Shown: positions 1 through 64,000 of the stretch, piece by piece
How positions within the stretch are numbered: the first letter of the stretch is position 1
Layout: the number at the start of each line of letters is the position of its first letter
NCBI GenBank assembly: GCA_951406725.2
Contig: OX597816.1
Coordinates: 176,886,001-176,950,000, forward strand
Source: Octopus vulgaris
Taxonomy: Eukaryota
DNA length: 64,000 bases
Direction of reading: 5' to 3'
Program-made: the position numbers and the translations under genes
The notes under the pieces: model-generated
The model's database searches: none
Told to the model about the DNA's origin: nothing
The model's input: the letters and a program-made list of their open reading frames with translations, nothing else

Positions 1-806
1 CAAATTTGGTATGTGCCTAATTAAAACTGTCAGCATGGTGTTACAGTGCAAGACTATACTCTGTACAATGAACTGAGTTCGATACTTTGGAACCTCAGTT
101 GGTGTATTCAGTATTCTTAAGTATAGCAGTGGTGTCTGAATTACATAAAGCAGGAAGGATCACACATGAAGGCCTGCACTAAAAAAACTGCATGGATATA
201 TAAATTATATAAATTTTAAAAAAAACCATTGAACATTATTTACACTGGGCACAGAAAAAAGTTTATATTTTATGGTGAACTGGCTTTTGCAAGCAAGAAC
301 ACTTCAAGCTCTGCTTTCTAACCTAAAGTAAAACATTTGTGTCTTTGGTATTAATCAAGAGAGTAGAAAACTGTTGCGATAGCTTTCTGGAGCAATCTGG
401 TAGAAGCTGTATATATTTGAAGAAAAAACCCAAAAAACAACTGTGGGACAGGGCACATCATGAGTGTTATGTCTCTTTGTCTGCTCCCTCTTCATGGCCA
501 GATGGCTGGACCAATGATTATGATATTTTTGGGGATTACAAAGACGGTTGTCAGGAAGGATTTTATCATTAAAAAATCAGAAATTATGATTATTTTCTGG
601 ATATCGACTTTTGAATAGATAAATCACCATTGCATTTTTATTAACCGAGGACGGTTAATAGCAAAAACATAATGGAAAAAGTGTGTGTCAGTATATAGTA
701 TGTGTGGTTATTTAGTGGTTATTGAAGTGTATCAGTCTTGAGCAGGATTCAAAACAGCTAATTGAAATGGCTGTTCAGTTCTATATTTAAGAGATGAGGA
801 ATTATG

Positions 807-1084
807 TACATTATTTACATTCGACGGATATTTGTCCTCATCTTGTTTGTTGTTAACACAATGTTTCAGCTGATATACCCTCCAGCCTTCTTCGGGTGTC
901 TTGGGGAAATTTCAAACCTGGGTTCTCATTCCTAAGGTATTTTCGATGTTATTATTATTGTTGTTGTTGTTGTTGTTGTTATTGTTCAGGTCACTGCTTG
1001 GAATCAAACTCGGAATCTTGGGGTTTAGTAGCTCGCGCTCTTAACCCCAAGATTCCGAGTTTGATTCCAAGCAGTGACCTGAAC

Positions 1085-1133
<49 letters not shown>

Positions 1134-1274
1134 TCGAAAAATACCTTAGGAATGAGAACCCAGGTCTGAAATTTCCCCAAGACACCTGATGAAGGCTGGA
1201 GGGTATATCAGCCGAAACGTTGTGTTAACAACAAACAAGATGAGGACAAATGTCTGTCGGATGTAAATAATGTA
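807..1274. mobile_element. Fold-back (inverted) pair of a tRNA-headed, Penelope-related short element
   Basis: Arms ~807-1025 and ~1043-1274 are reverse complements. A partial tRNA-like head (GGTTAAGAGCGCGAGC...GAGTTTGATTCC) lies on - at ~988-1046, followed by a triplet microsatellite and a hammerhead motif. Confidence 0.75.
1181..1226 (+). ncRNA. Minimal type I hammerhead ribozyme motif
   Basis: Stem I GACAC/GUGUU; CUGAUGA(A); stem II GGCUG/CAGCC; GAAA; palindromic AACGUU mini-stem III with a GUU cleavage triplet. Confidence 0.7.
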
Positions 1275-1389
1275 AATAAGGAAGTGGATGTTGTTTACAT
1301 CTCTGTTTTGTCAATCAAAATAATCCATGGTCCCAGAACATCCAGACATTATTCGCATTGAACAGTGAGAGGTGAGTCTTAGTTTGATT

Positions 1390-1602
1390 TTTTGCAACCC
1401 TATCGATTCTGCTTGCACATTCACAGCAAACAAGCCACAGGGCCAAACTTTAGATCATGTAGATATATTTTTACCCACTCCAATGTTTACACAAGGCCAG
1501 CTATATGTTGCTATGAGTAGAGCAACGGACTCCAGTAATTTGAAAATTAGTGTCGACCAAGTAGAAAATATCGTCTACAAAGAAGTTTTGTTATCATATT
1601 GA
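1390..1602 (+). mobile_element. Helitron RepHel C-terminal PIF1-like helicase fragment
   Basis: TANKPQGQTLDHVDIFLPTPMFTQGQLYVAMSRA...NIVYKEVL* resembles the Helitron TINKSQGQTL/FSHGQLYVALSR/NIVYKEVL C-terminus. Confidence 0.85.
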
Positions 1603-2785
1603 TATTATCAAAAGGAATAGGATTCGTAATTTAAATAAGGAAATTTGTGAACTTTGAATGTATAATAGTATAAACAAGTGTTTAATAGTGTAAGCAACTA
1701 AAATAAAAGTATATCTAAATAATGTTTTTTCTCAATACTTTTTATGTAGTGGTCGAAGGAAGCTCTGGCTTTTGTTAGGAGCTGTCCACATAACTATTCA
1801 TGATACAGAGGCTGGGAGCCTATTTCAGTTTGGGAGTGAATTGTCATCACATGTTGCTAAGTCGCAAACACATATCATATAGCTGCAATAGAATGCTACA
1901 TCACCAACAGTAATGTGATTTCTCTAAGACATCACCCAGTAATCTATCCAAGTCCATTTACACATTTCTCAATACATAACGCTGTTGTGACTTCCCTCCT
2001 TCATTTTATGCTCCCATCATAGATGGGTAGATTTGCTAGTGGTAATAATTTAGGAAGAGGAGTTAAGTGCCTGATACTTGACAAATGCAAAAGGTGGAGG
2101 CCTCCAGTATGTTAAAATGTAATAAAAATTGTGAGTTGCATCATGCATGTGGAAGACATTAACTTTATCAGCTATCTGATTTCTATTGAAGCATTCATAA
2201 CATGCAATTCTATCTAAAAGAAGTCTTGCTCTTGTAGAAATACCACTGGTGCCAGCCATAGACATGAAAGTATCATTCAGATTTTTGAAAGATAAAACTA
2301 ACATCAGTATACCTTTCTACAGGATATCTTCCTCCAAAATTTTTGCAGCAGTGAAATTTATTGCAGCCTTTTGCTTTTGTATCTTTATTATAAATTCACA
2401 TTCATATACACTGCCTGAGGCTTTGCTGCAAACTATTTGCTGGATAAATTAAAATACCTGCTGTTTCCTAAAAGAAAAGAACAATGATTGGCTAATTCTA
2501 TAGAATGCAAGTTAATTAGTGAAATAAGGAAAATTTGTATGACATTATGAGAACAGATGTATGAAAACATCATCATTCAATGTCTATCTTCCATGCTGGC
2601 ATTGGTTTGATGTCTGTTTTGACATGGATTTCTATGGCTGGATGCCCTTCCTAATGCCAGCTGCTTTGAAGAATGTATTGGATACCAAACAAGGCAAACA
2701 TAATAAATATACATCAACACAAATTATTGCTGCAGTCTACACTCCAGAAGAGCCTTCTAAAGGAAATTGGCAAATAATTAATTAA

Positions 2786-3006
2786 CCCTTGAACATTTAA
2801 ACTGACCATGTCTGGACCATATGTTCTACATGTTTTATGTTCAAACCAGCCGTATTTAGTCACTCACACCTACCCTACAATGTCATTCTAAAAATATTCA
2901 GTCACATCATTTAGATCTTGGAGCTTCAAGATGAGGTATTGATTAATTCAAATTAATTTGAATAAATAAGCATTACCTTTGACAGAGTAATCTGAATACT
3001 AAAGGG
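2786..3006. mobile_element. piggyBac-like MITE (family 1)
   Basis: TTAA|CCCTT...AAGGG|TTAA; related copies at ~12301-12504, ~53050-53143 and ~54385. Confidence 0.65.
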
Positions 3007-3146
3007 TTAAGGAAATTGGCAAATAATTGTTAACAGTCCTCAACACACATACTCATACTCATTCATTTATTTATAAATTAACTTTGCTTTTAACATAAAT
3101 TTGTCTGTAATAACCAAGGGATAATATTAAATATTTTTATTTCCAG

Positions 3147-3291
3147 AACGGCCTTTACTGATTTATAATTGCAAGTTTGACATTAGGCAATGGTTTTTAA
3201 TCACAGATTGGAATCCACTTACTGTGTGGTTTTACAAAGACTGTTATCTGCGGTTTTGTTCACAACAGTTTACTCTTAATGACTTTAATGC
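3147..3291 (+). CDS. TTLL3: Tubulin monoglycylase TTLL3/TTLL8-like, internal exon (TTL domain)
   Basis: ttccag| acceptor and |gtgagt donor; translates (E)[48 protein letters not shown], the KFDxRQWFLxTDWNPLTxWFY signature of TTLL3/8. Upstream exons probably lie before the window. Confidence 0.93.
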
Positions 3292-3364
3292 GTGAGTTTC
3301 TTATTGTTTTATGTTCTCAGTTCTTTTCTATTCTATTCAGCCATCCATCTTCTCTGCCCACTGT

Positions 3365-3746
3365 GGAAGCACTCCGTCGGTTACGACGACGAGGGTTCCA
3401 GTTGATCCGAATCAACGGAACAGCCTGCTCGTGAAATTAACGTGTAAGTGGCTGAGCACTCCACAGACACGTGTACCCTTAATGTAGTTCTCGGGGATAT
3501 TCAGCGTGACACAGAGAGTGACAAGGCCGGCCCTTTGAAATACAGGTACAACAGAAACAGGAAGTAAGAGTGAAAGAAAGTTGTAGTGAAAGAGTACAGC
3601 AGGGATCACCACCATCCCCTGCCGGAGCCTCGTGGAGTTTTAGGTGTTTTCGCTCAATAAACACTCACAACGCCCGGTCTGGGAATTGAAACCACGATCC
3701 TACGACCGCAAGTCCGCTGCCCTAACCACTGGGCCATTGTGCCTCC
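3365..3746 (-). mobile_element. tRNA-derived SINE family B
   Basis: tRNA-like head with A/B boxes on -; flanked by direct repeat TCTCTGCCCACT (3351-3362 and 3748-3759); four more close copies in the window. Confidence 0.9.
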
Positions 3747-4035
3747 GTCTCTGCCCACTATGCCTAGAAGGATTGTGAGGGGAGACTCCTCAGGCACCTC
3801 CTGTATCGGATCCTGTCAGAAGCAGTTGTCATTATGCTTTCTGGTTGGCTTCCCAAATGTGACCAACTGGGAATATAGAAATTATCCAACCATCTCATTC
3901 TTGTTAATGGCTTTTAGAGACACCATATTTTGTTATGCAACCATAATATACTACAAAGTATGTTAAATGCTTTATAAGTCAATATTGTGTCCTACTGTGT
4001 TATCAGTGCTATTACATGATTTTTTTTTTAAGTTT

Positions 4036-4403
4036 ATCTCTGCAGATTTTCTATAGAAGTTATAGCCAACACTGATTTGTTATGATGTTTCTTATCTGAA
4101 TATGCCTAATGTAAACAACAATGTGGTTGAAGCTGGAAAAACAGAATATGCATATTTCCAGAGTTCTTGCTCCTTCATTAGCACCAATAATGTTACATTG
4201 CTATATTTAGTGGCTATTTAGAGTTCATGGATGGTTAATGGGTTGGATATGGTGCTAAAAAAGGAACAAGAACTCTTGAAATATGGCATGCACACCCATT
4301 ACCCATTTTTCCATCTTTGTTGTTTACATTAGACATATTCAGATATGAAACATCATAACAAATTACTGTTGGCTATAATTTCTATAAGAAAATCTATAGA
4401 GAT
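4036..4403. mobile_element. Old MITE with long imperfect terminal inverted repeats
   Basis: ~85-bp arms (AGATTTTCTATAGAAGTTATAGCCAACA...TAATGTAAACAACAA and reverse complement) plus a second inner arm pair. Confidence 0.7.
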
Positions 4404-4439
4404 GACCTTATCAAGTGATCTCATTCTTAGTCTACCCTT

Positions 4440-5340
4440 AGATGTTCTGTCAATTGGCACAACTAAAAGCATTTGCCTTGTCTTGCAATTCTATCTTACA
4501 ACCTTCTACTCACATGTCCTTAGTACTCGACTCTCATGCAGTGAAGTAGAAGCTTGACCTGAAGAGACTCCTGATCTCTGAGCTATGCATTCTATTGAAT
4601 AACATTACTCCAGGAATCCTTTGGAGGAACCCCATTTCAGCCACTTTATTCATGATCATTCTCTTTCAGTTGTTATCCAGCATTCATAATCATAGGATAG
4701 CCATGCAAACTGAATTGAGGACAGAAAGTTTGGCTTTTTTATTAATCTCTCCTCTTCTGAGAATCAAATTCTGGAGCTGATGCATTACGGTACCAGCACC
4801 TACAATTCTAACATCCATTTCTGCCTCCTGTTTCTTATCATATGGCCCCAAGTTACTTAAATTTTTCAACCTGTCTCAATGATGTTCAACTAACATGCAA
4901 AGTGTATTGGGAAGACTTTTTTGAGAGGACCAATGTTGCAGTATTCACAAGACTAATTCACATCCTTGCTTAGCAGCAAAGCCATACAGTGCCTGTGGAG
5001 ATCACCTTCGGATGAACCAAATACAGTGCTACAGTAGCATGTCATTTGTGAATATGAGCCAACTGATCCTACACCCACTGATTGTGGTACCATTTCCACA
5101 ACAGCTGTGCATGTCAATTTTAATTTCATCAAAATTACAAAAAAGGACAGGTGACAGTAAGCACCCCTGCCAAAGTCCAATCACCCAGTTAAAAAGCTTT
5201 CACTTAGCACCATTTACTCAAGTATAAACATCTTGGCATTTGTATAGCGACTTTTCAGCAACCAGAAGTTGCCCATTAATTCCAGACTCCTGAGAAACTC
5301 TCCACTGTATGTCCCATTGCACATGGTCATATGCTTTTTT
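4440..5340 (-). mobile_element. Decayed RTE-like LINE reverse transcriptase fragment
   Basis: Frameshifted GLxQGCLLSPVLF-like and FTDD-like remnants on -. Confidence 0.5.
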
Positions 5341-5555
5341 GAGAGAAGTGTTTATCTTTAGGCACTATTCCCCTATCTTTTGAAGATCTGCCATGTTTGC
5401 GGATCTAATACAAATACCAGTTTGGTGCCGTGTGGGAATAAGACTGTAAGACCACAAGCTGCAAGATAGAAACGGTTTGTTGCTGTAGCAGTCTGAATGA
5501 TCAGAGACCAGCACATGTAATTCATTCTTATCACATGATACATTCTTGTTTAGAC

Positions 5556-6189
5556 CAGTAGTTCCTCAACCATTGTTTCCCTGTGGACCCCTATTTTACT
5601 TAACTGGACACCATAGCAAATTGATGTTTAAAAGAAGTTCTATCATATTTTTATAATAAAACTAGCAGTATCGCCCGGCGTTGCTCGGGTTTGTAAGGGA
5701 AATAACTATATAAGTATTTTTAGAGAGTTATAGCCAAAAAATAGCAAAAAAATGCATAAAAATGGAAAAAAAATTATGATAAATTTTTTTTTTAAATCGT
5801 TGACTCATCGTAAACATTTTTAGAGAGTTACTTCCCTTATATAATAGCGAAAAAATGCATTAAAATGGAAAAAGATGATGGTAAATTTTTTTTAAAATCG
5901 TAGACTCATCGTAGACGCGTGCTAATACCCAGAAGGGCTCGATATGAATCACGACTATAAAATACCCGGTATTGGTTAAACTGCACTGCAAAATGTGGGA
6001 GTAGTTAGGAATCTAAATCGTAGGAGACAGACAGACAACTTCACTTTTATATATAAAGATATCATTAGGAATTGTATGAAAGGTTTTGTGTATTGCAGAA
6101 GTATAACCAATTTTATGGCACATAAATGTAAACAACAAAATCATATCTGGACCTCCAAGGGTCATATGGACCCAGGTTGAGAAGCACTG
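5556..6189. mobile_element. hAT (Charlie-like) non-autonomous element containing a nested Helitron
   Basis: TIRs CAGTAGTTCCTCAACC / GGTTGAGAAGCACTG; 8-bp TSD GTTTAGAC at 5548-5555 and 6190-6197. Confidence 0.85.
5662..6059 (-). mobile_element. Non-autonomous Helitron
   Basis: On -: A|TC 5' end, subterminal hairpin CCCGAGCAACGCCGGG, CTAG|T 3' end, no TSD; second copy at 52561-52940. Confidence 0.88.
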
Positions 6190-7234
6190 GTTTAGACCAT
6201 TTGTTCATCATCATCATTTAATGTCCACTTTCCATGCTGGCATGGGTTGAAAGTTTGACCGGAGCTGGTTAGGCAGATGACTGCACCATACTTTGCTGTC
6301 TGTTTTGGCATGGCTTTTATGACTGGATGCCCTTCCTAACACCAACCACTCCATAGAGTGGACTGAGTACGTTTTACATGGCACCAATACAAGCAAGGTC
6401 AGTTTTGGCATGGTTTTTTACAGTCGGATGCCCTTCCAAACGCCAACCAATTTACAGTGTGGACTGGATGCTCTTTAAGTGGCACCAGCACTGGCAGGTT
6501 CACCACGTTACTTGCAAGACAAAGATCCTTTGAGAGGGTGTGTGGCATTGGGGGTGATTTTAGGCCAGATGATGAAAGGTTAGAGTATGACAGAGAGACA
6601 GAAACAGGTGTCTTGATGTAGAGGAAATATGTGGTTACCCAGTCAGAGAGAAGAAGGAAGAGAGAGAGAGAGAGTGATCAAGATTGAGGCCAGTAATGGG
6701 TGTGTTGCTGTAGAGAAGATACTTGGTTATGTTTCTATAAACAACCATTTTCTCATTTCTCTGGTCTTCAGCAAATCATACCTGTTTTGTTTTTCATTGC
6801 ATTAACTCTTAAATTTTCAATGTCTTCATCAATGTATAAATATAAAATGACTTATGGAATTCTTCTGTCTAGTTAGAAGTTTTGTCTGACCTTATTTAAT
6901 ATTTATTTACTGTTGAAAGTTACTTGAATGAAAATGCTTTAGTGACTTTTTTTAAATTCTGGGGTTAATTTCAGCTTGATATATTTACTACTTTACATAT
7001 TACAAACTTTTGATTTCTGTCTTACTTTGTGATATTTTATGAGTGTATATCTTAGTTTTAGAAAAAATGTATTGTATTGTACTGTGTTACACGAGGTGCC
7101 AGAAGGGTTGGCAATAGGAAGGGCTTCTGAAGTAAAAATGCTGTCTTCACAATTAGACCTGTTCAACCAATGCTAGCAGAGAAAGATGGCTAGGAAATGA
7201 TGATATACTTGATTATATATATATATTATATATA

Positions 7235-7652
7235 GGCGCAGGAGTGGCTGTGTGGTAAGTAGCTTGCTAACCAAACACATGGTTCCGGGTTCAGTCCCAC
7301 TGCGTGGCATCTTGGGCAAGTGTCTTCTGCTATAGCCCCGGGCCGACCAATGCCTTGTGAGTGGATTTGGTAGACGGAAACTGAAAGAAGCCCATCGTAT
7401 ATATGTATATATATATATATAAGTGTGTGTGTATATGTTTGTGTGTCTGTGTTTGCCCCCCTAGCATTGCTTGACAACCGATGCTGGTGTGTATACGTCC
7501 CTGTCACTTAGCGGTTCGGCAATAGAGACCGATAGAATAAGTACTGGGCTTACAAAGAATAAGTCCCGGGGTCGATTTGCTCGACTAAAGGCGGTGCTCC
7601 AGCATGGCCGCAGTCAAATGACTGAAACAAGTAAAAGAGTAAAGAGAAAAGA
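7235..7652 (+). mobile_element. tRNA-derived SINE family A
   Basis: Head GGCGCAGGAGTGGCTGTGTGGTAAGTAGCTTGC...GGTTCAGTCCC (A/B boxes), internal (TA)n(TG)n, tail GACTGAAACAAGTAAAAGAGTAAA; at least 12 copies in the window. Confidence 0.9.
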
Positions 7653-7667
7653 GTATATATATATATA

Positions 7668-7956
7668 TCCGTTCGTGGCCGTTGCCAGCCTCGCCTGGCC
7701 CCCGTGCCGGTGGCACGTAAAAAGCACCATCCGTTCGTGGCCGTTTGCCAGACTCGTCTGGCACCTGTGCTGGTGGCACATAAAAAGCCCCCACTACACT
7801 CATGGAGTGGTTGGCGTTAGGAAGGGCATCCAGCTGTAGAAACACTGCCAGATCTGACTGGCCTGGTGCAGCCTTCTGGCTTCCCAGACCCCAGTTGAAC
7901 CATCCAGCCCATGCTAGCATGGAAGGCGGACGTTAAACGATGATGATGATGATGAT
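7668..7956 (+). mobile_element. RTE-LINE 3'-UTR-derived repeat (family C)
   Basis: Tandem GCCGGTGGCACGTAAAAAGCACC units, GGAAGGGCATCCAGC, (GAT)n tail; same as the 3' end of 50520-51775. Confidence 0.75.
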
Positions 7957-8008
7957 ATATCTATATATATATCTGTAAAATAATATGTGACAATTATTCA
8001 ATAGCCAA

Positions 8009-8069
8009 GATAAAACTCTGAGTTTCAGATGCCGAGGTGGAAATCCACACCACCATCTCTTCGGTTATC
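8009..8069 (-). ncRNA. Degenerate hammerhead-like motif (Penelope-type)
   Basis: On -: stem I GAUAA/UUAUC, CCGAAGA, long imperfect stem II, GAAA-CUCAGAG-UU. The core is non-canonical. Confidence 0.45.
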
Positions 8070-8791
8070 TGACCATCTGAAAAACGCTATGAAAAAAGAC
8101 CGTTATACAAAGGGAAATTACTGTGTTATAATTTCGCTACTTATATAAATTAAGGTTAAAAGTTCATAGTAAACACGTAAGCATGCCTACTCATATGCTC
8201 ACATGTGCGCTTGCGCACCCACGTGCATACGTATACGTCACTATCAAAACATACACATCTTCACTCGCAATTTCGCCAAATGTATACACATATATATATA
8301 TACAAACTTATACACACACGCGCGTACCGTAAAGGTTCATACATACGTCTACATACGCACAAGCACAAGAAAAAACATGGTTAAAGGTAACAATACAGAA
8401 AAAAGCATAAGGAAGTATACAAAGCGTAAAACCACGTTCATATACGGACATGCCCTTATGCACACATACACACACACGCCCATATGTACATACCCACACA
8501 TGTTTATATACGCATACGCACACGCATACACAAAAAAAGGGATTATACATATGCCCAAAAAATCCGAAAAAACTGTAAAAATACTAAGTAAAAACGTCTA
8601 TATATATATATATATGTATTCTTATGCCCGCACACACGCACACATCTATATACATACATACCCACCCACTCATACATATTCACACACGCGTACAAATGAA
8701 TCTATATACATGTCTACAAAGCAATGTTTTGAACTTAAGATACTTTTGTATAATAGCAATGATATATGTATCTGTATGTATGTGTGTGTGC

Positions 8792-8845
<54 letters not shown>

Positions 8846-9117
8846 GAAAGAATGGAGTTGAACGACGATTTAACAAAATTCCTTTATTCTCGACATATGT
8901 TTCGAAGACTGCATATTCCTAATTTCGAAGGAATATTAAAAAAAAAAACACAAATTTCCACACGAAAGCACGTGATCTCTGCCCTTGGCATGTAGCTTCA
9001 ACCGTGTTTTTCTGACGTGAAATTGCTACCCGGGTATCGGTTAACCGAATTATCCATACTAGGATAATTCATTCAACTACTTATATATATATATATTTAT
9101 ATATATACATACATATA

Positions 9118-10397
9118 CAAAGTGCAGTGAATAAATTATTGTCTAAGTTACACAAAAATGAAAATAATACTGGGATCTCATTTTAACATATATTTACCAA
9201 AATTACATTAAAATATCTTGAAATACTAAAGAGTAAATCTATTCAATAAAATCGCCATTGGCTTCAACCACAGCTTCCACACGACTTTGGAATCTTCTGC
9301 AATTCTTCTGGACGTTCTCCTTTTTTAAGTTGGTGAATGCTGCCATAATCCTTGCCTTCAGTTCATTTTTGGTGTTGCAAGGAATTTTGTTGGTCTCTTG
9401 CTCAACTGCGCCTCATACATAATAAGCGGGATGCAATCTGGGGAGTTAGATGGCCAGAGGTCAGGGGTGGTGTGGTTGCAGAAATTGCCTGACAGCTATG
9501 ACTGAGTTCTCCTGCTTGTGTGGCATGATGCAGAGTCCCGTTGCCAGATGTAGGGTCTTTTAGCGGCCACCCTGTTGACCCAGGGCAGCACTACCTCCTC
9601 GAGCACTTGATGTAGGCCTCTGTTAAGTCTGAAGCCGTGTGGGAAGATGACTGGAGGCATAACATCACCATCACTAGTGATCACACCAAACAACATGATG
9701 TTGACTGAATGTTTGATTTTTATCACTCCCGGTACATGTTTTGGGGACACAATAAGTGAACGGTTGTTCTGTGTGTTCACCATATGGTCCTGGCAAAATT
9801 TTTATTTTCTGAGAAAAATCAAAGCATGTTCGGCTGGAGGGGATGCTCGAGTTTGTTCAAAAGCTTCATGGTGCGATCTTTCCTCTTGTCCTTGATGGCT
9901 TGGGATAAAAATTGGCCCTTACTCATCTTGTATGAAGTATACTGACTGTTTTTATGCATTACCTCAGACACTCCCATGTCTCTGACGATGGACCTGATTG
10001 ACTTGGAGGGATCATTGTCAATTATGGCCTGGATCTTACCAACAAATTCAAGAGTTCTTTTCTTATCAGAACAATCAGAGTGAGGGTTTCGAGCTGCCGT
10101 TCCTTAGTAATCCCCATTAGACTCATCCAACTCTTTCCGAATCCTCTGCATTGTCCTCAGATTGACACCCAAACACTCTGAAATATTTGTATTGGAGCTT
10201 CTGGTGCGAATGCCAAGCAGTACAGCATGTTGTTTCCAAATTTCTGACAGAGTGAATTGTGTCATGATGCTGTTTTTCTCACAGACAGTGCCCAACTGAC
10301 CCTACCATACTGTATAATCGACAAAATCAAAAACAAACGATGCACATGCGCGAAATTAAAAATATAAAATGGCAACAATTTACCCATTGCACACTAT
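9118..10397 (-). mobile_element. Decayed Tc1/mariner-superfamily transposon
   Basis: Broken transposase frames (HTH N-terminus, IFSxxKNF, WQRDSASCHTS, WPSNSPDC); imperfect TIRs at both ends. Confidence 0.85.
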
Positions 10398-11239
10398 TCT
10401 TTTACTTGTTCCAGTCATTTGACTGTGGCCATGCTGGAGCACCACCTTTAGTCAAACAAATCGACCACAGGACTTATTCTTCATAACCCTAGTACTTATT
10501 CTGTTGGTCTCATTTTTGCTGGGGCACCGCCTTGAATTTTTGAAAATAAGTAGTGGGGTCGAATGAATCAATCCCAGTACTTTTTTTTTGCCAAACTGCT
10601 AAGTTACAGGCACGTACCAGTTTTTGAGCTTTGGATATCTCAACCAGTCTTATTCAATAAGGAAAAAGTGAGTATAAAAATTGCACACACACATATATCA
10701 TCATCTTCGTTTAATGTCCGCTTTCCATGCTGGCTTGGGTTGGATGGGTTGACTGAAGATTGGCAAGCCAGGAGGCTACACCAAGCTCATATCAATATGT
10801 AATTATAAGATGCAAGGATCTAAATGTAGGAAGATTGTAAGTTTCAAGCAGCCTGTGGTAGGTATAAAAGACAATATTCAAGGCCAATAATAATTCATTG
10901 GTGTCAAAGGCTGTAGTCTTTTCCCATATCAAAGTCCAATAAGCTGAAATTTTTTTTTTATAGCTCATGGTTAGCAACTTGATGTTAATAAAAATCCAAA
11001 CTGAGAGAGTGGAGCTGGTAAAATTTAGGCTACATATTTTTCCTAGATAGCAAATCCTCTGATGTAATAATTACTCTATGAGGGGTAGTTGTAGCTAGCT
11101 ACTCATCAGGTTGGAGTAACCTTAATTATATGAAGGTTACATTGTCGTTAAGGAATCCCAAGCTAACTTGCTGAAGATCTAATTTGAAATGACTGAGCAG
11201 AAACAGGTTGGTTGCTGTAGAGGAGATGCATGGTTAACC

Positions 11240-11243
<4 letters not shown>

Positions 11244-11293
<50 letters not shown>
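11244..11293. repeat. (GA)n microsatellite
   Basis: Seen directly; another (GA)n at ~62227-62274 and (TA)n tracts at ~8799, 32581, 33727, 45140 and 45408. Confidence 0.97.
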
Positions 11294-11296
<3 letters not shown>

Positions 11297-11449
11297 GAGA
11301 ATGAGAGTGCAAGAGAGAGCAGGAAAGAGATGGTTGTGAAGTGACAGAGCATACTCACAAGGAACAGGGATCAGAATATAAATGGGAGAGTAGGGTAGAG
11401 CAAGGGAGGGGTGGATGGTGGCAAAGTGTCAGGGCTTACCCTCAAGGTG

Positions 11450-11833
11450 GGAAGCACTCCGTCGGTTACGACGACGAGGGTTCCGGTTGATCCGAATCAA
11501 CGGAACAGCCTGCTCGTGAAATTAACGTGTAAGTGACTGAGCACTCCACAGACACGTGTACCCTTAACGTAGTTCTCGGGGATATTCAGCGTGACACAGA
11601 GAGTGACAAGGCCGTCCCTTTGAAATACAGGTACAACAGAAACAAGAAGTAAGAGTGAGAGAAAGTTGTGGTGAAAGAGTACAGCAGGGATCACCACCAT
11701 CCCCTGCCAGAGCCTCGTGAAGCTTTAGGTGTTTTCGCTCAATAAACACTCACAACGCCTGGTCTGGGAATCGAAACCGCGATCCTATGACCACGAGTCC
11801 ACTGCCCTAACCACTGGGCCATTGCGCCTCCAC
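11450..11833 (-). mobile_element. SINE family B
   Basis: Full copy with TSD ACCCTCAAGGT. Confidence 0.9.
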
Positions 11834-12059
11834 ACCCTCAAGGTACAGGGTCAGAAAATAAATGGTAGGGTATTGTCAAAGGTGCATGAGTAGGGAGTAG
11901 AGACATCACATGAACGCAAAGAGTGTGGGGGGTGGGGAAGGCAGGTATATATGTAAAGGACCTTCTTGAAGTTAGTTTGAATAATAATCATTTTCAGGTT
12001 TCTAGTTATTACTTTTGTTGTTTTAACATGTTATTTAATTTTTGATGACATGTGTTTAG

Positions 12060-12173
12060 GTCAATTCATCTGTGTAACAATGTGATACAAAGAAATTATA
12101 AAAACGGTCCCCGAGCTAAAGAACTACCTGAAAATAACATGTGGACTCATCATCAATTTAAAAATTATCTCAG
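12060..12173 (+). CDS. TTLL3: TTLL3/8-like internal exon
   Basis: tttag| ... |gtaatt; phase 2 join to the previous exon (gc+g = Ala); SIHLCNNVIQRNYKNGPRAKELPENNMWTHHQFKNYLR contains the glycylase HLCNN and LPxxNMW motifs. Confidence 0.93.
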
Positions 12174-12790
12174 GTAATTATTTCCATATCAAAAGTTTTT
12201 TTTAAAATATCTTTGATTGGTTTATAAATGTTCGTATTTCATGTCGTATTTGAAATATGCTTCATTTTACTTGATGTAAATAATTTTCTTTCTTGATTAA
12301 CCCAGCCATATCTGGCCTAAATATTCTATCTGATTTATGTTGAAACTGGGCATATCTTGTCTCTCACACCTACCCTATGATGTCATTTTAAAAATAAAGA
12401 ATCATAGAAATCTTGAAGCTATGGAATAATGTATGATTAATTCAGTACAATGTGAATAAATAGGTATTACATTTGACTAACTGAGTAATCTGAATGCTAA
12501 AGGGTTAAACAGTCATCCTCATCATCGTTTAACGTCCATTTTCCATGCTGGCATGGGTTGGACAGTTTGACTGAGGTCTGGAAAGCCAGCAGCTGCTCCA
12601 GGCTCCAATCTGATCTGGCAATGTTTCTACAGCTGGATATCCTTACTAATGCCAACCACTCCGAGAGTGTATCGGTGCTTTATACATGCCACTGGCATGG
12701 AAACCAGTCAGGCGGCCCTGGCATCGATCACATTATTAAAAGCTCTGAATGAATACTTGAATGGTGCTTTGAATGGTAAATGCCTTTGGA

Positions 12791-12942
12791 AATTTTGTTG
12801 TGTCTTGGGAGAGTCGTTATGCCAATATTAATAATACCTGCACTAGTTCAATTCCAATCCTTTGATATTAACCAACTGGAATTGAACTAGTGCATGTGTT
12901 ATTAATATTGGCATAACGACTCTCCCAAGACACAACAAAATT
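12791..12942. repeat. Near-perfect ~66-bp inverted repeat with a ~20-nt loop
   Basis: AATTTTGTTGTGTCTTGGGAGAGTCGTTATGCC...TTCCA and its reverse complement, with two mismatches. Confidence 0.93.
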
Positions 12943-13157
12943 GTTTACAATTCATGAATTCCTATAATCGTGCAAACCAGATACAAAAACGTTTTACAAG
13001 ATTATTTGTTGTATTCATATTGGCTGTGGGGAAGAACTCTACCATCAATATTACATTAGTTTCACTGAACATAGCTTTAACAGTTTGCTTCACTCTCACA
13101 ACTACTACTACTACTGCCAATGCCCATCCGTGGACAGTTGTGTAATATACAACACCT

Positions 13158-13437
13158 GGAAGCACTCCGTCAGTTCCGACGATGAGGGTTCCGGTTGATC
13201 CGAATCAACGGAACAGCCTGCTCGTGAAATTAACGTGTAAGTGGCTGAGCACTCCACAGACACGTGTACCCTTAACGTAGTTCTCGGGGATATTCAGCGT
13301 GACACAGAGAGTGACAAGGCCGTCCCTTTGAAATACAGGTACAACAGAAACAGGAAGTAAGAGTGAGAGAAAGTTGTGGTGAAAGAGTACAGCAGGGATC
13401 ACCACCATCCCCTGCCGGAGCCTCGTGGAGCTTTTAG
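13158..13437 (-). mobile_element. SINE family B, head missing
   Basis: Body and tail match the other copies; abuts a different SINE head-to-head. Confidence 0.85.
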
Positions 13438-13443
13438 GTATGT

Positions 13444-13782
13444 GGAAGGTGCATGGCTCAGTGGTTAGAGGGTTGGGATTACAATCATGAGGTAGTGAGT
13501 TTGATTCCTGGACCAGGCTATGTGTTGTGTTCTTGAGCAAGACACTTTATTTCATGTTGCTCCAGTCCACTCAGCTGTAGAAATGAGTTGCAACGTAACT
13601 AGTGCCAAGCTGTATTGGCCCCTTTGCCTTTCCCTTGGATAACATTGGTAGTGTGGAGAGTGGGGCTGGTATGCATGGGCAACTGCTGTTCTTCTATAAA
13701 CAACTTTGCCCAGGCTTGTGCCTTGGAGGGGAACTTTCTACACGCGATCCCATTGTCATTCATGACTGAAGCGGGTCTTTTG
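13444..13782 (+). mobile_element. Older tRNA-derived SINE family E
   Basis: TGGCTCAGTGGTTAGAG...GAGTTTGATTCC head followed by TTGTGTTCTTGAGCAAGACACTTTA; second copy at ~57418-57768. Confidence 0.8.
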
Positions 13783-14079
13783 TAGGTATGGTGAACTGGT
13801 TTTGGCAAATAGGAACACTCAATGCTATTTTAAGGATGACCTGAATAGAGCCTGTGTCATTGATATTAATCAAATCAGTAGGAAGCTACTGAGGAAGTTC
13901 TCTGGAGATTGGTAACCTGGTAGAAGCAGAAAGGTTTCTTTTCTGTTAGACTGAAAATTTACACACTATTTATTAATCTCGTAAAGTATTGAGCCAGATT
14001 AATAAATAGTGTGTAAAAAACATCAAAACAATATTTCAGGTTTTCTAATATTATATATTGGTTTCAAATTTTTGCACAA

Positions 14080-14244
14080 GGCGCAGGAGTGGCTGTGTGG
14101 TAAGTAGCTTGCTAACCAACCACATGGTTCCGGGTTCAGTCCCACTGCGTGGCATCTTGGGCAAGTGTTTTCTGCTATAGCCCCGGGCCAACCAATGCCT
14201 TGTGAGTGGATTTGGTAGATGGAAACTGAAAGAAGCCTGTCGTA

Positions 14245-14292
<48 letters not shown>

Positions 14293-14496
14293 TGTGTGTC
14301 TGTGTTTTTCTCCCTACCATTGCTTGACAACCGATGCTGGTGTGTTTACGTCCCCGTCACTTAGCGGTTTGGCAAAAGAGACCGATAAAATAAGTACTGG
14401 GCTTATAAAGAATAAGTCCTGGGGTCGATTTGCTCGACCAAAGGCGGTGCTCCAGCATGGCCGCAATCAAATGACTGAAACAAATAAAAGAGTAAA
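14080..14496 (+). mobile_element. SINE family A (inside the local duplication)
   Basis: Full copy; counterpart at 16504-16908. Confidence 0.9.
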
Positions 14497-14771
14497 GCAA
14501 GGGTGGGGGTAAGTCAGTTACTGTTCGGCTGGTACTTATTTTATTGACCCCGAAAGGATAGAAGGCAAAGTTGGCCTTAGTAGAATTTGAACTCAGAACA
14601 TAAAAGACAGACAAAATACCACTAAGCATTTTGCCCAGCACAGGGATAATTCTGCCAACTGGCTGCCTTTTTGTAATATTGGATATTGATGAATACTAAA
14701 TGAATTTATTTGAAACAATTCGTGATACCAATGAAAATTTTAAATTATTATTATCATTATCCCTTTTGTAG

Positions 14772-14844
14772 GGCTCTTTTGAACTGTATGGTGCTGATTT
14801 CATGTTGAGTGATGATTACATTCCATGGTTAATAGAAATTAATT
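14772..14844 (+). pseudogene. Truncated duplicate of TTLL3 exon 17185-17332 within an ~820-bp local duplication
   Basis: 14020-14844 is near-identical to 16441-17257; the copy reads [24 protein letters not shown] and then diverges. Confidence 0.85.
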
Positions 14845-14894
14845 ACAGTATAATTGGTAGAGCGCCTTGCAATTTGAGCAACTATCTCTTTCTC

Positions 14895-15290
14895 TTTCTC
14901 TTTTACTTGTTTCAGTCATTTGACTGCAGCCATGCTGGAGCACCGCCTTTAGTCGAGCAAATCGACCCCGGAACTTATTCTTTGTAAGCCCAGTACTTAT
15001 TCTATCGGTCTCTTATGCCGAACCGCTAAGCGACGGGGACGTAATCACACCAGCATCGGTTGTCAAGCAATGCTAGGGGGACAAACACAGACACACCCCC
15101 CCCCCCCCCGCATACATATATACATATATACGACAGGCTTCTTTCAGTTTCTGTCTACCAAATCCACTCACAAGGCATTGGTCGGCCCGGGGCTATAGCA
15201 GAAGACACTTGCCCAAGATGCCACGCAGTGGGACTGAACCCGGAACCATGTGGTTGGTTAGCAAGCTACTTACCACACAGCCACTCCTGC
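14895..15290 (-). mobile_element. SINE family A
   Basis: Reverse-orientation copy with an internal poly-C variant. Confidence 0.9.
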
Positions 15291-15524
15291 ACCTCTTTAT
15301 CTTTTCTGTTCAAATCCCATCAGAGTTCATCTTGCCTTTCATCTTTATTGTCAACTACGGATAATTTAAAATCAATTTTAAAATAGAATTCTTAAAGTCC
15401 TAACATAAAAGAATAATACAAATGGAGAAAAAAAATAACCTTTTCGACAGTTAAAAAATGTATAAACTATGTTGCTACACTGAGTAAGTTGCCTTCCAGA
15501 TATATTCATCCTAATCTGTTTTAG

Positions 15525-15630
15525 AATGCAGTCCAGCTCTGACTTGTGGGAAGAGTCAATTTATCCAAAAATAAAGAAAGCAATAATCTGCTCAGTAATT
15601 GTATCTCAGGAACTAGTTGAATCCAGAAAG
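15525..15630 (+). CDS. TTLL3: TTLL3/8-like internal exon
   Basis: ttttag| ... aag|gtatgc; phase 2 in, phase 0 out; MQSSSDLWEESIYPKIKKAIICSVIVSQELVESRK. Confidence 0.9.
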
Positions 15631-15837
15631 GTATGCCAAACTTTTGCTTTTGTACTTCGAATTCAGTTATTTGTATGTATTTGTGTGTTCAGTTTATATA
15701 GCCTTATTTATATAAATAAGGCTATATTTATATAAATAAGGCTATGTATATAACACTATTTTAGGAAATATAAATATAATTATCAGAATATTATTATAGT
15801 TCTCTATTTAGATCATTAAGCTAATCATTGGTGCTTA

Positions 15838-16242
15838 CTCGTTTACTCGTTTACTTGTTTCAGTCATTTGACTGCGGCCATGCTGGAGCACCGCCTTTAA
15901 TGGGGCAAATCGACCCCGGGACTTATTCTTTGTAAGCCCAGTACTTATTCTATCGGTCTCTTTTGCCGAACCGCTAAGTGACGGGGGACGTAAACACACC
16001 AGCATCGGTTGTCAAGCAATGCTAGGGGGACAAACACAGACACACAAACATCCCCCCCGCATACATATATACATATATACGATGGGCTTCTTTCAGTTTC
16101 CGTCTACCAAATCCACTCACAAGGCATTGGTCGGCCCGAGGCTATAGCAGAAGACACTTGCCCAAGATGCCACGCAGTAGGACTGAACCCGGAACCATGT
16201 GGTTGGTTAGCAAGCTACTTACCACACAGCCACTCCTGCGCC
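15838..16242 (-). mobile_element. SINE family A
   Basis: Reverse-orientation copy with an internal poly-C variant. Confidence 0.9.
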
Positions 16243-16503
16243 TATAAATTTTTTTTTTTTTTTTTTTGTGTGATAAAAATTATGCAAGTTGAAATTGAAT
16301 GACTTTTCAGTTGGTTGAATGTCTGACTGTTTCACTAATTTCTTCTTTTGAAAATTCCTCAGCTGAGCCACAACATTTTTTTTTTCTGTTTTTTTTTTTT
16401 TTTTTTCAGCTAGCATTAAACTAAAACTCAGTTTCTGTAGACATCAAAACAATATTTCAGAAGGTTTTCTAATATTATATATTGGTTTCAAATTTTTGCA
16501 CAA

Positions 16504-16908
16504 GGCGCAGGAGTGGCTGTGTGGTAAGTAGCTTGCTAACCAACCACATGGTTCCGGGTTCAGTCCCACTGCGTGGCATCTTGGGCAAGTGTTTTCTGCT
16601 ATAGCTCCGGGCCGACCAATGCCTTGTGAGTGGATTTGGTAGACGGAAACTGAAAGAAGCCCATCGTATATATGTATATATGTATGCGGGGGGGGGTGGA
16701 TGTTTGTGTGTCTGTGTTTGTCCCCCTACCATTGCTTGACAACCGATGCTGGTGTGATTACGTCCCCGTCACTTAGCGGTTCGGCATAAGAGACCGATTG
16801 AATAAGTACTGGGCTTACAAAGAATAAGTCCCGCGGTCGATTTGCTCGACTAAAGGCGGTGCTCCAGCATGGCCGCAATCAAATGACTGAAACAAATAAA
16901 AGAGTAAA
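16504..16908 (+). mobile_element. SINE family A
   Basis: Forward copy with an internal poly-G variant. Confidence 0.9.
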
Positions 16909-17184
16909 GCAAGGGTGGGGGTAAGTCAGTTACTGTTCGGCTGGTACTTATTTTATTGACCCCGAAAGGATAGAAGGCAAAGTTGGCCTTAGTAGAATTT
17001 GAACTCAGAACATAAAAGACAGACAAAATACCACTAAGCATTTTGCCCAGCACAGGGATAATTCTGCCAACTGGCTGCCTTTTTGTAATATTGGATATTG
17101 ATGAATACTAAATGAATTTATTTGAAACAATTCGTGATACCAATGAAAATTTTAAAATTATTATTATCATTATCCCTTTTGTAG

Positions 17185-17332
17185 GGCTCTTTTGAACTGT
17201 ATGGTGCTGATTTCATGTTGAGTGATGATTACATTCCATGGTTAATAGAAATTAATTCAAATCCTAGTATGCAGCATAGTACAGAAGTAACGTCAGTGTT
17301 ATGTTGTAAAGTATTAGAAGATACACTTAAAG
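17185..17332 (+). CDS. TTLL3: TTLL3/8-like internal exon with catalytic ExN motif
   Basis: ttttgtag| ... g|gtaaga; [49 protein letters not shown] (FELYGADF and PWLIEIN motifs). Confidence 0.95.
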
Positions 17333-17689
17333 GTAAGAATTTGTCTATTGTCTGTAGATTACTCAATTTACAATAATTGTATTAATATAATGTAGGAATA
17401 AACTTAATATCAAGTAGTTGAACATATTAAGAAGAAAATAATATAAATTAATGATATGCTTAGATGGCTAATAAAAGAGATATCAATTATCGTATTCTGC
17501 ATCTTGTTGGGATGTACGTTGAAATCTTCTTTGTCACATTCATTCTCAATTAGAAATTTCTGATTTTTAACTTAGCAAGAACTGTGCTTGATGCTTGGCT
17601 GTGTTTTGATGGAAATCTTGTTGGTAATTGTAATATACTAGATAAAGTTATAGAAGCTTCCTATGTAGAGTACAGTTTCAAAACCTCTA

Positions 17690-18290
17690 GAAGCTGCAAT
17701 TTCACAAATGGTGTTCCACAAAGAGCCATCATTTTGCCCAATCTATTTAGTTTGTACTCATACAACCTGAGTACTCCTTCAAAAAACATACACTTACCAT
17801 CAGATAATAACATCACAATCACATTCTCATGCCATTTCATAGAAAAAAAATGCATTTTTACTCAAGCCTGACATTATCCACCTGGAAGTCTATGCTCTAA
17901 AGAGAGAGACCCAAATTAGCACTTTCCAAACCCATCAGATCTTTGTTTTTTACAAATAACATAAAAATATGTACACAGCCAATCAACCATTATGCTCAAC
18001 ATTGTCAACGTACTGCATACATGGAAGATAAAAATGCAAGCAATTACCCCCAACACCTCTTCAACATGTCACCATATTGGCACTTAAGAAACAAAATGAT
18101 ATTCAAACATACTTAGAACCCTCGTGAGTTCCACATTTGATTGAACTGAAAAAGAACGCAAATTCATAAATAATAAGATTCACCATGGATTATATTTATC
18201 CCTGTAATATACCTCAATCTCTCCACAACAAACTCTAATGGCCACAAAAAGCATTCTTTGCATCATCATAAGTTATCCACAAATGGATGG
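17690..18290 (+). mobile_element. Ancient LINE RT fragment
   Basis: NGVPQRAIILPNLFSLY resembles the RT GVPQGSxLxPxLFxLY motif; heavily decayed. Confidence 0.55.
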
Positions 18291-18292
18291 TT

Positions 18293-18676
18293 GGAAGCAC
18301 TCCGTCGGTTACGACGACGAGGGTTCCGGTTGATCCGAATCAACGGAACAGCCTGCTCGTGAAATTAACGTGTAAGTGGCTGAGCACTCCACAGACACGT
18401 GCACCCTTAACGTAGTTCTCGGGGATATTCAGCGTGACACAGAGAGTGACAGGGCCGGCCCTTTGAAGTACAGGTACAACAGAAACAGGAAGTATGAGTG
18501 AGAGAAAGTTGTGGTGAAAGCGTACAGCAGGGATCACCACCATCCCCTGCCGGAGCCTCGTGGAGCTTTAGGTGTTTTCGCTCAATAAACACTCACAACG
18601 CCCGGTCTGGGAATCGAAACCGCAATCCTACGACCGCGAGTCCGCTGCCCTAACCACTGGGCCATTTCGCCTCCAC
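18293..18676 (-). mobile_element. SINE family B
   Basis: Full copy with TSD TATCCACAAAT. Confidence 0.9.
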
Positions 18677-20820
18677 TATCCACAAATATATTTTGTATGG
18701 TCCAATTGCAAGTTATCCACAGAGGAAACAATAATACTAGGAATGAAAGACCTTCTAGATATAGTTTGTTATTCCAACTTGCTCTTTTCTTGCCAGTTCA
18801 TGTAAAACACTCTGTCAAAACAGCCGTACACATTTATAACAGCCCTAAACTCAAACAATACTATTACTTCCAGTCAGTCTAAACCAGTGATTCTCAAGCT
18901 GAGAAATACCAGGCCTCTACAAAAAATATTAGTGAAATATTCGACAGTATCCCTTCTGTGAGTCCAAAACAATACATCGATAATTTAGTACCTTTCATGT
19001 AAACTACAGAAGGAATAAAACCAACTAATTCATTATTGCCTTGTTTCTAACTATCATTTTCAATATTTCCTCGGTGAAGTAAGTAGTAAGTAGTGAATAT
19101 ATCTTGTGTACCATTTTGAATTTCGTTCCTCCTGATGGTTCCAGAGAAGTCAAATCTATTGACTCTGTGAATAGTTAACTTTCCTAAACCTCTTGCACTT
19201 TAGTATGTGAATTACTTTATCAAGTTTTCTTTTTGTGATTTAGGTCTTTAACTAATTAATTAGGTGCATGTGTTGTTTTATCAAAAGTCATACTATATCT
19301 AAAAGTGCATCCAAACCTTGACATCATTCTCGTCTGTTTTCTTTCTCTTTATCAATAGCTATTGAATCTCTAATATTTCCAAGCCTTATATTCTATCTGT
19401 TGCTAATATTAACTGACAAAAGTCTGCTATTAATGGAAAAGGTTTGCTGCTGTTGATATTTTAAATCTAACATATCGTAATTATTAAAAGTAGAATGTGA
19501 AAGTTTTTTATTTCAAGGTGAAAAAGCTGCATTCCTCCCCTACAGTATAAAGAATTCCATCCCCTGCACATGCTAGTACTCAGTCTCCAGTGTTCACTCT
19601 TAGAAGCTCCATATTCTTAGTATTTTCTAAAATTTCCTGGCATTGAAAATGCACTTAAACTCTGAGATTTGTTGACATGATGCAAAGCTTAAATGCACCC
19701 ATAATAGTTGAAGAGTTGAAGTGGCTGTCTGCTATTAAATACTAGTAACCGAGACCATTTTAAAGAGAAATTCAATTTGCTGATTAACAACTTTCAGATT
19801 ATGACTATTGCCCTGTGTTTGTCCTCATCCTACAATAGGTTTTATTTTACAAATCTTCATTTCTCTTTCTCAAAACTATTTGTTGTAACTTTGATATTGC
19901 TTCTTCTGAAACTTGCCTTTTCCCTGAAATCCTGCCCCAATTGATACATTATGTCCTTAATTCTAAGAACCACTTCATTGTTAAATTTCATTACTCCATT
20001 GTATCCTGCAACACTGTAGCCATCCCCTTTCAAATTATCAATCTGGTATTTATTTTCTATCCATTCTGAACTGAAAGATGTCTCAGAATATGAAATCCCT
20101 CTTGTTCTCTCTATTTAGTAAAAAAGTAAAAGCTTGAAGATAAGAGAAAAAAAAAATGTTCTTTAAAAGTAAAGTTGAACTGTTATATGCAAAACCGAAG
20201 ATCATTAAGGAATTTCACTGATTGTTAGCTTGATCAAGCAAAGTGATTGGAAAAGACATTTCAGCTATGACCATTCCATCTTTTATTCAATTATTGTGTA
20301 TCTAGGACTTCATTAGCTAATGCACCAACCTTCTATATTTGAGTGAGGTTTATCTATTTCTAGCAAGTTAGTCAACTGTGTAGAGCCCCTTTATATTGTT
20401 GTAAAGCCAAATCAAAACTAACTCACATGGGGTTAAATTATCTTTTACAATCATTAGTGCTATATTTTTTTTCACAGACATAGGTTGGGTGGCTTTTTAC
20501 AACAGCATGTTTCCTTTTACTGTGACCTTCTGTTGTCTTAACTCTGAATACAAGAAACAAAATCTTTCCAGGCACATTTGCTGTAAGATTAAGAGGTGGA
20601 GCACTTAAAGCTTTAAAATATAACATTGTACAGATTTAATTTATGTAAGTGACACTAAAGTAGTCATCAGAATGAATAATCGCTAGAATTTCACTTTTCA
20701 CAATTATTAAAATTAAAAGAGCTGACTTCACTTTTATAATTAAAAGATCTATAAAACACTTGTTATTTGGAGACAATCTTGATTAATTATATATATATAT
20801 ATATCTTTTAATCATTTCAG

Positions 20821-21509
20821 TTGTTCTTGATCGAAAATATAACAAATGTTGTGATACAGGAAGTTTTGAGCTGGGTTACAAACAGAGTGTAATAAGTTGT
20901 CCTCTGTATCTTTGCTTAAACATGTCTATTGAAGGCCAAAGAATAAAGACCCCAACTTCAGTTGGGAAACAAATTTTGAGAAGTCCATCAGTAAGAAGTC
21001 CATCTGTAAGAAGTGCATTAGTAAGATGTTCATCCGTAAATAGCAAATTTAAAAAAGGAAATGAGTCGATGCCAAAAGATATGGATCGAATCTCAGGCTC
21101 ATTAAAATATAGAAAAAACACAAAAAGTGTCAATTCAAATTGCCAGTTTTTGAATGATATGAATGCTGTAATGAATATTAATAGAAGCAAAATATGTAAA
21201 CCCAAAGCTTGTTTTGGAAAATTTCGAACTATTAGACCAAAGGAAGAAAATGGAGATCAGTCACTACTTGTAAGTACGAGTTTTGGAGAGAGACAGTTTA
21301 GATCACGAAATAGTAAAAATATACTTCTTACTCAACGAAACAGAAGGAGTCCAGAAATCAAATCTTTTAAGCAACAGAATCATAAACTGTCTCTTACTGA
21401 ATGTAGGAGTTCCAAAGAAGCTTTCAAGGCTCATGTACGTAAAACTTTAGTTCCTAACATTGCTCACATAATATTTCCAATGATCTCTAGAATTTCTGCA
21501 TTGAAATAA
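20821..21509 (+). CDS. TTLL3: TTLL3/8-like probable terminal coding exon with basic, Ser/Arg-rich tail
   Basis: tttcag| acceptor, phase 1; VVLDRKYNKCCDTGSFELGYKQ matches the conserved VVxDR..CDTGxFELxYKQ block; in frame with ORF 20922-21509; AATAAA at about 21815 and 21968. Confidence 0.85.
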
Positions 21510-22313
21510 AATGCAGAGTATAGTTCACAAAAACTGGTGATTTGACTTATTTCTGGAGCTAATTTCATTAAACCAAGGAAATTATTTCTGGTTGAAGTAA
21601 TTTCTTATTAAAAAGTTGCTTCAACAATTGATAAATTTCTGAACTAAGAAATAATGTACTTGAAACATTGGAAAATAATGAAAAATTGAACTATTTTAAG
21701 TATTGTAAAAAAAAGTCCATCTTTTGACAATTGATCAGTTAATCAAAACTTTCTGTGACAAATTCAGTTTTTGCTGTTAAAAGCATTCAGATTAAACTTG
21801 AGCATTTTTGAGCAAATAAATACTTACCATACTCATTATATTTCCATATTTTGATAATGCTTTTTTGCTTTTTATGTTTTCGTTATGTGAAAGAATGAAA
21901 CTATGCTTTAGAAATTCTTGAAGGATTTATATTTTCTGTCAGCAAGAAGTTTGATTTCATGATTTCTAATAAAAGATTTTACAAGTAATTTTCTTGATTA
22001 CATATTTTCAAAATTGTTCATTTAAACATATCATTAGTTTCTTCTGGTACAAAAAAATCATGGGGCATACAATTTTAATGTTGGTATGCAGGAGGAAATT
22101 CTAATATTTAATATTTAATATTTCAAGTTTTAATTAATTTTCATTAACAAATTGGTATTTTATACTTGTATCAACAGCAAAAACATACTAATAAATCTTT
22201 TCCTACTTTTTTAATTTCCACAAATGTTTATTTATTCTGTTTGTTCTTTATATCACAAATGAGGAATTCTGAATTCTGAAGAAATACAATCACATTAGGT
22301 AGAAATTAGATTC

Positions 22314-22510
22314 TTTTTACTCTCTTTTACTTGTTTCAGTCATTTGACTGTGGCCATGCTGGAGCACCACCTTTAATCGAGCAACTCGACCCCGGGACTT
22401 ATTCTTTTTATAAGACCAGTACTTATTCTATCGGTCTCTTTTGCCGAACCGCTAAGTAACGGGGACATAAACACACCAGCATCGGTTGTCAAGCAATGCT
22501 AGGGGAACAA

Positions 22511-22541
<31 letters not shown>

Positions 22542-22712
22542 CATATATACGACGGGCTTCTTTCAGTTTCCGTCTACCAAATCCACTCACAAGGCATTGG
22601 TCGGCCCGGGGCTATAGCAGAAGACACTTGCCCAAGATGCCCCGCAGTGGGATTGAACCCGGAACCATGTGGTTGGTAAGCAAGCTACTTACCACACAGC
22701 CACTCCTGCGCC
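22314..22712 (-). mobile_element. SINE family A
   Basis: Full reverse copy. Confidence 0.9.
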
Positions 22713-23149
22713 TATTATAGGTTTTTTTTTTGTTTTTTAATATGTTAGTCTGTAAAGGAGAAGCTCTATCCATATCCTGGACCAAAGGATTGGATTAACT
22801 GCATTTGAGTACATGTATGGCTGTGTGGTTTAGAAGTTCACTTTGCAGTTACGTGTTTTGAGATTTAATCTCATTGCACTGTACTTAGTATCTTCTATGA
22901 TAAGCCTTGAGTGAAATTTGGGAGATAGAAACTGTGCATATGTCTATCGGCAGGACTACACTTGTTCTTGGGCAAAAGAATTAATCTCTCTCCTGGTTAA
23001 ATGCTATCACTTGACCCTTGGTTGTCTTCATTGAAATATGTTCTGTTGCATTGGGTCTGTTCTCTCATCTCAGGTTGACTGTCCCCCCACTCCCCAACAA
23101 TTTCAGTGGTTCTGAGAAGAGATATGGAGGCTGCCTTTCCTCTTTTTTT

Positions 23150-23490
23150 ACTTTTTCTTTTTACTTGCTTCAGTCATTTGACTGCGGCCGTGCTGGAGCA
23201 CTGCCTTTAGTCGAAGAAATCGACCCCAGGACTTATTCTTTGTAAGACTAGTACTTATTCCAACAGGCCTTTTTGCCAAACCGCTAAGTTATGGGGACAT
23301 AAACACACCAGCATCTATTGTCAAGTGATGTTGGAGTACAAACACAGACACACAAACATGTACACACACACACATATACGATGGGCTTCTTTCAGTTTCT
23401 GGTCAACCCGAGGCTATAGTAGAAGACACTTGCCCAAAGTATCACACAGTGGGACTGAACCCGGAACCATGTGGCTGGTAAGCAAGCTAC
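23150..23490 (-). mobile_element. SINE family A lacking its first ~24 nt (interrupted by a Tx1-like LINE)
   Basis: The SINE sequence begins on - at GTAGCTTGCTTACC, directly after the LINE 3' end. Confidence 0.85.
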
Positions 23491-25135
23491 TTTATTTCAT
23501 AAATATTTGCCATGAAGGCATTACAAAGCGGGGACAAACAAGAAGAGACAAACAAAAGCTATAGTGATTAAATATTTACAATTTAAAAATACAATAATTT
23601 AATGAAAATGTTTATAATTTTTGACTTAAGCATTGCTCATTACAAATGAAATTTGTAATGGCTTCTCTGAAGGATAGGCATCCGACCACCAGGGTAGACC
23701 CCTTGCTTTTTCTTTCCTGTTTTTGGCTTCCACTTAGCTGGTGCCAAACACTCCCAGCTTCCTCGCCACAGGCTTCCATCTTCGCATGAATCTGTCTCGT
23801 GACAGGTACCTTTTCTCCAGCCTGATCTTATTACTGAGGTGGTAACTAAAAAAGTTAACCAACCCCTGGCCGGATACAAAGGTACCCGACACTATGCCTC
23901 TCACACGCGTCTTCCATACTGTTTCTTTCAGTATGGCTACAACACAGAAAAAGCAAGCCTTCCTTTCCTTGTTAAGGGAAGGAGGCGGTACAATCTCGAT
24001 GATAGATTCAGCTGATAGCTGTACTCTTCCCATCGATGACAACAGTTGCTCTGCGAAAACTATCAGTCTCGTTAATTCTGGATACTCCACAAATGCATGC
24101 AAGACAGTTTCCCTGTACTGCCTGCACCTTGGACATGTCAGCAAGACGGCATGTCCATGCTTTGACAGTTTATCATGAACAGGTAACGCTACACTGCCAA
24201 GCCAGAGATTTCTGGTAATTGTCCAGATACCCTGGCCTGAAAGTTCTCCGGAACAGGTTGATTAACTGATTTTCATCGCAGCCCAGGGGCTCCCCAAGGC
24301 GTCTTCGGACTTAACCTCCACTAACCCACTATAGAAATCCACAGTGGAATCCCTATTGCCGGCATTGCCCACTCAAGAGAGTGGCTGAAGTGCCTGGTGG
24401 CACTCCAATTGCCAGTTCCCCAGCCTAGGTCTCTGCTTGATCCAATTACCAATGTCCGTTAAGGACGTTAATTGCGAAAGGTAGAACCGAGTGTGCGGTG
24501 ACTACACCTGCTCTCCATCCAGGTAAAGCCAGAGGCGCCTCAACCTTAACGTGAATTTTTGCATCCTCAGCCAAGGCATCCCTAACCTACCCTTTAGCGG
24601 TTTCTGGTATCAGACAGAGTGCTTCACGAGTGGCTTTCCTCCCTTCCACAAAAAGCAGAAAAGGATTCTCTCCAACTTGTTCAGCCACAAATCAGAGCAA
24701 GGTACCACGGTCAGACGGTAGGTGATAACCGATGCTATAAACGTCTGCACCACCTCTGCCTTTCCTAGCAAAGATAACGCCTGCCCAGACCAGGTCTGGG
24801 TTAGAGCAGTCACCTTGCTGGCCACCTCACTCCAATTTTGCTCTATCTGGAGGTCTGGCCCGAACCAGACTCCGAGCAGCTTAACAGGACCTTCCGTCCA
24901 ATGCCCCATGATGTTATTGGATAGCATCAGCTTGCCCCTCCAGGTACCGAGCTGCAAACCAATTGACTTGTCCTTGTTAACCTTTGCTCCTGCCACCGCC
25001 TCGTAACTTTTGATAGCCTTTTCCACCACTGGAAGCTTTATATACAAAAGTGGGGACAGGGGACACCCCTGACACACTGGGCGCTTGATCCTGAATGGCT
25101 TTGAAAGGAAACCATTCACTTTTATGACGGACTCG
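23491..25135 (-). mobile_element. Tx1/L1-clade LINE, 3' portion (inverted copy)
   Basis: Reverse complement of ~27270-29056 with an internal deletion spanning YADD; C-terminal CPRC...ETVLHAF zinc motif. Confidence 0.9.
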
Positions 25136-28100
25136 TACCAGGGATAAATATATCATGGACACATTAAAGAAACATCACACCATGGAGCTGTTGCAGCAGT
25201 CTGAAGGCACGGAAGAGAGATGTGCCTGGATACCAGAAAAACTGTATAATGAAATGAAGGGTAGGCATCCGAGAGCCATCACGAACATCCCGGACCTTCC
25301 ACGGTATTTGAAGGAGCAGGAGGAAAGGACTGCCTCACGTGTGGTGAGGTCAGCCCCAGCATCACCAATTAAAGAAAAGTCAAAGAGTAAGTAGAACCCT
25401 TGCTTTGCTTTTGTTTTAAATGACTGCACTTAACCTTGGGTGTTTGAATGTGCGTGGTCTGAGCTTGAAGTGGAAGCAAGCTTGTTTTCACGATATGCAT
25501 GTGATGGTTGCTACAGAGACCAAGCTGGACAGTCTACAAGCCCTCTCGCCCCTCCTGAATGACTATGAGGAAATCATGTCGCCTAGCTCGACTGGAGGGC
25601 TAGGGGGTGTAGTAGTACTGGTTCGAAAAGGCTTGGCTCTGCAGACAAATACAGTCTATGTAGACCCAGAAGGTGGGCTGGTTGTCCTTGATGTGACATA
25701 CAGCAGTAAGGCCTTCAGGTTGATCGGGATCTACGCACCTTGTGCTAGAGGATTTCAAACTGATTTTTATCGGCGCCTAGAGAACTTTCTCGGGACGTCA
25801 AAGACATTAGTGGTGTTAGGAGACTATAATGCTATTGTTGATGCATGCATCGATAGCGTTGGCTCGATCTATAGGAAAGTAAACTCACGTCTCATAAATC
25901 TGCTCAAGCGTTTTCAGCTGGCTGATCGTTACAGACTTGACCATCCGAACGTCCCAGAGTGGACCTGGATGAGTGGCGACGGAAGGTTCAAGTCCTATTT
26001 AGATAGGATAGTGATAAGAACTGGAGATAAGTCTAGTTTTAGCTGTCCACAGCATGTCCAAGTAGCTTTCACTGACCATAGAATGGTTAAGTGTTGACTG
26101 GACATAGATAGTACAGTTAAGAGAGGATCCGGCTACTGGAAGCTGAACAAGTCTATCTTGACTTGCGAGGCATACTGTAGCGGGATTGAGGAATTAGTAC
26201 AGAGGGCGTTAACCGGCACAGTGATTAATAACTGATGGTGGTTCGCCCTCAAGGGAGCCATTCGTTTTGAGTCTATTAGGTTTAGCTGTCAGCTAAGACT
26301 AGATAAGGCCAGAATAGAAGGGCAACTAGTTAAGGACGTAAAGGAGGTGTTGAGGTTGGGCTCTGCATCTCACATTTTGGCAGCGAGAACGGCCTTGGAC
26401 CATTACCTCAAAGACAAACATGAGGGGTGCAGAGTTCGGGCTAAAGTGTGTGCATTGGGCCGTGAGGGAATTAATGTTGCCGGATGGGACCGTACGGTAG
26501 AAACCCAACTTGGCAATGATGCCACAATTAGGTCTCTTGTGGATGACAATGGGTGTTCGGTCGATGGACGGGACGAGATATGTGAGGCGATTCACAAGCA
26601 CTTTGCCGAGTTGTTTGGGAGTGGCGGGACGCTGGATCATGGCGAGGCACTTAGGGACTTCCTGTCTGGCGGCCCGCATCTCTTGGCACAAGAGGCTGAG
26701 TGCTGTGAAGGGCCAATCACGGCCAAGGAGGTGATCTAGGTACTGGGCGAATGCCCCGGGGAGAAGTCACCGGGTCTCGATGGTCTACCCTATGAATTTT
26801 ATAAAAGTATGCCAGACTTGTTCGGGCACCTGCTGGCCAGAGTCTACACCAATTGGCAGCAGAATGGGAGAATTCCCAAGTCTGCGAGCTGGCGGGTGGT
26901 GACGTTGATCAGGAAGGACCCGAGCAAGGGGGACGAAATAAGGTACTTCAGGTCCATAACTCTGCCGAACACAGAGTTAAAGATTTTCGCCAAGGTGTTA
27001 GCGAAAAGGTTGGCGCGGGTCGTGGACAAACTTTTCGGAGAAGCGCAAATGTGCGCTATCCCGGGCAGGATGATCCACGACAATCTCCGCCTTATTCGCT
27101 ACTTCTTAGAGAGGGTGGGGAAGCTTTCTGGGGGGGGGGGGCACTGGTACATTTAGACCAGTCTAAGGCATTCGATAGGGTCAACCATTGGTACTTGGTA
27201 GCGGTCCTCGAGAAGGCTGGCTTGGGCCCGACTTTCCGCAGTTGGATTGCTGCGTTGTACAGCAACATCGAGTCCGTCGTAAAAGTGAATGGTTTCCTTT
27301 CAAAGCCATTCAGGATCGAGTGCTCAGTGTATCAGGGGTGTCCCCTGTCCCTGCTTTTGTATGTACTGGCTCTCGAGCCATTACTGCAGAAGTTGGAGAC
27401 ACTAGGGGGCGCACCGCATGATCTACGGTGTGGAAGAGGAGCTACAGTGTATGCAGATGACATCTCCATCATCATGGTGGATGAGGGCCAGCTTCCAGTG
27501 GTGGAAAAGGCTATCAAAAGCTACGAGGCAGTGGCAGGAGCAAAGGTTAACAAGGACAAGTCAATTGGTTTGCAGCTCGGCACCTGGAGGGGCAAGCTGA
27601 TGCTATCCAATAACATCATGGGGCATTGGACGGAAGGTCCTGTTAAGCTGCTCGGAGTCTGGTTCGGGCCAGACCTCCAGATAGAGCAAAATTGGAGTGA
27701 GGTGGCCAGCAAGGTGACTGCTCTAACCCAGACCTGGTCTGGGCAGGCGTTATCTTTGCTAGGAAAGGCAGAGGTGGTGCAGATGTTTATAGCATCGGTT
27801 ATCACCTACCGTCTGACCGTGGTACCTTGCTCTGATTTGTGGCTGAACAAGTTGGAGAGAATCCTTTTCCGCTTTTTGTGGAAGGGAGGAAAGCCACTCG
27901 TGAAGCACTCTGTCTGATACCAGAAACCGCTAAAGGGTAGGTTAGGGATGCCTTGGCTGAGGATGCAACAATTTGCGTTACGGTTGAGGTGCCTCTGGCT
28001 TTACCTGGATGGAGAGCAGGTGTGGTCACCGCACGCTCGGTTCTAACTTTCGCAATTAACGTCCTTAACGGACATTGGTAATTGGATCAAGCAGAGACCT

Positions 28101-29056
28101 AGTCTTGGGGACTGGCAATTGGAGTGCCACCAGGCACTTCAGCCACTCTCTTGAGTGGGCAATGCCGGCAATAGGGGTTCCACCGTGGATTTCTATAGTG
28201 GGTTAGTGGAGGTTAAGTCCGAAGACGCCTTGGGGTAGACCCTAGGCTGCGATGAAAATCAGTTAATCAACCTGTTCTGGAGAACTTTCAGGCCAGGGTA
28301 TCTGGACAATTACCAGAAATCCCTGGCTTGGCAGTGCTTCTTTGTGGTGTTACCTGTTCGTGATAAACTGTCAAGGCACGGAAGTGCCGTCTAGCCAACA
28401 TATCCGAGGTGCAGGCAGGACAAGGAAACCATCTAGCATGCATTTGCGGAATGTCCGGAATTAACGAGACTGATAGTTTTCGCAGAGCAACTGTTGTCAT
28501 CGATGGGAAGAGTACAGCTATCAGCTGAATCTATCATCGAGATTGTACTGCCTCCTTCCCTTAACAAGGAAAGGAAGGCTTGCTTTTTCTGTGTTGTAGC
28601 CATACTGAAAGAAACAGTATGGAAGACGCGTGTGAGAGGCATAGTGTCGGGTACCTTTGTATCCAGCCAGGGGTTGGTTAACTTTTTAGTTACCACCTCA
28701 GTAATAAGATCAGGCTGGAGAAAAGGTACCTGTCACGAGACAGATTCATGCGAAGATGGAAGCCTGTGGCGAGGAAGCTGGGAGTGTTTGGCACCAGGTA
28801 AGTGGAAGCCAAAAACAGGAAAGAAAAAGCAAGGGGTCTACCCTGGTGGTCGGATGCCTATCCTTCAGAGAAGCCATTACAAATTTCATTTGAAATGAGC
28901 AATGCTTAAGTCAAAAATTATAAACATTTTCATTAAATTATTGTATTTTTAAATTGTAAATATTTAATCGCTACAGCTAGTTCACCCTTTTATGTTTGTC
29001 TGTCCTTGTTCGTCCCCTCTTTGTAATGCCTTCATGGTAAATATTCATGAAATAAA
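25136..29056 (+). mobile_element. Tx1/L1-clade LINE, 5'-truncated and pseudogenised (end of ORF1, ORF2 APE-RT-CCHC)
   Basis: APE motifs LNVRGL, TETK, GIYAP, GDYN, LDR, TDH; GSGYWKLN linker; RT motifs KSPGLDGLPYEFY, LDQSKAFDRVNH, QGCPLS, YADD; several stops and frameshifts; 3' end ATGAAATAAA. Confidence 0.93.
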
Positions 29057-29396
29057 GTAGCTTGCTTACCAGCCACGTGGTTCCGGGTTCAGTCCCATTG
29101 TGTGGCACCTTTGGCATGTGTCTTCTACTATGGCCGACCAAAGCCTTGTGAGTGGATTTGGTAGACAGAAACTGAAAGAAGCCCATCGTATATATTAATA
29201 CATATGTGTGTCTGTGTTTGTCCCCCCAACATCGCTTGACAACCGATGCTGATGTTTTTACGTCCCTGTAACTTAGTGGTTCGGCAAAAGAGTCCTACAA
29301 AGCTTACAAAGAATAAGTCCTGGGGATGATTTCTTCAACTAAAGGCAGTGCTCCAGCATGGCCGCAGTCCAATGTCTGAAACAGGTAAGAGAGTAA
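29057..29396 (+). mobile_element. SINE family A lacking its first ~24 nt (interrupted by a Tx1-like LINE)
   Basis: Starts at GTAGCTTGCTTACC directly after the LINE 3' end. Confidence 0.85.
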
Positions 29397-29487
29397 CAGT
29401 TCAAAGCAGCTGATTCCTCTTCAGTAGTTAGAGGAGAGTTAGTTTTATATTGCACTTGAATAATCACCATAACGTGTTGTACATTTA

Positions 29488-29870
29488 GGAGCGCTCCGTC
29501 GGTTGCGACGACGAGGGTCCCAGCTGATCCGAATGAACGGAACAGCCTGCTCGTGGAATTAACGTGCAAGTGGCTGAGCACTCCACAGACACATGTACCC
29601 TTAACGTAGTTCTCGGGGATATTCAGCGTGACACAGAGAGTGACAAGGCCGGCCCCTTGAAATACAGGTACAACAGAAACAGGAAGTAAGAGTGAGAGAA
29701 AGTTGTGGTGAAAGAGTACAGCAGGGATCACCACCATCCCCTGCCGGAACCTCGTGACGCTTTAGGTGTTTTCGCTCAATAAACACTCACAATGCCCGGT
29801 CTGGGAATCGAAACCGTGATCCTACGACCGCGAGTCCGCTGCCCTAACCACTGGGCCATTGCGCCTCCAC
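29488..29870 (-). mobile_element. SINE family B
   Basis: Full, slightly more diverged copy. Confidence 0.9.
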
Positions 29871-30193
29871 GTAGTACATTTAATTGTCTAGTGACTGTGT
29901 TTTGGTACTATTAAGTCAATCAGTTATGTCTTCATTCCAAAATATCATGGGATAATGAAGATATTTGATGCATGTCACTAAAACTTGCGAGTGATAAGTA
30001 AGGGAAGAAAGTTGAACAGGGATTAGTAACTTAATTTTATAATGGCTCACTTTAGATGTTTTTCACATGAAAATAATCCCTCATATCATCTTGCTTTCAT
30101 TACTGGCAATGCTTAATTAAGTAGAAATGAAACAAATCATGACACAAAAAAGACTGTTTAAAAGCCATCAACTCACAATGATCCAGATATATA

Positions 30194-30733
30194 CTCTTTT
30201 ACTTGTTTCAGTCAATTGACTTTGGCCATGTTGGAGCGCTGCCTTAAAGAGTTTTAGTCAAAGAAATTGACCCCAGGACTTATTCTATTGGTCCCTTTTG
30301 CAAAACCACTAATTTATAGGGATGTAAACATACCAACATTGATTGTCAAGTAGTGGTATGGGGACAAACACAGACAGAAAACACACATAAATATATGGTG
30401 GCACGTAAAAAGCACCCACTACACTCACGGAGTGGTTGGCGTTAGGAAGGGCATCCAGCCGTAGAAACACTGCCAGATCTGACTGGGCCTGGTGAAGCCT
30501 TCCAGCTTCACAGACCCCAGTTGAACTGTCCAACCCATGCTAGCATGGAAAACGGACGCTAAATGATGATGATACGATGGGCTTCTTTCAGTTTCTGCCT
30601 ACCAAATCCACTCACAAGGCTTTGGTCGGCCTGAGGCTATAGTAGAGGACACTTGCCCAAGGTGTCACCCCAGTGGAACTGAATCTGGAATCATGTGGTT
30701 GGGATGCAAGCTACTTACCACACAGCCACACCT
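30194..30733 (-). mobile_element. SINE family A with a family C insertion in its central microsatellite
   Basis: SINE halves flank a ~30397-30572 family C fragment; a further old family A copy lies at ~31008-31368. Confidence 0.8.
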
Positions 30734-31689
30734 ATTAAATTTGAAGTTTTCAGAAAAGGTCTGAGGCCCACATAGAACATCTCAGTGATTCACTTGTGGG
30801 TCACAGCCCACTTGTTATATTCCCAGAGTAGGCAGTGACTATGAATAAATCATTAAGAGAAGCAAGGAAGTGGATCAGGGAGGTGCATTTCTTGTTGTTT
30901 ACTTCTATGTTGATAAGATGGGGATAGAAGAGATTTAGCAAGAAATGATCTGGTAATAAGGGTTGTCAAATAACTGCCAACTTAAATATTTCAGTTTTAG
31001 GAGGAGTTCATTTGACTGTGGCCATGCTGTGGCACTGCCTTTAAGAATCTTTTTTTAGTCCAATGAATTGACACCAGTGCTTATTTTTTCTTTTAAACCT
31101 GATAATTATTCTATCAGTTTCTGTTGCCGAACTGCTAAATTATATAAACACACTAATGCCGGTTGTCAAGTGGTGGTGGGGAGACAAACATAAACAGAAA
31201 GACACATATATCTGATAGCTTCTTTCAGTTTTTGTCTACCAAATCCACTCCCAAGGCTTTGGTCAGCCTAAAGCTATAGAAGAAATCACTTGTGCAAGGT
31301 GTCACACGGTGGAGCTGAACCTGGAACTATGTGGTTAGAAAGCAAAATTCTTACCACACAGCCACACCATGTATAAAATAAGATAAAAAGCAGAAAAGCA
31401 ACAATGGTCAAGAGACCATTGGCGTTGCAATGGAGCTGGCTTTATTAAATATGGTCTAGTTCTTGTTATTGCAAAATCTGCTCTGGCCAGGCAGATTGAA
31501 AGCATTCCAGCCATGACAATCCCATCTTTTCAAGAATAGTTTATCTCAGGCAACATTATCCAATATGTCCATCCTCTTTTTTTCTTTTTTTTAAGATATG
31601 AAGATGCGACTTAAGAGAGATTTGGCAACTATGTCCTATAGAAGGTTCTCTCGTATGGCTTGTATTCTAGCTGTTATTGGAGAAAGAAA

Positions 31690-32533
31690 AATATCAATAG
31701 TGTTATAAGAGGTGATTGATTATGGTCATCTCCAGAGTTTTATTCAAAGTGAACTAAACCTTTCATATCCTACCAAACAGACAACACCTTACGTGGGTGA
31801 AGACATTCTTTAGTCTGGGGTGCCGGTGTTTCTCCTTTCTGTACCCACTGTCTTCAGTGCTTGACATTTTTATAGAGAGCTCATTTTTCGTCACCAGTCA
31901 TATTCAGTTAAAAAAAGGTTCATTCATGAGATGTGACTGCAAAGAAGAGCACACATTCACTCTCTGCATGCGATTAGATTCAGAAAGTTTGTGAGGAACC
32001 CATTGACACAATTTGCTGATGTTTCTGATGGCACGCAGGTGTTGATGAATGGTTGAATGACCAAATCCAAGTTTCTCTGCTGGTTCCTCAACAGTTATGA
32101 TGGGATTTTGTTCCACCAGGGTTTGCAGGACGTCCTCGTTGAGCTCTTCAGATCTTCCAGAATGAGGCTCATCTTCTAGGCTGTAGTTTCTGGCTCGGAA
32201 TTTCTGGAAGCACCATTGACACTGGCTTATGCTTATTATCCGATCCCCATATACTGCATTAATGTTCCTCACACTTTCCGTAGCATTGTTGCCTTTATTG
32301 AACTAATAATGCAAAATGTGCCGAATATGCTCCTTTACCACTTCCATTATAGCTTTGAAAAAAATAACTGTTAAAATTGAACTACACTCTTCAAAACTTG
32401 CACTTAGAATAAGGACAAGGTAAAATTACTACCTACTTTTATAACAAATTGATGCAGGTAGTTTATCCTGTCCCCCTCTGACTTTTAGTTCATGCAATTG
32501 AAAACACCAACATTATTTATGGGATGACCCAAT
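31690..32533 (-). mobile_element. Mariner transposon remnant
   Basis: ...FQKFRARNYSLEDEPHSGR...WVPHKLSE (WVPHEL motif); TA-TTGGGTCATCCCATAAATAA terminal sequence. Confidence 0.88.
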
Positions 32534-32543
32534 ATATGTGTAT

Positions 32544-32634
<91 letters not shown>

Positions 32635-32929
32635 CACACACACCTTGTTCAGTGTGTCAACACAAATCCAATCTGTAGCTCAGGAATTTTAATTATTGCA
32701 ATTTTATGAAATTTACAAGTTACATATATTAAGTATAGTTATTACTGTATCTGTTGTAGAAGCAAGCAGAAAATTTACCAAAAGTACTTGAAAATAAAAG
32801 GTAGGAAGTAATCTTGTTAGTTTTTTTTATATGTATTAATGCTAATTAATATCCTAAACATTTAAAATGTTCTCACAACTTTCATTCAAACAAATAATAA
32901 TAATAATAATAATAATCATAATGATTTTT

Positions 32930-33292
32930 AACATAGGCACAACTCCAGAAATTTGGGAGAAGGGTTACAGTCAATTATATCAACCCCACTAATTGACTGA
33001 TACTTTAAGAACCTGATGAAAGATAAAGTTGACTTTATACGATTTGAACTCAGAAGGTAAGGAGTTAGAACACATTCTTTTTTACTCAAGGCACAAGACC
33101 CAAAATTTTTGGGGAGGGGGCCAGTCGATTAGATTGACCCCAGTACATAACTGGAACTTCATTTATCAGCCTCGAAAGGACGAAAGGTAGAGTCGACCTT
33201 GGCAGAATTTGAACTCAGAACGTAAAGACAGATGAAATTCTGTTAAGCATTTCACCTAGTGTGCTAATGTTTCTGCCAGCTCGCCGCCTTAG
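32930..33292 (-). mobile_element. Tandem copies of SINE family D (B-box GAGTTCAAATTC, core GTCGACT...CCTTTCATCCTTTCGGGGTCGATAAA...GTACCAG)
   Basis: Repeated at ~14500, 16915, 37570-38070, 38670-38820, 39480, 50210, 53790, 57990 and 63625-64000; (ATT)n tails. Confidence 0.75.
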
Positions 33293-33725
33293 CCACAACA
33301 CATATTGACACTTTAATGTTTCTACCAGTATTAATAACTGTTTCTTTCATAGGCCACAGATTTAGAGTAAAAAGAGAGTTAGTTAATTAAATTTTCCCCA
33401 GTATTTTAGGCGTTTTCCTGACCAGCTAATGGTTCTAATTTAGGTAGGGGTTCAGAAATTCATAGGGGTGGGGTTAGTTGATTAAATCAAGCCCAGTACT
33501 TGAGAGATATCTTATATCTTTTACTTGTTTCAGTCATTAGACTGTGACCATGCTGGAGCACTGCCTTGAATAATTTTTAGTCAAATGAATTGACCCCAGT
33601 ACTTATCTTATGTTAAGCCTGTACTTATTCTATTGGTCCTTTTTACTGAACTGCTAAGTGATGGGGATGTAAACACATTAATACTGGTTGTCAAGTGGTA
33701 CTGGGGGACAGACACACAAACACAA

Positions 33726-33763
<38 letters not shown>

Positions 33764-34349
33764 AAAAAAAAGTCAAGATAGAAAATGCTAAAATAATTTT
33801 AGAAAAAACATTTCAGTACCGGTTTCAGTCATTGAGACTTTTTCAAGTGTAACAATTAAATAACTAAATTTAGAAAAATTAAAAGAAAAGTTTTTTTAAA
33901 AGAATATTTGTATAGTGTTCAAATACAAGGGGTATTTTCCTTGTTTCTGCCTGTCTCTGTCTCTCTTGTAATATATATATATATAGTAATAAAAATAATA
34001 ATAATCTTTGGATGGAACTTATAAATATTTTAATGCATTGCTATGTGTTTTCATGCATCACATATACCTTAAGATCAAAGTCCATATTCCTGAGATAATT
34101 ACTGAGATAATTCCTGAGATAATTACTGTACAGTCCACAGTATCCATGAACATTGGGGAGATCATGTCCATGCATTCATTTCTTCTTATTATTACTATAT
34201 TTCTCCTACGTTGTATCGACACAGCTCAATGCGACCCCAAAAAATTGGTATCGCCAGTTGCCATCATTGAGCTGTAACCAGCATCATAAAATAGAAGCTT
34301 TTATATACATATTCAAAACGTTTCCCATATACAAACTTAAAGGATGTAT

Positions 34350-34783
34350 ATGAAATCAAAATCAAATTCGATGACTGGCATCTGTGCCAGTGGAGCGCTA
34401 AGAGCACCATCTGAGCATGATTGTTGCCAGAGTAGCAAACTGGCTTCCGTGCCGGTGGTGCGTAAAAAGCACCATTTGAGTGTGATCGTTACCAGCGTTA
34501 CTGGCACGTGAAAAAACATTCGAGGGAGGTCGTTGCCAGTGTGACTGGACTGGCTCCTGTGCAGGTGGCATGTAAAAACACCATTTGAGTGTGACTGTTG
34601 CCAGTACTGCCTGACTGGCCCTTGTGCCGGTGGCACGTAAAAGTGCCCAATACACTCTCAGAGTGGTTGGCATTAGGAAGGGCATCCAGCTGTAGAAACA
34701 CTGCCAGATCAAGATTGGAGCCTGGTGCAGCCAAATCGTCCAACCCATGCTACCATGGAAAGCGGACGTTAAACGATGATGAT
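34350..34783 (+). mobile_element. Family C (RTE 3' UTR) copy with tandem internal units
   Basis: GGCACGTAAAA units, GGAAGGGCATCCAGC, (GAT)n tail. Confidence 0.75.
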
Positions 34784-35039
34784 TTATATATATATATATA
34801 TATATATAATGTTATAATTTAGGACAAACAGTAAAAGGTTATCGTTATTGTGCTTGGAGTTTCAAATGTCGGAGAGAAGAGCTACGATACATTCCCATCA
34901 GCTATTAATAGCAACAGATTCTATGAAAATCTATTAAATAAAAGGGATGTGACTCTAAAAGATAGAAAAAGAAGATAAAAAATACACGCAACCATATTTT
35001 CACAATACATAGACATAAACCTCCTGCATTCACGTCTAC

Positions 35040-35310
35040 ATACACACTCACACAAACATGTATACGTACATGTACACACATACAAACATATATATACTCA
35101 TACATACACACATATCCACACGTATATATATGTATATATGTATGTATATATATATGTATATATATATATATATGTATGTATGTATATATGTATGTATATA
35201 TATATATGTATATATATATGTGTATATACATATATATGTATATATATGTATATGTATATACATATATAGGTATATATATGTATATACATATATATGTATA
35301 TATATGTATA

Positions 35311-35342
<32 letters not shown>

Positions 35343-35343
35343 C

Positions 35344-35394
<51 letters not shown>

Positions 35395-35401
35395 TATATA
35401 C

Positions 35402-35454
<53 letters not shown>

Positions 35455-35460
35455 TATGTA
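35040..35460. repeat. Compound (TA)n/(TATG)n/(CATA)n microsatellite
   Basis: Seen directly; produces the spurious YIYI ORFs. Confidence 0.98.
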
Positions 35461-36097
35461 TCATCATTATCATCGTTTAACGTCCGTTTTCCATGCTGAC
35501 AAGGGTTGGATGGTTCGATCGGGGTCTGGGAAGCCAGGAGGCTGCACCAGGCTCCAGTCTGATCTGGCAGTGTTTCTACAGCTGGATGCCCTTCCTAGCG
35601 CCAACCACTCTGTGAGTGTAGTGGGTGCTTTTTACGTGCCGCCGGCACAGAAGCCAGTCAATGCGGCGCTGGCATCAGCCATGTTCGGATGGTGCTTTTT
35701 ACGTGCCGCCGGCACAGGTATCACAACTACTATTTCCATTGATATTTATTTCGATGTTTATGTACTTGACTCAATAGGTCTCCTCAAGCACAACAGGTCA
35801 TGTGCCACTGGCACAGAAGCCAGTCGAGGCAGCGCAGGCATCGGCCACGTTCGGATGGTGCTTTTTACGTGCCGCCGGCACAGGTGTCGTAACTACAATT
35901 TCTATTTGATATTTATTTCGATGTTCATGTACTTGACTCAATAGGTCTCCTCAAGCACAGCAGGTCGTTCTGCAATCCAAGGTACTTTGAATGGGCTGGG
36001 GCTATGCGAAACTGGTGCAGGAAGCAGCCCGGGTCTTTGCAGTCACAGCATATCTCCTGAGATCTCGGTTCTTCGTCATTGCCTCTGTGAGGCTCAA
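35461..36097 (-). mobile_element. RTE LINE 3' end (last ORF codons plus tandem-repeat 3' UTR)
   Basis: On -: LTEAMTKNRDLRRYAV, like the ORF end at ~50920-50970, followed by family C sequence. Confidence 0.8.
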
Positions 36098-36153
36098 AAA
36101 CGCCATGCTGTGGGACTGAATCCAGAAGTATATGGTTGGGAAGCAAGCTTCTT

Positions 36154-37534
36154 TACTTCAATATTTTGCCATAAAAGCATAACATAGAGAGGAGACTACA
36201 AAACATGTGGGGACATATAACAATTAAAAATATGTAAACATAAAATACGATTCTATGAGTGACGTGAAAATGAACATGAGAAAATAAATTAAAGTTATGA
36301 TAACATGTATGATATCTGAAAATGAAAACATGAAGAGTGTGTTACTCACCCCACACTGAGTAACACCACTTGCTGCCTCTGAGTCCTACTTCCTCTTTAG
36401 TCTCTGGTCTAGTCCTATTTCTGCTCTCGCTATCGCTCAATGACAACACTCTTTCGTAACCTTTTTCACCGGGGGAGGGGGTCTTCTAAATTCTGTGATG
36501 TCTGCTCTTTTTCTTTTTTCCTGTCGGGAAAGTGGTGAATGGGTCTGAGTGGTCTTGAATTGGACTCAGTGTTTTTTCTTTTCTTCCCTCTACTCTCTGT
36601 TACTATCCATTCTCCCTCCTTTCCTCTGTCTTTCTTTTTTTCCTCTCTTTTCTCCTCTGTCTCCACAACTAGTTCGTCTGTTGTTTCATCTATTATTTTC
36701 TTCTGTAGAAGGAAGTGTGCTCTAATGTGGCCCTTTTGGCCACATTTAAAACAACATGGGACTCTGCCCTCCACCCACACTCTTAACACAATTTCTACCA
36801 ATGCCACCATCTCTGCCAGACCCTCTAGCTGCTTCTCCTCTACCTGCAGGATGATATCCAGTGATTTCGCTCTCAATCCTCCTCCTTCCGTTTCCGTGGC
36901 TTGGAGGACAGCCACCTTTTCCTCACTTCCAACGAGGACAGCTGCCATGACCCAAGCCACTTCTATATCAGGTGGGATTGCTTCCACCCTTACCTTGGAA
37001 GTCTTTCTTCCAAGATATGTGGGCAGAAGCACCACCTCTTCTGTCCTCATCGCCACACTCGCCTCCTTCACTGTCCTAAACTGGATGATCACTGTCCTGC
37101 ATTTACATCCTTTGGTTCAACTGTTTCTTTAGCGCTTTTTCTATTATTTCCGCTTCCATCTGTTCAGCCTTTTTGTTCTTCAGGGAGTGCACCCTACAGG
37201 TGATAGTTTTCCTCTCCATTTGCTCCATGATTCTTTTAGGTGGCAACAACTTCACATTGCCACCCACCTTCTGCGTCATTCTTCTATATTCCTTTAGTCC
37301 AGCCAGGTCTACATCTTTTCTTTTTATCTCCGCCACCTCAGAAAGACTTCTTGTTCTCTCCAATATTCTGTCCAGTCTTCTCACCGCCTTCACCAGCTCC
37401 TCCTCCGTTGAAGACAATTCAGACCCGCTAAAGTCTGAATACATTTTCTCTAAACTGCTGCCAAACAGCACAAAAGTCTTGTCTGACTCTCAAAAAAACA
37501 AACCAGCAACTTAATCAACACATGCGCAGTAACC
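36154..37534 (-). mobile_element. ORF1-only non-autonomous Tx1-like retroelement with a 15-bp TSD
   Basis: TSD GGAAGCAAGCTTCTT at 36139-36153 and 37535-37549; frameshifted gag-like ORF1 (37471-36466) with zinc knuckle CFKCGQKGHIRAHF (last Cys lost); no APE or RT; 3' tail similar to the LINE at ~29015-29056. Confidence 0.85.
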
Positions 37535-38117
37535 GGAAGCAAGCTTCTTACCACACAGCCACACCTCAGTACTGAAAAGATGAAAAGCAAAGTTGACTTT
37601 GATAAAATTTGAACTTGAGCTGGAAGATATACTGCAAGGCATTTTTCCTACATCTGTCCATAATAATTGATGCAAGGCCAGCGATTATTGAGGTAGCGGA
37701 GGGGGCAAGAATTAGTTGATTACATTAACTCCAGTACTTGACTGGTACCTTTATCATTTTATCAAACCAAATGGACGAAATTTGAGCTGGAGGTAAAGAA
37801 CTGGAAGAAATACCACAAGGCATTTTCCTGATGCTCTAACAATTCTGCCAATAATAATGATAATAGTTCTTTTCTAATTTTCCCACAAAGCCAACAATTT
37901 TGAGGGGAGGAGAAAATTGATTACATTCATCCCAGTACTTGACTGGTACTTTATTTTATCAATCCTGAAAAGATGTAAAGCAAATTTGACCAAGGTGGGT
38001 TTTGAACCCAATGCCAAGGGCTGAAGATACATAATTCATGGTATTTTTTTAATACTCTAACAATTCTGCCAATCTATAACCCTTAATTCTTTCTGATTTA
38101 GGCATAAGCAGGTAATA

Positions 38118-38607
38118 TTGTGAAGACCCGTTGAGGCAAGTGAAAATCAAAATCAAAATCAAATCAAACCAAATCAAATCAGATATCAGAAAGCAGAACC
38201 AAAATCGAAGTCGATCAACATCAATGGAAATTGCGGCTGTGATACCAGTGCCGGTGACTAGTAAGCGAACCATCCGATCGTGGCCGTTGCCAGTGCCGCC
38301 CTGACTGGCCTCCGTGCCGGTGGCACGTAAAAGCACCATCCGTTCGTGTCCGTTGCTAGCCACGCCTGGCCCCTGTGCCGGTGGCACGTAAAAGCACCAT
38401 CCATTCGTGGCCGTTTGCCAGCTCCGTCTGGCTCCTGTGTGGGTGGCACGTAAAAAGCACCCACTACACTCACGGAGTGGTTGGCGTTAGGAAGGGCATC
38501 CAGCCGTAGAAACACTGCCAGATCAGACTGGGCCTGGTGCAGCCTTCTGGCTTCACAGACCACAGTTGAACCGTCCAACCCATGCTAGCATGGAAAACGG
38601 ATGCTAA

Positions 38608-38639
<32 letters not shown>
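38118..38639 (+). mobile_element. Family C (RTE 3' UTR) copy
   Basis: Three tandem units plus a long (GAT)n tail. Confidence 0.78.
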
Positions 38640-38640
<1 letters not shown>

Positions 38641-39739
38641 AGGAGTGAAGTTAGTGTTTAACTGAAACTTTATTGGCCCTGAAGGGACAAAAGGCAAAGC
38701 TGACCTTGGTGAAATGTGAACTCGGAACATAAAGAGCCAGAACAAAAACCTCACTTTATTGGCCCTGGAAGGATGAAAGGTAAAGCTGGCCCTAGTGAAA
38801 TCTGAACTCAGAACAAATACCTTAATTCCTTTTTCTCCCCACCAATGTGCTCTAACACTTCTGAAAATGAAAAAACATTAAAATAAGGAAAATGCATATT
38901 TGTAAGAAATAAAACTATGAGTTAAGAAGAAATTACTTTCATTTAATAATTAACATATAAAAATACAATGCATATTCCAACAACTAACTAAATACATTAC
39001 AGTCAATAGTTGGATGACTTTGTTTCTGGGTTCATCAACATTTTAATAGATCTCTTTACAGAACATTAATTGAATTCAAGCATAAGCATTAAGGCACAAC
39101 ACATGCCATTTAGCCTTCGTCAAATCAAAATTCTAACTAAAAAATTCATAACCATTGCAGTGTGTGAGTGTATGTGAATATATATGTGAATATGTGCGCA
39201 CACACACACATACATTTAAAATCCATTTGTCTTCATGCAGTAGTTTTCTCCTGAAAGAGATAGGCTTGTGTTCATTTGCACATTTTGAGGCAAATACTGT
39301 AACTGTTTGACAGTAAAGAGGATGAGTAATGAATGAAATGACAATATGTGGAATGATGACACTGAATGAACAGTAATGCATTTCTAAGCATATCATATAT
39401 GTATATATATATATATATATATATTAATTATTTACATGTAAATACAAATACAAAGAAATATAAATATTTATTTGTAAGACTGGTACAAGGCCATATCTGT
39501 TGGGGAGAGTGTGTAGTTGTAATCAACCCCAGTACATGACTGGTGCTTATTTTGTTGAGCTTGGAAGGATGAAAAGCAAAGTCGACTCAAGAGATGTAAC
39601 CAAGCGTATTTCTACAATTCTAATTTTAAACCTATCTTTCTGATTTCGGTGGAAATTTCTCCAATAACTTTATAGACTTTGCTTCACAAATTGTATACTT
39701 AATAAATATAAATAATTTATTTGAAGTTTATCTGTTTAA

Positions 39740-39960
39740 CCCTTTTGTTACCAACCCGGCCAAAACCGCCTCTGGCTCTGTAGTACAAATGTCTTGTTTT
39801 CATAAGTTTTGAATTAAAATCTTCCACCAAACCTTAGTCACAATTTATGTTCCTAACACTAGCTTAATGATAACTAAGTTATTTTACTAAATTCTTTGTT
39901 ATATTTAAAATAATTGAAAGAAACACAGAGCATCTCAAAATAAATACGGTAATGAAAGGG
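39740..39960. mobile_element. piggyBac-like MITE (family 2)
   Basis: TTAA|CCCTTT...AAAGGG|TTAA; close copy at 49395-49619. Confidence 0.8.
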
Positions 39961-41909
39961 TTAAATTTTTTACATCAATATAAATAAGATCTTGTATCAA
40001 AATATTAATCAATTTTCAGAGCCTTGAAATTCTGCAGTCATGACCAAAGCAAACACCTGCTAGAAAAGACTGGATTCTTGAAAGCATCCTGATAAGAACA
40101 TAAAAAAAAAACAGAAGAAAAAAAGAAACTGATGATCAGGAGATTTATTTCACCTGTTGGACTCTTCAAATTATATTTTATATTGTAATCAGTGCAGTAT
40201 TTTAATTTAGTTATTCTGGTTCATAACTGCTACAGTTAAACTCGGTCAGCATGGTTGGTAGAAGGAAGGCTAGCCTACAGTATGAGCAGTTTTTTTCGTA
40301 TTATGTCAATCCATGATCAAAGTATTGAAAGATCATAACTCACCGATATTTTTTTGGTTGAAACCTGTCCTCAGAAAAAAAAACTATACATAATAACTGA
40401 TACTAAACTTCAATTACCATCCTATTTTCTTAAATCTAATGCTGCCTTTATTGTATTAAAACAGCTCTGGATGACATTATACAAGTCAAGTATACTTTCA
40501 TCTGGTTACTCTGGAGCAGAAGCAGAATAGGACATGTTTTTCAATATCCTTTGCTATTCTTTGGAGTTTGTAAACTTTCTTTTATTTCTTTTTCTTTTTT
40601 TTTTTTAAAAAAATTCTTACATTCATTTAATCCCTTTACATTAAATATTTCTTTTTTAATCTTAATACAGACATCATTGTCAAAATAAACAGAAACCAAT
40701 GTATAGTGATGTGCTTCTTAATCTCTGTGGATATGAATTGCTCTGGTAAGCTCAATATTTGATTATTTAGAGAGGATGAGAAAAGTATTATTTAGAAGAA
40801 TTATAAGTTTTGATGATTATTTAGAAAATTTCACAGACTCATTAATATTTACAGTATTCATATCTACATTACATTTCCATCAGGCAAGTATACTTTTATT
40901 TCTAAAATATGAGTTATATTTTTTCCTACTAGGCTTGTTATCATCATTTAGTTCTGGTTTGTTACCATAGAACAAACACATGCTATGAAAGTATTTAGCT
41001 GTATGTGCACAAGCTAGTTACTCAGACAATTCAACACATTGAAGTATTGAGATTTTGTTCATTTCATATATTACTAGGATTTATCAATTGTAAAATGAGA
41101 TAAAAGTCAACTTTTATCAAGTACACTTTTGACCAGCATTTTGCCACTGAAGTGTATCTGTTCAAAACTGATTGTTTAACTAAACATCTGTTTTACCTTT
41201 AAATATGTATTATGAACATCTCAGGAATCATAAATTAGACTATGGGTAAAATTTGGTTAAAAATCTCAAATAGAGGCTCCCTTGGCATATTTGCTGCTGG
41301 AGTTTCATTAGGAATTATCTATGAGAGCAAAGGAAAATGTTTATTTCTCAGACTATTTGAAATAATTACTAAATGGTCATCAAATAAGACTTAAAATATT
41401 AAGACATAGTAATATGTCTTTTTGTTTTTCCTTCTAATTTCAAAATATTTCTTATAAAATATTTCATATTGATTGAAGATTGAAATAAATCTTTAAAAAG
41501 GATTTGCCAAATGTTCATGTATGGAATATTACTACTAGTGTAATACAAAAACTAGGTGAGGCAGAGTTTTCTGGAATTTGATCAAACAATAAAAACTGTT
41601 GAGTGAGATTAGAATGAATTTCAGCTCTCCAATTAACTATAACATTTTATCAATGGGCTTTATATAATAATTATTTTATCTGTATATGGCTATTGGACAC
41701 TCTACCTTCATATCTATGTATGGAAAATACTCAGCTAAAACTTGCTTCAATTGCAAAGTCTAACAATCTTAGATGTTGTTCATAGCATTGCCATACTTGC
41801 ACAGAAAAAAAAGGGGATTCTCCTTGAGGGATTCCCAAAATGTTTCAATTTCAATCGGTTGATGAACCCTTAGAGAGCAAAATTGTGACTGACATTGGAA
41901 TATTGCATA

Positions 41910-42670
41910 CATAGAGGGTGTTCAGGCTAAATTTCTTCAGGAACACTATGATGTACCAGTGAACATCATTGGAGAGCAAAAAGATTAAATTTGTAGTTGA
42001 GAAAAAGTTAGCTGATGCGGAGGAGTGGGAAGAGTTAGGTGTATCATGATGATTTGCACTGAATATCAAAATGCTGACATCATGACTGCTGCTCAGTACT
42101 CTGTGAATACTACGAAGACTGTAAGACGTGACATGGACAGCTGCAATAGAGACTATAAGGCTGTGGTTAGAAAGAAGGGAAGAAGCAGACATTCTGAGTG
42201 TGTCCACACAGAGTTCATCCAACAACTGATGAACAGAGCCTTAGGCTCTGAAGCTGCTGGAAGGCTATGTGCATGGCAGCAGGATTCAACTCCTTGCCAT
42301 ATCTCCAGAAAGAGGCAGAAGTGGGTGTCAGAGAATTTCTATGACTTTGTCAACCCCAATTCCTGGCTTCCTGATTGTAATCTCATGGATTACTATGTGT
42401 GGGCTGCAGTTGAGAAAGACATCAACCACTCTACCTGCACCACCAAGGCCAAGCTAGTGCCCAAAATCAAGGAGGTATTCAAAGATCTTCCCAGGGACAC
42501 ATGCAGTGAAGAACGCATGCACCGGGTCCCAAGGGCTTTTGAGGCTGTGGTGGAAGTTGAGAGCATCTACTTTAGGTGAACTGTTATCTTTTATTTACTT
42601 TTATTTTTGGATGGGATATTGTATTTTTTGTTTCCTTTTATGCAAACTGTCAAATTTAGATATACATCCT
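41910..42670 (+). mobile_element. Internally deleted Tc1/mariner-superfamily element
   Basis: WQQDSTPCH...PDCNLMDYYVWAAVE motifs of the DDE/D domain fused to an N-terminal remnant. Confidence 0.8.
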
Positions 42671-45135
42671 ATCTCAGATGGTAGTGCCCCCCCCCCCAAT
42701 ATCTAACCGCACCTCCTCCTAATAAAAGCTGTCTAGCTGAGTGGCAGAGATTTACTCTCCAAACTGCTAACAAGTGAGCCACAGAAAGTACTGTTTCTCG
42801 ATATCTCTTCTACTGATATCTATATCATCTATCTGGTCAAACTTGAAAAGATAGGACATTATGGAACCGAAGGAGAAATCAAAATTCTATTAGTGAGGTG
42901 AGAAACCATTTTGAAAATTAACTTCAAAATGTATTTTTAACTTAAGTAGTTAAAAAGAGGATTTAATTTTAGTCTTGCCTATAAAATCTATCTTTTGAAT
43001 TTTGCTTAGCAAAGCAAATTCTTTGAGAAAACAGTTAATGAAAGGAAAACTACATGATGCTTATTAACAGTTGATGATTTTTAATTTTAGAAAATGTGAA
43101 AAATTTCAGCAATATATCTAACTGTTTTGTTTTTTATTTTTATGAACCATTTTAATTTGTACAATAATATCAGAGATAATAATCAGAGTAAAACACTTTT
43201 TTTTAATGCATATTAGTAAACAGTAACAGAATTAATCCCACTCCACCTCATAAATGAGATAAAATTGTTGTTTAATCTTAGGTCAATCCTGATGGAACAT
43301 ATTTTTGATCAAAGGAATTCTGGTCATTACAGAAACTTCTTTTTCTTGATATATATACTTAGGACTATATTATCTAGTATGTTCTTAATTTTCTAAAATG
43401 TAAAAGGGTGTGATTTGACTGCTAATTTTAGCATGACAAGTGACTGGAACTGTCTCTTTTGAATCTAGTTTTGTTACATAAATTATAAAGAAAGACCATG
43501 ACTGATCAGTTGGTTATAACCGTAAGATGATAGTAAACCAATAGAGGCAAAAATTAAGTGCTTTCTGTTAAGATGCTACTGGATTAGCATTTCTAGACGC
43601 TTTGTCAAATTTTGCAATCACTCATATGTATACATATTGAAATATTTTTTAAATCATAACAAATGGGATTTTTAAATGTCAATTCTGTTTTAGAATACCT
43701 TTTATTTTATTTTATTCTTATTTTTTAAAATCTAATATCATTTTTTAAATTTGTACATTTCACTGTTTGGTTTGCCAGTGTAATATTATTCAAAACATAC
43801 TCTGTAAAATATCTTGCAATAAAACTTAAGGTATCTTTCAAAATGTTTTATTAATTATTAATTACATATCACATCGCATATAATCCAGGTAAATAATAAT
43901 AGTTTGGTTTTTTTTTGTATTTTTTTTTACCTTTTCATAGAAAATTATGATTATTTATATATTTTACTTACAATTTTCAACATAGCTGGGATATAGGACA
44001 GGTTCTAAAAGTCATTTATATAAATTTTGTTGTATCGTAAACTTAATGCTAAATTGCTTTGGGGGCGGGTTTTAGTATGCAATAATTTTACTGCCATCTA
44101 CTGAATTTGAAAACAAATTTTTAAGTACATCAACCAGGTTTCCTTTATTCTATTCTTTATTTATTTTTTGCAATATGTTTATCAGATTCCTATAAAATAT
44201 GAACGGGACTCTTAGTACATGAAGCAATTTACACAGATGAATTCTAGAAAAAACATGGTTGATGCACTTAAAAGTTTACATATTAGGTAATTTAGTTTCC
44301 ATTATATAACAGCTATTTTCTAATTATATAAAACAAATGTCAGACTCTCTCTGTATTAATAATTAAATTTCTACTTTTGGTAATATATAGCAACCAGTTT
44401 CTGAAATAATTCTTGCAGATTAATTTATACTTCTTTCATGAACTTAGGTCTGTAGAAATTTTCAAACACTGTGTTATATGAATTTTGAATATTTTTTTAC
44501 ATTCATACTTATAGTAGTAGTAGTTGTAGTATTGTATGCTGGTTTCGATATCAGCAGAATTATTTTGAACACTGCTGACATTATAAAGACTGTCTTTAAG
44601 GAATTAGAGCAAAAAAAAAAATTGGGGAAGAAAATACTCGTTATACTAAACATGTCGACTTTCAACTTCATGTTATAACATTTTGACTAAGTACAATGCC
44701 CTATATTTATAGGGAAGGGGAAATGGGAATTTGTGAATTTCATGCCTCTTTCCAAGTGTATAAGTGATATAAAGTAAAATGAAAGAGTTTCATTTTACAT
44801 CTGAAACAGAGTTTTGTGGACTTGGCTTGCTGAGAGCTTACCTCTGCTCTGTAGTGCTCACCTTTGTTTTGTTCATATTTTCTGATATTTTATGGTAATA
44901 TTTGGCATGGTTACTTACTCATGTAACTTCCCCCCATTTACATATTTACACACACATATACATAATGTTCATTTTGTTTCTCATAATGTATTGTGTAATT
45001 TTACAATCAATATTCTGCCAATACTTTTTATCATTTAAGATATCAGATGTCTTTATTCCTGTAATTCCTAGCTAGGGTATTATTTTTAATATGTTGGATT
45101 ATATAATCTTAGTATATACATCTATCTACTCATAT

Positions 45136-45186
<51 letters not shown>

Positions 45187-45402
45187 GAAATGATTTTTCA
45201 ACACTGCGCTTGATGCTATAGGCATGGCATAAATAAATTGTGTTACATAATATTGTTGAAACTAACGCTTGATGCAGATACTGATTGTTTTTGTATTTTT
45301 GAGTAATGAAACCATAGAAACCAATTATGTAGAAAGCCCAATGGTTAAAAAGTGATCAGTCAAGAAATGAAGTTTTGTTTTGTTGTTGGATTGATATACA
45401 AA

Positions 45403-45471
<69 letters not shown>

Positions 45472-45660
45472 TATACTTTTTAGATTAACTTAGTTCGGAA
45501 GTCTGAACTTTTGACATTGTTTTCAGTAACTTCTGCAATGGTTGATTATTTCATGAGGTTCCTGTTTCTTTTTTTTTTTTTATCCATTATTGTTCCTCAG
45601 ATAGTTTTTGCTCCTAGAATGAATAGCTATAACTGACATTGTGTAATGAAAAGAATTATT

Positions 45661-46470
45661 TTAAAATGCAAAATTTGGTAAGCTCTTATCACGGGTAACT
45701 TCACCACCACAACTATCAACAGATGTCTGAAATCCATTTATTAGCAATTGTGAAGCAGATTTGCCAACAGCAGGGATTAACGCTTGTCCATTTTGGGTGC
45801 TAGATTTATTAGGGAGTGGATTTTCTATTTGTCTCTCAGAGACAGGCATAGAGTAGTGGTCTGGTTTAGGAACCTTGCTGTGAGAATACATTACCTTTGG
45901 GCTGATTTTACCAGAAGAAGAAGGCTTTTGCTCAGCAGGATCTTTTACAATCAAATCTTCTTCACTTATGTGGAGCTTAATATTATAGCTATCCTCACTG
46001 TCACTGGAAGAATGGTTGGAACTTGAGAGCATTGAAGTTAAAGAATGCTCATCATTATTAAAAGTGTCAGTTTCAAGAAGCCCATCACATTTCAAATGAC
46101 TATCACAAGGCAAATTCTTATTCAAATTATGGTTACATCCTTCAACAGGAGGATTTGGTTGACTGTGGTTTGGTTCAGCATATATCACTTGAGTTTCAGG
46201 TAAAGCAATATCTAGACCATTGGAAAGAGTTTCTTTATCTGTAAGCTGAGTAGCAGAAGACACAGCAGATAAACGGTGCCGTTTAGGAAGCTTTAATACA
46301 CCATTCTGGGTGTCATTTACTCTTTCTTTTGGCAACTTGTTAGATGAGAAGCTCTGCATAAGTTTGGTATTCCCATTTGGAATGCATCTTTCATTGTAGC
46401 TCACTGACGGTACCTCACTGAATGTACTCTCTTGGATATTATTCGTATAACATTCATCAGTTGTTTTCGT
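45661..46470 (-). CDS. Terminal coding exon of the same gene (Ser/Asn/Pro-rich, probably disordered cytoplasmic tail)
   Basis: 810-nt open frame in otherwise stop-rich AT DNA, preceded by a strong polypyrimidine gcag| acceptor; phase 0 matches the upstream exon; ends ...KSLPNFAF*. Confidence 0.75.
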   Translation of the reverse strand, partial: TKTTDECYTNNIQESTFSEVPSVSYNERCIPNGNTKLMQSFSSNKLPKERVNDTQNGVLKLPKRHRLSAVSSATQLTDKETLSNGLDIALPETQVIYAEPNHSQPNPPVEGCNHNLNKNLPCDSHLKCDGLLETDTFNNDEHSLTSMLSSSNHSSSDSEDSYNIKLHISEEDLIVKDPAEQKPSSSGKISPKVMYSHSKVPKPDHYSMPVSERQIENPLPNKSSTQNGQALIPAVGKSASQLLINGFQTSVDSCGGEVTRDKSLPNFAF

Positions 46471-47466
46471 CTGCAAAAAGGGAAAAAAAAACCATTATTA
46501 GACCAAATTTAACAAAATCTTTATATCATGATTAATTTTATGATTACATTTAACAAATATATATATTAAGATAAATATTAATGATTACTTTTTAACTGAC
46601 TCCTTTATATAAGTGAGGTAGAAATATTATTATTTAATTGCTGAGATATTACAAGTTTCTTATTACCGTCTTAAAAAATTAGAGCCACAAAATGAAAATT
46701 CAACCACTTTGAGTTTCTTTATATTGTGTAATACTAAGACCTTCCCCGCTTCTTTTTTAAACATTTGATCCAATTTTTTCCTCTCTTTTAACATCTAAAA
46801 CTAGAGTATTTTTGAAAAAAGTTGCCTGGCAATCTACGATGAGCTAATAAAGGTATTGCTTATCTCTTGCTTGTGTACCATTTAGCAGATGATAGAAAAA
46901 TGTCACTCTGGTTAGGAAGCAGGTCTACAGCAAAAATTTCTGGTACCTATACCTAGTAGCATAAACTAAAGCAAGGTATGAACACACAATTCTTGAAGGT
47001 ATGAACACACAATGAACACGCAAGGTATGAACACACAATTCTTGAACTGATCTTCCAAGTAACATTTTGTCTTAAACCAATATACCAGATGTGATGAAGA
47101 AAATAAATTAAAGGCTTAGTGTCACAATGCACATAAAAAAGGACATTTATACAGTCTAAGTAAGTGACTCTCTTCTTAAAACTGAGTAATTAGAATAAGA
47201 ATATCCTAACTGCTATAAATGTTCATTTCTTTTGACTCTGTTCAAAGCCTTATCTGTTTTATAGCACTGTAAACAGAATCTTATGACACACATAAATTAA
47301 GTGAAATAGCATCAACCAAATATTAAAATCACATCATGGTTTCAGCTTGTCATACGACCTGTGAGAATATTATTTAGATTAGACACTAATGCGCAATTTA
47401 ATTTAGCTTTCTTTTACTCCTTTCAATCCAGGTTTAGAGGATATAATAAATGGTAAGATTCTTGAA

Positions 47467-47874
47467 GCAGGAGTGGCTGTGTGGTAAGTAGCTTGCTAAC
47501 CAACCACATGGTTTCGGGTTCAGTCCCACTGCGTGGCATCTTGGGCAAGTGTCTTCTGCTATAGCCCCGGGTCGACCAATGCCTTGTGAGTGGATTTGGT
47601 AGACGGAAACTAAAAGAAGCCTGTCGTATATATGTATATATATAAGTGTGTGTGAATATGTTTGTGTGTCTGTGTTTGTTCCCCTAGCATTGCTTGACAA
47701 CCGATGCTGGTGTGTTTATGTCCCCGTTACTTAGCGGTTCGGCAAAAGAGACCGATAGAATAAGTACTGGGCTTACAAAAGAATAAGTCCTGGGGTCGAG
47801 TTGCTCGATTAAAGGCGGTGCTCCAGCATGGCCACAGTCAAATGACTGAAACAAGTAAAATAGTAAATAGTAAA
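47467..47874 (+). mobile_element. SINE family A
   Basis: Near-full forward copy. Confidence 0.9.
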
Positions 47875-49394
47875 TGGGATACTCTTGGTACCACTAAAAT
47901 TCTTATTAAATGACACACCTAATATCCAGTTACGTACATTGGAGGTGGCTAAGGTGTTTAATTTTTAGTCATTAGCGTTAAAACAAATTGAAGAACTTCT
48001 GACTCTTAAATGACAAAATTTAACAATTAAATTTTTTTGTCGCTCATTAAAATTTCCCAACAAAGTTCATCTGACTTTTCAAGGAATTTTATGTACTATT
48101 CTCTGAAAAATCCAATGAACTTTCAAGAAAAGAATTAGTTAAATAAGCTTTTTTTTTGTTATAGAAAGAAATATCTTTTTGCATGTTCTGTAAAATGTAA
48201 AAAATAAACTAAACTGTAAAACAGAGACATCAACCAACAAGCTTTGCATTGTCTTATTCTTTTCTTTAACTTTATCTTTATATATGTAACTATCAATATA
48301 TTGTCACCATCATTACTAATATATTGCAGAAATATACTGAAATATTGTAAATGCAGACTTACAAGGATATATTAGTTTTACTGTATTGATTAAAACTCAG
48401 CTGTGAAAATTGTTTAATAAATCAAACTTTAGACCTTATAAACTATTCACATTTCATTCAAGATCATGACTTTTAAGTTTAATCAATATAAAGTGGAAAA
48501 TATTGAACCAGTGATAGAAAAATTAAAGATGAGGAAGGAATAAGTGAGAAGACTTATTTGCTCATTTTCATCTCTATCACATTTGAGATTCAACAAGAGT
48601 ACGTGTTCATGCAAAGATCAAGTTCATGCAAACATGCAGAGAATAGTGTTTGGTTTTTTGAAACCAGCTAAACAACATGCAGCTATGTATTGGTTTACAT
48701 ATTAGAATACCATCTTAATCAGACCAGCTGAAAAGCTGTATGAACACACACAAACACATGTTTGCTTAATATATCTGAAAAAGAAAGAAGTATTTTGGTG
48801 AATACATTTTATAATACTTTTTATAAAGCTTTAAGATGTATATAAAGAAGTATCAAATGATACTGAAATAAAGGCATTGATAAGTGACTCGAGTAAAAGC
48901 AATATATATGAGACCACATGACAATATCTAAGGATGACAGACAGCAACAACATCAACACCATGGGTGGGATTTATAAGAAAAGAAAATAACAAAATGAAA
49001 CAATTACATGGAAAGTAATCTATAATTTGGAACATTTTTCTTATTAATATACTTCATAAAAGAATAACCTAACAACAACAACAAAAAACACAAATAAAAA
49101 AGATACATTGATTAAAAATAATAAAGCAGAACACAAATGATAGATGATGTAATTTATAACTGCTTTTGTCATTGACAACTGCATTAGTTGTTTAGGTTAC
49201 CTGAATCTAAATGTAAGTGTACGGGGTCCGACCAATATTTTAGGAATTAATTTTTATAGACAGAAAAGCTATTACATACAAAGTTAGGGACTGGAATATT
49301 TATAGTGTCTCTTGAAAGCAACATTGCAACTGAGGCCTTTGTAAAAGACAACTCTTGCTGACTTTGATACACACTCCACCACAATAAGCATTAA

Positions 49395-49619
49395 CCCTTT
49401 TGATACCAACCTGGCCAAAACCGCCTCTGGCTCTGTAGTACAAATGTCTTGTTTTCATAAGTTTTGAATTAAAATCTTCCACCAAACCTTAGTCACAATT
49501 TATGTTCCCAATACTTGCTTAATGATAACTAAGTTATTTTACTAAATTCTTTGTTATATTTAAAACAATTGAATGAAACATCTGTGTTTCATCTCAAAAT
49601 AAATACGGTAACGAAAGGG
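49395..49619. mobile_element. piggyBac-like MITE (family 2)
   Basis: TTAA-flanked; highly similar to 39740-39960. Confidence 0.8.
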
Positions 49620-50519
49620 TTAAGAGTTCTGTATAATTCACAAGTGCTTTGTTCAAATTCTTCTATGGAGAATGTAGACGGATATTGCTAGAAATACATC
49701 CCTGATAAACTGGGAAGTTGTGACAATCATGTTAGACACAAGAAGCATTAGTGCTACAACAAAAATAATATGGCTCCTATTAAATCTGAAAACTGAGATG
49801 TGGATTTAGTTTTCTTGAATTCCTTTGCTGCTATTCACAACAATGGTATAAGGCCAGAACTTTGGGGGAACGGGGTTGGTCAATTAAATCAGCTTAACTG
49901 GTACTTTGTAGGGCTGGTGCTAGAAAGTGCAGGGCCCAATTAGAGAATTGTCAGTGGGACCCTACAGTGGGACTCTACAAAAGCAAAGATTGAGGTTTTA
50001 TGCTCTGTGTAGTATGCCAATCCCAGCTGAAAAGTGTTGAGGGCTTGAGGCTCTACCATTAGTCACAATGATATACTAAAAATTGAAAGCTCATATGAAA
50101 GTTTTAATGTTTTATTACTAGTCAAACCTGTGTATGGAACGCTCTCTTGGTGCAAGGCCCAATTTGAAAAATTCTGTCTAATTTGCTTAAAATCAGCCCA
50201 AGCACTTTGTTTTATCAACCTTAGAAAGTTGAATGGCAAAGTTGACCTTGGTGGAATTTGAATTCAGAATGTAAAGAGCCATAACCAAATATTATAAAGC
50301 ATTTTGTCTGACACTATAATGATTCTGTAAATCTCTCTGCTGACATTTTCAATAATAACAAGAATAATGATTTGATAGTACACCAGCATGGCCCCACCTG
50401 TCAACAGTACTTCTGACAAATGTATAAGCCTACACATTTAGGGAAGAGGTAAGATCACCTTTGATTTCATCCAATTTCAGATTTCAAGTTACTTATGAAG
50501 TCAAATTTATGGAAAGTCT

Positions 50520-51776
50520 TTTTTGTAAACAGAATGGTAGAGTATTCTGTGTGGTGGCAAAGGGCCTCTCGCTCAGAGTAAAAGGTAGACCGTATGACGC
50601 ATGTATGTGAACAGCCATGCTACATAGCAGTGAAACATGGGCCGTGACTGCTGAGGACATGCGTAAGCTCGCAAGGAATGAAGCCAGCATGATCTGCTGG
50701 ATGCGTAATGTCAGTGAGACAAAAGTTGGATTTAAGAAGCATCAGATGTGGTGTGCAATGGAGACGACTGTGCTGGTATGGTCATGTGGCGAGAATGGCT
50801 GAGGATAGCTGTGTGAAAAAGTGTCACACCCTAGCAGTTGAGGGAACCTGCGGAAGAGGTAGACTAGACCCAGGAAGACCTGGGATGAGGTGGTGAAGCA
50901 TGACCTTTGAACATTGGGCCTCACCGAGGCAATGACTAGTGACCAAGACCTTTGGAGATATGCTGTGCTTGAGAAGACCCAACAAGCCAAGTGAGAACAT
51001 AGCCCATGGCCTATGCCAGTGGGTGTAACCAGTCCCTCTATGAGTACCCCTCATTCATTAGACAATGAACTTTGCTTGCGAAGACCTATTGAGGCAAGTG
51101 TAAACAAATCAAAATCACTGATGTGGTTGATGACAGTACTGCCTGATTGGCACTTGTGCCAGTGGGTATTGCCTGATTGGCACTCGTGCCAGTGGAACGT
51201 TAAAAGCACATCCGAACGTGGGGTGTAATCAGCCCACTTATGAGTACCTCTCATTTATTGGACAATGAACTTAGCTTGCAAAGACCTATTGAGGCAAGTG
51301 TAAACAAACCAAAATTGTTGAAGTGGCTGATGACAGTACCAACTGATTGGCACTTGTGCCAGTGGGTATTGCCTGATTGGCGCTCGTACCAGTGGAACGT
51401 TATAAGCACATCCGAGCGTGACCATTACCAGGGCCATGGATTATTGCCAGCGTTGCCTTACTGGCACATGTGCCAGTGGCAAAAGAAAAACAACATTCGA
51501 GTGTGGTCATTGCCAGTGCCGCCGGACTGGCAGGTAGTGCTTAAAAACACCTTTGGAGCGTGATCATTGTCCGAACCACCTGACTGGCCCTTGTGCTGGT
51601 GGCATGTAAAAAGCACCCACTACACTCTCGGAGTGGTTGGCGTTAGGAAGGGCATCCAACTGTAGAAACTTTGCCAGATCAAACTGAGCCTGGTGCAGCC
51701 TCTGCCACACCAGTCCTCAGTCAAACCATCCAACCCATGCCAGCATGGAAAGTGGATGTTAAATGATGATGATGAT
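50520..51776 (+). mobile_element. RTE-clade LINE 3' end with tandem-repeat 3' UTR
   Basis: KGRPYDAC..AMLHSSETW, RRLCWYGHVARM, GRGR.PRKTW, DLWR motifs typical of RTE C-termini; family C tail and (GAT)n. Confidence 0.85.
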
Positions 51777-52088
51777 TTTATGAGAAGACAATCTCGACAA
51801 AGCTTTCCAACCGAGAGACCAGCAACAGCAACAGACACGATAGCAATTATCCCCAGTTTTTTTCTAAATGAAGGATCTTGAAATGTGAGTTAATGTTTGT
51901 TAGGTGTCTCCTTTGCAGACTTTAGTAAGGACTGTTGCAATATAGTATTAAGTAGATGTTTGAAATACATAAGTAAAATCTGAAAGCAAATTTGAGTGAT
52001 GGTACCATTTTGTATTACTTACTCCTCTATGTAGGAAAGGTTTTATACCGACAACATGTGAGGCAAACAATATCAAATTTATCCGTAC

Positions 52089-52218
52089 CAATGATGATAA
52101 ATATAGATCAGGTTGGGTAAAGTCATCAGAAGGAATATGACAGTATGTGTCCCCCTTGGAACTGGCCTGAATAAAACTACCATATTCAGATGGCAAGTTG
52201 CTTTTCCTTCGACCATTT
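52089..52218 (-). CDS. Juxtamembrane cytoplasmic exon of the same gene
   Basis: poly-T cag| acceptor; phase 2 join completes Lys, then NGRRKSNLPSEYGSFIQASSKGDTYCHIPSDDFTQPDLYLSSL|gtacgg (basic stop-transfer RRK). An alternative in-phase donor lies at 52023. Confidence 0.65.
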
Positions 52219-52560
52219 CTGAAAAAAAAAAGTAAGATTAGAGGAAACAATATAAAAGAATTAAAAATAAAAGGGGAAAAAAGATGTACAAATCTAAAAA
52301 GTAGAATTGGTGCTGTTAGGAAATCCCCCATTAATAGACATAATGTAACAATGGAACTTAACTAATAAAAAAAATGTATGAAGTGAACAATAACAACTAG
52401 AATATTTAAAATTGGAAATGGATGTCTATATAAAGTTCATCATTTCCATCTAAGGCAATTTTTCTCAAGCAAAAAAGACAAAACTTAATAGTCTTTAAAC
52501 ATAAATGGCTACTCTTTCTGTAAGAAGAGACAAAACTTATCTGGACATTTATATCCATCA

Positions 52561-52940
52561 CTAGCAGTATCGCCCGGCGTTGCTCGGGTTTGTAAGGGAA
52601 ATAACTATATAAGCATTTTTAGAGAGTTATAGCCAAAAAATAGCAAAAAAAATGCATTAAAAATGGAAAAAAAATTATGGTAAATTTTTTTTTAAATCGT
52701 TGACTCATCGTAGACATTTTTAGAGAGTTACTTCCCTTATATAATAGCAAAGAAAAATGCATTAAAAATGGAAAAAAAATGATGGTAAATTATTTTTTAA
52801 ATCGTAGACTCCTTGTAGACGCGTGCTAATACCCAGAAGGGCTCGATACCTGGTTTTGGTTAAACTGCACTGCAAAATGTGGGAGTAAGGAATCTAAATC
52901 GTAGGAGACAGACACACCACTTCACTTTTATATATAAAGA
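52561..52940 (-). mobile_element. Non-autonomous Helitron (second copy)
   Basis: Same termini and body as 5662-6059, with small deletions. Confidence 0.88.
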
Positions 52941-53385
52941 TTTCTGACTTGGCAACCAGAAGTTTAGAAAATGGTTAAGGATAAGACAAGGAAGATTGAT
53001 TCAGTCATTGTAGTGTCATATAATTCTTTAGTATTTATTGCTGTGTGAACTGAATGAAGCTTGAAATCTCAAAGCAATGAGATACAAAACTAAGTGACTA
53101 AATAAGTATTACATTTGACTGAGTAATCTGAATGCTAAAGGGTCAAACATACTCCAAACTGACAGAAATTTAGATTATAAACATTATTAATCAAAGGGTT
53201 CTATGAATATGTTCTTTTCAGCAAATTATGTTTATAAGGTGAAAAATGCTGAGCTGACTTATCTATTGTGGACAATTCACTTCATTACACCCTTAAGAAA
53301 TGCATGAATGTTAATACTTCCCAAAAATATATGGCCTTTATGGTTTGTCTGAAGAAACCAATACAAAAATTTACAATACAGCAAA

Positions 53386-53453
53386 TTTGACAGCAAATTA
53401 TTGGTGAACTAGTTTTGGTACCAAAACTAGTTCACCAATAATTTGCTGTCAAA
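53386..53453. repeat. Perfect 68-bp spacerless palindrome
   Basis: TTTGACAGCAAATTATTGGTGAACTAGTTTTGGT|ACCAAAACTAGTTCACCAATAATTTGCTGTCAAA. Confidence 0.95.
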
Positions 53454-56400
53454 ACGACAATTGTCAGAAGTGAAATAGTGTTATCCACGGGAGATAACTT
53501 TTACAGAAATGAAAACATTCAATAACTTTTTATTGGTTTTGAAAACTGGTCGAAGGCGGCGAAATGAATATATATGAGTATATCGTTTTATCAGTACTAA
53601 ATTCAAGATTAGTTTAGTTTATATTTTTTTTATTTATTCAGTTATAATGACAGTAATATATTGTTAATATAATTAATATTGATATGATGGTTCATTGTAC
53701 CTGTTGTTAGGGTGACACGTTTGAACAGGAAATTCAAGTTTTACTATATACCATGATAACTTATTGCATCGTCGTACAGATCGGCAGTAGATTAAATCAA
53801 CCTCAGTATATAACTGGTATATTTTATCGATTTTGAAAGTAGGAAAGTCGAAGTTGACCTTGGAGACGTAAGAAGCTAACATCACCAATTTCAGTTCATC
53901 AAAAAAATTTATATGACCCCCTACAATGATTCATTACATAGAAACAGGAATGGCTAAGAACATGTTTTTGGCTGCACTCAAACTGTGGTGTAGGGTAATT
54001 ATCCCAATAATGTGTTGAAATTATTTCACTAAATTTGTACAGAAATTCTAATTTCTACTCAGTAAAGTTAATTAAATCTTCAGCATATATTATTTATTTG
54101 TCAGGTTACTTCTGTTTTTTTTATCATAAAGGATTAAAATGGTTTCTGCTGCTCAGTAACAATGTCTGAATATTGTAACAAAATAACAACTGTTTGGATT
54201 CTTGAAAATCTTTAGGCAGTTAAGGTGAAGTCTAGAAGAAATATATGTTATCACTCAGGCCCCACATAACCAAAATCCAAAGAGAAACTAAAGGGAATTA
54301 CTTATAGCTCTCTTGAACAAATTATAGCATATTTTATAGTAAATCTATCCATCCCTGCCCTTTATAAATTAAAAAATTTACTAACCCTTTAGCATTTAAA
54401 TTAATCATATCCAGCCCAAATTGTCCAGGCAATTGTCAGGACATTACGGCCGTCTTTTGGTTTCGTTTTAGTTAAGAACTTTTTAAGGCTCAAATTGTTG
54501 CTGTTCTTCAAAGAAGCACGAACGTAACATGAAGCAAATTACATGATAAGATAATTAGTTATCTAGTGTCTTATTAAAGAATTTCGAGACTTTTAGCATT
54601 TGTAAGATCATTGATTTTTATGAAATAAATAAGACTACTTTCTTATGTTGTTGTTCTAGAGAAAATGGCAGTTTTTCTGCAAGTCTGAGAAAATAAGACT
54701 ACTTTCTTATGTTGTTGTTCTAGAGAAAATGGCAGTTTTTTCTAGCGGTGTCATATGAAATTGTCACCCATAATTATGAGCCTAGCATTGATCTATTGCA
54801 TTTCAATCTATTTTAGATTTAGGGTTAGGGGTGGGGGAAGGGTATCTTTTTTTCATCACAAATGTAAATAAACCCAATCTGTTTCTTAAACAAGGGACAT
54901 ATTCATACGGCACAGAATGCTTTCACCTCAATAGACGTCATTGATTGGTTGAAATTGCCGAAATGCAAATGGAGATTTAGCAGCTACTTTTAACAAGTAG
55001 ATTGACTACTTTGAAGCTTCCTAAGAAAACAAAGTGCTGCTTATAAGCAGGGATCTTTTTCCTGAGCAAAATATCCCATCTACTGGTATTACTGCTACAT
55101 GTTTTATCAATCCTGCTTAAATACATTGACAAGATTTGAAGTAAGAAATGGGCAACATTGAAGTAGTGGGTGGTGACTCTCTACTGATGTAACAGTTAAA
55201 TTACGTTAAACACTGACAACTTCAAAATGTCTTTTTACAGAACATTTTGCAATTTTAATTAAGTAAATCTTGAAACAAGAGAACCAAACATTAGAAAAGC
55301 ACGAACAGAGGATGACTATAGTATTTATTTTATTTTATTTTATTTTATCTAGTTTCAGCTCACGAGCTGTGGCCATGCTGGGGCACCGCCATTTGGTAAT
55401 CATTAAAGGGAAACAATAGTATTGCTAAGTGGTAGGAGAGTAAAATAAGCAAAAATCAAAAAATGCCAGTGACATAATCGTTTGACACAACGCAGGAAAC
55501 ACTTTTGTACTATTTTTTTTATTAGCTTGGTTGTTTGTACACCTGTACAAAGATTGCACTCACACACACACACACACACACACACACCTATGTATATGTC
55601 ATTAACCTTCAATCAGTATGGGGAGGTGGAGTAAAAAAATTAATGAGACTAGAAGAATGCAAGCAGTAAAAAGAAACTAAGAAAAAAGAAAAGATTACAA
55701 CAAGAGGCTGGGTCAAGCTGCTTATTAACAAAGAAAGCGAAACAGGTGAGACTTCCTGTTGTCTTAAAAGATAAAAGGTATTTAAGATAGAGAATCAGAT
55801 AATGAGAATAATTTAGCTTATCACACTGGGTCTACAGGGACTATGGCTGGTACTCTCTAACAAGAAGAATATAACATAGAGTTATAATTATCTTTAAATA
55901 AACTTTGACTGAAATATGAATTACAAACACTTTCTACTGAAACTATTGTAGGATATCTTTATAAATTGTAATCAAGAAAATAAAATTTGGGAGAGAATTT
56001 CAGGCTTTCTGAGATAAGGCAAAGATGATGAAATAAAATGCATTTTACTAAGAAATGGTTAAATTGCTTTAAATAGCTTCTACATTTCTGATTTCAACAC
56101 TGTTAATGACTACTTAAAAAAGTAAAAAAATAATCTGAAAATAATGTGAGCCTTAACTTTTAAAGTAAAATCAGCAATCAGTTACTGCAAAATAAGATTA
56201 ATTGTAGAATTAAGATGTATTTTAGACCAATGAACTGTTGATATACTTGTGAGGGAAATATAAAAATCATCTTCATTTAAGGTGCTTTTCATCAAATGTG
56301 GTTTAGTGAAGACGTTATACAAGCTAGCTAGTGTCAGTGATAAAACTATTTCCACCAGAAAAGCCAAAAAACATAAAAACTCTCTATAATAACCATAGAA

Positions 56401-56990
56401 ACTAATATGATAACCACTGTTATCAACCCAGTAATTTTTAGAAGTTTTGTCACCAAGGAATTTTATTGGTGAGCTTTGATTTTTTTTCTATTATATATTT
56501 TTTACTAGAAATAACCGTATTGCTACTATAATGGTTTCTATTCTTCTGGTGTAGTAGACTACAAACCTTTTTACCAAGGCATACCTGATACAGTTGTCTC
56601 TCTATTGCCTATCATTCTTACCAATAGCCATAACTTTCTATGTCTTTAACCCATTTGATATTAACAACTCCAACCACATTTTTTCTTGAATGTATTGACC
56701 TGTAAGTATGTTCAAACTGAACATCAACAGACCAGAAGGACCTGCTAAAGTCATAGGCATTACCCCTATACTCTAACTAACTAATTAACTTATTGACTGC
56801 AGACTAATTTCAACAATGTTTATGATTAAGGTATAACATGACTAGACTCTACAGTTATTTATTCTGTTGAAGAATCTTTGCTTTGTACAGATCTAAATAC
56901 ATAAAAGGTTTGTTTATATATCCTGTACAAAACCAATTGGTATCATTGTCTGTAATGGATTTAGAATACTGTATACATTGATTTTTATAT

Positions 56991-57150
56991 ACAGGAGTGG
57001 CTGTGTGGTAAGTAGCTTGCTAACCAACCACATGGTTCCGGGTTCAGTCCCACTGCATGGCATCTTGGGCAAGTGCCTTCTGCTATAGCCCCGGGCTGAC
57101 CAATGCCTTGTGAGTGGATTTGGTAGACGGAAAACTGAAAGAAGCCCGTC

Positions 57151-57204
<54 letters not shown>

Positions 57205-57411
57205 TTGTGTGTCTGTGTTTGTCCCCCTAGCATTGCTTGACAACCGATGCTGGTGTTTACATCCCCGTTACTTAGCGGTTCGGCAAAAGAGACCGATAGA
57301 ATAAGTACTGGGCTTACAAAGAATAAGTCCCGGGGTCGATTTGCTCGACTAAAGGCAGTGCTCCAGCATGGCCGCAGTCAAATGACTGAAACAAGTAAAA
57401 GAGTAAAAGAG
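56991..57411 (+). mobile_element. SINE family A
   Basis: Near-full forward copy, followed directly by SINE family E (~57418-57768). Confidence 0.9.
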
Positions 57412-58211
57412 ATATGCTAAGGCACATGGCTCAGTGGTTAGGGCATCTGACTTACAATCGTGAAGTTGTGAGTTTGATTCCTAGAATGGGCTCAATGTTG
57501 TGTTCCTGAGCAGGACACTTTATTTCATGTTGCCTCAGTTCACTCAGCTGTAAAAATGTGTTGCATCATCACTGGTGCCAAGCTGTATCGGCCCCTTTGT
57601 CTTTCCTTTGGACAACATCCATGGTGAGGAAATGGGAGACCAAAATTGCATGGGTGACTGCTGGTCTTCCATAAACAATCTTGCTTGGACTTGCGCCTTG
57701 GAGGGGAACTTCCTAGGTACAATCCCATGGTCATTCATGACTGAAACGGGGTCTTTACACTTTACCCTATATATAATTTGGTGGATCTTCATCATGTGCT
57801 CTAACTATTTATCAAACAGTTAAAAAATAAAGATGACTATATAAGAGAGGGAACAAGTGACAAAATGAGAATGAAATATTTTGTAAACAAATGATAATAC
57901 AAAGATGCAGAGATTAGAGAATGGTTGTTAATTGGACTGTAATCAGGCTGGAACATCACCATCAAAGGTATAATTACTAACCCACTATTTATAGTCTGCT
58001 ACTTATTTTATCAACTTTCTGAAGGATGAAAATCAAAAGGCAAAATTGACTAGACTGGAATTTGCACTCAGATCCGGATAAACCAACCAACACAAGGTAT
58101 TTTGTCCAAAACTAATGTCTCTACCCTCCATCCTTCCTAAGTTCCTAAGTTTGTCATTTTATCTATTTATTTACTGCAGAAAGCACTGATACTGGAAGGT
58201 TTGCAAAAGAA

Positions 58212-59765
58212 TTATTATAATAATAATAATAATAATAATGAAATTATTGTATCCAGTGCTCAGGTGCACCACAACTTATCAGAAAGTGCGTATAAAGCAT
58301 ATGCAGTAATGTAGAAATGTCTGGAAAGCGAACAATGTATGAGTCAGATACATGCTTGTGTGTGTATGGAGGGGAGAAAATCAAGTGTAGTGTTGGCGAA
58401 TCTCAGGAAGCATGGAAGTTTTGAAGGATGCAGTGCTCCGACAACTAACAACTGATGCTGGCAGTTTGTTCCATGCTTCAGCAACTCTCAGCGTGAAAAA
58501 ATGTTTCCTGAAGTCATGGGAGCTGTGCTGTTTTCTGACTTTGTAAATATGTCCATGGGTGTTAGATGGGTGGAGTTTGAAAAGGTGCTCAGAGTTATTG
58601 TTTGTACGATGGTTAATAATTTTATGGGTGTCTGCCAAGTCAGCTGCCAGACGTCGGAGTTTCAATGTGTCCATGCCCAGGGAAGTAAGGCGTTCAGGAT
58701 ATGGCAAATGCCTGATGGAGAGTATTCTTTTGGTTGCACGTCGCTGAACAGCTTCCAGACGATTGATATCCTGGGCAAGATAAGGGTTCCAGACCGGTGA
58801 TGCAAATTCCAGGTGAGGTCTTACCATAGCTATATAAAGCCGCAGATAGATAGCCGGAGAGCGGCTCACAAAGGATTTGGTGAGTGATGCCAAGACACCC
58901 TCAGCCTTCTTGACAATTTTAGCGATGTGTTTTGTCCAACGCAAATCACTGTCGACAATAACACCCAGGTCACGTTCACATGAAGACTTTTTGAGACTAG
59001 TGTTGTGGAGGGAATAGGTGGACGCTGGGTTTCTCCTCCCAAAATGCATGGTGGTACATTTGTTCACAGCCAGCTTGAGTTGCCAGTCCATGATCCACTG
59101 CTGCATTGTGTCCAGGTCTGCTTGCAATAGAGATCCATAGTGTACAGGATTTGACCTCTTTATTTCGAGGTACAGCTTGATGTTATCTGCATATTTCAGC
59201 ACTGTGGCATACTTTAAGTTGGCATCTATGTCATTAACATATGCAACAAATAAAAGGGGGCCAAGAACAGATCCCTGTGGTACACCAGATGTCATCTCAT
59301 AGGGCGAAGAGTGCTGTCCTAGAACTGTGACAACCTCTTTTCGGCTGAAAATAAAGGACTTCAACCAGTTATAGAGTCCGTCTATTACACCCAATGCAGA
59401 AAGCCTCACCATAAATCTTTTGTGTGGCACAGAGTTAAAAGCCTTAGCAAAGTCCAGGTAAACAACATCCACCCAGGATCCGCGATCAGTGATTTGGGTA
59501 ACGTCCTCAAGAAACTCGATGAGTTGATTACAGCAGCTGGAGTTAGGAATAAATCCGAATTGTGACGGCTGGATGAGGCTGTGAGACTTCCAGAAGGTTT
59601 TTCTGACACAGGATTCCATCAGTTTGGCGATGCAGCTAGTAAGACTGACGGGGCGATAGTTGACAGGCGATGTGCGGTCGCCTTTTTTGAACAGAGGGAT
59701 GACACTGGCAGTTTTCCACTGTTCTGGAGTAACACCATTGTCAAGACAGAATTGGAAGAATAGAG
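58212..59765 (-). mobile_element. CR1-clade LINE, 5'-truncated, RT frame still open
   Basis: YRPVSLTS, DVVYLDFAKAFNSVPH, SGVPQGSVLGPLLF, YADN (catalytic D to N), ERDLGV, RPHLEFASPVWNP, FFTLRVAEAWNKLP; (TTA)n 3' tail at ~58212-58240. Confidence 0.92.
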
Positions 59766-61696
59766 AAAGTTGGCTTAGAAGAAAGTACCCACCGCGTTTG
59801 AGAAGTTCTATGATGGGGTTCTTACAATGGATTTCAGTGCACTGTGCCTCCTGCACACCCACTCATCCCTTTTCATATTATTTTGCGTCTTTGTCCTTTC
59901 TACACTACAATAAAACGGTAGATACTTTCATCAGTAAGAACAATGGTTAGATTTCGTTGTCCTTAATCCCAAGTCAAAAGGCTGAATACTGCTATTATAT
60001 ATTAGCCCGACTTTTGAGAAATATCAGTCAAGAGGTATTTTAATTAGTGTTGTTAATATTTTCTTCTGTTTTCATGGCTTTACTTGTATCGATATGTAAC
60101 ATGATTCTATACACTGACAATTGAATCCATAATATAACAGAATGAAGGGTCATATAAAAGACCAAAAAAAGATTAAAGGATAATTAATGAAATTGCTTAA
60201 ACAACACTGAACTCCTGTGTTACGATAATTCTCTCCAGGAGCTGAAAAGCTGAAATGTGATTGCACCCCATCTTACCATTCTAATTTGATTCTCTTGTAA
60301 GTTACAAGAAAATACTTTGAACAGAAAAATAGTAGTATAAATATTATTTCCCTGGGTGGTAAATTGTTAGAGAAATCAACTGATAAATCTAATAAGAAGA
60401 AATTAGATGTGTCTCAACTGTGTTTGGTAGCAGTCTAGCTCTATCCAAGATGTATAGATTTAGAAATATAGGTCAAGCTATCAAATGACATAGCAAAAGT
60501 TTTACACCAATTTCAAAGTCTTAAAATTGTTTTATAGTTTTGATTATGTTATGTCAAAGGACTGATTATTTCTGTAAAATGAATTAATGTGACTGTAAAT
60601 AAATACACTGAAATGAGATACTTTGAGGCATGCTGTTTTCCCATTGAATTTTAATGTTACTCTAATATGTGTTTATAAAAACGAATATGAAACATTTCAA
60701 AAACTTCATTTATTTAATAATTTCATTTTGATGAAATGTGATCTGTGAGAAGAAGGTGCTATTACCCTTTGTGAATGCCAGACCAAAGTAAGAAATTTTT
60801 CACAGCTTTTATTGCAATTTTAGTGTTGTTGATACTAATAGTTAGAATTTGAAATTTAATTCATTGTTGAATTCAGATTCCCTTAGTTTAAAATAATTTT
60901 CAGATATAGAAAAATATACATATATTAAAATTCATATTAGTTTATAATAGATTTATACTCAAATATTAATTAAACAAAAAACTTTATGATGAGTAAGCAT
61001 ATATATATAGTTACTTGTTCCCATTGCTTTATGCACCCAACCATATAATCTAAATCCATTTTCATCATTCTAAGATTTCTAAAGTGGATGAGTTCTTACA
61101 AAATCTTACAATTAAGCTGAATGTATGAACTTGCACCTCATGTACACACACTAATTGGATTATCTCTTCTTAATTTATTACATGCTTTTAATTAACAAAT
61201 TGCCAGTCTCCTCTTTTGATCCTTCTTTTCTAATCCTCATTTATTATTATTTTCAATTGAAAAATGTTTGAAAAAAGTTACCCTAAAATGATTACAGAAA
61301 TTGATATATAATCATGGAAAAAGTTAAAAATTTTTTTACAAAATATTAAAAATGTTGTGTACCATGGAGATATTAAACAGGAATTGAGATAAAAAGTAAA
61401 ATGGTACAAAAGATAATGAGAAAAGAAAGTCATAGAAATGATTATTAAGATACATGAGTAGACTTAAATACTATATTACGATTACCTAAAAATGGTATGT
61501 ATATACCTTAAAAGCTCTATAGCATAAATTCTAAGGTGTTATCTAAAACATTTATGATCGAAACCATAGAAATTGGAGGAAAAAATATTTAACAAGATGT
61601 GTTACACAAAACTATGAAAATTTTTTCATTATTTTGATATTCAAAATAATTATACAACAAATGTAAAATAAGAAAATTGGTTTATTAAATACTTAC

Positions 61697-61805
61697 TTGA
61701 AACATTTGCACAGAAAATATATCAAGGCAATGGACATTATTAAAGTAAAAAATGCCAGCAAAGTTCCTATAGCTATGACAGCACTTGTAAGGTAGTGGCA
61801 TTGTC
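61697..61805 (-). CDS. Transmembrane-segment exon of an unidentified single-pass membrane protein
   Basis: ctctgcag| ... aa|gtaagt on -; QCHYLTSAVIAIGTLLAFFTLIMSIALIYFLCKCF(K), a ~23-residue hydrophobic run followed by Cys/Lys. Confidence 0.7.
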
Positions 61806-62218
61806 CTGCAGAGTCAAACAAGGCATTAAACAATGGTTTATAACATACATTTCATTCTATACTAATTCAAAAAGGAAATTATTAACAAATTACCTCAAGA
61901 TTGTAAGGCTCTACTTGTGGAAAATAAAGACAAAAGTAATGATGTAATGAAAAATGACAGGAAAGAAGAGATAAAAAAAAAGATGAAATTTCTAGGTATT
62001 TCTATAAATGAGATAAATTTTCAGTATGAGGCTATAATGATTAATTGTGTCATCACATTGAGGTTTCTGCTTTTTACATACTTTTTGTCAGCTAATGGCA
62101 AAACCAACCTATCCTATTTAGTTAGAGAATATGTCAAGCAGAAAAGGTATTAAGAGTAAGTATTTTGATATACTGATGTACCAAATTCTACTTGTAGTCT
62201 GATTATTATTACTGAAAA

Positions 62219-62275
<57 letters not shown>

Positions 62276-64000
62276 AATAAATGTAGATGGAAAGGGAATT
62301 TGAAAAAAATGAATTAAAAAATTTTTTTCATATGAAGGAAAAAAAAAAAAAAAATGTTATTGTTTAATACACTTTTCACAGGAAAAGGAAATTATTTTGA
62401 AATAATGAAATTTTTTTTTTTCTGTAAAGTGTTTCAGCTGCTTTAGAAATCAGAGCTTGAATTCATTCCATTAATGAAATATATTCCCCTATTCGCTTCC
62501 TAGGCTGATGATTAGTAAATATTTACATCACAGCCATCGTTTTGATTTCTCTGGAGTCACCATTACTGAGTTCCTGTCTTTTAATTTGAATAAGATTCAA
62601 AACAAGTTACAGCCAGCCAAGGGAGAATACTCTGCCTGACAATTTTACTCGTTTGTCACAACTAGAAATAAAATGCATCTCCTGTCAAAATATTTGATTC
62701 AATATGTAAATTTCTAATTTGTCTTTTAAAAAAAGAAGAAAATTCCATTCTAACCCACATAGTTAAATGGATTATAAAAAAATAAGTATTATATGTATTT
62801 TGAACTTTTCATTAGTTTCTGCTAATAATTTCTGATGCAATACCCCCAATAATATTCTTACCTTATCTACTTAATTCTTACTATTCTATGTTTGATGTTG
62901 TTGTTGTTATCTCCAGCTGTATTGCTATGATAGCAAACAACTTTAAAAAAGCTGTTCTGCTGTATCAAACACAAGATACCATAACTTCTTGATCTTCTGC
63001 TAAATAATAAAAACAACGAATGCATTCCAAGAAGTTTCTCTTGCTCTCAAGAGAGTAAACATTCTAAAAGCATTTAGTCGCCGATATCATAGCTTCTGAA
63101 AACAAAGATTGACATCTATTAATTATATATCTTTCAGGCGTATCTGCTGTGTCGGAGCTTTAGAACGCTTCAATACACTTTCCAGCGCCAACCAACCAGC
63201 CAACCAACCAAACCACCCACCCACCCACCCAACCAACTAACACAGTGTGAGATTCAACCAACAGTGTTTACTATGACACCAATTCCAAGGATGTTATCTG
63301 CCCAACCATTAAGAACAGTCTCTATATTTTGAAGTTTGTCTTCCTTGTAACTGACTGAACTCTATAATCCCATTCTAACATGCAGCATCAATCGTAGTTG
63401 TTGTTGTTGTTGTTTTGGAATATCTATTTCCCTAACCCACATTCATTTTTGCATCAACAACAATTCTTGCATGTTTTTCTGGCCTAAATTTTATTTTTAT
63501 TTTTATTTTTTTTCACTGAGGAGAAAGGAGAAAGTTTTGCCCCACAAAAACATTTTCCTGTTTATTTTTGCAGAATCACATTTAACAATATCCAAAAAAA
63601 TACCAATGTAATAATGATTGAAAATTTTGGCACAAGGCCAGCAATTCCAAGAGTACATCAACCCCACTGCTCAGCTGGTACTTATTTAACTGGCCCTGAA
63701 AGGATGAAAGGCAAAGTCAACCTCAGCAGAATTTGAGTGTAAATATGGACAGAAAGCTGCTAAGCATTTTTTTGCCACCTCACCAACTTAAAACTATGTA
63801 ATAATAATAATAATAATAATAATATTGATCCTTTCTATTATAGGAACAAGGCCTGAAAATTGTTGGGAGGGGACTAGTTGACTACATTGACCCTAGTGTT
63901 TCACTGGTACTTGGTTTATTGACCCGGAAAAGAATGAAAAGCAAAGTCGACCTCAGTGAAATTTGAACTCAGAATGTAAAGATAGATGAAATGCTGCTAA

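Follow-up and report, generated by a model that had tools for sequence, protein, structure and literature searches.

Site-specific LINE-type retroelements at one base of a tRNA-like SINE head in the genome of Octopus vulgaris

Three LINE-type elements and their SINE junctions

We analyzed a 64,000-nucleotide stretch of the Octopus vulgaris genome (the window) and identified three LINE-type elements, all of which joined a tRNA-like SINE head at the same junction, GTGTGGT^AAGWAGCTTGCT. Copy 1 (23493..25135, minus strand) is a 5′-truncated autonomous LINE with an internal deletion, which retains the end of ORF2 and the 3′ UTR; an antisense motif of its tail, discussed below, was partly deleted. 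Its host SINE body (23150..23492, minus strand) begins with the target AAGTAGCTTGCTTAC and lacks a 5′ stub. Copy 2 (25136..29054, plus strand), another 5′-truncated autonomous LINE, contains the end of ORF1, a whole but broken ORF2 and the 3′ UTR, and is followed by a second host SINE body (29055..29396, plus strand) whose first bases are the target. The broken ORF2 (25420..28798, plus strand) codes for an APE endonuclease and a reverse transcriptase (RT), is interrupted by stops and frameshifts, and has 84% identity to its intact counterpart (1,133 aa) in a young family described below. The tail motif of copy 2, AGCTAGTT (28975..28982, plus strand), lies 80 nt before the 3′ end and has one mismatch to the family motif AGCTACTT. 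Each of these two copies ends with ...TGAAATA, then AAGTAGCTTGCTTAC, which begins at 23492 (minus strand) and 29055 (plus strand), and then the SINE body.

Copy 3 (36154..37534, minus strand) is a full-length, 1,381-bp ORF1-only element (half-LINE) that has no ORF2 and whose tail end resembles the autonomous tail. Its ORF1 (36466..37444, minus strand) is frameshifted, contains a CCHC knuckle with a Pfam match below the cut-off, and shared 30–40% identity with its counterpart in the young autonomous family. The downstream copy of a 15-bp duplication, AAGAAGCTTGCTTCC (36139..36153, minus strand, beginning at 36153), is of an older SINE type and is followed by a short SINE remnant. On the upstream side (37535..37566, minus strand), the identical 15-mer occurs again at 37549-37535, preceded by a SINE 5′ stub, GGTGTGGCTGTGTGGT, with an A-box-like motif (37550-37566).

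The original prediction had placed all three 3′ junctions at one SINE position, with element and SINE co-oriented, and both statements agreed with our reading within a 2-nt ambiguity (shared AA). The junctions themselves are far beyond chance: with up to three mismatches allowed, the 13-nt target matched 56 of 127,974 window positions and, across 30 tRNA-gene loci, 61 of 183,598, a chance rate of 3–4e-4 per position. The idea that the three ends are independent copies of one element did not hold. BLASTN detected no similarity between copy 3 and copies 1 and 2, which are themselves fused head to head at 25135/25136, both without a stub and without a target site duplication (TSD). Copies 1 and 2 were 96.3% identical to each other (~92% to 11 other copies) and shared 24 private variants, compared to 8 in the next pair, and therefore count as one piece of evidence. 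The differences between them are patchy, as would result from a common donor or from gene conversion acting between the inverted arms. As for the predicted 15-bp TSD, matching 15-mers indeed flank copy 3, but the upstream duplication of full-length copies proved to be copied from the target only in part (see below). Contigs from other public runs spanned the 3′ junction of copy 3 (X1, X9) and crossed the 25135/25136 fusion (X1, X2, with a short side of ~30 letters), which argues against an assembly artefact. A CCAGCC sequence was also considered as a variant private to the two window SINEs and was rejected, as it recurred in four other loci (L407, L427, L451 and L470).

Genome-wide use of the SINE site

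Among 40 scored matches to the copy 2 tail, 30 were taken for junction reading, and 29 of these were followed by the site within one mismatch (26 by a SINE body and 3 by another element); the remaining end was at a non-SINE site. The copy 3 tail was followed by the site within three mismatches in 29 of 30 cases, the sole miss being a SINE with a deletion. An ORF2 protein query yielded elements that ended at the site in 30/30 cases, and of 59 matches to an exact tail pattern, the 30 that come first in genome order had 29 ends at the site. These four samples partly overlap. A search with the 3′ tail had been expected to find most ends at the SINE site, and the ends were accordingly uniform rather than heterogeneous. 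Exact GAAATA/AAGWAGCTTGCT junctions numbered 1,395 in the 2.8-Gb genome and exact empty sites 72,753, with no matches to reversed-pattern controls for either count; approximately 2% of exactly matching sites are thus occupied, and the target SINE is very abundant. Insertion at one base of the SINE head is site-specific throughout the genome.

The SINE sequence might instead have been a part of the element, or have been duplicated along with it, in which case there would be no targeting. Copies 1 and 2 of the window, being non-independent and stubless, could be read in this way, but truncated copies elsewhere (L006, L016, L028, L030, L490 and L509) have a SINE stub upstream, the smallest such inserts being 27 and 45 nt (L490 and L509), and this identifies the SINE as target and not cargo. 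In addition, downstream SINE bodies vary copy by copy and by subfamily, elements in head-to-tail stacks have no SINE body, and young elements that are ~98.6% alike occupy SINEs of different types. The 5′ side consisted of a SINE stub in 22/30 copies of the window's family (another element's tail in 5/30 and something else in 3/30) and in 45/51 young copies (another element's tail in 6/51). The original prediction had named SINE sequence carried along by the element as the case against it; these observations contradict that case and leave a reading without targeting scarcely credible. Homing of the host SINE to its own head was rejected as well, since a target-like word was present after only 1 of 121 SINE tails and before none of 97 heads.

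Within the SINE head, the cut lies directly after an A-box-like sequence, TGGCTGTGTGG, whose start is 44 nt before a B-box-like GTTCAGTCC; relaxed A- and B-box motifs matched at this spacing, which resembles that of tRNAs, but strict patterns did not. Rfam made no tRNA call on the head, and its best scores against genomic tRNAs, for which few isotypes were sampled, were 50–53, compared to shuffle maxima of 41–48. Five genome matches to the site plus a canonical B box were considered as candidates for a real tRNA gene target, and none of the five was called a tRNA.

Different families used different versions of the site. Members of copy 3's family occupied A(+4)/C(+14) sites in 17/29 cases and those of the window's family T/A sites in 25/29, while the young family occupied TAAC-type sites in 42/56 and A(+4)-type sites in 0/56 (four rows were dropped here: two of another subfamily, one tandem and one broken). 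Among the first 100 empty sites listed, counted by eye, 28 were of the TAAC type and 22 of the A(+4) type. SINE age or chromatin may account for part of the young family's preference.

A position between two promoter-like boxes brings to mind Ty3 and TRE elements, which the Pol III machinery tethers to their targets. Similar tethering to the SINE promoter, with cleavage by the nuclease a set distance away, would be consistent with a cut between the A-box-like and B-box-like motifs and with the preference for the youngest SINE type. However, elements in stacks inserted with the A or B box kilobases away (a tail upstream in the 6/51 young copies mentioned above; an element downstream in L450 and L468), and avoidance of A(+4) sites by the young family is not what tethering predicts. 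Moreover, the site was present in none of 27 distinct tRNA gene sequences compared, insertion into a tRNA gene was seen in none of the tail samples, and the microsatellite targets of sister lineages (see below) have no promoter. We consider tethering quite improbable, and specificity for the site itself the preferred reading.

The autonomous lineage, its sisters and ORF1-only riders

The original prediction had assumed a single family, and we found instead a lineage with at least three autonomous subfamilies and non-autonomous riders. The young family is ~5.44 kb long, has intact ORF1 (466–467 aa, CCHC) and intact ORF2 (1,133 aa), and uses the same SINE site. In its representative, L428, Exo_endo_phos, RVT_1 and zf-RVT were all over the cut-off in ORF2, as was zf-CCHC (E 4e-5) in ORF1. 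The best PDB match of the intact ORF2 was human L1 ORF2 (E 1.3e-66), with R2 at 1.7e-19. Sixty young copies were picked among the 79–82% rows of the 150 listed ORF2-query places; 59 ended at the SINE site and the remaining one was broken in the 3′ UTR. Their mean identity to L428 was 98.6%.

Two sister families in the same genome were also intact and recently active, with ORF2 59–73% identical, so that three different targets are used by related elements. One sister was followed by (ATT)n in 30/30 copies. The other was followed by (ATCT)n in 20/30 copies by a strict test; 8 more opened with a short or decayed stretch of ATCT, and in 2 the tail was not matched. A tree with 44 rows, built from the region that contains the RT, united the four SINE-targeting rows in one clade (100/100) beside the ATT- and ATCT-targeting families; the stem of this clade measured 0.28, and those of the two sisters 0.13 and 0.14. 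A target switch from microsatellites to the SINE is likely, with the root order among the groups left open by this tree. Among ORF2 relatives that carry a name, the nearest came from Argonauta hians and was placed within the same 100/100 clade. Closer relatives in other animals were also noted (P0001 and P0002, 64–65%). A search for long-protein homologues found nothing, and an RNA data search with the L068 flank plus ~330 bp of the element 5′ end (not ORF2) as a query listed no run.

Membership of this lineage in the Tx1 clade is likely, judging from domain order, affinity to the L1 group and insertion behavior; the rows of the RT tree are unnamed or from molluscs. The endonuclease hairpin loop, which Repanas et al. 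tie to target choice (PMC1950540), reads TWMSGDGRFKS in the SINE-targeting lineage and TW(T/S)NRIGSSRS in the sisters. With three targets among sister families, the gain or switch of APE specificity could be tested by swapping the endonuclease, the loop or the tail.

Copy 3 represents a separate family of ORF1-only elements: an ORF2 match was present in none of its 30 loci, and the 15 of 30 that could be measured from duplication to duplication were 1,310–1,484 bp long. The ORF1 of these elements scored highest against that of the SINE-targeting lineage (162 bits; 136 against the ATT family). Their matching tail and site suggest that they likely use the autonomous ORF2 in trans. HAL1 elements are likewise described as non-autonomous derivatives that keep ORF1 alone and have multiplied into families (PMC5753468), but HAL1 arose from mammalian L1, whereas the octopus riders are site-specific and belong to a Tx1-like lineage.

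Known targets of Tx1-clade elements include DNA transposons, LTR elements, snRNA genes and microsatellites (PMC4494074, PMC4640811), and the supplements of PMC4494074 may list further ones. Several APE LINEs also favor another transposon, such as Tx1L (target Tx1D, Xenopus) and the crocodilian Tx1-Mar, Tx1-8_Crp, Tx1-4_AMi and Tx1-9_AMi (PMC4494074, PMC1950540). They insert into DNA transposons or LTR elements, in contrast to the tRNA-like SINE head used in octopus, where single-base precision was observed in ~97% of the ends sampled. The available portions of these two accounts mention neither ORF1-only riders nor stacks at the site. As in the octopus lineage, the crocodilian Tx1 clade includes microsatellite-targeting groups (PMC4494074), and Kibi and Koshi, two Tx1 families specific for microsatellites, resemble the (ATT)n and (ATCT)n sisters in this type of target, with different repeats involved (PMC4494074). 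A 2026 octopus repeat annotation reported 13 recently active L1-Tx1 families, and the word "target" is absent from its main text as available (PMC13282606). In the accessible parts of the full-text literature (including PMC8967140, PMC3747384 and PMC8869645), we found no LINE targeting a SINE and no description of octopus L1-Tx1 targets; a prior record of SINE targeting may exist in Repbase, Dfam, subscription journals or supplements. As far as this literature extends, SINEs are an addition to the known targets of sequence-specific LINEs.

5′ junctions, the tail motif and a proposed insertion mechanism

Target duplications extended up to 15–16 bp. In two truncated copies (L463 and L051), copy-specific variants were present on both sides of the insert, and these are thus true DNA duplications. 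A symmetric 13-bp cut derived from the pseudo-palindrome of the site was dropped in view of the 15–16 bp reached by truncated copies. For full-length young copies, 50 upstream/downstream pairs were compared (L477, a tandem, was left out). The downstream site was not ...TAAC in 11 of them, and in 10 of these 11 the upstream copy nevertheless ended with ...TAAC, the element's own version, suggesting that the upstream duplication is likely RNA-templated; the remaining mismatched copy had no duplication. In L150, which sits at a non-SINE site, 7 extra target-like bases came after a DNA duplication. An extra T at the 5′ join was present in 8/11 mismatched and 8/38 matched sites (Fisher p 0.003). 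Inheritance of this T was rejected, as it was scattered over the tree with at least four and at least three changes forced by starred branches, and it was likely made at each insertion. The overwriting is not universal, since an earlier-type ORF1-only subfamily with the 5′ end GCGCATGCG mostly matched its own target on both sides. A crude scan of four 5′ UTRs for an HDV-like ribozyme at the 5′ end gave no conserved candidate.

The second feature of these elements is a motif in the 3′ UTR, (A)AGCTACTT, located 80 nt before the 3′ end, and whose reverse complement spans positions +1 to +9 of the target (AGCTACTT itself corresponding to +1 to +8). A 9-nt complement was obtained by chance in 3 of 5,000 shuffles. 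The motif was present in all 22 young tails, in 22 of 36 tails of the window's family (with at most one mismatch) and in 4/4 tails of the third subfamily. In folding of tail plus flank, it paired with the read-through site at a predicted pairing probability near 1. Covariation was scored in non-autonomous tails that contain a CCAGCC box, with the motif at about -45; all 12 scored tails of this set of 14 (2 were unscored) matched their site type, 9 with GCTAC and a T(+4) site and 3 with GCTTC and an A(+4) site, a pattern that may reflect very few independent changes.

Taken together, it is probable that an L1-group, likely Tx1-clade LINE lineage and its ORF1-only riders insert at one base of the SINE, likely by means of the lineage's own APE endonuclease. 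The endonuclease would nick a core site of ~15 bp and prime reverse transcription there, with the bottom-strand nick at 5′-GCTWCTT^ACCAC (2-nt ambiguity) and the top-strand nick ~15 nt further on. Transcripts would read through into the downstream site, and the 3′ UTR motif antisense to positions +1 to +9 could pair with this read-through and help to fix the start of reverse transcription; AAGCTACTT is the tail stretch that would act in this pairing step. ORF1-only elements would borrow ORF2 via their matching tail. For the 5′ end, the simplest reading of the junctions is that full-length RNA likely begins ~5–7 nt inside the upstream duplication of the donor and that the cDNA end joins the nicked top strand by pairing with it; the family's own version of the site would thereby be written, and the rewritten site would be available as a target again.

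The antisense motif could have a more direct role if it paired with the displaced top DNA strand, so that nuclease and RNA shared the specificity. Consistent with this are its complementarity to the target, its retention in non-autonomous tails that have lost the neighboring 35 nt, the switch between GCTAC and GCTTC with site type in the 12 scored tails, and avoidance by the young family of the A(+4) site, which its motif would mismatch. An RNA–RNA stem in the read-through transcript, as proposed above, fits the same data, however, and the motif was found in 0/28 tails of copy 3's family, though insertion there is equally precise. The ATCT-targeting family also has a similar word, AAGCTCT, at a similar place in its tail with no complementary target, indicating that some of the motif may be older than the use of the SINE as target. 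The motif's absence from copy 3's family and this similar word count against the read-through pairing as well. We regard pairing with target DNA as unlikely. It is similarly doubtful that these elements as a whole are partly RNA-guided APE LINEs, which would combine tail–target pairing with 5′ rewriting, would have tracked SINE subfamilies after the switch from microsatellites, and in which few RNA base changes would help to redirect insertion. If the tail motif does help to select the site, it would be useful for programmable insertion tools.

The 5′ junctions, being likely RNA-templated, offer a clear natural case of such joining outside rDNA elements. Within rDNA, R1Bm is reported to require downstream target sequence (PMC7265360), and Stage and Eickbush proposed closely related 5′ joining steps for R1 (PMC2718515). 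Drosophila R1 resembles the octopus elements in its APE endonuclease, in its duplication (14 bp), on which tandem arrays are built, and in the untemplated bases seen at 5′ junctions; its transcripts, too, are proposed to extend into flanking target sequence at the 5′ or 3′ end (PMC2718515). For R2, Eickbush et al. proposed that upstream target RNA anneals, resulting in uniform 5′ junctions (PMC3774820). R1 and R2 belong to other clades and target the 28S rRNA gene (PMC2718515, PMC3774820), and the available text of these two accounts mentions no motif in the 3′ UTR that is antisense to the target. The outcome at the 5′ end also differs: annealing of the melanogaster-type R1 leads to a deletion (PMC2718515), whereas in octopus the distal part of the duplication is rewritten.

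Inverted LINE pair and other features of the window

At window 23493-29054, two LINE copies lie in inverted orientation with zero spacer and bridge two SINEs of opposite orientation, both of which are without stubs. Identity of the pair was patchy, ranging from 82 to 100% per 100 columns. Perhaps two copies inserted separately and the DNA that lay between them was then lost. The 3' half of the SINE contains a second target-like word, AAGTAC..GGCTTAC (for example, at position 3045 of genomic locus L051).

Elsewhere in the window, we identified fragments of an unrelated RT (RVT_1, E 2e-32; 58381-59862, minus strand) and of a Mos1-type mariner HTH (31904-32302, minus strand). Two open frames, of 240 aa (20787-21509, plus strand) and 277 aa (45661-46494, minus strand), had no Pfam matches and are possibly host exons.

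5' ends of ORF1-only subfamilies

The 5' end of several ORF1-only subfamilies reads GCGCATGCG or TGCGCATG, as observed at window 37517-37534 (minus strand) and in loci L039, L045 and L048. We presume that these starts resemble an NRF1 site. Differing 5' UTRs were present in ORF1-only subfamilies with similar bodies.

Microsatellite-targeting sister families

Copies of the (ATT)n-targeting sister family lie in tandem arrays that repeat every ~5.87 kb (L352-L381) on octopus genome (G000) sequences C50 (at least 10 units), C47, C4 (93.80-93.83 Mb) and C1 (202.33-202.35 Mb), and in many units the 1,145-aa ORF2 frame is open. In a further LINE family, whose ORF2 frames are long and open, 3' ends adjoin (ATCT)n microsatellites (L322-L351, L413-L419).

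LINE sequences in bacterial-labelled records

Record CAXXMW01, labelled as an Arenicella MAG, contains 13-32 kb contigs (L211-L241) full of head-to-tail intact two-ORF LINEs, which look like telomeric or self-targeting arrays. Their ORF2 (1,155 aa) is ~40% identical to that of the octopus SINE-targeting lineage, the 5' UTR and ORF1 vary among units, and neither Rfam nor tRNA matches were found between units. These contigs are likely animal DNA within a bacterial bin. A LINE ORF2 fragment with 74% identity to P0002, a homologue from another animal, was deposited as a protein under Herbaspirillum (P0089 / P0124) and likely represents host contamination.

Follow-up and report, generated by a model that had tools for sequence, protein, structure and literature searches.

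A decayed, ORF2-less LINE derivative at a SINE-head nucleotide shared with an L1/Tx1-like LINE in Octopus vulgaris

Is a LINE derivative that has kept an ORF1 and a 3' tail without ORF2 one copy of a family carried by a site-specific partner, or the product of a single deletion? This question is raised by a locus on contig OX597816.1 of Octopus vulgaris. Within the 64,000-nt stretch that we analyzed (the window; positions 176,886,001 to 176,950,000), a minus-strand unit of 1381 bp lies between perfect 15-bp direct repeats (Table 1), the sole repeat of at least 7 bp between its two ends. Excising the unit together with one repeat rebuilds a SINE head that can be aligned with the 10 intact heads in the window. 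A first-pass annotation, made from the letters alone, had proposed a 1381-bp element between perfect target-site duplications (TSDs), which the repeats and coordinates bear out; the end that it assigned to the element, 37566, takes in 17 bp of the host SINE head. The unit, present in one copy in the 64-kb window, is a real LINE derivative without ORF2; its boundaries are clear and its shared target is credible.

Table 1. Coordinates of the ORF2-less unit, its host SINE and the neighboring LINE copies (positions within the window)
Feature	Position	Strand	Remarks
Host SINE head, 5' part	37550..37566	-	A-box-like 11-mer at 37551-37561; aligned to the first bases of the 10 intact window heads
5' target-site duplication	37535..37549	.	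15 bp; 13 bp if the 2 outer G's are assigned to the element
ORF2-less unit	36154..37534	-	1381 bp
Leader, putative 5' UTR	37445..37534	-	90 nt, between TSD and ATG
ORF1, first frame	37121..37444	-	108 codons from the ATG at 37444; 60% identical to P0019 over 107 aligned residues
Frameshift	37117..37120	-	Unit about 17 nt shorter here than P0019, its closest relative
ORF1, second frame (P0001)	36466..37116	-	216 codons; ferredoxin/RRM-like domain, damaged knuckle, charged basic tail, early stop
Ferredoxin/RRM-like domain in P0001	about 36760-37005	-	
Damaged CCHC knuckle in P0001	36712-36753	-	Last Cys replaced by Phe at 36712-36714
Early stop in second frame	36466-36468	-	
Purine-rich segment	36340..36465	-	Defined by composition; presumed deletion junction inside
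T-rich 3' UTR with short A-rich end	36154..36339	-	Last 35-45 nt common to the LINE; candidate 4-bp hairpin at 36167-36179
3' target-site duplication	36139..36153	.	15 bp
Host SINE head, remainder	36102..36138	-	B-box-like motif at 36113-36123; SINE homology stops here
L1/Tx1-type LINE, 5'-truncated and decayed	25150..29055	+	ORF1 end, endonuclease, RT, 3' UTR; ends at the unit's SINE-head nucleotide
Second 3' piece of the same LINE, inverted	23493..25135	-	Also ends at that SINE-head nucleotide
Young host SINE copies	7228-7645, 14079-14495, 14892-15294, 15843-16245, 16500-16907, 22314-22712, 47462-47870, 56988-57410		

The insertion point lies directly behind the A-box-like motif and splits it from the B-box-like motif, both labels being assigned from a consensus. 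In searches for a tRNA origin of the SINE head, ARAGORN returned 0 genes and Rfam no tRNA match. Where homology to the host SINE ends, at about 36102, the head gives way to another repeat, which includes a 166-bp tandem duplication at 35636-35966 (region 35466-36100). The eight near full-length copies of the young host SINE, none of them interrupted, have a mean pairwise identity of 93%; interruption is seen in three heads, all of them in more diverged SINE copies.

The ORF1 of the unit is decayed, as seen from the frameshift, the replaced knuckle cysteine and the early stop, and it carries several further indels. The single open ORF1 described at first pass is thus split into two frames. In the first of these, 64 of 107 residues are identical to the Octopus bimaculoides protein P0019 and the start codons coincide. 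Support for the "intact 5' end" of the earlier description is limited to this start codon: the leader upstream has no comparable homolog, and its fold is no better than that of shuffled sequences. The second frame does contain the CCHC knuckle that had been reported (Pfam zf-CCHC E 0.009, below the curated cut-off), but in the damaged form listed in Table 1. Excess decay of the unit was not borne out by a conserved-column test, in which it departs from the majority residue at 3 of 17 columns, a value in the middle of the range for 51 relatives.

A full HMMER search with the unit's ORF1 returned 195 relatives at E 0.001 or better; the family counts given here rest on the 150 that were listed. 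Thirty of these were examined, and 14 carry an organism name (13 Octopus and one Argonauta). Most of the 150 are short fragments, with 14 reaching at least 300 aa, and three are chimeric gene models in which ORF1 is joined to zinc fingers, Helitron or LDL repeats; endonuclease or RT domains were found in none of the 150. The zinc knuckle is present in relatives, and a language-model search returned CCHC and ZCCHC3-type RNA-binding clusters at 0.87-0.91. Word-indexed protein searches yielded 0 matches for the ORF1 second frame, 0 for the C-terminal piece of ORF2 against longer proteins and 2, both already known, for alignment A2; these blanks carry little weight because the full HMMER search gave 195 relatives. 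A scan of bacterial and archaeal genomes returned no relative of the unit. P0097, a false match to a copia gag, was excluded from profile work.

The RRM-like region was assessed on a model of the relative P0003, residues 41-124 of which are predicted with confidence to form a four-stranded, two-helix domain (beta-alpha-beta-beta-alpha-beta). This modeled fold is compatible with an RRM, as had been suggested, but is no proof of one, as ACT, S6 and RRM folds all match it (Z 7-8, best about 8, none ahead). Foldseek gave no match at E 0.001, and no L1 ORF1p structure was among the structure matches listed. An ORF1 of the RRM plus CCHC type has been linked to Tx1 in PMC5203782.

Seven of the 150 listed relatives have a C-terminal domain in common. 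No frame of the unit matches a profile of these seven (140 to 200 of 200 shuffles reach the score), which was built from 11 slices minus four that failed leave-one-out, and compared with these relatives the unit lacks both ORF2 and the ORF1 terminus. The relatives closest to it (P0002, P0004 and P0026) likewise have no score on this profile. The nearby LINE's own ORF1 end scores 7.1 bits, a level that 0 of 200 shuffles attain in what is a single weak test made post hoc, and a profile of all 11 members found nothing in the six-frame translation of the window. A cluster of four records (P0151, P0154, P0155 and P0156) has an open ORF1 of 309-384 aa that ends in a basic tail with no C-terminal domain, a candidate for a second ORF1-only form or a host-captured gene. 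The end of P0002 at the unit's stop was considered as a shared junction and rejected; P0002 appears to reach this stop in a shifted frame.

The ORF1 family is tied to ORF2 DNA like that of the nearby LINE by the fusion in P0140 (three near-identical records). The N-terminal part of P0140 belongs to this ORF1 family (38% identity to P0001, E 6e-13) and reads on without a frame change into a stretch that has 55% identity to the post-RT part of the window's LINE (E 1.5e-12). P0140 is a sporadic ORF1-to-ORF2 deletion with a junction unlike the unit's. A match of P0090 to ORF2 (E 5e-4, 15 aa) was taken as chance.

The statement that the unit has no ORF2 held: tblastx against the window, which contains a LINE ORF2, detected no ORF2-like sequence in it, and tests for a remnant were not significant. 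The "~310-nt 3' UTR" of the earlier description was measured from the early stop; about 185 nt of it (36154-36340) are T-rich and UTR-like, whereas 36340-36470 is purine-rich, as is the coding part of the unit. If this segment is read as an ORF2 end, the full 347-nt tail aligns collinearly with it as starting point (reached by 0 and 1 of 1000 shuffles), but the idea was rejected as unproven: without the last 50 nt, 233 and 416 of 1000 local-composition shuffles match and at least 20 of 1274 unrelated sequence windows score higher. That the segment opens a C-terminal domain of ORF1 such as those of P0026 or P0004 was likewise rejected as unproven (700 to 4848 of 5000 shuffles).

The nearby LINE has the features of the L1/Tx1 group, with an APE endonuclease, an RT and a C-terminal zinc region in ORF2, and its Tx1 label rests on architecture and target specificity rather than on phylogeny. 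The closest solved structure to its endonuclease is that of human L1 (E 1.9e-6), zf-RVT matches the sister copy at E 5e-4, below cut-off, and the RT comparison returned generic RT clusters only. Both LINE copies and the unit end at one SINE-head nucleotide in the same orientation to the SINE, in agreement with the shared target first proposed. This accounts for 3 of 3 3' junctions in the window, a small sample in which at least two are independent. By simple arithmetic (13 heads, 10 intact and three interrupted, in 128,000 strand-positions, with the LINE pair counted as one event), the chance of a second element at the same nucleotide is about 1e-4.

The bodies of the two LINE copies are 96.5% identical and have two nonsense codons in common, whereas identity between their SINE flanks is 83-89%, the level of unrelated copies (Fisher p 2e-7). 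Two histories may account for the pair: a template that was already defective inserted twice, or an inverted duplication arose with a template switch in the SINE head. The shared nonsense codons would fit the copying of defective templates, and local duplication also explains them. The two copies lie head-to-head, neither has a 5' TSD, and their SINE flanks share a rare head variant.

The last 34 columns of the unit's tail are identical at 27 of 34 to each of the two LINE copies, and 0 of 5000 end-anchored shuffles reach the match for either copy. When the whole 317-nt tail is used, 6 and 5 of 2000 shuffles reach the score, and no LINE similarity upstream of the last 50 nt is significant after local-composition control. 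The shared LINE 3' tail of the first-pass annotation is thus real over the last 35-45 nt, but the nearby LINE is not the parent: because the similarity is limited to this stretch, the unit derives from a sister family and has no recent origin in the nearby LINE family. All three tails can form one hairpin of 4 bp with a 5-nt loop, in which two pairs have changed on one side to G-U and none on both sides. It is part of the minimum-energy fold in one of the three tails (z-scores -0.3 to -1.45, none better than shuffles), and we treat this candidate terminal hairpin as a lead.

We tentatively favor the reading that the unit is a copy of a replicating ORF2-less rider family, to which we give slightly less than an even chance; this and the other likelihoods expressed below are judgments, not computed values. 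On this reading, an octopod lineage of L1/Tx1 type that targets the head of an abundant SINE would have given rise to an ORF2-less derivative, of which the unit would be a dead copy. The unit would have been transcribed as a 1.4-kb RNA, the last 35-45 nt of which may be bound by the ORF2 protein of an autonomous relative, probably a sister of the nearby LINE and not necessarily that family. ORF2 would nick the SINE head just past the A-box-like motif, on the strand offering a T-rich 3' end, priming would occur on the A-rich RNA end, and target-primed reverse transcription, which we infer from the TSD and from established LINE biology, would copy the RNA in. A staggered second cut 13-15 bp away would produce the duplication, and the inserted copy would then have decayed through the frameshift, the knuckle change and the early stop.

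Several observations argue for a rider family. The perfect TSD encloses both the ORF1 start and the 3' tail, and all of ORF2 is gone yet both ends are kept, which would be rare for a random deletion. The unit shares nucleotide and strand with the LINE at the low chance estimated above, and its terminal tail match is beyond all end-anchored shuffles. None of the listed relatives has an endonuclease or RT, the three chimeras join ORF1 to neighbors other than ORF2, and the four-record cluster has an open ORF1 without the C-terminal domain. There is also a precedent for a trans-mobilized ORF1-only rider of a site-specific LINE in TRE5-A.2 (PMC3159450). The reading is weakened by the single copy in 64 kb and by P0140, which shows that sporadic deletions occur. 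The absence of endonuclease or RT fusions is a weak argument because so few of the listed relatives reach 300 aa, and the TSD and shared tail do not discriminate, being expected under every model, a deleted full-length copy included. A functional HAL1-type ORF1 is disfavored by the broken state of the unit's ORF1, in which the C-terminal domain of the seven relatives is missing. The three-tier system first envisaged stands insofar as SINE heads, an ORF2-bearing LINE and an ORF2-less unit with a related tail meet at one nucleotide, but its further step, trans mobilization as a repeated HAL1-like family, goes beyond what one copy with a decayed ORF1 and a diverged tail shows. Taken as a whole, a more specific proposal is unlikely: a replicating Tx1-type octopod ORF1-only family with a fixed target behind the SINE A box and a 40-nt terminal hairpin shared with autonomous sisters, whose insertions would kill the SINE promoter and whose shortened ORF1 would be selected.

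A one-off deletion, whether after insertion or at the RNA/cDNA stage, has about an even chance when both forms are combined. In the first form, a full-length autonomous LINE of a sister family would have entered the SINE site, and a genomic deletion would later have removed about 3.5-4 kb comprising the ORF1 C-terminal domain and ORF2, with no rider family involved. The single copy in the window, the missing C-terminal domain, the other indels in the unit and a 125-nt internal deletion in one neighboring LINE copy are consistent with this, as is P0140 with its different deletion; however, both breakpoints would have to be confined to narrow windows to erase ORF2, no significant ORF2 remnant is present, and full-length copies are a minority of LINE insertions. 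We regard this history as possible, though not the one we would choose. In the second form, which we consider quite improbable, a spliced or template-jumped autonomous transcript would have inserted once, a dead end like SpIREs. Such loss would yield a TSD, a 5' end and a 3' end in a single copy, and precedents are the spliced insertions (SpIREs) of human L1 (PMC5860796) and the template jumps described for R2 (PMC3414825). A stray ORF1 retrocopy unrelated to LINE machinery, matching site and tail by chance, would suit a similarity of only about 35 nt and the 5 to 6 of 2000 shuffles that reach the score on the 317-nt tail, but is largely refuted and very improbable given the end-anchored shuffles, the identical target nucleotide and strand, and the link from this ORF1 family to ORF2 DNA in P0140.

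Non-autonomous LINEs with an ORF1 are a recognized class, represented by HeT-A (Jockey), HAL1 (L1) and Ag-Sponge (CR1) in PMC5786205, PMC5753468 and PMC5537684. As these elements are described in PMC5786205 and PMC5753468, the unit resembles them in having an ORF1-bearing 5' part and a 3' tail with no ORF2; they are multicopy and have an ORF1 protein, whereas the unit is one copy with a broken ORF1 that lacks the C-terminal domain. Measured against the HAL1-like class, the unit has a LINE-type ORF1 with a leader, no ORF2, and a LINE-derived 3' end with a TSD, but not an intact ORF1. Its ORF1 is RRM-like with a knuckle, its clade is Tx1-like, and Tx1 stands outside the class list published in PMC5786205. 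In Dictyostelium, TRE5-A.2 is an ORF1-keeping, ORF2-deleted rider of a site-specific LINE that is mobilized in trans, for which a short 3' module suffices (PMC3159450). That mobilization was tested for TRE5-A.2, and for the unit we infer it. According to the same source, contact between ORF1 and TFIIIB directs TRE5-A to sites about 50 bp upstream of tRNA genes, whereas the unit lies inside a SINE head at a fixed nucleotide. We do not file the unit as a member of HAL1 or TRE5-A.2 because its ORF1 is not intact and copies were counted in the 64 kb only; by analogy, it would work like either if it were repeated.

Tx1 families are described in PMC4494074 as targeting other transposons, with Xenopus Tx1L in Tx1D and a crocodilian three-tier nest of Tx1-Mar, SINEU and Mariner-N4_AMi as examples. 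That nest is like the window in combining a host transposon, a target-specific Tx1 LINE and a non-autonomous rider at a common target. The hosts of Tx1-Mar and Tx1L are DNA transposons and the rider is a non-coding, snRNA-headed SINE (PMC4494074), whereas the window has a SINE-head host and an ORF1-carrying rider. R2 and R2/R1 SIDEs are also riders of site-specific LINEs, internally deleted with the 3' end kept, the R1-site copies having 14-bp TSDs, but unlike the unit they are non-coding, target rDNA and have a 5' ribozyme (PMC3414825). Dada DNA transposons are reported to target tRNA A-box regions (PMC8869645). In Octopus vulgaris, a 2026 annotation assigns 11.6% of the genome to SINEs and counts 80 L1-Tx1 families, 13 of them recently active (PMC13282606). 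The words "ORF1", "non-autonomous" and "target" do not occur in the main text of that annotation, nor "ORF1", "non-autonomous" and "HAL1" in its supplement (PMC13282606). In the literature searched, which consisted mostly of listings and had Repbase and Dfam outside its scope, we found no Tx1-derived ORF1-only family and no Tx1 targeting a SINE head. Every component has a precedent; the combination of a Tx1-type, ORF1-only element with a SINE-head target in an octopod would be new.

If the short form is a family, the Tx1 lineage would join the few LINE clades with ORF1-coding riders, and the unit, lacking the C-terminal domain, would offer a natural test of why riders retain ORF1 and which part of it is dispensable. 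Should it instead be a one-off deletion, nothing but the target preference would remain of interest, the unit itself being ordinary debris. Family or not, two diverged elements lie at one SINE-head nucleotide in the window. Given the abundance of SINEs and L1-Tx1, an endonuclease that targets SINEs and uses a 40-nt tail signal would give a tractable case of retrotransposon-on-retrotransposon targeting.

The window holds further repeats and frames. Three open frames are without Pfam matches; by eye, that at 42016-42579 (+) looks like a Tc1/mariner transposase fragment, and those at 45661-46494 (-) and 20787-21509 (+) look like host exons. A repeat family of about 380 bp is present in copies that are 94% identical (3368-3746, 11453-11833, 13161-13439, 18296-18676 and 29490-29870), and the ORF1 relative P0081 contains translated pieces of it. 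At 58381-59862 (-), a 493-codon open frame with an RT domain (E 1.9e-32) belongs to a LINE of a different type.
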